From Cetorhinus maximus (Eukaryota): DNA of 64,000 bases. The notes beneath the pieces were generated by a model. It was not told where the DNA came from. It ran no database searches and saw only the letters and a program-made list of their open reading frames with translations. The position numbers were made by a program, and so were the translations under genes. This document shows, piece by piece, positions 1 to 64,000 of this stretch (positions are counted from its first letter, which is position 1; each line of letters opens with the position of its first letter). The DNA lies in contig NW_027596508.1 of the NCBI RefSeq assembly GCF_964194155.1, positions 186,001 to 250,000 of the forward strand, written 5' to 3'.

Positions 1-221
1 ATTTGTGAGAGCAGGGTTCCTTCTTTATGGGTCAATGCCTGGTACTATATGTGAGGATGAGGGTCTGTATCAGGCAGTGGTACAGAATGTGAATGTGGGA
101 ATCAATCTGTGTCTATCAGACCCCATTACTGACAGGGGAAGTGGGATTAATTCTGTATCTGAATGTCTCTGTTATTCTTACTATTATTCAGACATTCGGG
201 TTAGAGGATGATTTGCTTCCA

Positions 222-245
222 CTCTCTCTCTCTCTCTCTCTCTCT
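222..245. repeat. (CT)n microsatellite
   Basis: 12 CT units. Confidence 0.9.
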
Positions 246-797
246 GAACAGAGTCAGTGTCTGATTGCACGACAGTGCTGCAGCACCCAGCTACTGCAGA
301 GCAAGGACTTGGAACATTTTACAACAATTTCCTGCCATCCAGAAACAATTCACTGCTCCATGAATGGGACTGAGTGACAGAGCAGGGAGTTCTGTACAGT
401 TCGAATTACTACCCACACTCGGGATCCACTTTTGTTTTTATTTGTTTACGGGCTGTAGGAGTCGCTGACAAGGCCAGAATCTGTTGCCTCGCTCTAATTA
501 CCCTTCAGATCAGGCCCTGCTTCAGTTGCTGCTTTTAATTTTCTGTTTTTTCGTAATGACAATTAATTGAAACAAATGCGTTGGTCTATTTTGTATTTGC
601 AACCTCACCTCTCTTTGAATTATTATAAATACCTTTTTCTTCCTACAGGCAAAAGTTTGATAGTAGCTGAATCGAAATAGTGATTCCGTGACAAAAGGAG
701 AAGTGCAGCCAGCATCTTCTCACACAGTAAGTACAGTATCACTCACAGAGAGCAGAGACACCAGTTCCACAAGCACCAACAGCACAGTAAGAAAAGA

Positions 798-993
798 GCA
801 AAATAGTGCAGATGCTGGAAATCTGAAAGAAAAATAGAAAATGCTGGAAAAACTCAGCAGGTCTAACCGCATCTATGGAGAGAAAGACAGAGTTAACGTT
901 TAAGAGTCATACAGACATGAAAGGTAAACTCTGTCTTTCTCTCCACAGATGCTGTTCGACCTCCTGAGTTTTCCAGAATGTTCCGTTTTTGTT
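798..993. mobile_element. Palindromic non-autonomous Penelope-derived element (centre partly deleted)
   Basis: Inverted arms GGAGAGAAAGACAGAGTT / AACTCTGTCTTTCTCTCC. Confidence 0.75.
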
Positions 994-2559
994 AGCACTA
1001 TGGTAGACTGGCAGTGAGCCCAAGTCTCAGGAATGTATATTCATTCAAACAGAGCAGGAGAGTGCGTGAACCAGATGGGTTTTTTATCAACATGACTTTC
1101 AAGGTTTTTTTGAATTATATGTCACTAGTAGCTGTGGTGGGATTTGATCCCTCGCCTCCATAACATTATCCTGAGGGGGCCCTGATGTTTCTTGACACGA
1201 TAGGTGAGGAGAGGATGGTTCCTCTTGGAGGAGAATCTAGAACTCGTGGTCACTGTTTAAAAATAAAGGGTCGTCCATTTAAGACAGAGATGAGGAGATT
1301 TTTTTCTCGCTGAGGGTCTTGAGTCTTTGGAACTCTCTTCCTCAAAAGAGGGTGGAAGTGGATTCTCTGAATACTTTTAAAGCAGGGGTAGACTCATGAA
1401 AGCAAGTGGGTGAGAGGTTATCGAGGGTAGACAGGAATGTGGAGTTGAGGTTACAATCAGATCAACCATGACCTTATTGAATGGTGGAGCAAACTCGAGG
1501 AGCCGAGTGGCCTATTCCTGCTCTTTGTTCCTTCTGTTCTTATGTTCATTAACCTGGAACTCTAGATTCCCGCTACGCCACCATCTCCACTATTAAAACT
1601 GCCACCGAAACCAAACTGCCGCTGTTTAAAAAGTGCCCGTCCTATTTCTCATCTGGTGCCTGCAATAGCTGCTCCTTGTCTGACTCCCCACGTCCCGACT
1701 GTCCGGCTCTGTTCAAACTCTTCACTGTCCAATATCAACAAACCTGGGGAGTGGGAACTCAACCAAGAATATTCACTGCTGCTTTGTGGGGAGAAAGCAG
1801 CAATTATTTTCAATAACAGCTTCTTGCCATTTTGTCTCCCTCCTCCCAGGAGGCTGCTGTTTGTTCCATTCCCCCAGGACTGAGGTCACTCCATTGGCGG
1901 CTCTTCCTGTCCCAGGTGGAGCTGGGGGAGAGCAGCGCCCATGCGCTCTTCCGCTCCCACCCATTGAGCTCTGGTGGGTCAGAATGACGCAGAATTCTAC
2001 AACATTCCGTGAAACAATTTTGTTTTGAAACGTTCTCCAATTCATTTATATCCGAGATCAGCAAAAGATGTGGAGCTCCTGAGAAAGGGAACGATGAAAT
2101 AAGAATTTCTGCTTGAGATCTTTCTGTGCAGCCTGTTTGCTGTTCAGGGGCCCGTCATCACAAAGCAATCCTGCAGAATCACTGGAGGAAGCCGGTAGTC
2201 GTGGTGTTTGCTAGGACCGTGCAGGAGTTAATATCTGTCATGAACTCTCCCAGATTCATTCAATCCGAGTGAAACACTCACTGAGAGTGATACCCAATGG
2301 CCCTGAGCTGCAGGGAGTACAAAAAGGAACCGAGGGTTAAACATGGGCCACTGTTTCTCACTCACTGACACTGTCATAGAGACAGAGAGACATAGAGTCA
2401 TGGAGACATTGCTGCTCAGAAGGAGGCCATACGGCCCATCCAGTCTGACTGTCTGTAGAATAATCCAGTCAGGCCCATTCTCCTGCTCCATTCCTGCAAC
2501 TTTATTTCCCAATTTCCATTTGTAATCACCATCTCCGTTTCCACAATGCCCAGAGGGAT

Positions 2560-3110
2560 CAAGATCCAGGTCATTACCTAGAATGTAACAAATTTCTTGC
2601 ACACATCCCCCCTGTACATCTTGTCTTATATTTTAAATCCGTGCTGCCTATTCCTTCTGCTCTCACCTAATGGGAACAGCTTTCCTTTGTCTACCTGATC
2701 TAAACCTGTTATAATCCTGTACACCTCTCTCAGACCTCCCGTCAATCTCGGTTGCTTCAAGGAGAGCAGCTCCGGATTCCGCAAACAAACCTTGCAGCTA
2801 TCATCCCTCATGCCTAGAACTATTCTAGGAAATCTCCTTTACACTCTCTCAAAGACTCTCACATCCTTCCAAAAACGTGGTGACCAGACATGTAGGCAAT
2901 ACTCTAGTTGCAGCCTAACCAGAGCTTTATAAATGTTAAATATAACGTTCCTGCTTCTATGCTCAGTACCTCTGTTGTTGAAACCAAAGATCCCATTTGC
3001 TTTCTGAAATACACCCTCAAAATCTCCTGTCACCTTCAAAGATATAAAGATTCTTGGTCCCTCTGACCTTGCACAATTTTTAGAACTGGACCATTGTGTT
3101 CATACTGCCT
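2560..3110 (-). mobile_element. CR1 LINE 3' fragment
   Basis: YKALVRLQLEYC..WSP and RLTGGLREVYRI motifs. Confidence 0.82.
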
Positions 3111-3388
3111 CATTTCTGTTAAAATACAGCATTATTCCTGTGTGTGGGATTAATGATGTGTCTGTGCTACAATATCATTAAGATCTGAGACTGCAGCTTC
3201 TGCCTCTTCATGAGAATCTTTCTGGATAACACCAGAATTTACAAGGATTTCTGCAACTGATGCATTGTCTGTGTCTCACCGCCCTCACTCACTCTGTCTC
3301 TGTCTATCCCTCCACCCCCTCTCTCTTGAACTCCACATGAAGGTGCGATACTGTTGTTTAGTGACTGAGTGCACACAGTCTATCTTCA

Positions 3389-6012
3389 AATCACAGAATC
3401 ACAGAATCACAGTGCAGAAGAAGCCCTTTGGCCCATCGAGTCTGCACCGACACGTGAGAAACACCTGACCTACCTACCTAATCCCATTTACCAGCACTTG
3501 GCCCATAGCCTTGTATGTTATGACGTGCCAAGTGCTCACCCAGGTACTTTTTAACGGAAGTGAGGCAACCCGCCTCCACCACCCTCCCAGGCAGTGCATT
3601 GCAGACCATCACCACACTCTGGGTAAAAATGTTTTTCCTCACATCCCCCCTAAACCTCCTGCCCCTCACCTTGTACTTATGCCCCCTTGTGACTGACCCT
3701 TCCTCAAAGGGGAAAAGCTGCTCCCTGTCTATGCCCCTCATAATCTTGTACACCTTGATCAGGTCGCCCTGCAGTCTTCTCTGCTCCAACGAAAACAACC
3801 CAAGTCTATCCTACCTCCCTTCATAACTTAAAAGTTTCATCCCAGGCACCATCATGGTGAATCTCCTCTGCACCCCCTCCAGTGTAATCACATCGTTCCT
3901 ATAATGTGGCGACAAGAAATGCATAGTGGCCTCACCAAGGTTCTATGCAACTCCAACATGACCTCCCTACTTTTGTAATCTATGCCTCGATTGATAAAGG
4001 CAAGTGACCCATATGCCTTTTTCACCAACCCACTAACATGCCCCTCCGCCTTCAGAGATCTATGGACACACACGCCAAGGGCACTTTGTTCCTCAGAACT
4101 TCCTAGTGCCATGCTACTCATTGAATACTTTGTTGTAAAATTACTCCATCCAAAGTTTATCACCTCACACTTTTCAGGTTTAAATTCCAACTGCCACTTA
4201 TCTGCCCATTTGACCATCCCATCTATATCTTCCTGTAGCCCAAGACACTCAACCTCACTGTTAACCACCCGGCCAATCTTTGTGTCATCCGCAAACTTAA
4301 TAATCCTACCCCCCACATAGTCATCTATGTCGTTTATATAAATGACAAACAATAGGGGACAGAGCACAGATCGTTGTGGTACGCCACTGGACACTGGCTT
4401 CCAGTCACTAAAGCATTCTTCTGTCATCACCCTCTGCCTCCTTCAACTAAGCCAATTTTGAATCCACCTTATCAAGTTACCCTGTTTCCCATGTGCCTTT
4501 GCCTTCTTTATAAGTCACCCATGTGGGACCTTGTCAAAGGCTTTGCTGAAATCCATATGAACTACATCAACTGCACTACCCTCATCTACACACCTGGTCA
4601 CCTCCTCAAATAATTCAATCAAATTTGTTAGGCATGACCTCCCTCTGACAAAGCCATGCTGACTATCGCTGATCAAAACTTGCCTCTGCAAGTGGAGGCA
4701 GATACTCTCCTTCAGAAATTTCTCCAATAGTTTCCCTACCACTGACGCGATACTCACTGGCCTGTTGTTCCCTGGTGTATCTCTACAACCCTTCTTAAAT
4801 AGCAGAACCGCATTAGCTGTTCTCCAGTCCTCTGGCACCTTCCCCGTGGCCAGAGAGGAATTAAAATTTGGGTCCGAGCCCTGTGATCTCCTCCCTTGCC
4901 ACCCTCAGCAGTCTGGGACACAAATCATCCGAACCTGGAGATTGATCCACTTTTGAACCTGCCAACACCACCAATACCTTGTCAATCGCTATATCAATTT
5001 GGTTAAGTACCTCGCAGTCTTTCTTCCCGAGTTCGATACATTCATCCTCATTCTCTTGGGTGAAGACGGACGTGAAGTATACATTCAAAACTCTAGTGAT
5101 GTCCTCTGGCTCCACCCATGTAATGCCCACTTGATCCCATATACTATTTCCCTGGTTATCCTCTTCCCATTGAAATACTTATTGAATATCTTGGGATTTT
5201 CCCTTCTTTTACCAGCCAGAGCTCTCTCATATCCCCTATTTGCTCTCCTAATTGCTTTCTTAAGGTCCACACTGCACTGTCTGTACTCCACTAATGCCTC
5301 TGCTGATTTGCATCCCTTGTACCTGCTAAAAGCCTCTATTTTCTATCTCATCTTAACCTGAATATCTCTGGTCATCTATGGTTCTCTGGGTTTGTTACTA
5401 CTTCCTATCACCCTAAAGGGAACATATTGAACCTGTACCCTCCCCGTTTCCTTTATGAACACCCCCCACTGTTCCTCTGCAGATTTTCCCACAAGTGACT
5501 GTTCCCAGTCTATCTTGGCCAGATCTTGCCTTATTTTACTAAAATCCACTCTCCCCCAATCCAAAACATTTTTTTGCAACTTTTCGATTTCTTTGTCCAT
5601 AACAAACTTAAACTGTACCATGTTGTGGTCGCTATCACTAAAATGCTCGCCCACCACTACCTCAGCCACCTGTCCAGCTTCATTCCCCAGAATTAGGTCC
5701 AGCAATGCACCGTCCCTTATTGGACCCACTACATATTGACCTAAAACGTTCTCTTGTACACATTTCAAGAAATGCACTCCATCCAAGTCCTTAACACTCT
5801 GTCTATCCCAATTAATGTTGGGAAAGTTGAAATCACCTAATATAATCACCCTATTGTCATTGTTTTTACCCACCTCCAAAAATTGTGCACATATTTGCTC
5901 CTCAATTTCCCGCTGACTATTTGGGGGTCTATAATAAACACCTAATAATGTGGTTGCCCCTTTTTTATTCCTAAACTCTACCCACAAAGTTTTATTCGAT
6001 GCCCCCTCCAAT
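3389..6012 (-). mobile_element. CR1 LINE ORF2 (APE endonuclease + RT), 5'-truncated, decayed
   Basis: GVYYRPP, GDFN, SDHN, QHGF, DFSKAFDKV, FADDTK; 3' (GATTCTGT)n tail at ~3390-3412. Confidence 0.93.
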
Positions 6013-6278
6013 GATCAAAAGTAAGTTTTCCTGTGAACAAGAGAATAATTTAAACCAGTTATGGGTTAACACAGGCACAGCTGTGATTGGCTGCAACCTC
6101 CTGAGTCTGGGGAACAGACACTGTGAGCAGCTCCGGTCTCAGAAGGTTTAACAGTTACTGAGCTGGGAAACAACAACTAGTTCCAAATAATCCACAGCAC
6201 AGGCCGAGAGGAGAGGAAAGCCTGTCCTGGGAGCTGTAAATCTGAGACACAGTTTGTCCTGTCAACGTGTAGATATGA

Positions 6279-8272
6279 ACAAAAATAAAAATACCTGGAA
6301 AAACTCAGCAGGTCTGGCAGCATCTGCAGAGATGAACACAGTTAACGTTTCGAGTCCGTATGACTCTTCAACTAAGAACTAAGTAAAAACAGAAAAGAGG
6401 TGAAATATAAGCTGGTTTAAGGGAGAGGGGATGTGGGACAGGTAGAGCTGGATAGAGGGCCATTGATAGGTGGAGATAGCCAAAAAATGTCATAGACAAA
6501 AGGTCAAAGAGGTGTTGAAGGTGGTGATATTATGTAAGGAATGTGCTAATTAAGGATAGAAAGCAGGACAAGCAAGGTACAGATAGCCCTCGTGCGGGTG
6601 GGGTGAAGGGAAGGGATCGAAATAGGTTAAAAGGTAGAGATAAAACAATGGACGGAAATACATTTAAAAATAATGGAAATAGGTGGGAAAAGAAAAATCT
6701 ATATAAATTATTGGGGAATAAAAACAGGGATCGGAAAGGGGTTGGGGATGGAGGAGAGAGTTCATGATCTAAAATTGATGAACTCAATATTCATTCCAGA
6801 AGACTGTAAAGTGCCCAATCCGAAGATGAGGTGATATTGCTCCAGTTTGCGTTGAGTTTCACTGGAACAATGCAGCAGGCCAAGGACGGACATGTAGGCA
6901 TGAGAGCAGGGTGGAGTGTTGAAATGGCAAGCGACAGGGAGGTCTGGCTCATGCTTGCGGACAGACCGAAGGTATTCTGCAAAGTGGTCACCCAGTCTGC
7001 GTTTGGTCTCTCCAATGTAGAGGAAACCGCATTGGGAGCAACGAATGCAGTAAACTAAATTGAGGGAAGTGCAAGGGAAATGCTGCTTCATTTGAAAGGA
7101 ATGTTTGGGCCCTTGGATGGTGAGGAGAGGATAAGTAAAGGCGCACGTGTTGCACCTTCTGCAGTTGCATGGGAAGGCGTCGTGGGAGGGGGTTGATGGA
7201 GGAGTGGACCAGGGTGTCCCGGATGGAACGATCCCTGTGGAATGCCACCAGCGGGGGGGTGAATGGAAGATGTGTTTGGTGGTGGCATCATGCTGGAGTT
7301 GGCGAAAATGGCGGAGGCTGATCCTTTGAATGCGCAGGCTGGGGGGGTAATAAGTGAGGACAAGTGGGACCCTATCATGGTTCTGGCCGGGAGAGGAAGG
7401 TGTGAGGGTGGATGCGCGGGAGATGGGCCGGACACAGTTGAGGGCCCTGTCCACCACCGTGGGTGGAAAACCTCGGTTAAGGAAGAAGGAAGACATGTCA
7501 GAGGAACTGTTTTTGAAAGTGGCATCAGAACAGATGCGACGGAGGCGAAGGAACTGAGAGAATGGGATGGAGTCTTTACAGGAAGCGGGGTGTGAGGAGC
7601 TGTAGTCGAGGTATCTGTGGGAGTCGATAGGCTTGTGATGAATATTGGTGGACAATCTATCACCAGAAATTGAGACAGAGAGGTTAAGGAAGGGAAGGGA
7701 AGTGTCAGAGATGGACCATGTGAAAATGATGGCGGGGTGGAAATTGGAAGCAAAATTAATAAATTTTTCCAAGTCCAGAGGAGAGCATGAAGCAGCAACG
7801 AAGGAATCATCGATGTACCATAGAAAAAGTTGTGGGAGGGGACCGGAGTAGGACTGGAACAAGGAATGTTCCACATACCCCATAAAGAGACAGGCATAGC
7901 TGGGCCCCACGCGGGAACCCATAGCCAAACCTTTTATTAGGAGGAAGTGAGAGGAGTTTAAGGAGAAATTGTTCAGTGTGAGAACAAGTTCAGCCAGACG
8001 GAGGAGAGTAGTGGTGGATGGGGATTGTTCGGGCCACTGTTCGAGGAAGAAGCGGAGAGCTATCAGAACATCCTGGTTGGGGGATGGAGGTGTAGAGGGA
8101 TTGGGCGTCCATGGTGAAGAGGAGGCGTTTGGGGTCAGGGAACTAGAAATTGTTGATATGATGTAGGGTGTCAGAGGAATCACGGATGTCGGTGGGAAGG
8201 GACTGGACAAGGGGAGAGAGAATGGAGTCAAGATAGCAAGAAATGAGTTCCGTGGGGCAGGAACAGGCTGAC
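6279..8272 (-). mobile_element. Penelope-like retroelement, 5'-truncated (RT + GIY-YIG endonuclease + terminal repeat)
   Basis: ORF 6762-8231 has GLAMGS, YIDD, CRRCNTC and NLVYCIRC..LYIGET motifs, frameshifted; terminal repeat matches 15787-16327. Confidence 0.92.
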
Positions 8273-8684
8273 AGTGACATTGTATCAGCGAGAGTGTGTT
8301 GAAGGGGCGGGCGGGTTAGACTAATGTCACTGTGTTTGTGTGTCCGGCCTCAGCGCCAGGTTTCCGAGTCATTCTTGTGTAAAATCACAAGATTTCCCTG
8401 TAATTGGATCGCGCTGCTCCCCTGCTCAGCCCTGAAGAGAGAATTTAAGGCAAAGTTTTCATTTATTTCAAGATTTCAGTGGAAACACAGAGAAGAAGTC
8501 AGCGCTCGGCTGAGAGGGCGCGATCAAAGCAGCAAAGAAACGGGTTTAAATCGAAATTGCTGCATTTAATTCGGATGGAACATTCTCGACAACAAAGATT
8601 CGGATTTTGTTAACAGAAGGAAGCGAGTGTGGGAATCTGAAATGTCTAATTTGAAGTGGAATTGGGGAGTTTATGAGGAGAGAG

Positions 8685-8691
8685 AAACACA
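8685..8691 (+). promoter_or_regulatory. H1-box (AC box) candidate
   Basis: AAACACA ~150 bp upstream of the H1 ATG. Confidence 0.55.
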
Positions 8692-8835
8692 GAGAGGCTG
8701 GAGGAGCCGGGAGCTGACAGCAGGTTGTCTCTGCCCCGTCCGCTCTCTGTGTTTAAGTTGCTCTGAGCCGCCACCACTGCTTTCATTTCTGATCCAGTTC
8801 TGACTGTCAGAGAGATTTTCCACACAGTCTCGGAT

Positions 8836-9504
8836 ATGACTGATACTGCAGCCGCCGAAACGGCTCCTCCAGCCGCCACCGCTCAAGTCAAACCTCCCAA
8901 GAAGAAGAAGGCGGCTTCCCGATCGAAGGCAGCCGGTCCCAAGTTAGGCGAACAGATCCTCAAGATTGTGGCGGGTTGCAGCGATCGCAAGGGGATGTCC
9001 CTGGCCGCGATAAAGAAAGCTTTGTCTGGCAGCGGTGTCGATGTGGGGAAGCTCGGCTCCCAGATCAGGCTAAGTATCAGGAGGAAGGTGGAGAGCGGCT
9101 CCCTGGTGCAGGTAAAGGGACAGGGCGCCTCCGGCTCCTTCAAAATCCCTAAGAAGGAATCCCAGGGGAAAGTGGGAAAGAAGGAGAAGAAACCAACAGC
9201 CAAGAAATCTTTAGTAAAGAAACCAGCGGCCAAGAAGGTGAAAACAAAGAAACCAGCAGCTAAGAAATCTCCAGCCAGGAAAGTAGCAGCCAAGAAATCC
9301 CCAGCGAAGAAAGCAACAGTCAAGAAAACAAGCAGCAAGAAGGCGGCAACTCCAAAAAAGGCGGTGAAGAAAGCAGCGCTGAAGAAAAAATCTCCCGTCA
9401 AGAAGGTCACGGGCGGAAAGGCTTTAAAAAAAGTGGATAAATCGAAGGCCAAACCCAAAGTGAAAGCAGCAAAGGCTAAGAAAGCAGCGCCAGGAAAGAA
9501 GTGA
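8836..9504 (+). CDS. H1: Histone H1 (linker histone, replication-dependent type), 222 aa
   Basis: Globular domain ending VQVKGQGASGSFK, Lys/Ala/Pro-rich C-tail with SPxK/TPKK motifs, intronless, 3' stem-loop at 9541. Confidence 0.97.
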   Translation: MTDTAAAETAPPAATAQVKPPKKKKAASRSKAAGPKLGEQILKIVAGCSDRKGMSLAAIKKALSGSGVDVGKLGSQIRLSIRRKVESGSLVQVKGQGASGSFKIPKKESQGKVGKKEKKPTAKKSLVKKPAAKKVKTKKPAAKKSPARKVAAKKSPAKKATVKKTSSKKAATPKKAVKKAALKKKSPVKKVTGGKALKKVDKSKAKPKVKAAKAKKAAPGKK

Positions 9505-9540
9505 AACCAGCCGAGCAAATTGTAAACCTCTGAACACAAA

Positions 9541-9556
9541 GGCTCTTCTCAGAGCC
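9541..9556 (+). terminator. Histone 3' stem-loop of H1, with U7 HDE-like AAAGAGCTG at ~9573
   Basis: GGCTCT-TCTC-AGAGCC preceded by CAAA. Confidence 0.95.
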
Positions 9557-10324
9557 GCCCACGTCTCTCAGGAAAGAGCTGATCCCCGAATCAAATGTCC
9601 CTCTCCCGGCGCTGGGAGCAGGTTTCACACTGAAATGATTTATATTAAATTGAAAATTCCCGGTATCTCACTGACATGCACTATACCCATCCCCTCCCCC
9701 ACTCTGTAATAAAACAGCGGGGTCCGTGCCCCATTGTAACTGGGGATTTGTGCAGCTGCTCTGTCAGTTTCTGCTCCTTCCCTTTTCACAGATTCAGGGT
9801 GTGTGTAAGACAGTTACCCGGGCGGAGAAACCCCGCGTTACAACTCAAAGCCCAACACATGAGTTTGTCTAATTCAGCTGGAGTGAGGTGTCGGTAAACT
9901 GCTGAACCCGCCTGGAGGGGAGGTGTGTGGGGATAGAACAGAAGCTGGGAGTGAAGTGGAAATAGGCGGATTTGACAGCATATAGTGTATGTACTTGGGC
10001 GGGAATATTACTGAATTTTAATTGTAAAGCTCTTTATTTAAAAGTTGCGGGTTTTTAGAACCGTTTAATTTGAAGCTCCAATCTATAAGCTTTGTGCCGA
10101 GCGCTGTGTTAACTTCCATTGTCGATAATTTAAAAACAAAGTCGTTTCTAGCAGGGAGGAGGCGGAGTTGGATTATCATAGACATTCCTCTGTTCTGTCT
10201 GTCACTCAGTCTCCTCCCCGCCCCGCCTCTCACTCTCTGCCCCTTTCTCAGTCAGGTCGGGGCGGGCTGTATAAAAGAAGAACCGAAACAGCTGATTTCT
10301 CATATTCTGCAGCGCTCTGAGTGA

Positions 10325-10645
<321 letters not shown>

Positions 10646-10680
10646 ACAACTCGACTCTCTCTACCAAACACAACAACAAA

Positions 10681-10696
10681 GGCTCTTTTCAGAGCC
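10681..10696 (+). terminator. Histone 3' stem-loop of H4
   Basis: GGCTCTTTTCAGAGCC followed by ACCCA and a purine-rich HDE. Confidence 0.97.
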
Positions 10697-11519
10697 ACCC
10701 ACCGCCTCACAGAGAGAGCAGAAACCTGGGAGCGGGAGCTGGGATGGGCTGTGATCGGGAATGTTAGTGTCTGATTTGTTCTGGCGGGGAATGTACTGAG
10801 AATCTCAGTTTGCTCGTTGTTTATTTACCCGGATGGCACATTCTGTACTGACACTGAAAAGTCTCTCCACTGCTTCACATTTCCGAAAGGTTTTGTTCTA
10901 GATGAATAATGGGTCGGATAGTAATGACAGGATCCGGCGGTTCCTCTGACATCAGCCGTTCAATCCGTCAGTGGAGTTGAGGTTACAATCAGATCAACCA
11001 TAATCTCACTGAATGGCGGAACAGGCTCGATGGACTGAGTGGCCTCCTCCTCCTATTCCCAATATTCGCACGGATGTCCGTCAAGACTCAGACCGGAAAC
11101 AGGGGGAGCTTCGAGCCGCTCCCGTTCCCGCTCTTTATCGGAATGAACAGCCCAGAATGAGGGCAATGGGAAGGGGTCTGATGCCCCCAGCACCGTTTCG
11201 ATTTTATTACCCATTCCAGCCCTCTAAGCGAGCGGCGATTTTAAAGGTTGGTTGTGCTGTATGGAGCAATGTTCAATTATTATTATATTAACAATTCAGT
11301 TATTGCCTGGGAAACTCAGCACTGACTTTACACAGTTCAAACAACAGACTGGTGTTTCTGTCCAAAAATGAGCAGATTCACCAGGATGATGCGGGGTTTA
11401 CAAATTGCCGGGTCAGGTTACATGAACTGGAATTTCATTGGGGTTAGGAAATAGTGAGTGAGTGTGAAAAATGGTATTTATAATTTTCAAAAAAGGGAAG
11501 AACGAAGTCTATTGTCGAG

Positions 11520-11770
11520 ACGGGAAACGGCTGTAAAAAAAGGCGGAATTTTTAAATGGACAATTAAAAACAACTCGACCAATGAGGACCTGAGCTGCCA
11601 GGGATTAATTCATTGGTTCGATTTTGGACGCAACTGCCTGGGCGTAAGGCTGCAGCCAATTACTGTTCGGGGCGGTTCCTCACAGAGTCTAAAAAGGCGG
11701 ATTGTCGAGCAGATTGTATTAATAGTCCTTGTAACTCTGACTGGTGAATCTGTTCAGAAAATGGTCAGGA
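11520..11770 (+). pseudogene. H3 promoter, 5' UTR and first 3 codons only (body deleted)
   Basis: Colinear with the reverse complement of 62394-62650, the intact H3 upstream region and ATGGCCAGGA; here ATGGTCAGGA. Confidence 0.92.
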
Positions 11771-11878
11771 GTAACTCTCCTTCCTCGACTTTCGCCGCTT
11801 CTTGCCGCCCTTTGCTACCGGTTTCTTTAAGGCTTTCTTGGCTCCCTTCTTGGGAGCTGGTTTCTTCTCATCAACCAT
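11765..11878 (-). pseudogene. Truncated H2B: N-terminal tail only, [37 protein letters not shown] (37 aa)
   Basis: Near-identical to the 5' end of H2B at 59090; stop TGA supplied by the fused H3 sequence; H2B promoter lies at 11880-12070. Confidence 0.93.
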
Positions 11879-12506
11879 CTTCAGTTTCAGACACAGAAAT
11901 AAACCAAACCCCTTCCGAGCGCCGATTAAATAGACAGTCTCCCAGATCTATGTTAATGAAGGATTGGGAAAAGATGACTCTGAATGGACAGTTTAAAGGC
12001 GGAACCAGCCTCTAAGTATATAATTTCAGGATTGGATATGGAAACAGGCCAATCAGATTGTGATTTCTCGCCCCCACTCCTCCTCCCGACCCGTCATCAG
12101 CCCATTTACTTTGGTCAGGAAATACATTTTACAAAGACTCTCTCCAGCCCCAGTTCCACAGTGTTTTACTATACATCGGGGAATGTCGCCTGATTGTTTT
12201 GCGAGGGTCCGTTCTCCACAGAGAGAGACTATACGGGAAAGCGGGATGCCATCTGTAACAGAGAGCCCCTGATAATATGTGCGAGTGTGGGATTTACTCA
12301 CTCTGATACTGTGAATGAGTTTGGGATTTATTCACTGTTTGTAAGGCCGTGCTACAGTGAGAGAGTCTGGGATTCATTCTGTGCTTGTCAGTCTCTGGGA
12401 CTGAAAGTGATTGTTGCTGTCGTTCTGTGTCTGACTGTGATAGTGTTTGAGACTCATTGTGCATCTGTCAGTTAGCGGTGCCTGTGAGTGAGTGGGGCTT
12501 TCATTC

Positions 12507-15500
12507 AGCACCTCATCTTCCGACCAGGCACTTTACAGCCTTCCGAACTGAATATTGAGTTCAACAATTTTAGATCATGAACTCTCTCCTCCATCCCCAC
12601 CCCCTTTCCGATCCCCCCCCCACCTTTTTCCCCAATAATTTATATAGATTTTTCTTTTCCCACCTATTTCCATTATTTTGAAATATATTTCCATCCATTG
12701 TTTTATCTCTACCTTTTAGCCTTTTTCGATTCCTTCACCCAACCCCCACTAGGGCTATCTGTGCCTCGCTTGTCCTGCTTTCTACCCTTAATTAGCACAT
12801 TCCTTAGATAATATCACCACCTTCAACAACTCTTTGCCGTTTTGTCTGAGATATCTTTTTGTTATCTCCACCTATCACTGGATCTACTTGTCCTACCCAC
12901 GCCCCTTAATCCAGCTTATATTTCATCTCTCTTCTATTTTTACTTAGTTCTGTTGAAGGGTCATTCAGACTCGAAACGTTAACTGTGCTCCTCTCCGCAG
13001 ATGCTGCCAGACTTGCTGAGTTTTTCCAGGTATTTGTTTTGGATTTCCAGCATCCGCAGTTTTTTGCTTTTATCTTAGAGTTTAATTGACTGCCACTTCT
13101 CTTCAAGGAATGCCTACCTTGAAGAAGTTGTGCTCTTCTCTCCGACAGGATTTTCGTATCTCTCTCTTGCCTTGTTCACCTTCATTGCTTTCCATTTCTC
13201 TCCTGGTGTTTGACAAGGTGTTTACCAAAACTCGCTTCCACAGCCATATTTCCTTCCTCATTGACTGTCTCCGTCTCCGACTTACCCCATGTGGATTTCA
13301 ACTTAAGTTCCATCCCTTATGTTTCAAACCCACCCAGGATTAAAGGTATCTCCGGGACATACAACGCTCCTCGGACTGCTGTTCTCGTCGCATTCTGAGA
13401 TCTACACTCAGTGCCATGTGCCGCCATATGAACACACTTGACCTCTCCCTCCAGCAGCACCGCCGCACTCTTTTTCTAAGCTGCGCATATCCCCAGTTTC
13501 ATTTTATTCTTCGTCTCATCCGACGCTTCAACAAGAAACTTTGTCTTTTTCTTTCAGGTGCATAGGAACGCAAGCTCCAACAACTCATTGACACCAACAC
13601 CCATCCAGGACCCTCAACCGTTGCCTGTCCCTCTGTCCCTATCCCGTCTTCCAATGGCAGCCCCGGCCGTGTATTCACCATACCCCTGACCTTCCCCTCT
13701 CCGTCGCTGAACGTTCAGTGCTCAGCAAAGGACTTAATTTCAGACCCTTACGCCCTCATCTCAATGAATCTCAGGCTCGGTACGATGCTGAACTCTTCTA
13801 CCGCTGCCTTTGTCTCCGTGCTCACTTCTTTGGGCAGGGGTCCTCTCCCCATTTAATGGATCCTTTTACCTGCCTCCAATATTCTCCCTCCACCTGGATG
13901 CCTCCCTCTGGATTCTTAGCTTCTCTTGATCTTTTGATTGAGAACTGTTGGCGTAACATTAGTCGTCTCAATTTCTCTGCCCCTCTCACCCACTCTAACC
14001 TATCTCTCTCTGAACTTTCTGCACTTCGTTCTCTCAGGTCCAACTCTGACATTGTCATCAAACCCGCTGACAAGGGTGGTGCTGTTGTTGTCTGGCGCAC
14101 TGACCTCTACCTCACAGAGGCTGAGCATCAACTCAAAGACACTTCCTCCTACCACACTTGGACTATGACCCCACCACTGAACATCAAGCCAGTGTTTCCA
14201 GGACTGTTACTGACCTCATCTCCTCTGGAGATCTTCCTTCCACAGCTTCCAACCTGATAGTCTCCCAAACTCAGATGGCCCGCTTCTACCTCCTACCCAA
14301 AATCCACAAACAGGACTGTCCCGGCACACCGATCATGTCAGCCTGTTCCTGCCCCACGGAACTCATTTCGTGCTATCTTGGCTCCATTCTCTCTCCCCTT
14401 TTCCAATCCATTCCCACCTACACCCGTCATTCCTCTGACACCCTACCTCATATCAACAATTTCCAGTTCCCTGGCCCCAACCGCCTCCTCTTCACCATGG
14501 ACGTCCAATCCCTCTACACCTCCATCTCCCACCAGGATGGTCTGATGGCTCTCAACTTCTTCCTCAAACAGAGGCCTGAACAATCCCCATCCACCACTGC
14601 TCTCCTCCGTCTGGCTGAACTTGTTCTCACACTGAACAATTTCTCCTTAAACTCCTCTCACATCCTCCAAATAAAAGGTGTGGCTACGGTTACCCGCGTG
14701 GGCCCCGGCTATGCCTGTCTCTTTATGGGGTATGTGGAACATTCTTTGTTCCAGTCCTACTCCGGTCCCCTCCCACAAGTCTTTCTCCGGCACATCGATG
14801 ATCAGTTCGGTGCTGCTTCATGCTCTCATCTGGACCTGGAAAATTTATTAATTTTGCTTCCAATTTCCACCCCTCCATCATTTTCACATGGTCCATCTCT
14901 AACACTTCCCTTCCCTTCCTTGACCTCTCTGTCTCAATTTCTGGTGATAGACTGTCCACCAATATTCATTAGAAGCCTACCAACTCCCACAGCTACCTCG
15001 CCTACAGCTCCTCACACCCCGCTTCCTGTAAGGACTCCATCCTATTCTCTCAGTTCCTTCGCCACTGTCGCATCTGTTCTGATGATGCCACTTTCAAAAA
15101 CAGTTCCTCTGACATGTCTTCCTTCTTCCTTAACCAAGGTTTTCCACCCACGGTGGTTGACAGGGCCCTCAGCCGTGTCCGGCCCATCTCCCGCGCATCC
15201 GCCCTCACACCTTCCTCTCCCTCCCAGAACGATGATAGGGTCCCCCTTGTCCTCACTTATCACCCCACCAGCCTCTGCATTCAAAGGATCATCCTCTGCC
15301 ATTTCCGCCAACTCCAGCATGATGCCACCACCAAACACATCTTCCCTTCACCCCCCCTGGCGGTATTCCGCAGGGATCGTTCCCTCTGGGGCACCCTGGT
15401 CCACTCCTCCATCACCCCCTACGCTTCAACCCCAACCTATGGCACCTTCCCATGCAACCGCAGAAGGTGCAATACCTGCCCCTTCACTTCCCCTCTCCTC

Positions 15501-16327
15501 ACTGTCCAAGGGCCCAAACACTCCTTTCAAGTGAAGCAGCATTTCACTTGCACTTCCCTCAATTTAGTCTACTGCATTCGTTGCTCCCAATGCGGTTTCC
15601 TCAACATTGGAGAGACCAAACGCAGACTGGGTGAGCGCATTGCAGAACACCTTTGGTCTGTCCGCAAGCATTACCCAGACCTCCCTGTCGCTTGCCATTT
15701 CAACATTCCACCCGGCTTTCATGCCCACATGTCCGTCCTTGGCCTGCTGCATTGTTCCAGTGAAGCTCAACACAAACTGGAGGAACAGCACCTCATTTTC
15801 TGACTAGGCACTTTACAGCCTTCCGGACTGAATATTGAGTTCAACTATTTTAGATCATGAACTCTCTCCTCCATCCCCACTCCCTTTCCGATCCCCCCCC
15901 TTTTTTCCCAATAATTTATATAGACTTTTCATTTCCCACCTATTTCCATTATTTTTAAATATATTTCCATCCATTGTTTTATCTCTACATTTTAGCCTTT
16001 TTCGATTCCTTCCCCCCACCCCCACTAGGGCTATCTGTACCTTGCTTGTCCTGCTTTCTACCCTTAATTAGCACATTCCTTAGATAATATCACCGCCTTC
16101 AACACCTCTTTGTCCTTTTGTCTGTGACATCTTTCGGTTATCTCCACCTATCACTGGCTCTACTTGTGTCCCCCCCCGCCCCCCCACCTTAAACCAGCTT
16201 ATATTTCACCTCTCTTCTATTTTTACTTAGTTCTGTTGAAGGGTCATTCGGACTCGAAACGCTAACTGTGTTCCTCTCCGCAGATGCTGCCAGACTTGCT
16301 GAGTTTTTCCAGGTATTTTTGTTTTTG
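12507..16327 (+). mobile_element. Near full-length Penelope-like element with direct pseudo-LTRs (~12507-13075 and ~15787-16327), decayed
   Basis: IKPADKG, FYLLPKIHK, TMDVQSLYT, HIDD and GIY-YIG motifs across frameshifted ORFs; candidate TSD TTTCATTC at 12499-12506 and 16328-16335. Confidence 0.93.
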
Positions 16328-16339
16328 TTTCATTCTCTC

Positions 16340-19300
16340 CCTCTGACAGACGCCAAGTCCGGAGAGGAGAGGTGGACCCTCAGGGCCTCCAGGCGGTGGA
16401 GTTCAAAGTGACATCACGATTCAAAATATGACGCAGTAAGTAGGTCAGGTAAGTACTTCTACTTATTCTATTAATTAAACTGCTGCAGTCCATCAGTTTA
16501 AACAAAATAATGTGAGGACTTTGGACTGTAGTTGGAGTGGAATAAGGACCCTAGTGTAATTAGTATTCTTTAAAAGGGAGTAACTAACAAGCTTAAATTA
16601 AAGGGAACAGAAGGCAGCAGCGCTCACACCCGCGATATGCTCCTCCTGTGCTATGTGGGAATTCATGGACACTTCCAGTGACCCTGGTGAGCATGTGTGC
16701 AGGAAGTGTGTCCAGCTGCAGCTACTGGCTAACTGCATTTCGGACCTGGAGCTGCGGTTGGATTCACCTTGGAGCATCTGTGATGCTGAGATTATCGGGG
16801 ACAGCACATTCAGTGAGGCGGTCACACTGCAGGTTAAGACTGAACAGGCAGAAAGGGAATGGGTGACCACCAGGCAGAGTAGAGGGAGGCAAGTAGTATA
16901 GGAGTCCCCTGTGGCCGTCCCCCTCTCTAACATATATACCGTTTTGGATACTGCTGGGGGAGGCAACGTCTCAGGGGAAAGCAGCAGAAGTCCATAGCAT
17001 CACGGGTGGCTCTGCTGCAAAAGAGGGGAGGAAGAAGAGTGGCCGGGCTATAGTGAAAGGGGATTCAATAGTAAGGGGAACAGACAGGCGTTTCTGTGGC
17101 CCACAAAATAGACTCCAGGATGGTCTGTTGCCTCCCTGGTGCCACGGTCAAGGATGTCCCAGAGAGCGGCAGGGAATTCTGAAGGGGGGTGGGGGGGGGG
17201 TGGTGTGAACAGCCAGTGGTCATGGTGCATATTGGTACCAACAACATAGGTAAAAAATAAAATAATGAGCTCCGACAAGCTGAATATAGAGAGTTAGGAT
17301 GTGAACTAAAAAGTAGGACATCAAAGGTAGTAATCTCAGGATTATTACCAGTGTCACGTGCTAGCGAGAGTAGAAATAACAGGATATATCAGATAAATAC
17401 ATGGCTGAAGAAATGGTGTTGGGAGGGGGGATTCAGATTCCTGGGACATTGGGACCGCTTATGGGGAAAGTGGGACCAGTGCAAACAGGACAGGTTGCAT
17501 CTGGGTAGGACCGAAGCCAATGTCCTCAGGGGTGCAGAGGTTGGGGGTGAGGGGGTGGTGGGAGTGGAGGGGTTGGAGGTGGGGGGGTGGTGGGAGTGGA
17601 GGGGTTGGGGGTGGGGTGGTGGTGGTGGTGGAGGAAAGTGTTTGCTAGTGCGGTTGGGGAGGGTTTAAACTAGAATGGCAGGGGGATGGGAACCTGAGTA
17701 GGGAGACAGAGGAGGGGGAAACGAGGATAGAAACAAAAGACAGAAAAGTAAGAAGCAAAAGTGAATGACAGAAAAAAAGGCGTGAAAAACAAACGGGGTC
17801 AGAGTGCAAAATAAAGCGAAGATGGTTACAAAGTTAAAGAAAAGTTGAAAGGCATCATATCTTAATGTGTGGAACATTTGCAATAAGGTAGATGAATTAA
17901 CGGTGCAAATAGATATAAATGGTTATGATATAGTTGCAATTATGAAGACATGGCTACAGGGTGATCAAGGATGCAAACTGAACATCCAGGGGTATTGAAT
18001 ATTTAGGAAGGGCAGACCAATAGGGAAAGGGGGTGGGGTGGCATTGTCAGTAATGGAGGAAATCAATGCAATAGTGACGAAGGATATTGGCTTGGAAAAT
18101 CATGATGTGGAATCTTTTGGCTGGAGATAAGAAACACCAAGGGGCAGAAAATGTTGGTGGGGGTTGTCTATAGGCCTCCAAACAGTAATGGAGATGTAAG
18201 GGAAGGCATTAAGCAGGAAATTAGAGATGCATACAATAAGGATACAACTGTAATTGTGGGTGACCTTAATCTACATACAGATTGGACAAAACACACAGCA
18301 ATAATGCTGTGGAGGAGGATTTCCTGGAGTGTGTACGTGATGGTTTTATGGACCAAGACATTGAGGAACCAACTAGAGAGCAGGCTATCATAGACTGGGT
18401 GCCATGCAATGAGAAAGAATTAATTCCCTTGGGAAAGAGCGACCATAAAATGATGGAATTGTTCATTAGGATGGATAGTGAAGAAGTTGAATTCAAAATG
18501 AAGGTCCTGAACCTAAATAAAAGGAGCTACGAAGGTGTGAGGCACGAGTTGGCAATGATGGACTGGGGAACCGTACTTAAAAGGTTGACCAGTGGATAGG
18601 CAATGGCTAATATTTAAGTATGCATGAATTACAACAATTATTCATTCCTGTCTGGCACAAAAATAAAATAGGAAAGGTGGCCCAACCATGGCTTACAAAA
18701 GAAATTAGGGATAGTATTAGATCCAAAGAGGAGACATATTAACCTGCCAGAAAAGAGAGCAAGCCTGAAGATTTGGAGCAGTTTTGGATTCAGCAAAAGT
18801 GGACAAAAAGATTTGTCAAGAAGGGGAAAATGGAGTATGAGATTAAACTTACAAGGGACATAAAAACTGACTGTAAAGGCTTCTATCAATATGTGAAGAG
18901 AAAAAGATTAGCAAAGATAAATGTAGGTTCCTTACAGTCAGAAATGGGGGAAATTATAATGGGGAATAAAGAAATGGCAGGAGAATTGAACACATATTTT
19001 AGTTCTGTCTTCACAAAAGAGGACACAAATAATTTACCAGAAATGTTAGGGAACCAAGGGTCTAGCAAGAGGGAGGAATTGAAGAAATCTAGTATTAGTT
19101 AAAGAAATTGTGGTCAAGAAATTAAGGGGGTTAAAGGCTGAAAAATCCCCAGGACTTGATGATCTACATCCCAGGCTACTAAAGGAAGTGGCCCTGGAAA
19201 TATTGGATGCATTGGTGATCATCATCGAAAATCTCTCGACTCGGGAGCAATTCTTACAGATTGGAGGGTGGCAATTGTAACCCAGCTATTTAAACAAGGA

Positions 19301-20005
19301 GGGAGAGAAAAAACAGAACTACAGACCAGTTAGCCTAACATCAGTAGTGGGGCAAATTCTAGAGTCTATTATAAAAGACATGGTAACTGAACACTTGGAA
19401 AGCATTAATAGGATTAGACAAAGTCAGCATGGGTTTATGGAAGGGAAATCATGCTTAACTAATCAACTGAAGTTTTTGGAGAAAAGATAAGGGAGAACCA
19501 GTGGATTGTATCAAATATTGATGTACAGTCTATTGCCAGAAAATGAGACAGAGAGGTCAAGGAAGGGAAGTGTCAGAGATGGACCATGAAGGTGATGGAG
19601 GGATGGAAATTGGAAGCAAAATTGTATCATTTTTTCCAGGTCCAGGTGAGGGCATGAAGCAGCACTGAAATGGTCATCGGTTTTCCGAAGAAAGAATTGC
19701 GGAAGGGGGCCTGAGCAGGACTGGAACAAGGAATGTTCCACATACCCCATAAAGTGCTGCTTCATGGTCTTGTCTTCACTGAGAGGGTGGTCAGCCTGTG
19801 GAATTCTCTACCACAGAAGGCTGGGGAGGCCGGGTCACAGAGTATATTCAAGAAAGAAATTGGTACATTTTTGGATATTTGGGGCATCAAGGGGTATGGA
19901 CAGAAAGAGGGAATATGGTGTTGAGATAGAGGATCAGCCATGATCATATTGAATGGTGGAGCAGGCTCAAAGGGCCGAATGGCCTACACTTGATCCTTGT
20001 TTCAA
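16340..20005 (+). mobile_element. CR1 LINE with ORF1 (Zn-finger/coiled coil + SGNH-esterase-like) and ORF2 remnants
   Basis: CSSCAMWE..CRKCVQL, GDSIVRG, VHIGTN, VYRPPNS, GDLN, QHGF; 3' end 19770-20005. Confidence 0.88.
19513..19752 (-). mobile_element. Penelope RT fragment inside a CR1
   Basis: FMGYVEHSLFQS..GPLPQ matches the PLE ORF. Confidence 0.8.
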
Positions 20006-20509
20006 TGATATACCAGTTTGGGATAAATGCTGTATCTGTCATTCTCGACAGCAATATGAGAGTGTTGGATTGATTCTATACCCGTTAGTCCCTGTAACTG
20101 TCTGTAAATGAGATTCATCCTGTGTTTGTCAGTCTCTGGCACTGTAAGTCAATGTGGTATCGATTCTAGATCGTTCAGTCTGTGGTACTATCTGATTGTG
20201 CACTTCTCATTCACTGTCAGAGCCTGGTTCTGTGTCTAAAGGTGGGATTAATTTTGGACATTCCAACATCTGCTGCTCAATGTGAGTGTGGAATTCAGTC
20301 TGTATCTGTCAGTGTCGAGTGTTGAACAGGAATGTGGGAGTCATTCTCAATATCTGGGAGTCTTTGAAACATATTTTGCATCTGTTAGTCTGTGATGCTG
20401 TATGTGAGAGTGGGATTCATTTTGTCTGTCAGGCTCTGGTAATCTGCGCGAGTGTTAGATACATTTTGTAACACTCAATCCCTGATGCTGTGCACAACTT
20501 TGTCCATCC

Positions 20510-20746
20510 CTAATTGCCCTTGTTCAGAGGGTATTTAAGAGACAACCACGTTACTGTGGGTCAGGGGCCTGGAGTTACCAGTCGGATCATGTAAAGGAGG
20601 CAGGTTTTGCATGGTTTTTGACGACAATCGACAATCAGAATTTTGATTTCAAATTTCACAATCTGCCATGGTGGGATTCGAAACTGGGTCCCCTGGGTCT
20701 CTAGCATACTCGTCCAGTGACAATAACACTGTGGCACTACCTCCCC
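20510..20746 (-). mobile_element. tRNA-derived SINE (MetaSINE/SlmI-like by recollection)
   Basis: Head GGGGAGG..TTCGAATCCCACC; tail shared with the LINE at 41040-41100. Confidence 0.75.
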
Positions 20747-20750
20747 ATCT

Positions 20751-20822
20751 AGCAGAGTGGCTCAGCGGAAGCGTGCTGGGCCCATAACCAACAGCTCGAT
20801 GGATTGAAACCATCTTCTGCTA
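20751..20822 (+). pseudogene. tRNA-iMet (CAT) pseudogene
   Basis: 6 substitutions; anticodon stem broken (CTGGG/CCAAC); B-box GATCGAAA changed to GATTGAAA. Confidence 0.88.
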
Positions 20823-21839
20823 TTTTCATTTTCATTAATGACTGTGGGATTCATTCTGTCTCTATCAGATTTTGATTCTGAACGTGTGCTTATGATTCCT
20901 CTGTGTCTCTGTGTTTGGCACTGTGTGAAAGTCTGATTCATTCTCAACTTCTGAATGTCAAACGGTCTCAGATGTATTCTGTATCTACTGGTCAGCAGTA
21001 CTGTGTGTGATGTGGGATTCATTCTGCATTTGTCTGTCTCCGTTACTGTAGCGAGTGGGTGATTTATTCTGTACTGGTCAGTCGCTGGTGCTGGGAGTAA
21101 TGGGATTCATTCTGTATCTGTCAGGCTCTGGTGCTGTGTGTGTATTGTGCAGTTTGTCAGTGCCTGGTAACATGTTGGATTTGTTCAGTAGTTCACCCTG
21201 TCCGATTTTCTGTGTGAATGTGAGGTTTATTTTATCGTTCTCAATCTTTGATGTGGGTTATGATTCTAGGGTTAACTCTGGATCTGTGCTCAATAGTTAT
21301 TGGAGAGAACTGAAACGAGGTGCAGCCCTGTCCAAATTTGTTGATGCCATTATTCTCTCAATATTGAAAATCTCCAGTTCAGAACTAGAATCCTACACAC
21401 AGCGCAGCTCCCAGTCAATGTTGCAGTATCCTTTCCAAGCTGCATTTCCCAGATTTTACCAGCTGTGAATCCTTTGATCAGTATTTGGGTATTTTAATGC
21501 AGGAACATCTGCCTGTTGACCCAATTCTATGGTGTTTTTGGGAATAGTAGCCATAGGAGTGGAATTAAAATCCAGTTGTTTCCCTCTCTCTAATATTATC
21601 TCAATGAAATCGGTACTTAATCCAGAAAGCATTAGTCCATCACACACTCTGATCAATTAAACCCTCTACCCTTTATTACTAATGCATTGGTTGTGATTTT
21701 GAGTCCCACCTAAGTTGAGTTTTCAGTCAAATTTCATGTGTTATTTGTCAAAAACCGAAACTCATCCAGGGAAAAGGAACAGACACTTTCTGTCAGAAAG
21801 AGGCAGCTAATTTGCACATAGGAAACCTCCAAAAGCGCC

Positions 21840-22100
21840 AATGTGACCATGTTTTGGGCTGTTGATTGAGACATAAATATCAGCGACTGCGCAGGCGGGG
21901 CGGGGGGAGGAGAATAACGCCACTGCTCGTGTCTTTAGCAGAGCACCATGGAATCACTTACAACAAAATGAGAGGCTGGAGGGAGCTTCGTTTTAATGCG
22001 TCCTCTGAAGGATAGCACCTCGAATAGTGGAGCCCTCCCTCAGTGCTGTACTAGAGTATCAGTCTTCTTTGTTACACACAAATTCCGGTGTGGGATTTGA
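21840..22100 (-). mobile_element. Second tRNA-SINE family, degraded (its head also occurs at 58513-58582 +)
   Basis: B-box-like TTCAAATCCCAC and conserved body; 58513 copy reads TGGCTCAGTT..GGTTCATGTCCCACTCC then an A-run. Confidence 0.55.
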
Positions 22101-23119
22101 AAAAAACACCTTTGTGAACAAGTCAGTCCCAGTGAAAGTGTTTAAGAAATCGACCAATCAACAGCTACCTGACTGGGGCAATTATGATGTCATCCCCTGG
22201 CAGGCCACATGACAGCTGGAGCCACAAGGCATCACAACCAGATTTGTGACTGGATTCAAACCCAAAATCTTGTCTCAATGATTTTTCAAATTAAGCTGTC
22301 AGCTGCTTGAAAATGCAGCAGTTAAACTTCCTGTCTGATCATGAGGAGAGCTAGGGAGCTAGAGCTAGTTACAAAACTAAATCCTTTAATAAAACAGTTC
22401 AAAAACCATCAAGACTGAAATCCTGTGAGGAAAAATCAAATTATTATTGCGAACTCTGCTGGGAGAACTTCATTGGACAGCAGAGAAATCAGGTGAAGAA
22501 TCCAAGTAAATCAACACCAGCGAACAAGTTAAAATCAAAAGCAGAATAACTCCTGTCAAAAGCTGAGAGTTCTGTGCATCATCAGTTCATCAGGTCAAGA
22601 TATTATCTGGATTAAGCTTTCTGTTTAGAACAGGTTTTAATGAACTAAGTGGAATAGACACGTCATTGCAGAACAAGTAAGTCATCTCTAGATTTTCTTG
22701 AGTTCCAATTTATTGAAACATTGAATTCCGATGAACTAGAATTACAGTGCAAATGAATTGATAATTCAAAAACAAACTGTTTTCGAATAAATAAAGTAGA
22801 ACAATTATTTTACAAAAAGTACCAGAGTGACCAGCAAGCTCAAACACAGAGAGAGTGAATTGCAGAGTGAAGGGTTTAAAATGTGGATTTTGTGGAGAGT
22901 GGGGATTAGGTGCAGACAGGGAAGGAGCTGATGTGTAATTGAAACCGAGAGACAACAGCAAAAGTAGAAGAGAGAAAGAGAGGAACATTCTAAATAACAA
23001 GAACTTTAATTAAATGGTTCATTTCAGTGAAGTATTGAGACAGCTGAGAGCTGTTGCCTACACATCCTGTGCTCTGTGGGAACTGCAAAGAAGCATGATG
23101 ATAATTATCAGATTCATAA

Positions 23120-24280
23120 TACATATCGAGAACCAAGCAGAATATAGAAAGCACAGAGGAGAGCTGGAAAAGGAAATTAGGTCAGCCAAGAGAGTGTATG
23201 AGAAAAGATTAGAAGGTAACCTAACCAAAAACTGAAGTCTTTTACCAATGTATAGACAGTTACTGAAAAGGTCAGCTGATTAGGAGATCCTGTGGAGGCA
23301 GAGGGCTGAGGTACTAAATGAGAACAGTTCATCTGTCATCACGAAACAAGCAGATGCTGCTAATCTCACAGTAAAGGAGGAGCTGGTGGAGAAATTGGAA
23401 GGATGAAAATAGATAAAGAGGAGGCCATCACAAGGTTGGCAGCGTTCACAGTAGAAACACCACACAACCTGGATGGGATACATCCTGGATTCCTGAGGGA
23501 AGGAAGGGGGAAAATAGAGGAAGCTCGAGCCACAATCTTTCAAACCTCCTTGGATATGGGAGTGAAGCTGGAGAACTGCAGGTTGTTAATGTTACATCCA
23601 TGTTTATAATGGAGAGGGATAAAGCTAGGAACAACAGACCAGTTAGTCTAATGCTGGTGGTGGGGAAACATTGAGACACAATAATCCAGGACAAAATTCA
23701 TTGTCACTTGGTAGAACATGGGTTGATCAATGACAACCAGCACAGATTGGTTAACAGAAAACCATGGCAAATACTTAATGAAGTTCTTTGATGAAGTTTC
23801 AAAGAACATTGCCCAGGGTAGTGAGGTTGATGGTGTTTGTCAGGATTTCCAAAGGGGTTTGCAAAAGACTTGTTAGTAAAATTCAAGCAGATGGGACTAA
23901 AGGGGCAGGTGCAACATGGATGCAAAATTGAATAAGGGATAGAAAGGAGAAAGTAGTGGTGAATGGCTGTTTTTCAGCGTGGAGAGATTTATACAGAACT
24001 GATTCTTTGTCACGTCAGCTGGCTGTTGTGTTTGCATTCCCAGAGCTCTTACATTTCAAATACTTCCAGCCTATATCCAAGTTTGCTGATGGCACTAGGT
24101 TAGGTGACATGGTAAGTATTGTAGGCAGGAGCAGCAAGTTTCAAAGGATCATTGACAGATTCAGTGACTGAACAAAACTGTGGCCGATGGTGGTCAACAC
24201 GGGGATGTGTGAGGTCACCCATCTTGGAGCAAAGAAAGATCAGAGAATTTCCTAAACAGTCAGAAACTTGGGACTGTGGA
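23120..24280 (+). mobile_element. Degraded CR1 ORF2 fragments
   Basis: DGIHPG, NRPVSL and ISKFADGT remnants. Confidence 0.7.
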
Positions 24281-26850
24281 GGAGCTGAGAGTGAGTGAGA
24301 GTGAGAGCTGAGTGAGGCTGGAGGGTGGATAAAGAGCAGCGGCAGAGCAGCCCGAGAGCAGCAGTGAGAGAGAGAAGGAGAGAAGAGAGAGAGCGGTGGG
24401 GGGGATAAAGAGCTGTGAGGGAGGGGTTAGAGCAAACCGGCCATGGTTATAATAAATAGTCAAAGCACGATATCAGGGGAAAGAAGGGAGCTGGTTGGTT
24501 TGTGCAGATTTCTCTAAATGAGGCATTGATTAAACGAGGAGCTGGAAAATTAAACATTTCAATCAGGGCAACTATAAGAGTATTAGTGCAGAACAGGTCT
24601 TGAGGTGTTTAATATAATTAATAGTTTAATCAAGGTACAAACTGGATTCTAGAAGAGGGAATAGAGGTTTGTTTTCGATCATGGATGGGCAGCTGTGACC
24701 TGTTGTTTGCAGTTCCTTCCCCATGTAGGAGCCACAGGGCACTTCATGTGTCTTGGGGGCCACATGTGCAGGAAGTGTCTCCAGCTGCTTGAGCTCGAGC
24801 TCAGGATTTCCGAGCTTGAGGGGCAGCTGGAGTCACTGTGGAGTATCAGGGAGGATGAGAGATTGCTGGATCGTACATTCCAGGAGCTGAACACCTCAAA
24901 GGGAGAGAGAGAGAGCTCAGGATAGTAGAAGTAGGAAGAGGCAGGAAATGCAGGAGTCTTCAGGTATGTGCCACTGTCAAACCGGTATTCAGCATTGGAG
25001 ACTGCTGGGAATGGTGACACCCTGAAGGAGTGCAGTCCAGACCATGGCATCAATGGGCAAGAAACTGCACAGGAGGGAACAGCAAAGAGTAGAAATGCAG
25101 TCATTACTGGAGATTTCATAGTCAGGGGGGACAGACAGGCATTTCTGTCACTGTCATTGACAGTCCCACATGGTGTGTTGTCTCCTTGGTGCCAGGGTAA
25201 AGGACATCACGGGGAGGGAACAGAATATTCTGCAGGGGGAAGGGAGTGAGCCAGAGGTTGTGGTACACGTCAGTATCAATGACACGGGGAGGACAGGTAT
25301 TGAGGTCCCTCAGTCAGAATTCCAGCAGCTAGGGAGGTAGTTAAAAAGTAGGACCTCAAACGGAGTAATCTCTGGATTACTGCCAGTGCCACGTGCTAGT
25401 GAGAGTAGAAATGTGAAGATGGAGAGAATCAATATGTGGTTTGAGGCTGGTGCAGGAGGGAGGGTTTCAGATTCTTGGGACATTGGAACCAGTTCTGGGG
25501 CAGGAAACACCTAATCAAAAGGAACAGGTTGCACCTTAATAGGACTGGGACCAATTTCCTCATGGGGAGGGTCACTTGTGTGATTCGGGAGGGTTTGAAC
25601 TAAATAGGCACGGGGTGGGCATCAGTATATAGAAGCAGAACTGAGGAATAACTGTGGAAGAAGTGGGAACATACAAGATAGGAGTAGATGAAGAAGGAAT
25701 CTAAGAGATACAAGGACATGTGTGTTACGGTATAAAGTGTGGTGAATAATGTTGATGAGCTAGAAGCCCAAATAGCCGTGAGGGAATATGATGTCGATGC
25801 AATGACGAAAACGTGGTTTAAAAATGGTGAGGACTGGGTGCTTAATTTTCACTGATGCAAAGTGTTCAGAAAAGATAGAGAAGGGAAAAGGGAGGTGGGA
25901 TGGCAGTACTAATTAAGGAAGTCACTGTAATGTTGGTAAGAGACAATATCCTCAAAAGGACAAGGGCAGAATTCATTTATTGGAGCTGAGGAATAATAAC
26001 AGGATGATCGCACTCACGGGGATATTCAATTGGCCTCCAAAAAGGAGAGAGAGGGGGAGATGGAGGAGCATATCTGCAGGGAAATCACAGATGTATAAGA
26101 ACATAGGAAGATATAAATTAGGAGGAGTAGGGCCACTCCTCCCCTCGAGCCTGCTCCACCACTCAATAAGGTCATGGCTGATCTGATTGTAACCTCAACT
26201 CCACATCCGTGCCTATCCCTGATAAGCTTTGACTCCCTTGATTATCAAGAATCTATCTCTGCCTGAAAAATATTCAAAGTCTCTGCTTCGAGCATCTTTT
26301 GAGGAAGAGAGTTTCAAAGACACAATAGCTTCCGATTGGAAAAAAAAAATTCCTCATCTCTGTCTTAAATGGGCAACCCCATATTTTTAAAAGTGATAAG
26401 AACTATAGAGTGGTGATGTCTGGAGATTGATGAAATGTGTTTAGGAGAACCTCCTAGACCAGAATGTTCTCAGTCCATCTAGGAAGGAGGCATTGCTGGA
26501 TCTGGTGCTGGGGAAGGAGGTGGGCCAAGGTTGGCCACGTGAACCAAGTGTCTGTGGGTGAACCCTTGGGTAAGAGTGATTGGAAGGGAGCGAACTTCAA
26601 TGGGAGGAGAGGGGATTTAGCCAGGGTGAAATGGAACCAGAGACTGACAGGGAAAACTGTAACAGAACAATGGGTGATCTTTCAGGAGGAGATTTTTCAG
26701 GTACAGAGTAGGTACATTCCAATAAGGGGGAAATGGAGAGGAACCAAGACCAGGGCTCCTTGGATGATGAGGAAGATGGAAAATATCATGAAACAATGAA
26801 GAGGCCGTATGACGCACGTCAGATGAATTCTTCAAGTGTGACCCAGGTAA
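24280..26850 (+). mobile_element. Degraded CR1 5' half (ORF1 + endonuclease), with an inverted CR1 tail at ~26095-26395
   Basis: HMCRKCLQL..LELRI, PLSNRYSAL and GDFIVRG motifs. Confidence 0.8.
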
Positions 26851-26859
26851 CTGTTATTG

Positions 26860-27430
26860 TACGAGTGGGTGGAATTAACTTTATATCTATCCATCTCTCC
26901 TACTGTATGCGAATGTGGAAATAACTAATCCCCAGTATCTGTCATCTGTACATGAGTGCATGATTAACTCTCTATCCGTCAATCTCTGTTACTGTGTTTC
27001 AGGGCGGAAATACAGTAACTTTCGACCTGTCATTGACCATTAGTCTGTCTGAGTGTGGAATTAATTCTGTATGTGTCAGCCTCTATTAGTGCATGCGAGT
27101 GTGGAATTAACTCTCCCTCCATCTCTGTTACTGTATGTGAGTGCACAATTAACTCCCCATCAGTCTCCGTTACTTTATGTGTGTGTGGAATTATTTCTGT
27201 ATCTGTTGGTCTCTGTTACTGTGTGAGAGTGTGGAATTAACTCGAGATCTTTTTGTCTCTGTTACTATGTGTCAGTGTGGCATGAACATTCTGTCAATCT
27301 CTGTAACTGTGTGTGAGTGCAGAATTAATACTCTGTCAATCACAGTTATTCTGAGTGTGTGGAATTCACTCTCTGTCAATCTATCATAACGTGTGTGTAA
27401 TTAACTCTCTGTCTGTCAGTCTCTGCTACT
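26860..27430. repeat. Degenerate ~40-bp minisatellite
   Basis: Recurring GTGTGGAATTAACTCT..ATCTCTGTTACTGT. Confidence 0.75.
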
Positions 27431-27439
27431 CTATGGAAG

Positions 27440-29515
27440 TGGGTCACTTTCAGGTTAACAAACTGCAACTAGCAGAGTGTCACAGGGATCAGTGCTGGGT
27501 TCTCAGCTATTTACAATCTATATTAATGACTGAGATGAAAGGACAGACTAGACAAAGTTGCTGACAATACATGGATAGGTGGGAAAGGAAGTTGTGAGGA
27601 GGACACAGAATCTACAAAACAATATAGATATGTTAAGTCAGTGGGAAAAATGTGGCACGTGGACTATACTGTCGGAAAATGTGAGGATTTCCACTTTGGT
27701 GGGAAAAATAGAAAAGCAGATTATTATATAAATGTGAAGAGATTGCAAAATACTGTGGTTCAGACAGATCCTGGACATGAATCACAAAAAGTTAACATGT
27801 AGCTCGAGCAAGTAATTAGGAATGCAAATGGATTGTTGGTCTTTATTGCAAAGACAATGAAGAATGAAAGCAGAGATGCCTTGCTGCAACTGTACAGGGC
27901 ATTGGTGAGACTACAGCTCAAACACTGTGTACAGTTTTCGTCATCTTGTTGGAGGAGGGACATAAGCCCAACATCACCCTCATTCTGATGGCCACCTTTG
28001 TGTGTGGCTGCATCAAACTGTGCATAGACCCCCGGTTCACAACCACCAAGCGTCACTACGTGCTGAGGTTCTACCTGTCCCCGGTGTTGCGAAGGATGGG
28101 TCTGGCCACGCTGCCGCAGAACGCTCCAAGTAGTTGGACCGTGCGGTACCACCTGCCCCTTGTGGAAGAATTTATGCAGAGAAATACTTTTGACCACAAG
28201 TCCTTCAGACAGTGGTCGGCACGTAATGTCCTAGAGGCCCTGTGGGAAAAGGAGATGGTGGATCCTGTGAGATGGTTCCCCGAGCAGACTGTCAAAGTCA
28301 TTTGGCAGAATGCTTCATCACCAGAAGTTTCCAACAAGTACCAAGACGCAGTTTGACTGGTGGTGAGAAAGGCTCTCCCTATCAGATCCTTCCTACACAC
28401 CAGGAGTCTCACCCCCTCCGCACGCTGCCCTTGAGGTGGCTGTAGTGGGGAAGAGACTATTGTTCACCTCCTTGTGAAATGTGCCTTTGTGGAAAGTGTG
28501 GGGAGAGATGCAGCGGTTTTTGTCGAGGTTCATCCCGAGCAGTTCTGTGACACAGGACTCTGTGCTCTATGGGCTGTTCCCAGGGGGACACACCGAGACA
28601 AACATCAACTGCAGCTGGAGGATCATCAACTCGGTGAAATATGCCCTTTGGTCTGCCCGAAACTTGTTGGTCTTCCAGGGCAAAGAGTTGTACCCGACCG
28701 AGTGTTGCAGACTGGCACATTCCAAGGTCCAGGACTACGTGCTGAGGGACGCACTAAAGCTTGAAGCAGCCGCCACAAAGGCGCAATGGGGAAAGGTCAC
28801 TGTCTAAGACCTTTCTGCCATAGTGCACCGAAGGGCTGGGAATTGTATGGGCCCCTCGGCTGTATGACTCACAAGGAATGTATATAGTGAAAGCTACATG
28901 TGTCTCAATTATATTGAAGCACTTCAGAGTGCAACATGTTGTATATCGATAACTCCAATACCACTGCACTGTCTGACTGTCTGTGATGACCATATTGAAA
29001 ATACTGTAATGTTCATTGCTGGTATTAATTGCTCCTCGTGATCCATGTGGAAAAGTTGAATACGATTGCACTTTTTGTGATGGCCATTTGGAAATGTTTT
29101 GTAATGTTCTTTCAGATATTTTATGAATAAAGTATATTTTTCCAAAACAAAAGTAGATCAGAGAAGGTTCACTCGGCTTATTCCTGGGATGAGGGGTTGT
29201 CCCTTGAGGAAACATTAAGCAGTTTGGGCCAATAGTCATTTAAGTTTAGAAGAATAAGAAGTGATCTTATATAATCCTAAAATGTTCTGAGGGGGAAAGA
29301 TGCTGAGAGGATGTTTCCCCTCATGGGGGAATCTAGAACAAGGGGGGGCACAGTTTCAAAATGATGGGTCTCCTTCTAAAGACAAAGATGAGGAGGAATT
29401 TCTTCTCTCAAAGGATCTTTATTCTTTGAAATTCTCTACCTCAGACAGCAGTGGATGCAGGGTCATTGAATATATTCAAAGCTGAATTAGACAGATTTTT
29501 GAATGACAAAAGCCT
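27440..29515 (+). mobile_element. CR1 3' portion split by a Tx1/L1-like insertion
   Basis: CR1 RT to ~27945 resumes at ~29150. Confidence 0.72.
27960..29150 (+). mobile_element. Tx1/L1-clade LINE 3' end
   Basis: C-terminal CP..C..ET..HLL..C knuckle, VLYGLFPG and K.ALW.ARN motifs, 3' UTR with AATAAA and an A-rich end. Confidence 0.75.
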
Positions 29516-30834
29516 TGTTGTTAGTTAAACAGGTGGTGGGCATTGATTATCCCACCTAAACAGAATAAAAAGATACAGCTGAAACACTTTGTGGGGAAGC
29601 TACTTGGAAGTCTGTAGCACTGAGGAGCTGTCTTGAAAATAAACCAGCTTGAACAAAAAGACCAGCCTGGATTAATTCTTCCACCACAACCTCTTGTTGT
29701 GAATAACAAAGGCCACAATCAGATCATCCATGATCTTATTGAATGGCATCGAAGGCTAGGGTGGACAAATGGCTAACTCTTGCTTCTATTTCTTACGTTC
29801 TTATGAAGTGTGATGGAGGCAGGTTCAAACAATGTCTTCAAAAGAGATTTGGATTAACTGAAAAGGAAAAATGTGCAGAGCTACAGGAAAAAGGTGGTGA
29901 AGCGGCACAAGATGAATATAACCAGCACAGACATGACAGGCTGAATGGCGACCTCCTGGATTGTGACCATTCTATAATTCTGTGAATGAACTACCTGTCA
30001 ATCTCTCTTACAGTATATGAGTCTGAGTGGACTTAACTCAGTCTGTCACTCTCTGTCACCGAATCAGTGTGTGGAATTTACTTTCTGTCAGTCTCTTACA
30101 GTACAGGAAACAGCTAATGATTTTTGCTTGTGTCCTTTTATCAGAAATAGATAGGCTCTACTGGTCTCAAAAGTACTCAAGGTTAAAACACATCAAGTAC
30201 TCCTCCATCTACACTCCAGTTGAAAGTCAGCCAACAAGAACATACCTTCACAGAAAGCGAGAGACCAACTTCCATGACCAACATCCACCCTGATGCAAAA
30301 GGACGCCTCATTTGTCAGTTTGTGTTTCTGGCCTTGGTTTTGTGAGAAACACCTGCAATAATTCACCGTCAAAATCATGTGGCTGCTGGGAGTCTTAAAT
30401 AAAGACAGAAAATTCTGCAAATATGCAGCAGGTAGGCAGCATCTGTGGAGAGAGAAACAGAGTTAACATTTCAGGTCACTGACAATCAGCCTGTAATAAA
30501 ACACTTACTGACATCTGCTAATGGTGGCTGCAACTCCCACAATTCTGTGCCCGAGAAACCGCTGTATCCAATGCACTGATTTTCCCAGGCACAGAGTGGG
30601 CATGTTCCCCAGGGCCGGTCCCAAGGCATTCTGATCCCAAACTTTTGCCACTGCCACTTGTCTACCCATTCCACCAACCTGCCTATATCCTGTCTATATC
30701 TTTCGCTCTGAAGAAGGGTCATATAGAATTGAAAAGTTAACTCTGTTTCTTACTCCACAGATTATGATATCAGAACTGAGTTTTTCCAGCATTTTCTGTT
30801 TTTACGCTTATATCCAGTTGAAGTTTAATACTAT

Positions 30835-32040
30835 CTTAGAACCATAGAACACTACAGCACAGAAAACAGGCCATTTGGCCCTTGTAGTCTGTGCCAAAAT
30901 ATTATTCCGCTAGTCTCATTGACCTGCACCTAGTCCATAACCCTCCAGACCTCTCCCATCCATGTATCTATCCAATTTATTCTTAAAACTTAAGAGTGAG
31001 CCTGCATTTACCACGTCAGATGGTAGTTCGTTCCACACTCTCACCAGTCTCTGAGTGAAGAAGTTCCCCCTAAACCTTCCCCTTTCACCCTAAAGCCATG
31101 TCCTCTCGTGTTTATCTCTCCTAATCTAAGTGGAAAGAGCCTACTCGCATTTATTCTGTCTACACCCCTCATAATTTTGTAAACTTCTATCAAATCTCCC
31201 CTCATTCTTCTTTTCTCCAAGGAATAAAGTCCTAACCTGTTTAATCTTTCCCTGTAACTCAACTCCTTAAGACCCGGCAACATCCTAGTAAATCTTCTCT
31301 GCACTATCTCAATCTTACTGATATCCTTCCTGTAGTTAGGTGACAAGAACTGCACACAATACTCCAAAGTTGGCCTCACCAATGTCTTATACAACCTCTC
31401 CATAACATCCCAACTCCTATAGTCAATACTTTGATTTATGAAGACCAGTATGCCAAAAGCTTTCTTTACAACCTTGTCTACCTGTGACACCACTTTCTGG
31501 GAATTATGTATCTGAACTCCCAGATCCCTTTGTTCATCCGCACTCCTCAGTGTCCTACCATTTACTGTGTATGTCCTACCTTGGTTTGACCTTCCAAAAT
31601 GTAACACCTCACACTTTTCCGCATTAAATTCCATCTGCCATTTTCTGGCCCATTTTTCCAGTTGGTCCAGATCACTCTGCAAGCTTTGAAAGCCTTCCTC
31701 ACTGTTCACAATACCTCTAACTTTCATGAAGTCAATTTTGAAATGATGCTCTTTACACCAAGGTCTCGCCATTCACTTATATCAGGAAGAGCAGGGTCCT
31801 CACACCGACCCCTGCGGAACTCCGCTTTAAACCTTCCTCCAGTCTGAAAAACAACCATTCACCACTACCCTCTGTTTCCTGTCACTCAGCCAATCCCATA
31901 TCCATGTTGCTCTGTCCCTTTTATTCCATGAGCTGTAACTTTGTTGACAAGTCTGTTGTGTGAGACTTTATCAAATGCCTTTTGGAAATCCATGTAAACC
32001 ACATGAACAGCATCACCCTCCCCAAACCTCTCTGTTACCG
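30835..32040 (-). mobile_element. CR1 LINE 3' fragments
   Basis: WQMEFNAEKCEVLHFG, LYKTLVRPTLEYC, RMRGDLIEVYK. Confidence 0.9.
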
Positions 32041-32044
32041 CATC

Positions 32045-32315
32045 AAAGACTCGGTGCAAACGGGAGAATCCAGGAAGCGGCGGTGAGGATGGGGGAGGCG
32101 CTGCACCATCGGCTTCACGGCGCCGACCCGCTCCCCGTCCCCGCGGCGGCGGCGCTGAGAGTCGGTGTTAATGAGACGAAGATGACCCACATTCAGCTTC
32201 CTGGTGCCGCACTGCGCATGCTCCGCGCGGCAGGCGTTTTCCGCTGGCTGGGCCTTCCCGCAGCTGCGCAGTGAGACCCTTCTGATGGAGATAGGGCGTA
32301 TTCCCAGACGCGTGG
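32045..32315. promoter_or_regulatory. CpG-rich island with NRF1-like and ETS-like motifs
   Basis: Dense CpG in a CpG-poor background; TGCGCATGCTC at 32213; CAGGAAG / CTTCCTG. Confidence 0.5.
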
Positions 32316-32589
32316 AATCCTGGGTTATATTGTTCACCATTTCAAGAATAATATTAGCGAAGTCGGTGATATTTGGACTCATAGCATCTGTGCGACCTCT
32401 TTCGGAGCGAATCAGTCCAACTCCTCTGCTTACACTGAAAATATCTTAATTTCTGTATTTGTCCAATTCCCTTTTAACATTTACTTTTGAATCTGATTGA
32501 ACCAGTCTTTCAGGCAACACATTCCGGATCACAGCAATTTGCTGCTGAGAGAAAAAAAATACGTTCACACACAGCATCTTTACTTTTTT

Positions 32590-33380
32590 TAATATCATGA
32601 TTCTCCCACTTTCCAGCACTTGGTCCATAGTCTTGCAGGTTATGGCACTTGAGGAGCATATGCAGGCACCTTTTCAATCAGTTGAGAGTTTCTGCTCCTG
32701 ATACAAGTTCAGACAGTGAGTTCCAGACCCTGGCTAACCTCTGAGTGAAAAAGACATCCTCAGCTCCTCTCCAATCTTTCTACGAATCACTTTAAATCTG
32801 TACACCCTGGTCACTGACCTGTTTGTGAAGGTAAATAGGCCCTGCCCATTTGCTAGATTCAGGCACCTCACAATAATGTACATCTCAATCAAATCACCTT
32901 TCAGCCTCCACTGTTCCAAGGAGAACTAATGCAGCCTACCTGACATATCCTCATTGTTGCAGTTTTCCAGTGCTGGCAACATCCCAATAAATCTCCTCTG
33001 TATTCTCTCCAGAGCATTTACATCATTTCTGTAATAAGATGACCAGAAGTCACACGGTACTCAAGTTGTGGCCTAATGATTTACACAGTTCCAGCATTAC
33101 CCGCCCTCCCCCCGCTCTTATATTCTAAAGTCAGCTAATAAAGGAAATGATTCCACATGCCCTCTGAACCACCTTATCGACCTCTACTGGTACCTTCAAG
33201 GATCTGTGGACATTCACTTTACCTCCATCACTTCCTCGACAACTCTGAGCATTCTCCTATTAACAGTGTAGTTTATTTTTATTTGCCTTCTTTGTCTTCC
33301 CTAAGTGCATCACCTCACACATCCCCAGGTAGAATTCCAGTTGCCACTTTTCTGCGCTCCTGACCAGTCCATTGATATGG
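32590..33380 (-). mobile_element. Degraded CR1 3' fragment
   Basis: EQWRLKGDLIEMY motif. Confidence 0.75.
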
Positions 33381-33689
33381 GGGACTGAGCAACACAGAAT
33401 GATTCATACTTTCCACACAATACCACTCACTGAAAAGGAATTAATTCCAAACTCCCACAAAGCATGAGAAACTGAGTGCTGAATAATGCTGCCAAAGCTC
33501 ACATGGAATACTAGAGACATTCAGATACAGAATTAATCCCATTTTCCCTAACAGTAATGAGAATTTATAAATACAGAATGATTCCCACAGTGACGTTTTG
33601 TACCACTGACTGATACAGAATTAATCCCACCCTCACATACAGTACCAGACATTGACCCATAAAGAAGGAATCCCACTCTCACAAACTGT

Positions 33690-33906
33690 CCAAAAACAAC
33701 CAAAAAAATGACTCAGTAGGCTAGACAGCATCTGTGGAGAGAAATACAGAGTTAACATTATGAGTCAGTCTGACTCTTCTTCAGCTCTGAAGAACAGTCA
33801 TACGGACTCGAAACGTTAATCCTGTCTTTCTCTCCGCAAATGCAGTCAGACCAGCATTTTTTGTTTTTGTTTCAGATTTCTCGCATCCGCAGTATTTTGC
33901 CTTTAT
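33690..33906. mobile_element. Palindromic non-autonomous Penelope-derived element
   Basis: Two inverted pLTR ends meeting at TGACTCTTCTTCAG-CT-CTGAAGAACAGTCA. Confidence 0.78.
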
Positions 33907-34381
33907 CTCACAAACTGTTCCACAGACTGAGATACAGAATGAATCCTACACTCAGAGACACTACCTGTGACTGACAGATACAGAACAAATCTCGCTCACA
34001 TACAGTAACAGAGTCTGATGGATATGATATGTATCCCACAATCACATTCACGACCAGAGGCTAATTAATACAATTTAGATTTGACAACTGTCCAGTTGTG
34101 GCATATCACAATTTTCACATAGGAAATGGGAAATTCTAAACATAACACGAGGCATCATAACACGAATGGGGGACATTATGATACCAGGAAGAAAATATTT
34201 ACCCACAAAAACGTCTTCAAAGATCAACAGGTAATATCTTCGGACAACAGGGGATGCCTTCTGATCAGGTCACATTTTACAGAATGGAGAAGAAAAAAAG
34301 TACAAGAGGGATCGTATTTATACAGCCTGGAACAGATTTGCATGACAGGAAAGTATTTTACACAACAGAGAATATCTCTCA

Positions 34382-34588
34382 ACAGTTCCACAGCAGAGAG
34401 CACAGTTCCACATCAGACAGGACAGAACTGCAGCAGAGAGCACAGTTCTACAGCAGACAGGACAGAACTGCAGCAGAGAGCACAGTTCTACAGCAAACAG
34501 GACAGAACTGCAGCAGAGAGCACAGTTCTACAGCAGACAGGACAGAACTGCAGCAGAGAGTACAGTTCTACAGCAGAGAGCAGAGTTC
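34382..34588. repeat. 40-bp minisatellite, ~4.5 copies (20+20 dimer)
   Basis: CAGCAGAGAGCACAGTTCTA-CAGCAGACAGGACAGAACTG repeated. Confidence 0.95.
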
Positions 34589-34589
34589 T

Positions 34590-34882
34590 TTTCTTCTATT
34601 TGTCCATGGGTTGTGGACATCGCTGGCTCGGCCAGTATTTATTGCCCACCCTTAATTGCCCTTGTTCCGAAGGCATTTAAGAGTCAAACACATTGCTGTG
34701 GGTCTGGAGTCAAATGTAGGCCAGATAAGTTAAGGGCGGCAGATTTCCTTCCCTGGAGGACATTAATGAACCAGATGGATACTTACGACAATCGAAAATA
34801 GTTTCACGGTCATCATTAGAATTTTAATTCCAGATGTTTTATTGAATTCAGCTTCTACCATCTGCCGTGGTGGGATTCAAAC
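34590..34882 (-). mobile_element. Same SINE family, head truncated
   Basis: CTGGTTCA..GGGAAGGAAATCTGCC..GACTCCAGACCCACAGCAATGTG core on the minus strand. Confidence 0.8.
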
Positions 34883-35301
34883 TCTGCAGTGAACACAGTT
34901 CCAAGCAGACAGCAAAGTTGTACAGCAGGGAAGATATTTTTTAAAAAATGGGAAAGCACTTTAAACACCGGAACACCTTTCAACAAGAGTACACATGCAC
35001 AGGGAGCTAATTTAGGCAACAGCAAATTCGTTTCGAATGTGGGGCATATTTATGCAAGAGAGAACGCCTTTACATAAATGGTGATTCACTCCATGCTCCT
35101 TTGCCTTCCTATCATCGTGTGTGCGGACAGTCTCTTACTGCTCTTATGTGTCATGCTTTGTCTGTTACATTCTTGGGAGTGTTACAAAGTGGAATCGAGT
35201 CGCCAGGGGGAACCGCCGAATACATGTGCTCTGGTTGAACAACAAAACGAGAATGAACGTTGCTCAAACACAACAAGACGTAGCAGGGAAAAATAACAAG
35301 G

Positions 35302-35373
35302 AGCAGAGTTGCGCAGCGGAAGCGTGCTGGGCCCATAACCCAGAGGTCAATGGATCGAAACCATTCTCTGCTA
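35302..35373 (+). tRNA. tRNA-iMet (CAT), variant, possibly functional
   Basis: 72 nt, 3 differences from the vertebrate initiator tRNA as recalled; A1:U72, three G:C pairs in the anticodon stem, GATCGAAA T-loop, T-tract downstream. Confidence 0.88.
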
Positions 35374-36814
35374 TTTACGTTTTCATTAAAAGCAGAAAGA
35401 AACATTTGGCCTCTCCCCACAAATATATTTGATATTTCTTTACCGTACACAGGAATTTTAATGGGCTCCTCGCTTCCAGTAACCACTTAAGTCTGTAACA
35501 AATCCCTGTCATGTTTTTTATTCACACAAGAACACAAGCTGTAAATGCGGCAAACACACACAAGCCTAGATTGTCTCTCATCGCCAAAGAGCTGACACAG
35601 GCATGATGGTCCGAGTGGCCTTCTCTTGTTCTCTAACACGCTATGATTGCCTGAAGAGCAAAAGCTATTCTCTTAAATGGAAAAATGTATATAATGAAGT
35701 TTATACGTATAAGCTGCAGTATGTCCGATCTACCGGACACCCTGCAGTAATTCACCATGCTAATTTGGACAACAGTGTCCTCCCTTCGACATGTCCCATC
35801 GAGAGTATCAGCATTGCGGAGACAGCATCACGTCAAAGACGCAGTTAATCAATATTTGGGCAGGTTCCTTCTTAATCGCTGACTCAAACCATGGAATTCT
35901 GTCCCCCAAATCATCATGAACCAAGAACGTGAAGTTTCATTCCCTCGGGCTTGCATTCTACATATTATGCTAAATAATTCTTTGAGTGTCTGATTGTTTC
36001 CTGTCTTCTTTTATCTGTTAATCACCGATCGAATGTTAACGAGTTCAGTTTATCGCTCATTCCCTCCTTATCGGACTTGCTTAAGGTGAAAACTGTAACA
36101 TGTGTGTGACCATTCACCTCGAACTGAATGTCTGCCTCTAACATATTGTGAGATTTTTAGATGCCCATTTACTGTCAGATTATTTATTAATTCTCCTTTG
36201 CTACTCCTTAGTGAATTTAGTAAAACCTTTTGTCTTGTGGTTCAGTCTGCAGGGTAGAGGGCAGGAGAGATTCAATGGCAAAAGAATTGGTGCTGCAAGG
36301 CTACAGGGAATGGTAAAGGAACAAGTAACAAAAACCAGAGATGAGTCTAAAGGAGTGTGAATGGAGGAATGATGAACAGCTGCCATCCGAAAGCAAAAAC
36401 AAGAGAAAAATTAGATTAAAATCAAACGCGCAAAGAAAAAGGAACCAGAATCGGGAAGAGCTTACAGGCATAAGAACATTAGAGATAGGAGCAAGAGGAG
36501 GCCTTTTAGCCCCTCGAGTCTACTCTGCCATTAAATAAGACCATGGCTGATCTGATTATGGCCTAAACTCCACTTACCAGCCTGTCTCCCTCATTCCTTG
36601 ATTTCCTTGTAAAATCTGTCTATTTCAGTCTGGAATATATTCAATGATCCAGCCTCCGCTGCTCTCAGGGAAAGGGAATTCCAAAGACTAACAATCATCT
36701 GAGTGAAGAAATTCCTCCTCATCTGCATCTTGAATGGGAGATGCCTTATTTTTAAAACTCTGCCCTTCTAGCTCACACTGCAAGTGTAATTCTCAGCTCA
36801 ATCAGGATTGCTTA

Positions 36815-37400
36815 GTAAGGATCATTCTCTGCCATTTCTGCTGACTCCAGCATGATGCCACAACCAAACACATCTTCCCCTCACCCCCACTGTCAGAATT
36901 ATGTGGGGACCTTTCTCTCTGGGACAACCTGGTCCATTCCTCCTTCACCCCCAACACCTCAGCCTCCTCCCACGGCACCTTCCCATGCAAGCGCAGAAGG
37001 TGCAACACCTGTCCCTTTACCTCCTCCCTCCTCACCAACCAAGGGCCCAAACACTCCTTTCAGATGAAGCAGGGCTTCACTTGCACTTCCTTCAATTTGG
37101 TCTACTGCGTTCGCTGCTCCCAATACAGTCTCCTCTACATTGGAGAAACCAAACGTAGGCTGGGTAACTGCTTTGCGGAACACCTTCAGTCTGTCCACAA
37201 GCATGACCCAGACCTTCCTGTGGCTTGCCATTTTAACATCCCATCCTGCTATCATGCTCACATATCCATCCTTGGCCTGCTGCAATGTTCCAGTGAAACC
37301 CAACACAAACTGGAGGAACAGTACCTCATCTTCCAATTAGACACTTTACAGCCTTCCAGACTTAACATTGAGTTCAGCAACTTCAGACCATGAACTCTCT
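36815..37400 (+). mobile_element. Penelope GIY-YIG fragment
   Basis: NLVYCVRCSQ..LYIGETKRRL..LNIEF. Confidence 0.88.
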
Positions 37401-38419
37401 CCTGCAAGGGATTTGTCCTATCAGTCACCTTCTGGGATTGTAAGTGAATTTGCGACTCGTTCTGAAAATCTTAAAAGTGATGTGTGTGAACACACAAATT
37501 GGGAGCATGAAGAGACCACTCAGTCCCTCAAAACTGCTGGATATTCAAGAAGATAATGGCTGACCTGATTTTAGCCTCAACTCCAAATTCCAGTCTATCC
37601 CTGATAACCTTTCACCCCTTTGCTTATCAAGCATCTATCTACCTCTGCCTTAAAAATATTTAACTACCCCATGTTAGTTTGAATGTGTGTTTGACTCTTT
37701 ATCAGCCAATGCTATTGCATGTGAATGTGGAAATCATTCTGAATCTGAAATCTCTGATATTGCATGAGAGTGCAGCAATCAGTCTGCATCTGTTATTCTC
37801 TGGAGCTGTGTATGAGTTTGGCAGGCATTTGGATCTGTCACTAGGATTTATATATAAAGCTCTCATACTGGGAGTGAATTGATATTCACTCTAGTTCAGT
37901 CAACTGCATTCTATGTCTGGGATGCTATGTCAGTGTGGGAATCAAATGTGTCTTTCAGTTCCTCGTGCTTTTTGTGAGTATGGGATTAATTCTCTATCTG
38001 TCAGTGGGATTAATTCTGTATCTATAATTCTCTAGTACTGTATGAAATTGTGGCATTCATTTATTGCTTTTCAGTCAGTGTGTGTGTGTCTGTGTGTGTG
38101 GTATTCTATTTGCATCTGTCAGCAGCTGTTAGCATATGTGAGTCTTGGACTCTGTCTAACTCTATCAGTGGTACAATTGGCGTGTCATCGGCAGTGCTGG
38201 CGTGGTATTGCTGCTGATCCAGAGTAATATTCCAGGGTTTCGAATCCCACCACGAGAAATGGTGAAACCTGTTCTGGTACCTAAACTCCATTGTGTTGTG
38301 TGGCACTGCCACTGTGCTAAATGGGATAGATTTCAAACAGATCAATAACAATGTGCTTGATTTTAAAATGGCATCAATCCACTCAGTTTCATTAAAGGAA
38401 TAAAACCGAATAGGCCACT

Positions 38420-41117
38420 TAGCATCAACTGGAATCCCTGTCAATCCTTACTAACGTTTTGGCACTAGTCAAGCAACAGCCTCACATAGTCATACTCATG
38501 GGAACATTCCTGACAATCTCCCAGATACCACCACCACTGAAAGGACAGACCACCAGCCGACATAACAGCTGCCCTGGGAGTCCTCAAAATCGATTCCAGT
38601 CTCATGGCATCAGGTCAACCTTGTTCAAGGGAACCCCCTACAGACTAATACGTGCTGACGTCCACTATCCACTCTTCAGCTCATGAAGCAATACTCCTCC
38701 ACCTTGAACACCACTTGGAGGACGCACTGAGGATGGCAAGGGCACAGAATGCAAGCTGGGTGTGTCCATCACCAAAAATATCCTTGTAGCACCACCGCAG
38801 ACCGTGTCTGCAGCAGATGGTGAGGAGAAAATCATTTTTGAACTCATCCTCAACAACCTGCCTGTGGCAGATGTATCTATCCATGGCAGGAGCGGTAGGA
38901 GTGAACACCGAACAGTGCCTATGGTGATGAAGACACATCTTTACATCGAGGATACACTCCATTGTGTTGTGTGGAACTACCACCGTGCTAAATGGCATAT
39001 ATTTCAAACAGATCGAACACCTCTAGTCTTGTCATCCATGAGGTGCTGTGGGTCATCAGCTGCAGAATTGTACTTAGCCACAATCTGTAACCTCATGGCC
39101 TGGCATATTCTCCACTCTACTATTACCATCAAGTCAGGGGATCAACCCTGGTTTAATGAAGAGAGCAGGAGGGCATTCCAGGAAGAGCATCAGGCATAAC
39201 TAAAACTGAGGTGTCAACCTGCTGAAGACACAAAACAAGACTAATTTCGTGCCAAACAACATAAGCAGCAAATGATAGTCCGAGTTGAGCAATTCCATAA
39301 CCAACGGGTCAGATCTAACTGTGCAGTCCTGCCACATCCAGTCATGAATGGAGGTTTCACAAATAGCCCCATCGTCAAAGTTTGAGGAGCCCAGCACATC
39401 AGTGCAAAAGATAAGGCTGAAGCATTCGCAACAACCTTCATGCAGATGTGCTGAGCGGCTGATCCATGTCGGCCTCGTTCGGAGGCCCCCAGCATCACAG
39501 ATGCCAATCTTCAGTCCATTCGATTCACTCCACGTGATACGGAGAAACGGCTGAAGGCACGGAGTACTGCAAAGGTTATGGGCCCTGACAATGTTCCAGC
39601 AATAGCACTGTAGGCATTTGATCCAGAACTTGCTGCGCCCCTGGTCAAGCTGTTCCAGTATGGCTACTACACTAGTATCTATCCAGCGATGTTGATATTT
39701 GCCCAGGCATGTCCTCTATAAAAAAAGCAAGACAGATCCAACCTGGCCAATTACTGCCCCATCAGTCTACTCTCAATCATTAGTAAGGTGATAGAAGGGG
39801 CCTTCAACAGTGCGAACAAGTGGCAATAACCTACACACTGGCGCTCAAATTGGATTCCACCGGGGCCACTCAGCTCCTGACCTCATTGCAGCCTTGGTTC
39901 AAACATGAACAGAAGAGCTGAGCTCCAAAGGGGAGGCGAGAGGGACTGCCCTTGACTTCAAGGCAGCATTTGACAGAGTGTGGCATCAAGGAACCTTAGC
40001 AACACTGGAGTCAATGGGAATCAGGGGGAAAGCTCTCCGCTGGCTGGAGTCATTTCTAGCACAAAGGAAGGTGGTTGTGATCATTGCAGATCAATCATCT
40101 GAGTCCCAGGATGTCACTGCAGGAGTTATCCAGAGGATGTAGCCAAGGCCCAATCAACTTCATTTGCTTTAGCAATGACTTTTTTCCATCCACTGTGGGA
40201 CATGGGCATGTTTGCTGATGATTGCACAATGGTCAGTACCATTCTCAACTCCTCAGGTACTGATGCAGTCCATGTCCAAATACAGCAAGACCTGGACATT
40301 AATTAAACTTGGCCTGACAAGTGGAAATTATCATTCACACCACAGAAGAGCCAGGCAACGACCATCTCCAACAAGAAAGAAACTAATCATCGCTCTTTGA
40401 CATTCAATGGCATTGCCATTGCTGAATTCCCATCAACATCCTGGTGGTTACCATTGACCAGAAGCTGAACTGGACTAGGCATATTGATACAGTGGCTACA
40501 AGCACAGGTTAGGGGCTAGGAAAAATGCGGCAAGTAACAAACTTCCTGGCTCTCCAAAGCCTACCCACCATCTGTAAGGCACATGTCAAGACTGTGATGG
40601 AATACTCTCCATTTGCCTGGATGAGTGCAGCTCCAAACACACTCAAGCAGCTAGACATAACCCAAAACAAAGCAGCCTACTTAATTGGCAACCCATTCAA
40701 AAACATTCACTCCCTCCACCACCGATGCACAGTCGCAGCAGTGTGTACTATCTGCAAGATGCACTTCAGAAACTCACCGTTCCTCCTGAAACAGCACCGT
40801 CCAAACCCACGACCACCAGTTTTTAGAAGGACAAGGGCAGCAGTCACATAGGAACACCACCACCTGGAAATTTCCCTCGAAGCCACTCACCATCCTGACT
40901 TGGAAATATACCACCATTCCTTCACAGTTGCTGGGTCAAAATCCTGAAATTCGTTCCCTTAACAGCGCTGTGGGTGTACCTACACCACATGGACTGCACC
41001 GGTTCAAGAAAGCAGCTCACCACCACCTACTCAAGGGAAACTAGGAATGGCCAATAAATGCTGGCCTAGCTAGCGATGCCCACATCCCATGAATTAATAT
41101 AGGGAGAAAAAAAAAAC
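38420..41117 (+). mobile_element. L2/CR1-group LINE remnant (endonuclease + RT) with A tail
   Basis: GRSEHRTV, QPWFNEE, NYCPISLL, DFKAAFDRVWH and FADD remnants; 3' GCCCACATCCCATGAAT tail shared with local SINEs. Confidence 0.82.
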
Positions 41118-43084
41118 AGCTGCCCCTTTCAGCATCTGGCACTGAACGTGTGTTGAGAATTATTGTCTATCTGTCAGTCTCTGTCATTCAGTATATGTGA
41201 CTGAGTATGGGATTCATTATATAACATTCAGTCTCTGGGATTGTTTACGTTTTGATTCATTCGGTGCAAATTTTCAGCTCAGTTACAGGCCACTGATGTG
41301 GTAGCTATTAAGCAAGCAATGTTTGTAAGTTATGGCCCATGTTAAATGTCTGTCACTGTGAACACATTTGTGAAAGATAATGTATCTTTCAACCTGCTAC
41401 TCGCTTGGGATGCGGGCGTAACTCAGGTTATACTGATCGATTTGATCTGTGACACTCAGTCTGATTCTGAGTAAGAATTTTGATATGGATGTAAAATGGA
41501 GATCAGTCTGGAACTGGCACAGTATTCTCAATCTGACATTGAACATTTAGGATTAGTATGAAAGTTACAGCTCAGTTCATACTCATCGAATTGATATTGT
41601 ATCTTTTTGTTTCATAAAACTGGAATTAAGGTTTGTATCTCAGGTTATACTTGCTTTCAGAATATCTCGCTCTGATAATGTACTTGAGTTTTGGATTTGC
41701 ATCTAATGTATATGTCAGGACAGAGAATGGGAATTGACACTGCAATTTATAAACCCGTGATGTGTGCAAATATTGGACTGGTACTTCACATGAATCTCAG
41801 AGTATATTATTCAGGTTAATTCGGTAAACTTGAAACTGACACCGTTGTCTCCGTTTTATCTGATATTTAAATGTTGATATGGAAACAGCGTCTGTCTCTC
41901 CTGCGCTGTTTGATTGATGGATTGAAAATATCACACTGGAACTGATGACCTGCCTGTGTCTCTATGCCGTGTCAGTTATAAAGTACGTACTGTGTGAGAG
42001 GAGCTGGCGGGAATCTTCATTCTAACTTGGCTGGTGGAAACATCACAATTATTCCGGTGCCTTCATTTATTTGCCTGTATATTTTAGAATATAGAGTATA
42101 TTTTTGAACTCAAGTGCAACTGAGGTTGAAGACACCGATTCCTTTAGATTAATCTGTCTATTAATAATCATTATGAACGGGTTGAGAGGCTGTAGCTCTA
42201 ATTGGATACCCTGTTCTCAATCAAATTCCTAACCAATCGGACAGCCAGGGAGAAGAAATTGGAAGTTTGCATTGGCTTACATTTTCAAATTCGAAATGCC
42301 CGCCGATTTCAGTACAGGAAAAATACAAAATAACTGAACGCCAGTTTGAATGTGTTAGTCTCTTATCTGTAACCGGCGGTAATAAGACCCCGTTCAGCAA
42401 TTTAAATCAGCTCAAATCAGTGGAAAAGCAAAAACGTATAGATTACCAAACAACTCCTTCACACAGACTTCACGGGGATTGAGAAATGCGGCTGATTTCT
42501 GATCCTCTCCATTAAAAGCGGCCGGGAATGTTACAACAGGGAGTGCGGAAAGAATCCCCGACACCAAACCGCCTGGGACAGGCAGCTTTGTGTCCGGAGA
42601 ATAGGGAGACCGGGGGGAGGGGGGAAGGGGACGGGTGCAGATCTGAAACCGCAGAAATGGACTCAGGTTCTGTGAGTGCTCAACTCTCACTGATTCCGGC
42701 CTCTGGGAAAACTGCGGAATAAACAGATCAGCCCGAACATGTCCGCTCCGTTTCCGAGTTTACTCTGTTCCTGGAGCGGCGCTCAGATCACCCGAGAGTA
42801 AAAACAAAGCATTTAATGCACCAGTCGTGACATTTTTCATAGTTTTCATGAATGTACCGGGACAAACTCGATATTTATGACTATTAAATATTTATGAAAA
42901 TGTCGACTTTGACTCTGTCTTTCAATTCTTCAGTTCATTAAAGCGGAAGATGTGGGAGCAGAGAAACAGCGCAATGCAGAGAGGGGACTAAAAACACAAG
43001 TAAACAAATCAGAAACAGATAAATCCACCGTTACAATAACTCCATCTCCTGACAGTGAGCAGCCCTTTCAATGATCCTGTGAGT

Positions 43085-43100
43085 GGCTCTGAAAAGAGCC
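43085..43100 (-). terminator. Histone 3' stem-loop of H2A
   Basis: Reverse complement GGCTCTTTTCAGAGCC. Confidence 0.96.
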
Positions 43101-43130
43101 TTTGGGTTATTAGATTAAAGAATGGCCGCT

Positions 43131-43532
<402 letters not shown>

Positions 43533-44411
43533 TCACAAACACTTTCACAGTGAATGAGGAAATCCCCTCAGATTCTCTTCTCTTATAGCTTCGGGAGGAA
43601 TGGTGCTGCGGGCATTGCTGATTGGTCACTTTGTGCTGCGTCTCATAATGTTATTCATATCACCAATCAGATATCTACTGAACTCACCAATCCGGAGACT
43701 CCACGGAGTGAGGGCGGAAAATAACGGCGCCAAATTTTGATATTTCAACCGATCTTTTTTCAAATTTTAAAAGCCCGCTAAATTTTTAAAAATAAATGAA
43801 AAAGAACGGACTTCTTAGAACATAGTACGAATTGGAAGTTTTAAAAATACGCGTCCCTGATGGGACTATTTCACATTTTATCCCATGTTCCAAATCGCTT
43901 TTACAATCCGTGATCCGGGGGTCAATCTCGATCCTTTGTGAAACCCTGTCAGCAGCCGCAGAAAGTCCCATTTACATCGTTCTGCAAACGGACGGTATAT
44001 TGTAGATATTTATGACAGACAAAACTGACCATTTTTGCCAGCGTTGAGACTGAAGGTTGCTGCACAACCGGGGCTGATAGGAAATGAACTGATCAATGAT
44101 TGAGACCAAACTCGACTAGAACTGGAAACTGACGCATTTGCTTCTATTCTCTCTCTCTCCAAAACCAGGGAAAGGGGCCAAATATTAACGCGTCTTAAAA
44201 GAAAGCGCCGAGGGTGATCGGCAAGTCATTAATTGATGAGGCATTATTAACCTGACTCAATAATTGAACGAGGGTTAAATCTACATCACCGAGAATCGCT
44301 GTGATTGAAACAAAAAGAAAATAACAATTTGATAATTCAAAATTCTTCACAGTAAAAATCATAACTTTAGAAGTGGAGCAATCGTATAGCTTTTTCAGAG
44401 AGATTGTGGGT

Positions 44412-44427
44412 GGCTCTTAAAAGAGCC
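44412..44427 (-). terminator. Histone 3' stem-loop of H2B
   Basis: Reverse complement GGCTCTTTTAAGAGCC. Confidence 0.96.
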
Positions 44428-44464
44428 GTTGTGTTTCTGGTGTTTTTCAGTGCATTGTGGGGTT

Positions 44465-44842
44465 TTACTTGGAGCTGGTGTACTTGGTCACCGCCTTTGT
44501 CCCTTCCGACACGGCGTGCTTGGCCAGTTCCCCGGGCAGCAGCAGGCGCACGGCGGTCTGGATCTCCCGGGAGCTGATGGTGCTGCGCTTGTTGTAATGG
44601 GCCAGGCGGGAAGCCTCACCCGCGATGCGCTCGAAAATATCGCTCACGAACGAGTTCATGATGCTCATGGCCTTGGAGGAGATGCCGGTGTCGGGGTGAA
44701 CCTGCTTCATCACTTTGTAGATGTAGATGGAGTAACTCTCCTTCCTCGACTTTCGCCGCTTCTTGCCGCCCTTTCCTGCCGGTTTACTCACCGCTTTCTT
44801 GGCGCCCTTCTTAGCAACTGGTTTCTTCTTCTCTTCAGCCAT
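44465..44842 (-). CDS. H2B: Histone H2B (125 aa, starts MAEEKKKPV)
   Basis: H2B fold to KYTSSK; true ATG at 44842 lies downstream of TATA and the octamer-like ATTAGCAT (44920-44927). Confidence 0.98.
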
Positions 44843-47599
44843 CTTCAATCTCAATTTCAGACACAGAAATAAACCAAATCCCTTCCGTCCGCTCATTATA
44901 TAGACAGTATGACAGATATATGCTAATGAGGAATGGGGGAGACAATGATTCTGATTGGACATTTTTAAAACTAAACACGTCATCTATTTTTGTGATTTTC
45001 CGTATGGATTGTACAATAGACCAATTATATTTAGCTTTCTCCACCAATCATAAGCATCCTTACTACAATCAGGAAATACATTTTACAAAGCCCCTCTCCA
45101 GCCGGAGTTTCTCAGTGTGCAAAGATACACCGGGAAATGGCGCCTGGCTGTCGCTGCGAGGGACTGTATAGGAATGTGGGATTCCTTCAGGAAATGTGAG
45201 ACTCTGGTAATGTGCGTGATTTACTCACTGTCTGATGCTGTGTGTGAGTGTGGGGTTCCTTCACTGTTTGGAAGGCCGTGGTACAGAGTGCGAGGCCTGG
45301 ATTTATTCTGTATCTGTGACTTGATGGGACCATGTCTCAATGTTGGATTCATTTGATATCCTGAGGCTCATTGTGCATCTGTCCGTTATTGGTGCATGTA
45401 AGTGAAATAATTCGCTTCTTGGGACTACACGCCAGTGCGAAATTAAATCAGTATGTGTTTCTCTCCGCCACGAAAATTATTGGATTTATTCTGTACCTGT
45501 CAGTCTCTGTAACTGTATGTTAATGATTTTTTTTATTTGTCAGTCTCTGGCATTGTAGGTCAGAGTTGTATTGATTCGATGTCTTTCAGTCTGTGGTACT
45601 ATCTCTGAGTCTGAACTTCTCATTCACTGTCAATGTCTGATAATGTGTGTGAATGTGAGATAAACTCTGTACCTGTCAACATCCGTTGCTGAATAGGAGT
45701 GTGAAATTCAGTCTGTATCGGTCAGTCTCTGGTACTGATTCAGAGAGTGTGATTCATTCTCAACAGCCCCATCTGTTGCAATTTTTGACAGAAGTAATCC
45801 CACTGTCACTTACAGCACCAAAGAGTGTTAAATGTTGAATTTGCCTCAATGGATAGTATTGGATATGAGTGAGATCAATTCTCTCTCAATCAGTGGCACT
45901 GTATGGGAGCTTGCAATTAATTTTGTTTCTGTTGGACTCTGGTACCCTGTGTAAGCGTTGATGCCTTTTTGTAACTCAGTGCCTGATGTCTTCAGAAATC
46001 AAGGATTCATTTTGTCTCTATCAGTCCTTGGCTCTGAGATTCCTCTGTGTTTCTTAGTCTGTGGCATTGTGTGAATGTCAGATACATCCTGAATCTCTAC
46101 ATCTCTGGGATAATTTGAGAATCACCCCGTATCTATCAGTCAATGTGCTTTGTGTGATGTGGGATTCATTCTGTCTCTGTCACTCTCTGGCACTGTGGTG
46201 AATGTGGGATTTTTTTTTAATGTATATCTTTCAATCTCCAGTACATTGTGACTGTGGAATTCATTCTGTTTCTGATAGTCTCTGGCATGGTGTGCATACT
46301 GGGATTCATTCTGTGTTAGTCTCTTTTTTATTGTGCATGTATTGGTCTTCATACTGTATGTCTCAGTGTCTGGTGTTGTGTAAGATTTGCTGAGTAGTCT
46401 CTGGTGCTGTATTTTTTTTTATTCATGTGATCTGGGCTTTGGTGGCTGGACCGGCATTTATTGCCCATCCCTTGTTGCCCTTGAGAAGGTGGTGGTGAGC
46501 TGCCTTCTTGAACCGTTGCAGTACATGTGTTGTGGGTGCACCCACAGTGCTGTTAGGAAGGGAGTTCCAGGATTCTGACCCAGCAACAGTGAAGGAAGAG
46601 TGATATAATTCCAATTCAGGATGGTGAGTGACTTGACTGTATGTGAAAGAGACAGTTATTGTTTAGTTCTCAGTCTTTGATGCTGCATGTGACTCTGGGA
46701 TTGATTGTGTATCTGTATGTCATATTTATCTCAGAAATAGTGTTCAAAATGCTAAGTTTAACACCTTCAAATATTTAGGAAAGTAGATTTATCATCCCCA
46801 TCCTTACCTGGTCTGGCTTATATTGGATCCTAGGACCAAGAACAGCAATGAAGTTGACTCTGAACTGCCATCTACAATTGCCGAGTAAACCACTCAGTTG
46901 TATTCAAAAAGGCAGCGCACCAACATGTGAGTTTGTGTTTGATGTGAGTTTGTGACCATCTTTCATTGTCAGTGGTAATTTATGTCTGTGTCAGATAAAT
47001 GGAATATTATTCAGACTCAGGAATTTTGAGTGTAGTATTTAGTATGTATCTGTCAGTTTCTGGTACTGGACATGTCGTTGAGAATCATTCTGAATCTGTC
47101 AGTCTCTGCTACTCTGACAGTGTGGGATTCATTGCATAACCTTCAGTTTCTGAGACTGTTTACAAGTCTAGGTTCAGTCCATGTTGAAATTTCAGAACAA
47201 AAACAGGCCATTGATGCTGTAGGTTTTAATAAAGTAATTGAGTTTGACCTAGTATTAAATCCCTTTGTGTGTGAACACACTTATGAAAGCTCAGGTATCT
47301 TTGGATCTAATACTCCATTGCTGTGTAAGTGTAATTCACTTTGTAATAATCAAATTGATACATTTTTATTTAAGCAGACTGTGAGAATTTTAAACTTGCC
47401 TGTTGTGCTCAGTTTGCTCTGTGAGACTGAATACAGTATCTGCCATTCTGATACTCTGAGCTTTTCAGACTGATATGTGTTCTCTATCTCAGTCTGTACT
47501 AATCAAATTGTTATTGTATCCTTGAGGTTAATGGTCTAGGTGAGTTTCAAACTGGAATCTGAGTTTGCAGCTGAGGTTATACTATATTTCAATGGCATT

Positions 47600-48758
47600 T
47601 CAACACTCCACCCTGCTCTCATGCCCACATGTCCATCCTTGGCCTGTTGCATTGTTCCAGTGAAGCTCAACACAAACTGGAGGAACAGCACCTCATCTTC
47701 CAACTAGGCACTTTACAGCCTTCCGGACTGAACATGGAGTTCAACAATTTTAGATCATGAACTCTCTCCTCCATTCCCACCCCCTTTCCGATTCCCCTTT
47801 TTTCCAATAATTTATATAGATTTTTCTTTTCCCAACTATTTCCATTATTTTTAAAAGTATTTCCATCCATTGTTTTATCTCTACCTGTTAGCCTATTTCG
47901 ATCCCTTCACCACCACCCCACCGCACTAGGGCGATCTGTACCTTGCTCGCCCTGCTTTCTACCCTTAATGTCACCTATTAGCACATTTCTTAGACAATAT
48001 CAACGCCTTCAACACCTCTTTGTCCTTTTGTCTATGACATCTTTTGGCTATCTCCTCCTATCACTGACCCTCTAACCAGCTCTACTTGTCCCACCCCCCT
48101 CAACCAGCTTCTCTTTCACCTCTTTTCTATTTTTCCTTAGTTCTGTTGAAGAGTCGTACGGACTCGAAACGTTAAGTGTGTTCCTCTCCAAAGATGCTGT
48201 CAGACCTGCTGAGTTTTTCCAGGTATTTTTATTTTTGTTCTGGATTTCCAGCATCCGCAGTTTTTTGCTTTTATCCAAGGCCTTTCTGTTGTTTGCCGGC
48301 CCTTAAGGCTGTGCAAGGTTCATCTGGTAACCTTTAACTGCCAATGTGCTTGGAGATTTTAAGTAATTCATTCCCTTTCAATAAGTTCTTACTGTACCCC
48401 TAGATTCCCCCTAATAATTATTGTAACCCTTTATTTCCCCCTAACATCCCAGTTAACACATCCTTTAGATAATATCACTACCGCCAACACCCCATTGTCC
48501 TTTTGTCTATGACATCTTTGGCAATCTCTTCTTGGCCTCCACCTATCACTGGCCCCCTATCGAGCTCTACCCTGTCCCACCCCCTCAACCAGCTTATATT
48601 TCATCTCATTTCTCTATTTTTTAGTTCTGATGAAGGGTCATATGGACTCGAAACGTCAACTGTATCCCTCTCCGCAGATGCTGTCAGACCTGCTGAGTTT
48701 TTCCAGGTATTTTTGTTTTTGTTCTAGATTTCCAGCATCCGCAGTATTTTGCTTTTAT
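47600..48758 (+). mobile_element. Two tandem Penelope terminal-repeat units (~47600-48275, ~48450-48758)
   Basis: Both match the pLTR and end TTTTGCTTTTAT. Confidence 0.85.
48623..48661 (+). ncRNA. Minimal type I hammerhead ribozyme motif
   Basis: AGTT-CTGATGA-A-GGGTC-ATATG-GACTC-GAAA-C-GTC-AACT. Confidence 0.7.
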
Positions 48759-51700
48759 CAGAAATGTTCATTGTTGCTTTGTGGAGAGAAAGCAGCAATG
48801 ATTTTCAATAACAGCTTCTTGCCATTCTGTCTCCCTCCTCCCAGGAGGCTGCTGTTTGTTCCCTTCCCCCGGGAGCGGGATCTCTCCATTGGCGGCTGTT
48901 TGAAACCATCTTCTTCCAGTCCCAGGCAGAGCTGGGGGAGAGCAGCGCATCACTGCCTTTAACAAACACTTGGATCTGCACTGAGCTGCTGGGACCTACA
49001 GGACTCACGGAGCAAGAGCTGGAAAGTGACGTGAGGCTGGATCAAACTATTTTGGGGCTGGTGCAGACACGATGGGCCGAATGTCCTCGTTCTGTGCTGG
49101 ATATGTTCAATATTTGTGTTTACGGAACTTGTGCAGCATTCTGCGCATGCGCGCTGCCTTCCCCAGCACTGCCTGTGAGTGGAAGAAGATGGTTTAAAAC
49201 AGCCGCTAATGCAGAGACACATTTTAAACGGCGGCTGTTTGCTTTCACTTGAACGGTTAGTCCATGGGAGCGGCAATTAGAAATCTGACCTACACAATAG
49301 TCCCTGCTCCGTCACTCAGTCCCACTCCTGGAGCAGTGGATTGTTTCTGGATGGCAGGAAATTGTTGTAACAGGAACAAAGTCCCTGGTCTTTAGCAGCT
49401 GAGTGCTGCAGGACTGCAGTGGATTCAGACACTGACTCTGTTCGTCTTACCTTTTTTATTCATTCACGGGATGTGGGCTTCACTGGCTGGGCCAGCATTT
49501 ATTGCCCATCCCGAGTTGCCCTTGGGAAGGTGGTGGTGAGCTGCCTTCTTGAACCACTGACTTTGCGGTTGTTCGGAATGATTATTAATTTAATAATTGT
49601 TTTGGTTTCTTTGTATCTTCGACCTCACCTCTTCTTAAATTATAATAAACATTTTTTCTTTCGATAGGCAAATACTTGAAAGCAGCAGAATAAATGTCGT
49701 GATTCGACAACACAAGGGGAAGTGCAGTCAGCTCCTCACACACAGTAAGTACAGTGTCACTCACAGGGAGCCGAGGTGGCCAAGAGGTTAACTTGGTGGA
49801 GTTCTGATCCATTGTACTCTGCAATCAGAGGCACCAGATCCAATTTTAGTTTATGGTTCACTAGGCTGGTTGGTGAAGATTTAATTTAAATTGGCAGGGG
49901 GTTGGTCATCAACTTACAGCAGAACCAGAAAGTAATAAGGACAGAAAGGAGGGAGAGTGATGGATAATACTGGAGAAGGGAGCAATGCCATATTCGACAG
50001 GGGCAGTTTAAGAAGCCCTATGAGGAATGCAAAGACCAGTTTACAATGCATCTATGTAAACACACAGTGTGATAAATGAGACTGATGAGCTTGAAGGACA
50101 AACGGCAATGTGGGAATATGATGTAGTGGCAATGAACGAAATGGGGTTTAAAAAGAGGAAGGACTGGGTGCTGAGTATTTAGAAATATGGATTCAGAAAA
50201 AGATCGAGAAGCAAAAAGTGGAGGTGATGGTGGCAGCATTGATCAGGGAATCAGTCTTAGCTGCAATTATATTATTACCAGATAAAACTGAAAAATACAA
50301 ACTCAGATTCTAGTTTGAAACTCACCCACATTATTAAACTAAGGGATACTGTATTAAAATGATTAATACAGATTGAGATACAAATCACAGAGCAATCCGA
50401 AAAACCCAGTGTCAGACTGATAGATGTTGTATTAATTCTATCACTGCAAACTGAGCTCAACAGCCAAGTTTAAAATTCTCACTCAGAAACAGATTGAATG
50501 ACACAGCGTTAATTTGATTAGTAGAAACTGAGTTACACTGGCATAACAATGGAGTTTCACATTAAAAAAATTACACAAAACGGGATTTCATATAAGGCCA
50601 AACTTGCAATTATTCCATTAAACCAAGAATATCAATTGCTTATTCCTGTACTGAAATTTCAACATGAAATGAATCTAGACTGGTAAACAATCCAAAAGAT
50701 TGCAGGTGATGTAATGAATCCCACACTGTCACAGGGTAGCAGAGACTGACAGATTCAGAATCATTATTGAGCAGATGTCCATTACCAGACACTGACAGAT
50801 GCAGACTGTTACTACACTCACCCACAATACCTGAGCCCACATGACACTAATCAATCTGACACACACATACGGTATCAGTGAAAGTCAGAAATTATCACAA
50901 ATACACATGGAATGACACAGACACAGAGACGATTAAAGAACGCTACTTACAGTCTGATTTTCAGATTTGCACACAAGACGACTGAACTGTCTTAACATAA
51001 TCTAGATAATCCCATGTTCAGACCCAGTAGCACTCCTGACAGAAACATAAATTCCACATTCATATGCAGCACCAGAGTTTGACAGAAGAATAATCAAGCG
51101 CACCTAAACTTGCACGCACATGCACATTCGCACAGTATTACTGTCATAGCACACAATGAGGTTCAGCCCTTTGAGTCTACATCAGGCCTTCAAATGAGTA
51201 AAACATCTAGTGTCATTTCCAACAACCCGGCACATTCTTCCTTTTCAGATAATAATCCAATTCTCTCCTGACTACCTTGATTGCATCTGCCTCTAGCAGT
51301 GTCAGGACCCATATGTGAGATTTTAACCACTCGCTGCATGAAAACGTTTCTCCAAAAAGTATCCATTGCTTTTGTCAATTACCTTAAATCTGTGCTCTCT
51401 GGTCTTTGTCCCATCCAGTAGTTGGAACAGTTTTTCTCAATCTGGTGTGTCCAGACTCATCATAATTTTGAATACCTCTATCCTGTCCTCTCAATCTTCA
51501 CTCCTCTGAGGAAAATGGCCACTACTTCATCAACTAAGTAACTGAAGTTCCTTATTCTTCACAATGTGGCTCACTTACACATGCTAGAGGCTACATATAT
51601 TCACGTGCAGGGCCCTGTTATCTGCAGGCAAAAGGAACACGTCCATTGTGCCTACCTTGAATTAAACAACAACATTCAGGACAATAGTTTCCCAGTGAAT

Positions 51701-53814
51701 TCTTCATGGCAACACCTCGAACAATTGGAATCAACTTGACAACCAGTCAGCACCCCTTTTCTCATGCAGTAAAACTTCTTCCTCCTTTGACTTATTTTAA
51801 CTCTCATTTTTTTGTTTATTTCTCTTTTTTTCTATGTCCCTCCTAGAAACATAGAAAATAGAAGCAGGAGTAGACCATTCGGCCCTTCGAGTCTGCTCCA
51901 CCATTCATCATGATCATGGCTGATCATCGAGCTCAATAGCCTGCTCCGGTTTTCTCCCCATATCCTTTCATCCCTTTCACCCCAAGAGCTATATCTAACT
52001 CCTTCTTGAAAACATACATCTCCTGCCTATCCCACTCAAATAATCTATCCACATTGTACAGGATTGGTTGCCTTCACAGACATCAATCATTTCCACTGAA
52101 AATGAATGCTTCCCAGGGTTAATTGTCTCAGCCAATGCTGATTACTAATGGGGTTTCAGCCACAATAGGGATAACACAGCATCAGCTTCAGTCTGCAAAA
52201 CTGTTACAAAGCAGCTTTATAAACCGTCAGTTTTATCATGGGATCCACCCCACTGCAGTCAGCTCCCATTCTCTTCTCTTTTACCCTTTACATTCTATGA
52301 TAGCAAATATGGTTGCCCTCAGCTGTGTCTGTTCCCTATTCCAATCCTCCTACTGAAGTATACCTGCTTTTATTTGATTACTCTTCTGAAATGAGTAATT
52401 AACTAGTTTGGTTCCAGTTTAATATGTTTCCTTCTTTTAAATCTAGGGAGCTACTGTTCTTTGCTTGGTTTAAAACATCATTTTTCAAATTCACACTTCC
52501 AGTGAGAAGCCTGATCTGTCCAGGATGTAAATGACACACACGCTCTACCTGATTTCCAACCATTGAATTCAATTTGCATCCAGACTTCCATTTTGCACTA
52601 TTCATTAGTGAGACTCCTCATTCACATCATGAGGTCAGATGAAAAGTTTAAAGTTCAGTTGATAAGTCTGACACGTTTAAACATTTATATGTATCAATGC
52701 CGCTTGATAAGACTGACAATCTTTTGTTGTATTGTTGAAAAGAAGGAAAGGAACATGAATATTTGAATTTAAAACTGGAGTGGTGAAATTTTCAGACTGG
52801 TGGCTGTCGTAGATGTGAGCTTTCTTGTATTAAATCACCGGATGTGGTCCCATTCCTAATTGCCCTGGAGAAAGTATTAGTGAGCGGCCTTCTTGAATAG
52901 AACAGAATGGTTTGCTTGGACATTGTAGATGGCAGTTCAGGGATAAGCTGATAACTGAGGATTGTTCTGAGATCACATATAAACCAGACTGGGTAAGGAT
53001 TTGGATGGTAGTTTTACTTCCTAAAAGGTTTAAGATGTTAACTCATTTCCAACACCATGCCTGAGATAACTATTGAGTATAGATACACAATTAATACCAG
53101 AGTCACAAGTAACATCAAAGATTGAGAGCGACTGAATAAACTCCACATCCACAAAGAACTGGACACTGTGAAGTACCCAACAAATCCAACATATTTCCAG
53201 GCACTGACACATACAGAATGAAGTCCAAGGCACTCACAGCACCAGAGATACACAGAAACAGAATAAATCACACACTCACCGACAGTGCCAGAGATAGACA
53301 ACTGCAGAATGAATCCCATGTCTCACACAGTGGAACTGACTGATAGGTACAGAATGAACCTCAAACAGTCCCAGAGATGTAATCTGAAAGAATCTGAAAT
53401 TCACACGGTACCACAAACTTACACACACACAAAACATTCATGAACACACGTTCAGAACTGAGGTTTGATAGAGACGAATGAATCCCACAATTGTGCACAG
53501 CATCAGGAATTGAGAGTTACAGAATGAATCTAACACTCAGACAGAGTCCAGGGGCCTGACAGAGCCAAAATCAATCTTATTCTCACATACAGTATAGCCA
53601 CATGGCAGAATTAATCCAACTTTCACAAACATACTACCGATTTACAGAATGAACCACTGACAGAATTAACCCCACGTTCACATGTGGTATCAAAGACTGA
53701 CAGAATGAATCATGCTTTCACATACAATACCACCGCTGGACAGAATTAATCCCACTCTCATCTGCCGTACCACAGATGGGCAGAACTAATCCCATTCATA
53801 CGTACAGTACCAAA

Positions 53815-56298
53815 CAGAGTGCAGCTGATCTAGCTGGCTAAAGAATTGAGTTTGGTGAGGGGGGAGATGTAAGTGTTAATTTCGTTCTTAAATTTTGCTC
53901 TTAAAATCTAATCTATTCTGTAATTAGCAGTAACTGGAAAGTACTGTGTAAACGGGCTAAATTCTTTCTTTCAGTTTAGACAGAGCAAGCTCACTCTCAG
54001 CTGTCGGAGTTGAGTAGTTAATTAGCTAACTGGTTCAATCTGGTAAACGTTAACTGTGTTCCTCTCCACAGATGCTATCAGACCTGCTGAGTTATTATAC
54101 CTGCCAGGTATTTTTGTTTGTTTTTGTTTTCAATCTGGTTACTGTTGACCCAGTTGAGTTTACTATAAATTCAGGGTTCTTTAGTGCAGCCAAGGTAAAC
54201 TGAGTGCAGCTGAGCTAACTGAGTGAAGACTTGGAGTTTGGTGGGATGGGAGTTCAGTGAAGGGTGGGGGGGAGCAAAGCAGGTAATTGTTCCCTTCTTC
54301 TATCCTTCTCACGCCATAGGAATTGGTTCTTGCTCTAATACAGGGAAAGGAGCTAGCTGTTTGATGAATATCCGGTACGTGTGTAAGGTCGATTCTATCC
54401 CTAAGGTTGAAAATAGTACACAAACTTGTGGTAAAGTAAATAAAATATATAAGAAAGTAACATAAATAACTGAATAACATAAATAACTGAATTACATAAT
54501 TAAGTAATTATTTAAAACACATTAAGGATGGCATGATAGGTGACGTGTCCAAGCTGCAGCATGTGAGAACTCCTGGATAACATTCCGATCCAGACGAAAT
54601 GTCTACAGTAAATGTTCGCGGCTGGAGGAAATTCAGCTCAGATTCATTGAGCTGCAGACTCTGTGACACATCAGCGAGAGAGGAAGTTTCCTTGATGCTT
54701 TATACCAGGAGGCAGTCACACATCTTAGAGTAGGGCCTTCTGATTTGGTCAGGGACAGGAGGGTGTGACTGCGAATGAGGCAGGACCCAGAGGGCAGGAG
54801 TGTGAGCCTCTGCAATGGTCCAATAGGTTTGATGTTCTCCCAGCTTGTTTGGATGAGGGCAGTGGCTGCAGGGTAGATGAGCAAACTGACCATGGCACCA
54901 TGGTTTAGGAAGCCATTCAAGTTGGGAGAACAAAAAGGAATGTAGTGGTAGTATGGGGCAGTATATTGAGTGGGATTGGCACTGTTCTCTGTAGCAAAGA
55001 GCGAGAGTTCAGACGGCTCTGTTGCCTGCCTGGTGCCAGGGTTTGGGACATCTGTTCAGGGCTGGAAAGCAACTTTCAGTGGGAGGCAGAGGATCCAGTG
55101 ATCATGGTCCATGTAGGTATCAACAACATGGGCAGGATGAGGAAGGAAGCTCTGCATAGTCAGTATGAGGAGCTAGGCACAAAATTAAGCAGCAGAACCT
55201 CAAAGGATTATTACCTGAGCCATGTTCAAACTGGCATATGACAAATAAGATTAGAGAAATGAATGCAAGACTCAAGGACTGGTGTGGGAGAAGTGGGTTC
55301 CAGTTTATGGGCCACTGGCACCAGTTTTGGGTGTTCTTTCAGATTTTTCTGTACCGTTGGGATGGTCTACACCTGAACTGTGCTGGGGCTGGTGTCCTCA
55401 CAAGCTGCATAACTAGGGAAGTAGAGAGGGTTTTAAACTGAATAGTGGAAAGGATCACATTTTCAAAGAGTAGAGACAAGGCAAGAAAGAAAGGTATTAA
55501 TATGGGAAATGATAAACAGACCATGACAGGAAGGGAGAAATAGCATAAATCTAAGAGTAAATCAGCAGATAAGCCTCGTAGCTACAGAATAAAAGGACAA
55601 AACTAAAGGCTCTGTATCTAAACACATGTAGCATTTGAAACGTAACAAATTAACTGATAATATATATAAATAAGAATGATCTGATAGCCATCAGAGAGGC
55701 ATGGCTACAGGGTGACATAGTTTGGGACCTGAATATTGAAGGGTACGTGATATTTAGGAATGAAATATGTCAGGAAAATGTGTAGGGGTGGCTCTGTTAA
55801 TTAATGATGGTATTAGCACATTAGAGAGGGATGACCTAAATTCAGAAAACCAGGATGATTCAGGTTTGGGTTGCGACGTGAAATGACAAAGGCAAGAAGT
55901 CACTTGTGGGCCAGGTGACTATTTAACTGCACGGTAGAACAGAGCATAAAAGAGGAGATCATGGGAGCTTGACAGACAGGTACAGCAATAATGATGGGGG
56001 ATTTCAATCTACATATCGACTGGGAAAATCAGATGGACAAACGTAACATAGAGTGTTTTTGGGATACTTTCTTAAAATAGCACATTCTGGAGCCAAGCAG
56101 AGAGCAGGATATTCGAGACCTGGTATTGAGCTACAAGACAGGATTAATTGAGAGCCTCATAGTGAAGGTACCTCTAGGTAACAGCGTTCATAATATGATT
56201 GAATTTTACACTCATTTTGGATGGAGAAATGAGTGCACCCATGATGAGTATTTTCAACTTAAATGAGGGCATGAAAGCAGAGCTAGCTAAAGTGAACC
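53815..56298 (+). mobile_element. CR1 5' half (5' UTR, ORF1, endonuclease), decayed
   Basis: CCLPGARV, VHVGINN, DGLHLN, MGDFN. Confidence 0.8.
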
Positions 56299-57640
56299 TC
56301 ACCCCCACATTCCCGTCTGCCCCCGATAGCCTTTCACCCCCTTGCTAATCGACAATCCATGCAGCTCTACCATTAAAATATTCAAAGACTCTGCGTCCAC
56401 TGCCTTTTGAGGAAGAGAGTTCCAAGATTCACTGCGCTCAGAGAAATAAATTCTCCTCATCAATGTCTTAAATGAGTGACCCCTTATTTTTAAATAATGA
56501 CCCCCTAGTTCTAGCTTCTCCCACAAGAGGAAACATCATCTCCACATCCATCCTGTTAAGACTCCTCAGGGTCTTAAAGGTTTCAATCTAATCCCCTCTT
56601 ACTCTTCTAAATTCCAGTCACAAAGATAGGCTAACCGGTCCAATCTTTCTTCATAAGACAACCGACCCATTCCTGGTATTAGACTAATAAATATTCCCTG
56701 AACTGCTTCAAACACATTTAAATCAAAAACAGAATTACCTGGAAAAACTCAGCAGGTCTGGCAGCATCGGCGGAGAAGAAAAGAGTTGACGTTTCGAGTC
56801 CTCATGACCCTTCAGCAGAACTGAGTATAGTTAGGAGAGGGGTGAAATATAAGCTGGTTTAAGTTTGGGGGTGGGGGGGTGGTGGTGGAAAGAGAAGTTG
56901 ACGGGGGGTGATGGTGGTTGTAGGGACAAGCAAGCAGTGATGGGAGCAGATAATCAAAAGATGTCACAGACAAAAGGATCAAAGAGGTGTTGAAGTTGGT
57001 GATATTATCTAAGAAAATGTGCTAATTAAGAATGGATGGCAGGACACTCAAGGTACAACTCTAGTGGGGGTGGAGTGGAAAGACTGACAAGGTATTAGTT
57101 GTAGAAAGGCTAACTGGCCTTTAGCTTTCTAATTTCTGTCTCCCTCCCTTTTTGAATGAAAGAGTTACGTTCGCTATTTTCCAATCTAATTGAACCTTCC
57201 CCATATCTGGGGAATTTTGAAAATTAAAACAAATGCACCAACAATCTCACCGGCCACTTCTTTTAAGAATTTGGGGTGAAATCCATCCAGACCTGGGGAT
57301 TTCACAGCCCGATGCCCCAACAATTTTCTTAATACCACTTCCCTGGTGATTGTAATTTTCCACGAGTTCCTCCCTCCCTTCCATTTCCTGATTTACAGCT
57401 TTTTCCAAGGTATTACTTGTGTCGTCTATGGTGAAGACTGAAGCACGATACCTGTTTAGTTCATCCGCCATCTCCCTATTTTGCATTTTCAATTCCCAAA
57501 ATGCTCTTTCTATAGGACTAATTCATTTCTTATTTAAACATCTACATAACCTCCCTTTGGAATTGTTGGTTCTGATTGGAATGCATGCGTTTTGTGTATT
57601 CTGAAATATCCCTTTAAATATCTGCCACTGCCTATCCCTC
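56299..57640 (-). mobile_element. CR1 fragments flanking a PLE repeat
   Basis: WNSLPQKAV and MADELNRY..SVFT motifs. Confidence 0.7.
56722..57075 (-). mobile_element. Penelope terminal-repeat fragment
   Basis: Reverse-complement pLTR with CTGCTGA-A-GGGTC..GACTC-GAAAC-GTC-AACT. Confidence 0.8.
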
Positions 57641-57730
57641 GGCCATGATCTTATTGAATGGCGGAACAGGCTCGAGCTGCTGAGGGGCCTACTCCTGCTC
57701 CTGGTCCGTATGTTCATATCTATTTTAGTA

Positions 57731-57970
57731 CCACCGACTGAAAGAATTAATCCCACTCTCACACACAGCACCACTGAATGACTGAATTAATCTCACTCTC
57801 ACACACAGCACCACCGAATGACTGAATTAATCTCACTCTCACACACAGCACCACCGAATGACTGAATTAATCCCACTCTCACACACAGCACCACCGAATA
57901 ACTGAAATAATCCCACTCTCACAGACAGTATCACTGATAGAATTAATCCCACAGTCACATACAGTATCAC
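57731..57970. repeat. 40-bp minisatellite, ~6 copies
   Basis: CCACCGAATGACTGAATTAATCYCACTCTCACACACAGCA repeated. Confidence 0.93.
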
Positions 57971-59089
57971 TGACTGACTGAAGTAATCTCACATTCAGCA
58001 CTGAAGACAAACAGATGCAGAATATGTTCAAAAGATTCCCAGATATTGACAATGACTCACATTCCCATTCAATACCAGAAACTGACAGATACAGACTGAA
58101 TTCCACACTCACATTGCGGATCAGATGTTGGCATGTCCAGCATGAATCTCACACTCATACTCAGTCCCAGCCTCTGAGAGTGAATGAGAAATGCACAGTC
58201 GGATAGTAACAGAGGTTGAAAGATATACAATCAATGCCACACTGATCTACAGTGTCAGAGACTGAGAAACACGGTGTGAATCTCATTTGTAGTTCAATAA
58301 ACTGACAGGTAGAGAATAAATCCTGCACTCACATATTTAAGCCGCAGGTGACAGATACGGAGTTCAGCCAAAATAGCATATATTCCCAAATCGAGAATGG
58401 ATCCCCCGCTCACTCACATGCATCCTGAAGTGACAAACGCACAATGAGTCTTAAACACTCCCAAAGACAGATACAGAATAAATTCTACACTCACATGGCG
58501 TACCAGAGCCTCAGCTGTGGCTCAGTTCATAGCACCCTCGCCTTTGAGTCAGAAGGTAGTGGGTTCATGTCCCACTCCTGGAAAAAAAAAAGTCAAGAAC
58601 TGTGAATGTACTCAGAGTTACATAGTTGTTGGGAAAGATTTATTCCAGACCACACAGCTCAATACTCCTTCTCAACCCCCTACCACTCACATACTCACAC
58701 AATATCCCAGTGAGTAATTCGCACACGTTACAAGAGTTCCAGGAGGAATCCCGCATTTCCGTTCAGTCCCTCTGTGGAGAAGGGCCCCTCGCACGGACAA
58801 CCAGACGACAATTTCCGGTGTATCTTCACAAACTGGGACTGGAGAGAATCCTGATAAAATTTCTTTCCTGATTATAGTAAAAGGGCTAATGAGGGTGGAG
58901 AAGTCGAAATTTGATTGGTGTCTTTAAATATGCAATCAGAGAAAAGTATAAAATAAGTGGCTGTTGTACTTTTTTAAATGTCCAATCAGAATCATTGTTT
59001 CCCCATTCCTCATTAGCATAGGTCTGTCAGACTGTCTATTTAATCGGCGCTCGGAAGGGATTTGCTTTATTCTGTGCCTGAAACTGAAG

Positions 59090-59464
59090 ATGGTTGATGA
59101 CAAGAAACCAGCTTCTAAGAAGGGAGGCAAGAAAGCCTTAAAGAAACCGGTAGCGAAGGGCGGCAAGAAGCGGCGAAAGTCGAGGAAGGAGAGTTACGCC
59201 ATCTACATCTACAAAGTGATGAAGCAGGTTCACCCCGACACCGGCATCTCCTCCAAGGCCATGAGCATCATGAACTCGTTCGTGAGCGATATTTTCGAGC
59301 GCATCGCGGGTGAGGCTTCCCGCCTGGCCCATTACAACAAGCGCAGCACCATCAGCTCCCGGGAGATCCAGACCGCCGTGCGCCTGCTGCTGCCCGGGGA
59401 ACTGGCCAAGCACGCCGTGTCGGAAGGGACAAAGGCGGTGACCAAGTACACCAGCTCCAAGTAA
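59090..59464 (+). CDS. H2B: Histone H2B (124 aa, starts MVDDKKPAS)
   Basis: H2B fold; CCAAT at 58982, octamer-like CTCATTAGCAT ending 59019, TATTTAA ~59038. Confidence 0.98.
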
Positions 59465-59503
59465 AACCCCAGAACTGACTGAAAAACACATTCACAACAC
59501 AAC

Positions 59504-59519
59504 GGCTCTTTTAAGAGCC
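59504..59519 (+). terminator. Histone 3' stem-loop of H2B
   Basis: GGCTCTTTTAAGAGCC. Confidence 0.96.
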
Positions 59520-60780
59520 ACTCACAATCTCTCTGAAAAAGCTATATGATTTCATTACTTCTAATTTATGATTTTACTATGAAGCATTTAGAATTGTGAA
59601 ATTTTTATTTTGATCACGTTTCAGTCACAGGTTCTCGGCAATGTAAATTTAACACTCGTTCAATTGTTGGGCCTCGTTAATGATGCCCCATAAATTAATG
59701 TCTTGCCGCTCACCCTCTGCGCTTTGCTTTAAGACGCGTCATATTCGACCCCTTTCCCTGGTTTTGGAGTGCGCGCGAATAGAGCGCAAATTCTTCTGGT
59801 TCCAATTCGGTTCAAGTTTGGCCTCAATAATCGATCAGTTCATTTCCTATAAGCACCGGTTGTGTAGCAACCTTCAGTCTCAACGCTAGCAAATTTACTC
59901 CAAGTATGTTTAATTTTGGCTGTCACAAATATCTACAATATACCGTCTATCAGCAGAACGATGTAAATGGCACTTTCAGCCGGCTGCTAAGAAGGTTTCA
60001 TGACGGATCGAGATTACCTCGAATTGCTGCCGGATTCTTAAAGCGAATCTGAAATTTAAAATGGATAAAATGTGAAATAGTCCCATCAGGGAAGGACATT
60101 TGTAAAACTTTGTCGTCAGACCGTGTTCACTATTAACTGGTTTTCTATATGAAATGTATTTCTTGTTTTACAAATATATCGGCGGTAATTTCGACGTCGA
60201 ATAAAAAAATAGATTGCGTAAATTTGCGCCGTTATTTTCGACTTGTTTTCAGATACACATAAACCCAGACAGAAAATCAGAAACTGAAATATACAAAAAA
60301 CTGCAGTCCAGGGAAAGAGAGAGAGAGATGAAGAGAATGTTACATTCGAATACTAAATACTGAATAACCATTTTCAATTAGTACTCGAAACGTCAACTTT
60401 CTTCCTCTCCGATGAGCTTTTCCAGGTATTTTTGTTTTAGTTTCAGATTTCCAGCATCAGCAGTATTTTGCTTTTATCCAATTAGTACTGTGTTCGATCA
60501 GTTCTTTTTTGGCTTTTTTTTTTTACAAATTTGGCGGGCTTTTAAAATTTGAAAAAAAAGCTCGGTTGGAATCTCAAAATTTGGCGCTGGATTTTCCGCC
60601 CTCCCTCCGTGGAGTCTCCGGGTTGGTGAGTTCAGTAGATATCTGATTGGTGATATGAACAACATTATGTGACGCTGCACAAAATGACCTATCAGCAATG
60701 CCCGCCGCACCATTCCTCCCGAAGCTATAAGAGAAGCGAATGCGAGCGCATTTCCTCATTCACTGTGAAAGTGTTTTTGA

Positions 60781-61182
<402 letters not shown>

Positions 61183-61212
61183 AGCGGCCATTCTTTAATC
61201 TAATACCCCAAA

Positions 61213-61228
61213 GGCTCTTTTCAGAGCC
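61213..61228 (+). terminator. Histone 3' stem-loop of H2A
   Basis: GGCTCTTTTCAGAGCC then ACCCA. Confidence 0.96.
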
Positions 61229-61947
61229 ACCCACAGAGTCTGTGAAAGGGTGAACTATTGACTACCGCTACGTGCCGAATTTCAGTAATGGTGAAGCGTT
61301 TCTAATGATCCGCAACGACAACCAACTCGTATCAAAAGAGAAATTACATTTCCACCCGAGTGGTTCGGGACTGGAATGCACTCCCTGGAAGTAGTGGAGG
61401 CAGGTTCAATAGAGGCAGTCAAGAGGGTATTAGCTGATTATTTGAATATAAACAACGTGCAGGGATGGGGCGGGGTGAAAGCTTTCGGTCATAACACTCT
61501 TTTGGAGAGCAGATGCAGGCACCGAAGGGCCGAATGGCCTCCCGTGCTGTGCAAATTGGTTGATTCTATGATAAATCTGTGCACCGGAGGGATACACGTT
61601 TGTTGCTCAGGGCGTTGCCTTTATTGACTTCATGAGCACTGACTTGTAACCCGCAGATCACTCTTTGCCCGGGATTGATGTCTGCTCGCAGTATTTAATA
61701 CATTATCAGCGCCGCATTTATTGGAAGTATCCTAGAGCACTAAGGTGACCACATTCCCAATTTTATGCTTAAATTAAGACACCATTTGCGCTACAACTTA
61801 CAACTGCATTGTCTGTGATTATCAACCCCAAAAGAGGTTTGTAGACAAGAAAAAATAAACTGATGGAAGGAGGTAAATGGTAACTTCGCGATGTCTAAGT
61901 GCTGGAGTGGTCAACAGGAGATCACAGCTTTCATTTGCCGATTTAGT

Positions 61948-61963
61948 GGCTCTTAAAAGAGCC
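61948..61963 (-). terminator. Histone 3' stem-loop of H3
   Basis: Reverse complement GGCTCTTTTAAGAGCC. Confidence 0.96.
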
Positions 61964-61992
61964 TTTGTTGCACTTGGTGCTGAAGCCTGGTT

Positions 61993-62427
<435 letters not shown>

Positions 62428-63331
62428 TCAGCTGCAAGAACTATTAAGACAAACTGCACTGCAACTCGCCTTTTTAAACTCTGTGAGGAACCGCCCCGAA
62501 CAGTAATTGGCTGCAGCCTTCCGCCCAGGCAGTTTTATCCAAAATCTAACCAATGAACTAATCCCTGGCTGAGTTGCCAGGTCTCCATTGGTCGAGTAGT
62601 TTTTAATCGCTCATTTCAAAAATTCCGCCTTTATTTCCAGCCGTTTACCGCCTCGACATCAGAAGACTTTGTTCCTTCATTTCTTAAAATTATAAATACC
62701 ATTTTTACTGCAAATCATTATTCCCTAACCCGAATGAAATTCCTGTTCATTAAACCTATTCCGACAATTTTTAAACCCGGCATCATCCTGGTGAACCTGC
62801 ACATTTTTGGACAGAAACACCAGTCTGTTGTTTGAACTGTGTAAAGTCAGTGCTGGATTTCCGAGGCAAAAATTGAAGGACTGTCCATTGCTCCCTACAG
62901 CACAACCAACCCTTAAAATCGCCGCTCGCTTAGAGGTCTGGAGTGGGTAATAAAATGGAACCGGTGCTGGGGGCTTCACACCCCTTCCCATTGCCCTCAT
63001 TCTGGGCAGTTCATGACTATAAAGAGCGGGGAAAGGGATAATAAACAACGATTAAATCGAGTTACTTAGTACATCCTCCAGAACCCCGGAACAAATCAGG
63101 CACTAATATAAATGAAAAATACTGCACATGCTGGAAATCTGAATTAAAAACAGAAAATGCTGGAAACCTCCGTAGGTCTCACAGAATCTGTGGATAGAAA
63201 AGAGTTAGCGTTTCTAATCCGTTTCACTCTTCGTTAGAGCTCTCTTTTCTGTTTCAGACAGTAACATTCCCGATCACAGCCAATCCCAATTCCCGTTCCC
63301 AGGTCTCTGCTCTCTCTGTGAGGTGGTGGGT

Positions 63332-63347
63332 GGCTCTGAGAAGAGCC
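63332..63347 (-). terminator. Histone 3' stem-loop of H4
   Basis: Reverse complement GGCTCTTCTCAGAGCC. Confidence 0.96.
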
Positions 63348-63381
63348 TTTGTTGTGTGTTCGGTAGAAAGGGTCGAGTTGT

Positions 63382-63702
<321 letters not shown>

Positions 63703-64000
63703 TCACTCAGATCGCTGCAGAATATGAGACACGAGCTGCTTCACGTTCCTCTTTTATACAGCTCGCCCGGACCTGACTGAAAAACGCGGTTTGATGGCAG
63801 AGAGGGGAGGAGACAGAGTGAAGATTAAACAGAGATCGGGAGGGAGGAGAGAGCCGGAGTGACAGACAGAAAGAGAAAAGCCCCTGATCTTTCAGCTCCT
63901 CCTCCAGTTTCTGCATCCGCCAATTTCCAGCCGTTTATTACCAATGGAACCGAGACACAAACCCGGACAGACCCGGGCTTCACAGTCAGGAGTTTCCGCA

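Follow-up and report, generated by a model that had tools for sequence, protein, structure and literature searches.

A head-to-head H3/H2B deletion remnant, probably a neutral passenger of block duplications in a histone cluster of Cetorhinus maximus

The window analysed here, a stretch of 64,000 nucleotides from Cetorhinus maximus, contains three histone units: A, with genes for H1 and H4 and a remnant behind them; B, an H2A-H2B pair; and C, inverted and intact. What the remnant retains is an H3 promoter and, facing it, an H2B promoter, with 10 bases of H3 coding sequence and 37 of the 124 H2B codons between them and no stem-loop. Why should such a pair of promoters, pointing at each other, occur 44 times in one genome: do they make something that the cell uses, or have they been carried along by their neighbours? 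We favour the second answer and give a probability of roughly 0.8 to the reading that the remnant is a deletion pseudogene amplified 44-fold as a likely neutral, functionless passenger of block duplications. One old deletion of ~3 kb in an H1-H4-H3-H2A-H2B unit would have left the H3 and H2B remnants face to face, probably once only and before the block was amplified, through a double-strand-break join with little or no microhomology. The remnant would then have travelled within a repeatedly duplicated block that has working histone genes, with selection presumably acting on H1, H4 and the block's other units and not on the remnant itself.

Structure of the remnant and origin of the join

Self-alignment of the window bears out the head-on H3/H2B join that a sequence-only reading of this DNA had proposed: 11120-11770 resembles the reverse complement of 62394-63038, the upstream region and start of the unit C H3 gene, at 83%, and 11768-12259 resembles the reverse complement of 59200-58736, the 5' end and promoter of the unit C H2B gene, at 77%; the letters of the junction (11770/11771), read in the window, are those that had been given. 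On the plus strand, the H3 promoter and leader (11520-11760) comprise three CCAAT boxes, a GC box and a TATA element at 11688-11695 that has become TCTAAAAA, and are followed by the first 10 bases of the H3 coding sequence (11761-11770), a configuration found in 44 copies. On the minus strand lie a 37-codon H2B stub of the MVDEKK class (11768-11878) and the H2B leader and promoter (11879-12070), in which the TATA element and the proximal CCAAT are kept, the middle CCAAT is lost and the octamer (11950-11957) is broken in the window. All three motif changes named by the sequence-only reading, those of the octamer and of one CCAAT among them, are present in the window copy. Its further statement that no 3' processing signals are left holds for histone stem-loops but not beyond them, as a plus-strand AATAAA hexamer, derived from the H2B leader and situated 20 bases beyond the H2B start codon on the antisense strand (11898-11903), occurs in 39 of 42 copies.

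Upstream of the remnant, the plus strand carries the first gene of the deleted unit, which encodes a histone H1 of 222 aa (8836-9504, stem-loop at 9541), and a conserved H4 gene (10334-10645, stem-loop at 10681; pN/pS 0.08 over the 44 copies); the H4-H3 spacer (10731-11519) served as neutral background, with 0.278 alleles per site. The H1 frame is open in 12 of 14 other copies checked and the H4 protein is unchanged in 36 of 42. Unit C, an intact inverted H4-H3-H2A-H2B unit (59090-63693), belongs to the same duplicated block as the remnant; its H2A and H2B genes stand in tandem and converge on H3, unlike amniote H2A-H2B pairs, which are divergent. Unit B (43131-44842, minus strand) pairs H2A with an H2B of the M[AV]EEKKK class and has no adjoining H3 or H4. 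About 700 bases past the 3' end of the unit B H2A there is a CCAAT-rich, promoter-like stretch without coding sequence (42050-42350); it is ~75% similar to a portion of the spacer between H4 and H3 in intact units and was amplified with the block. The idea that 42140-42320 is a second decapitated H3 promoter found no support. Genes for tRNA-Met(CAT) lie between histone units, at 35302-35373 in the window and at L031:8443-8514.

Is a deletion the right description of this lesion? The simplest origin, a deletion inside an intact H1-H4-H3-H2A-H2B unit, is supported by sequence comparison. Intact units with this gene order are present in the genome, and the leader and proximal promoter of the remnant H2B are closest to two of them, L062 (98%) and L069 (95%), the H1-bearing units at the cluster's two edges; the best matches of the remnant H3 promoter (91-92%) are other H1-linked units. 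The loss had been put at ~3.2 kb, and 3196 bases do lie between the equivalent points of unit C, although the value depends on the parent that is assumed: it is 2661-3196 bases in nine of ten measurable units and 1220 in the one lacking H2A, two further units having yielded no value. The promoter pattern places the true parent outside the intact genes, and a join between two unit types is a conceivable alternative origin.

The mode of joining had been described as end-joining at a 3-bp microhomology, GGA, shared by both parents. The deletion origin agrees with the same-order intact units and with the H2B promoters of the edge units; the microhomology is doubtful. Unit C reads GGC at the H2B side, and GGA sits in unit B, whose H2B is of a different class. 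Among 45 intact H2B genes of the stub's class, codon 37 encodes Ala in 43, Gly in one and Ser, which gives GGA, in one, whereas Ser occupies this codon in seven of ten genes of the other class. By chance, 3 bp or more would be shared at ~5% of random joins, and the junction may be blunt rather than based on microhomology. Both parents contain ATGGC; H2B is broken directly after this motif and H3 five bases further on. This placement, noticed post hoc, could be a hint of end-joining with a short insertion.

Lesions of other kinds are also found in the cluster. Partial units are frequent, either without the downstream H2A or with an extra H2A between H4 and H3, and there are truncated H2A or H1 genes and insertions between promoter and start codon. 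The loci L064, L065, L068, L116, L121, L122, L124, L125, L127, L128 and L059 belong together as units whose H2B is of a third type, divergent and ~91% like that of the window; in most of them an H2A stands between H4 and the H3 spacer, and several lack the usual H2A between H3 and H2B. Foreign sequence stands at the H2B 5' end of the seemingly intact units L075, L079, L087, L090, L104, L106 and L108, and the likewise seemingly intact L077, L082, L086 and L110 have insertions between the H3 promoter and the start codon. At L066:5240-5313, on another contig (C7), an H3 leader is left as an orphan, its coding sequence ending after the first 30 bases. The remnant is one such cluster lesion, which happened to predate the amplification of its block.

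Copies of the join and the block that carries them

How often does the join occur? A DNA search of the window's genome with the element returned 659 candidates, of which 40 were scored, and all 40 are full-length matches of 96-100% identity. A junction pattern with one mismatch allowed gave 47 genome hits (none for a control pattern); three are intact H3 starts and the other 44 are copies of the junction, 42 on contig C32 (8.89-21.21 Mb) and a single one each on C1068 and the contig of the window. A pattern for the remnant's H2B promoter gave 45 genome hits, the 44 junction copies and one further locus, L070; genome-wide, these 45 remnant loci are the only ones, and no intact gene shows this promoter class by that pattern.

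The element is retained at 44 of 45 loci. At the exception, L070, a second deletion (window-equivalent 11490-12015; L070:5566-5579) between two similar AT-rich stretches of ~10 bases has removed both promoter cores and the stub, so that the whole element is gone, with H1 and H4 in place and 99% identical to the window's. Other copies carry gross lesions of their own: at L071:4830-4915, start codon, leader and TATA of H2B have given way, with hardly any change in length, to a tRNA-Lys(CTT), called by ARAGORN at a lowered threshold; the stub of L043 is interrupted by ~355 bp of inserted sequence, and L044 has a 15-bp deletion in the leader.

The 43 loci on C32 are spaced at a median of 262 kb, 26 on the plus and 17 on the minus strand, and in 42 of them an inverted intact H3 follows 36-60 kb downstream. 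The order H1-H4-remnant is found in all 13 larger loci that hold the junction, and also in L061 and L071. Flanking DNA, transposon debris included, matches the window at 93-96% over positions 2288-29573, and for a stretch close to unit B, 33 of 40 scored matches show 90-100% identity. The shared flanks, the recurring unit B stretch and the inverted H3 indicate that what was amplified is a block of >50 kb and not the junction alone. Non-coding divergence among the copies averages 3.9%, which at a rate of 7e-10 per generation (PMC10587355) would correspond to about 28 million generations, a figure that reads only as ‘old’ and provides no date.

Could the junction be a product of misassembly? In favour of this, the contig of the window measures only 258 kb and matches several copies on C32 at 99.2-99.8%, and of the contig pieces from four DNA runs (32 listed of 1359) none spans the junction with 31 letters to either side. 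Against this, the 44 copies differ from each other by up to 6.5%, lie on both strands and carry their own mutations, insertions and deletions, from which it follows that the junction is real; the assembly artefact of which the sequence-only reading had warned is highly improbable. The stretch or part of it is present in 20 of 24 listed sequencing runs, from four organisms. Six runs that may be RNA contain 0.05-0.13 of its words, a share that carries no information on expression. One DNA run (X2) holds a contig identical over 11659-11771 and another (X7) a contig over 11938-12077 with three differences, so that organisms B and D have flanks of the remnant's unit type; in runs X6 and X7, every contig over 11689 carries the letter of the intact TATA.

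The surroundings of the copies are of interest in themselves. The histone cluster of C32 extends over ~12.6 Mb (8.7-21.4 Mb) and comprises 84 intact H3 starts as well as the >50 kb block in 43 copies. The H3 start pattern has 154 hits genome-wide, which include a tighter array on C39 with spacings mostly of 16-22 kb, and a genome search for H1 gave at least 40 matches. The exact H1 protein of the window has no entry in the protein collection searched, and among the 15 listed members of the H2B protein cluster, all 12 that bear species names are sharks or rays. The junction is unique and serves as a label for 45 copies of a duplicated block. It shows that these 12 Mb of histone genes have expanded through large-scale duplication and inversion, in the course of which the spacers drifted and coding sequences stayed at 97-100%. 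The remnant thereby offers a ready neutral clock for dating the amplification and for measuring gene conversion.

Promoters, selection and possible functions

Would the two facing promoters still fire? On the H3 side, the TATA element (TTTAAAA) is intact in seven of the 44 fused copies and lost in 37; all 54 intact promoters found by anchor keep it. CCAAT boxes 1 and 3 of H3 show no change in the scored columns of 42 copies (box 3 having been scored one base off). On the H2B side, the middle CCAAT is lost in all 42 copies, but 36 of them have kept TATA, 32 the octamer and 41 the proximal CCAAT, which is ancestral; the broken octamer, correctly reported for the window copy, is consequently a trait of the window's subfamily and not of the copies at large. 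Since TATA, octamer and proximal CCAAT are mostly kept, the minus-strand H2B promoter could fire in most copies. To judge by these motifs, it is the H3 promoter, the one that would be needed for antisense H2B RNA, that is damaged. Any transcription would likely be leftover read-through, yielding on the plus strand a short antisense RNA from the TATA-less H3 promoter and on the minus strand a message for the 37-codon H2B tail that lacks a stem-loop and would be unstable.

If the remnant had been put to use, it might be expected to change more slowly than the DNA around it. Variant alleles were counted over all 44 copies with replaced or misaligned stretches masked, the counts taking no account of shared descent or gene conversion. 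The element has 157 variant alleles at 551 sites, or 0.285 per site, compared with 0.276 in spacer and distal DNA (P 0.68), a test with ~81% power for a deficit of 20% and 33% for one of 10%; the H4 gene beside it has 0.115. In the stub, 11 synonymous and 24 nonsynonymous alleles correspond to a pN/pS of 0.71 (P 0.22 for a synonymous excess), and in 39 intact unit C copies the same 37 codons have 15 and 13 (0.28, P 0.0009), the direct contrast between the two being not significant (Fisher p 0.12). An unmasked run (stub pN/pS 0.89, Fisher p 0.015) was inflated by the aligner crossing the L071 tRNA replacement, hence the masked values are used; the unmasked multiple alignment of intact units was, owing to insertions, too noisy for rates, and only motif and codon tallies were taken from it. 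Promoter motifs vary at 0.98 of background in fused copies and at 0.65 in intact ones (contrast P 0.20), and as the intact motifs alone reach only P 0.10, this motif-level test is weak and constraint on a few promoter bases could be missed. That the remnant mutates as fast as the adjoining spacer DNA makes a functionless passenger the likely reading. The H4 promoter (10220-10333) stands apart with 0.64 alleles per site, about twice the neutral spacer, though H4 itself is conserved; gene conversion between H4 classes is the likely cause.

These data bear on a more attractive proposal, in which the facing promoters would produce antisense or double-stranded RNA against H2B 5' ends, to be turned into siRNAs or piRNAs that tune the supply of H2B, amplification having raised the dose. 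Here, the complementarity to a parent message that such a small-RNA source would need is given, the stub agreeing at 95-99% with the 5' ends of those intact H2B genes of its class that are full-length; the junction has 44 copies, in 39 of 42 the antisense strand has the AATAAA behind the stub, the three CCAAT boxes of the H3 promoter have for the most part been preserved together with its GC box, most promoter motifs apart from the H3 TATA are still present in the majority of copies, and histone antisense RNAs and piRNAs are known in Aedes from the part of one account compared here (PMC5416884). It speaks against the proposal that the promoter of the antisense strand is without TATA in 37 of 44 copies, that the element shows no excess conservation and that the stub has diverged from H2B at the spacer rate; moreover, the flanks are amplified equally, so that the copy number needs no selection on the element. 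We therefore hold it to be improbable. A broader version, in which the ~44 head-to-head pairs would supply antisense or double-stranded RNA to H2B 5' ends in time with the cell cycle, or serve as a bank of decoy promoters, with selection on the total dose rather than on single bases, gains only marginally in likelihood and stays a long shot. Against the passenger reading it may be said that drift could be borne by copies that are redundant and whose RNA acts by dosage. Were the antisense reading true, a vertebrate would have a dedicated antisense source for its replication-dependent histone messages. The functional importance of the remnant is probably slight. As an experiment of nature, it can be used to ask how double-stranded RNA is avoided where two histone promoters face each other.

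Might the decapitated promoters work as DNA instead, binding histone-promoter factors and so aiding H4 and H1 or seeding a histone locus body? With 42 fused and 84 intact H3 starts on C32, they make up a third of the H3-type promoters there, and their CCAAT boxes persist despite the loss of TATA. In Drosophila, according to the portion of the study compared (PMC7359574), the H3-H4 promoter stimulates formation of the histone locus body and copies compete for factors; that promoter differs, however, in being divergent. The motif rate of 0.98 of background given above tells against such a role, as does L070, where H1 and H4 persist at 99% identity without the element, and we consider it about as improbable as the tuning of H2B supply by small RNAs.

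A new protein is less probable still. It could be sought in the chance frame that opens at the H3 ATG (11761-12015, plus strand, antisense to the H2B stub) or in a basic H2B tail peptide of 37 residues. The frame had been reported as 84 codons long and is so in the window, but this length, likewise a trait of the window's subfamily, is kept in only eight of 44 copies (one of them without the ATG), the commonest being 80 codons (24 copies) and the remaining 12 ranging from 38 to 79; a frame of 80 or 84 codons with its ATG is thus found in 31 copies. The stub meets a stop behind codon 37 in most copies, although it continues to 72 aa in seven of 42, and some copies have early stops and frameshifts. 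A gene born de novo would have its frame kept by selection; here, 12 synonymous and 55 nonsynonymous alleles give the frame a pN/pS of 1.62 (0.71 in the stub), lengths spread from 38 to 84 codons, and one copy lacks the ATG. Furthermore, the 64-kb window contains 70 ATG frames of at least 80 codons, and, with the AATAAA at 11898, the message would end before the frame does.

Relation to known histone pseudogenes and small-RNA sources

Histone genes are subject to birth-and-death turnover. A search of mainly freely accessible literature brought up no description of the element or of the unit structure of a shark histone cluster. The nearest setting is the red stingray, whose chromosome 28 bears a histone gene cluster with tRNA loci (10.1101/2025.06.08.657570); as in that elasmobranch cluster, tRNA genes are interspersed here in a histone region of several megabases. 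The passages of the stingray account that were compared are silent on unit structure, duplicated blocks and deletion remnants, on which its supplementary tables could bear.

With respect to RNA, the remnant resembles the pseudogene sources of endo-siRNAs in mouse oocytes and rice, as presented in the part of the source compared (PMC2708354), in that a piece of a pseudogene lies in antisense orientation to a promoter and is the complement of its parent's message; unlike them, it is known from DNA alone, lacks a hairpin partner in its vicinity, offers only ~110 complementary bases and gives no indication of constraint. In Aedes aegypti, piRNAs derived from histone genes provide a precedent for antisense histone transcripts feeding a small-RNA pathway, but these small RNAs come from intact genes, mostly H4, and are mostly sense, with no dedicated fused locus in the account compared (PMC5416884).

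The closest likeness is to unprocessed histone pseudogenes and fragments of replication-dependent clusters. Such pseudogenes are ordinary in histone clusters, the human HIST1-4 clusters comprising 65 genes and 17 pseudogenes (10.1101/720235). The remnant shares their marks: it arose at the DNA level within a cluster, with promoter and neighbours kept and the latter under purifying selection, its coding capacity is disabled, and it appears released from purifying selection (0.285 against 0.276 alleles per site; direct stub contrast p 0.12). By the HGNC rule as quoted in 10.1101/720235, a pseudogene has at least 50% identity over 50% of the frame; with 37 of 124 H2B codons (30%), the remnant is a fragment. 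The 12-Mb, block-duplicated histone cluster that the remnant marks merits description; the element itself is ordinary in kind, differing from other histone pseudogenes in that a single lesion fuses two genes head to head and is present 44 times through block duplication.

Follow-up and report, generated by a model that had tools for sequence, protein, structure and literature searches.

The locus and its Penelope-like elements

The window, i.e., the whole stretch of 64,000 nucleotides analysed here, is animal DNA with a histone gene cluster, in which five histone 3' stem-loops and a tRNA were recognised with Rfam. The histone genes H1, H4, H2A, H2B and H3 lie at 8767-10645, 43060-45162 and 58786-63645, the H2B segments 44000-45162 and 58786-59938 being inverted paralogs (83%), and the tRNA gene (35302-35373, Rfam 54.3 bits) has a CAT anticodon. 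Two 3' ends of Penelope-like elements (PLEs), called copies A and B, follow each other on the forward strand at a distance of 177 bp (interval 48276-48452), and each of them includes a hammerhead motif, named after its copy (Table 1). This A-spacer-B locus is enclosed by inverted paralogous segments, 46942-47567 and 50298-50908, which are 72% alike and built of degenerate units of about 46 nt. A MITE-like inverted repeat is found at 48881-49217, with arms of 60-68 nt that are 88% complementary and about 217 nt apart, and its left part has a paralog at 1768-1938.

Table 1. Positions of the PLE copies, hammerhead motifs, core variants and spacer in the window.
Feature	Position	Strand	Description
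E2, 5'-truncated PLE	6277..8315	-	517-aa open stretch: C-part of RT, CX4CxxC linker, GIY-YIG with CCHH-type residues
E1, near full-length PLE, partial tandem	12506..16329	+	upstream pLTR and tail 12506-13074, RT and GIY-YIG frames, 3' pLTR
Copy A, 5'-truncated PLE end	47596..48275	+	last 54 GIY-YIG codons, 3' pseudo-LTR, tail; 680 nt
Motif A, degenerate minimal hammerhead	48139..48177	+	core CUGUUGA (U6), G.G mismatch in stem I, GUU site after 48173
PLE tail of copy A, 36 nt	48240..48275	+	E1 and E2 end at the equivalent of 48239-40
Spacer, fragment of an unrelated mid-abundance repeat	48273..48446		contigs of three organisms
Copy B, shorter and more diverged 5'-truncated PLE end	48453..48759	+	307 nt, own 36-nt tail 48724-48759
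Motif B, intact minimal type I hammerhead	48623..48661	+	core CUGAUGA plus A, GUC site after 48657
U6 cores	12950-12956 and 16233-16239 (E1), about 6367-6375 (-) (E2), 48143-48149 (A)		from the sequence
C6 core, copy at 56.8 kb	56812-56818	-	from the sequence

Over 663 nt, copy A shares 85.8-87.0% identity with the 3' ends of E1 and E2, the two long PLEs of the window, and its reading frame stops at a TGA at 47758-60. Contigs from 4 of 24 runs (the DNA of three organisms and one presumed RNA run) were placed on 47300-49100 and, among the loose ends listed, contigs of the family depart from the locus before 47596 in three of these four runs. Copy B is 82.6% identical to A over 310 columns (BLAST). 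The two repeats of the original prediction are both PLE ends, as it had held, but unequal ones, since A spans 680 nt and includes the end of a frame whereas B spans 307 nt. Family contigs diverge behind 48275, 48723 and 48758-59, and the latter two end points are, by contig placement, 36 nt apart. An optional tail of 30-40 bp has been described for PLEs (PMC8557442), and in an anole PLE it lies between two start sites of reverse transcription (PMC11167929). The 36-nt tail found here is this optional tail and, by analogy, may be provided with a second start site.

The carrier family could be recognised from the two long elements. E1 has an 8-bp TSD at its exact ends and U6 in both of its hammerheads, and its RT and GIY-YIG frames are broken by stops and frameshifts. 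The frame of E2, an element 89.5% identical to E1 over 2017 nt, carries YIDD, gives Atlas matches of 0.96 to clusters with RVT_1, HTH_animal and GIY-YIG, and contains a linker zinc finger of the form CX2-5CxxC, a mark of Neptune that is shared with Nematis. The features of EN+ PLEs are all present, namely RT followed by GIY-YIG with CCHH residues, pseudo-LTRs (pLTRs) in partial tandem, 5' truncation and the optional tail, and the hammerhead lies within the terminal repeat of an element with RT and GIY-YIG. Judging by these frames, the carrier is an endonuclease-bearing PLE, which the linker zinc finger assigns to a Neptune- or Nematis-type. Pfam gave no family for four of four PLE frames (the scan covered 7 of 26 long frames in the window), the PDB sequence search with the PLE frames gave one meaningless match at E 4.6, and DNA patterns of the family had no matches in metagenome, genome and viral contigs. 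At 788-993, 33711-33907 and 30370-30803, two oppositely oriented PLE ends each time form a fold-back stub, an inverted-copy pattern that is known for PLEs. The Endonuclease/exonuclease/phosphatase frame of a LINE fragment (5376-6014, reverse strand) adjoins E2.

Two unequal hammerhead motifs

The structure proposed for motif B, with its stems, core, extra A, GUC triplet and cleavage after 48657, was recovered pair by pair. Stem I is formed by AGTT (48623-26) and AACT (48658-61), and a U.G pair lengthens it to five pairs; the core CTGATGA (48627-33) is followed by the extra A (48634); stem II, GGGTC/GACTC, has five pairs including one G.U; GAAA (48650-53), the palindrome ACGT (48653-56) and C17 (48657) follow. 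With a structural descriptor of the minimal type I hammerhead, motif B was the sole strict match on both strands of the 64-kb window, and none was obtained in 100 block-wise dinucleotide shuffles of it. When position 6 was left free and stem I was set at four pairs, three matches (12950, 48627 and 56818) were obtained, again with none in the shuffles. All the hallmarks of PLE minimal hammerheads are found in motif B, i.e., CUGANGA with an extra base, a stem II opening with G-C, GAAA, the palindrome, an NUH site and a short stem I, and it agrees letter for letter with the PLE consensus in Fig. S3 of PMC4209133. From its sequence, motif B is a textbook minimal hammerhead of PLEs, a kind that would cleave itself as a dimer or with protein, and a trace of cutting at 48657 may take place.

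The Rfam search that had been suggested as a check was run, and neither motif matched a hammerhead family in it: no such family was among the six matches of the whole window at the gathering score or among the eight weak matches of 47500-49000 with E up to 10, and 48600-48700 gave no match at all. This result has to be set beside the 2014 PLE paper, in which a descriptor of its own was needed for minimal hammerheads (PMC4209133). The minimum-energy fold of both 39-mers is not the hammerhead; stem II alone is formed (z -1.58 and -1.07).

Motif A consists of CTGTTGA (48143-49, U6), stem II GAGTC/GACTC and GAAAC-GTT, with N17 at 48173, and the separation of 484 nt given for the two cleavage sites (48173 and 48657) was found as such. 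Its non-canonical position 6 had been noted correctly, whereas a G.G mismatch (48140/48176) in its four-pair stem I had been overlooked. Hence, the intact core and stem I of a PLE minimal hammerhead are lacking in motif A (U6, G.G), which passes the descriptor only with stem I shortened to two pairs. Because position 48176 is C in about 99% of the contig depth in four of four runs, the mismatch is private to copy A. That the motifs are minimal hammerheads of PLE terminal repeats, of the dimer-dependent kind, is in line with the match of both copies to the 3' ends of E1 and E2 and with the fit of motif B to the consensus, so this part of the original prediction stands.

Position 6 of the core was then compared across the family. 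The window holds 15 pLTR-like segments, ten of which cover the core, with U6 in four, C6 in one and A6 in five; among the A6 copies, B alone is otherwise intact. The carriers of U6 are A, both pLTRs of E1, and E2, the latter after a 2-nt insertion. Stem II still pairs where it varies, by way of G.U and A-U pairs, and most copies have retained stem I, GAAA and the palindrome. Among the variant rows listed (40 of 215) none falls on 48146, which fits, but does not prove, a common U6. Since both long PLEs of the window carry U6, this base is, on the present comparison of copies, a lineage trait and not a decay of copy A. In Fig. S3 of PMC4209133, 56 of 56 motifs have A6, a base that the descriptor used there demanded. 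The change from A6 to C lowered the rates by orders of magnitude in Mg2+ in one ribozyme (PMC7151607), and the natural A6C hammerhead of phage Bcep176 cleaved at less than 0.1 per minute in Mg2+ (PMC3088659); A6C is weak in Mg2+ and active in Mn2+. The literature searched, in which few subscription journals were covered, yielded papers on A6C and no activity assay of U6, which is a weak negative. The effect of U6 is presumably like that of A6C. Because hammerhead mutants of an anole PLE still inserted in vitro, cleavage being dispensable there (PMC11167929), a loss of hammerhead activity in a spreading PLE lineage is plausible. The presence of U6 in both long elements would mean either that the lineage moved without a working ribozyme or that U6 is tolerated. 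A lineage mobile without a working ribozyme would bear on the question of whether PLEs require their hammerheads.

Lacking a helix III that can be closed, a minimal hammerhead depends on dimer formation for its fold, and even intact minimal dimers cleave poorly (PMC4209133); of the Xenopus dimer elements tested, eight of nine showed no cleavage. In a dimer of A and B the strands are swapped: the GUC site of B is served by the U6 core of A with a perfect stem I, the GUU site of A is served by the canonical core of B through the stem I with the G.G mismatch, and the palindromic helix III is able to pair between the two. As both cuts are needed for the 484-nt RNA and both active sites are impaired, these pairings make its release unlikely, and the A-B pair is probably inactive as a catalyst. 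A constrained A-B dimer fold lay 16-24 kcal/mol above the minimum-energy fold, a value that was computed without an active-dimer control and is given no weight. The 484-nt circle folds no better than its shuffles (z -0.49, 51% paired, 16 of 60 shuffles as good). Some contigs contain forward or backward jumps of about 485 nt, and these are found in DNA runs too. The backward joint from 48613 to 48128 lies in the register of the A/B homology, occurs also in a DNA run and is matched by forward skips, and it is therefore regarded as a mapping effect of single copies on two similar repeats. A joint at the cleavage sites, 48657 to 48174, is absent from the joints listed (15 of 586).

The spacer and the relation between the two copies

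The interval between the repeats had been described as non-PLE sequence, and this was borne out: the spacer shows no significant likeness to the PLEs of the window. Its origin as internal PLE sequence was rejected, local alignment scores to eight of eight targets being no better than those of shuffles. Its origin as single-copy DNA was rejected too, contig depth on the spacer being 11-34 times the flank median in three of three DNA runs. Contig depth is not copy number, and unitigs break at repeat borders, so only large ratios are used here. Summed contig depth on PLE bins was 130-209 times that on spacer bins in three of three DNA runs, and a variant at 48403 is common to 54, 63 and 40 contigs in these runs. 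Of the pieces listed (32 of 307,410), seven match parts of 48273-48446 with 12-20 differences. Three of them stop matching at 48273-75 and three at 48446, and their continuations on the two sides, of up to 346 and 219 nt, belong to neither A nor B. The repeat begins exactly at the 3' end of A, with a 3-letter overlap; at 48446, where it has an end, the minus strand reads TG, which would suit an LTR. The rest of the element is absent beside A and B, and hence a deletion must be assumed.

At the spacer-B junction (48451), the depth amounted to 416, 334 and 636, i.e., 3-7% of the spacer depth and at or below flank level. From this junction depth, together with the contigs running into other DNA, the spacer is recognised as part of a third repeat, whose copies seldom adjoin a PLE end. 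Since contigs of all three organisms span the junction, at about flank depth, the composite is old, and it may have been multiplied along with the adjoining DNA. In the flanks, contigs with few differences (47300-47543 and 48764-49007) reach a depth of 120-310, versus 5-15 for many other listed pieces, a hint, depth not being copy number, that the whole segment is repeated in these genomes. In the presumed RNA run (X15), no contig spans 48451 and the spacer depth comes from variant copies; such contigs show presence only and are no evidence against transcription.

Identity over aligned columns was 85.7% between A and B, 90.8% between A and either E1 or E2, and 92.3% between the two pLTRs of E1. 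An alignment of six copies shows 26 changes private to B, which also has a 10-nt insertion, and 9 private to A; derived sites common to A and B number three, those common to A and E2 four, and those common to A and c57 (the copy at 56.8 kb) four. The tree unites the pLTRs of E1 (support 0.95) and places A beside E2 (0.79) rather than B, and B has A6/C17 versus U6/U17 in A. The search for a common word of at least five letters at the ends was negative for A, B, A..B and A plus spacer, and the 7-letter word obtained for spacer plus B lies inside the tail of A and 14 bp off the end of B. The counter-evidence named beforehand, TSDs marking two independent insertions around a single-copy spacer, was thus encountered in neither part, for there is no TSD around A, B or the pair and the spacer is repetitive. 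As neither A nor B has a TSD singly, their independence rests on divergence, tails and junction depth. Each copy is closed by a full tail of its own, as expected of separate insertions. Hence, A and B are, by this comparison, separate truncated insertions and not sister copies.

Origin of the layout and comparison with known systems

In the reading that we favour, with a probability of roughly 0.85, two independent 5'-truncated PLE insertions flank a fragment of a third repeat inside the histone gene cluster, and the layout is accidental. The PLE protein would nick the DNA, and its reverse transcription would begin close to the pLTR end, at either of two sites separated by 36 nt; two such sites have been shown for an anole PLE, and here they are suggested by the two end points of the family. 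Early termination would leave a short 3' piece always containing the hammerhead, about 100 nt inside the end. Copy B would have kept the canonical core, while copy A would come from the U6 lineage and would later have gained its stem I mismatch. The motifs would be passengers, and a read-through RNA would need both of them to fold as one dimer. We infer the order of the insertions and the deletion of the remaining spacer element as parts of this history.

According to the original prediction, a transcript could instead excise a 484-nt retrozyme unit, and this was not supported: there is no tandem array, A and B are separate insertions, no TSD lies round the pair (or round either copy), the spacer is another repeat, both active sites are defective and the circle has no special structure. 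A-spacer-B would then be the dimer of a non-autonomous unit, a non-LTR retrozyme, from which two cuts release a 484-nt monomer that circularises and is re-inserted by the PLE enzyme. Both motifs indeed lie on one strand, 484 nt apart and within the 51-972 bp range of vertebrate retrozyme families; pLTRs are the source of retrozymes, which are also on record for a chondrichthyan; helix III, being palindromic, allows A and B to pair, the spacer is repetitive, and contig joints going back about 485 nt occur. Yet head-to-tail units are missing, Tandem Repeats Finder having found in 47000-49500 a 21-bp unit only and no array with a period of about 484 nt, and one complete hammerhead stands where the published definition asks for two. 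Copies of the spacer are mostly not joined to PLE ends, which speaks against a multi-copy unit as far as contig depth, an indirect measure, can tell; the circle is not highly self-paired, and the backward joint is a mapping effect with no counterpart at the cleavage sites among the joints listed. TSDs are optional for non-LTR retrozymes (PMC7229834). On balance, such an origin is very unlikely. That the motifs are chance look-alikes without ribozyme ancestry has a negligible probability: the missing Rfam hammerhead match and the minimum-energy folds would suit it, but the empty shuffles, the exact agreement with the PLE consensus, also as regards the position within the pLTR, and the pairing of stem II kept through variants, with stem I, GAAA and palindrome persisting in most copies, argue against it.

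The position of A and B on the same strand, 177 bp apart, the start of the spacer repeat exactly at the 3' end of A, the absence of its remainder from both flanks and the three derived sites common to A and B would also be consistent with a single complex insertion or a local duplication, in which A and B arose together via template switching of the PLE enzyme through an RNA of the third repeat, or with a later rearrangement, followed by decay. We consider such a single event unlikely, because B has its own 26 changes and 10-nt insertion, A resembles E1 and E2 more than it does B, A and B differ at positions 6 and 17, and no TSD surrounds the pair. It is quite unlikely, too, that CUGUUGA remained a cleaving core, in the dimer or assisted by the PLE protein, while the less diverged lineage (E1, E2 and A) spread, A-spacer-B being a nascent retrozyme. 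If so, U6 would be a new natural form of the core, overlooked wherever a descriptor insists on A6. Read-through transcripts could then be cut by the core of A at the site of B, and the composite, travelling within an amplified segment of the histone cluster, would represent an incipient retrozyme. Under the accidental layout preferred here, the locus carries a caution for genome scans. Hammerheads in PLE ends have been known since 2014, and PLE ends are so common that pairs often lie a few hundred bases apart; two hammerheads on one strand do not amount to a retrozyme unless the unit occurs in tandem or as a family.

With the animal non-LTR retrozymes, as described by Cervera and De la Pena (2020, PMC7229834) and Li et al. 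(bioRxiv 10.64898/2026.07.22.740005), the locus has in common two type I hammerheads on the same strand a few hundred bases apart, pLTR-derived sequence and an interval without coding capacity. Unlike those retrozymes, it has no head-to-tail units, one complete motif, a spacer from another repeat, no self-paired circle, no TSD and no sign of a unit family. The core position changed in the phage Bcep176 A6C hammerhead is the one changed here, to C6 in the copy at 56.8 kb and to U6 in A, E1 and E2. The 56 motifs of Fig. S3 in PMC4209133, which include no cartilaginous fish, all have A6, unlike the family of this window with U6 in four and C6 in one of ten cores. The anole element PAc (Frangieh et al., 2024, PMC11167929) is a Poseidon element whose frame begins inside the hammerhead, unlike the elements found here. 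In the remaining features, the motifs resemble the PLE minimal hammerheads of Cervera and De la Pena (2014, PMC4209133), with a U-rich leader, a short stem I, CUGANGA plus an extra base, a stem II opening with G-C, GAAA, a palindromic 15.2-16.2 and an NUH site, and like them they occur where truncated PLEs have their 3' ends as well as in each pLTR of a long element. Similarly, the order of RT, CX2-5CxxC linker and GIY-YIG is that of the Neptune and Nematis EN+ PLEs (Craig et al., 2021, PMC8557442), and 5' truncation, partial tandems, a tail of 30-40 bp (36 nt here) and a hammerhead inside the pLTR are shared with the elements of PMC8557442 and PMC11167929.
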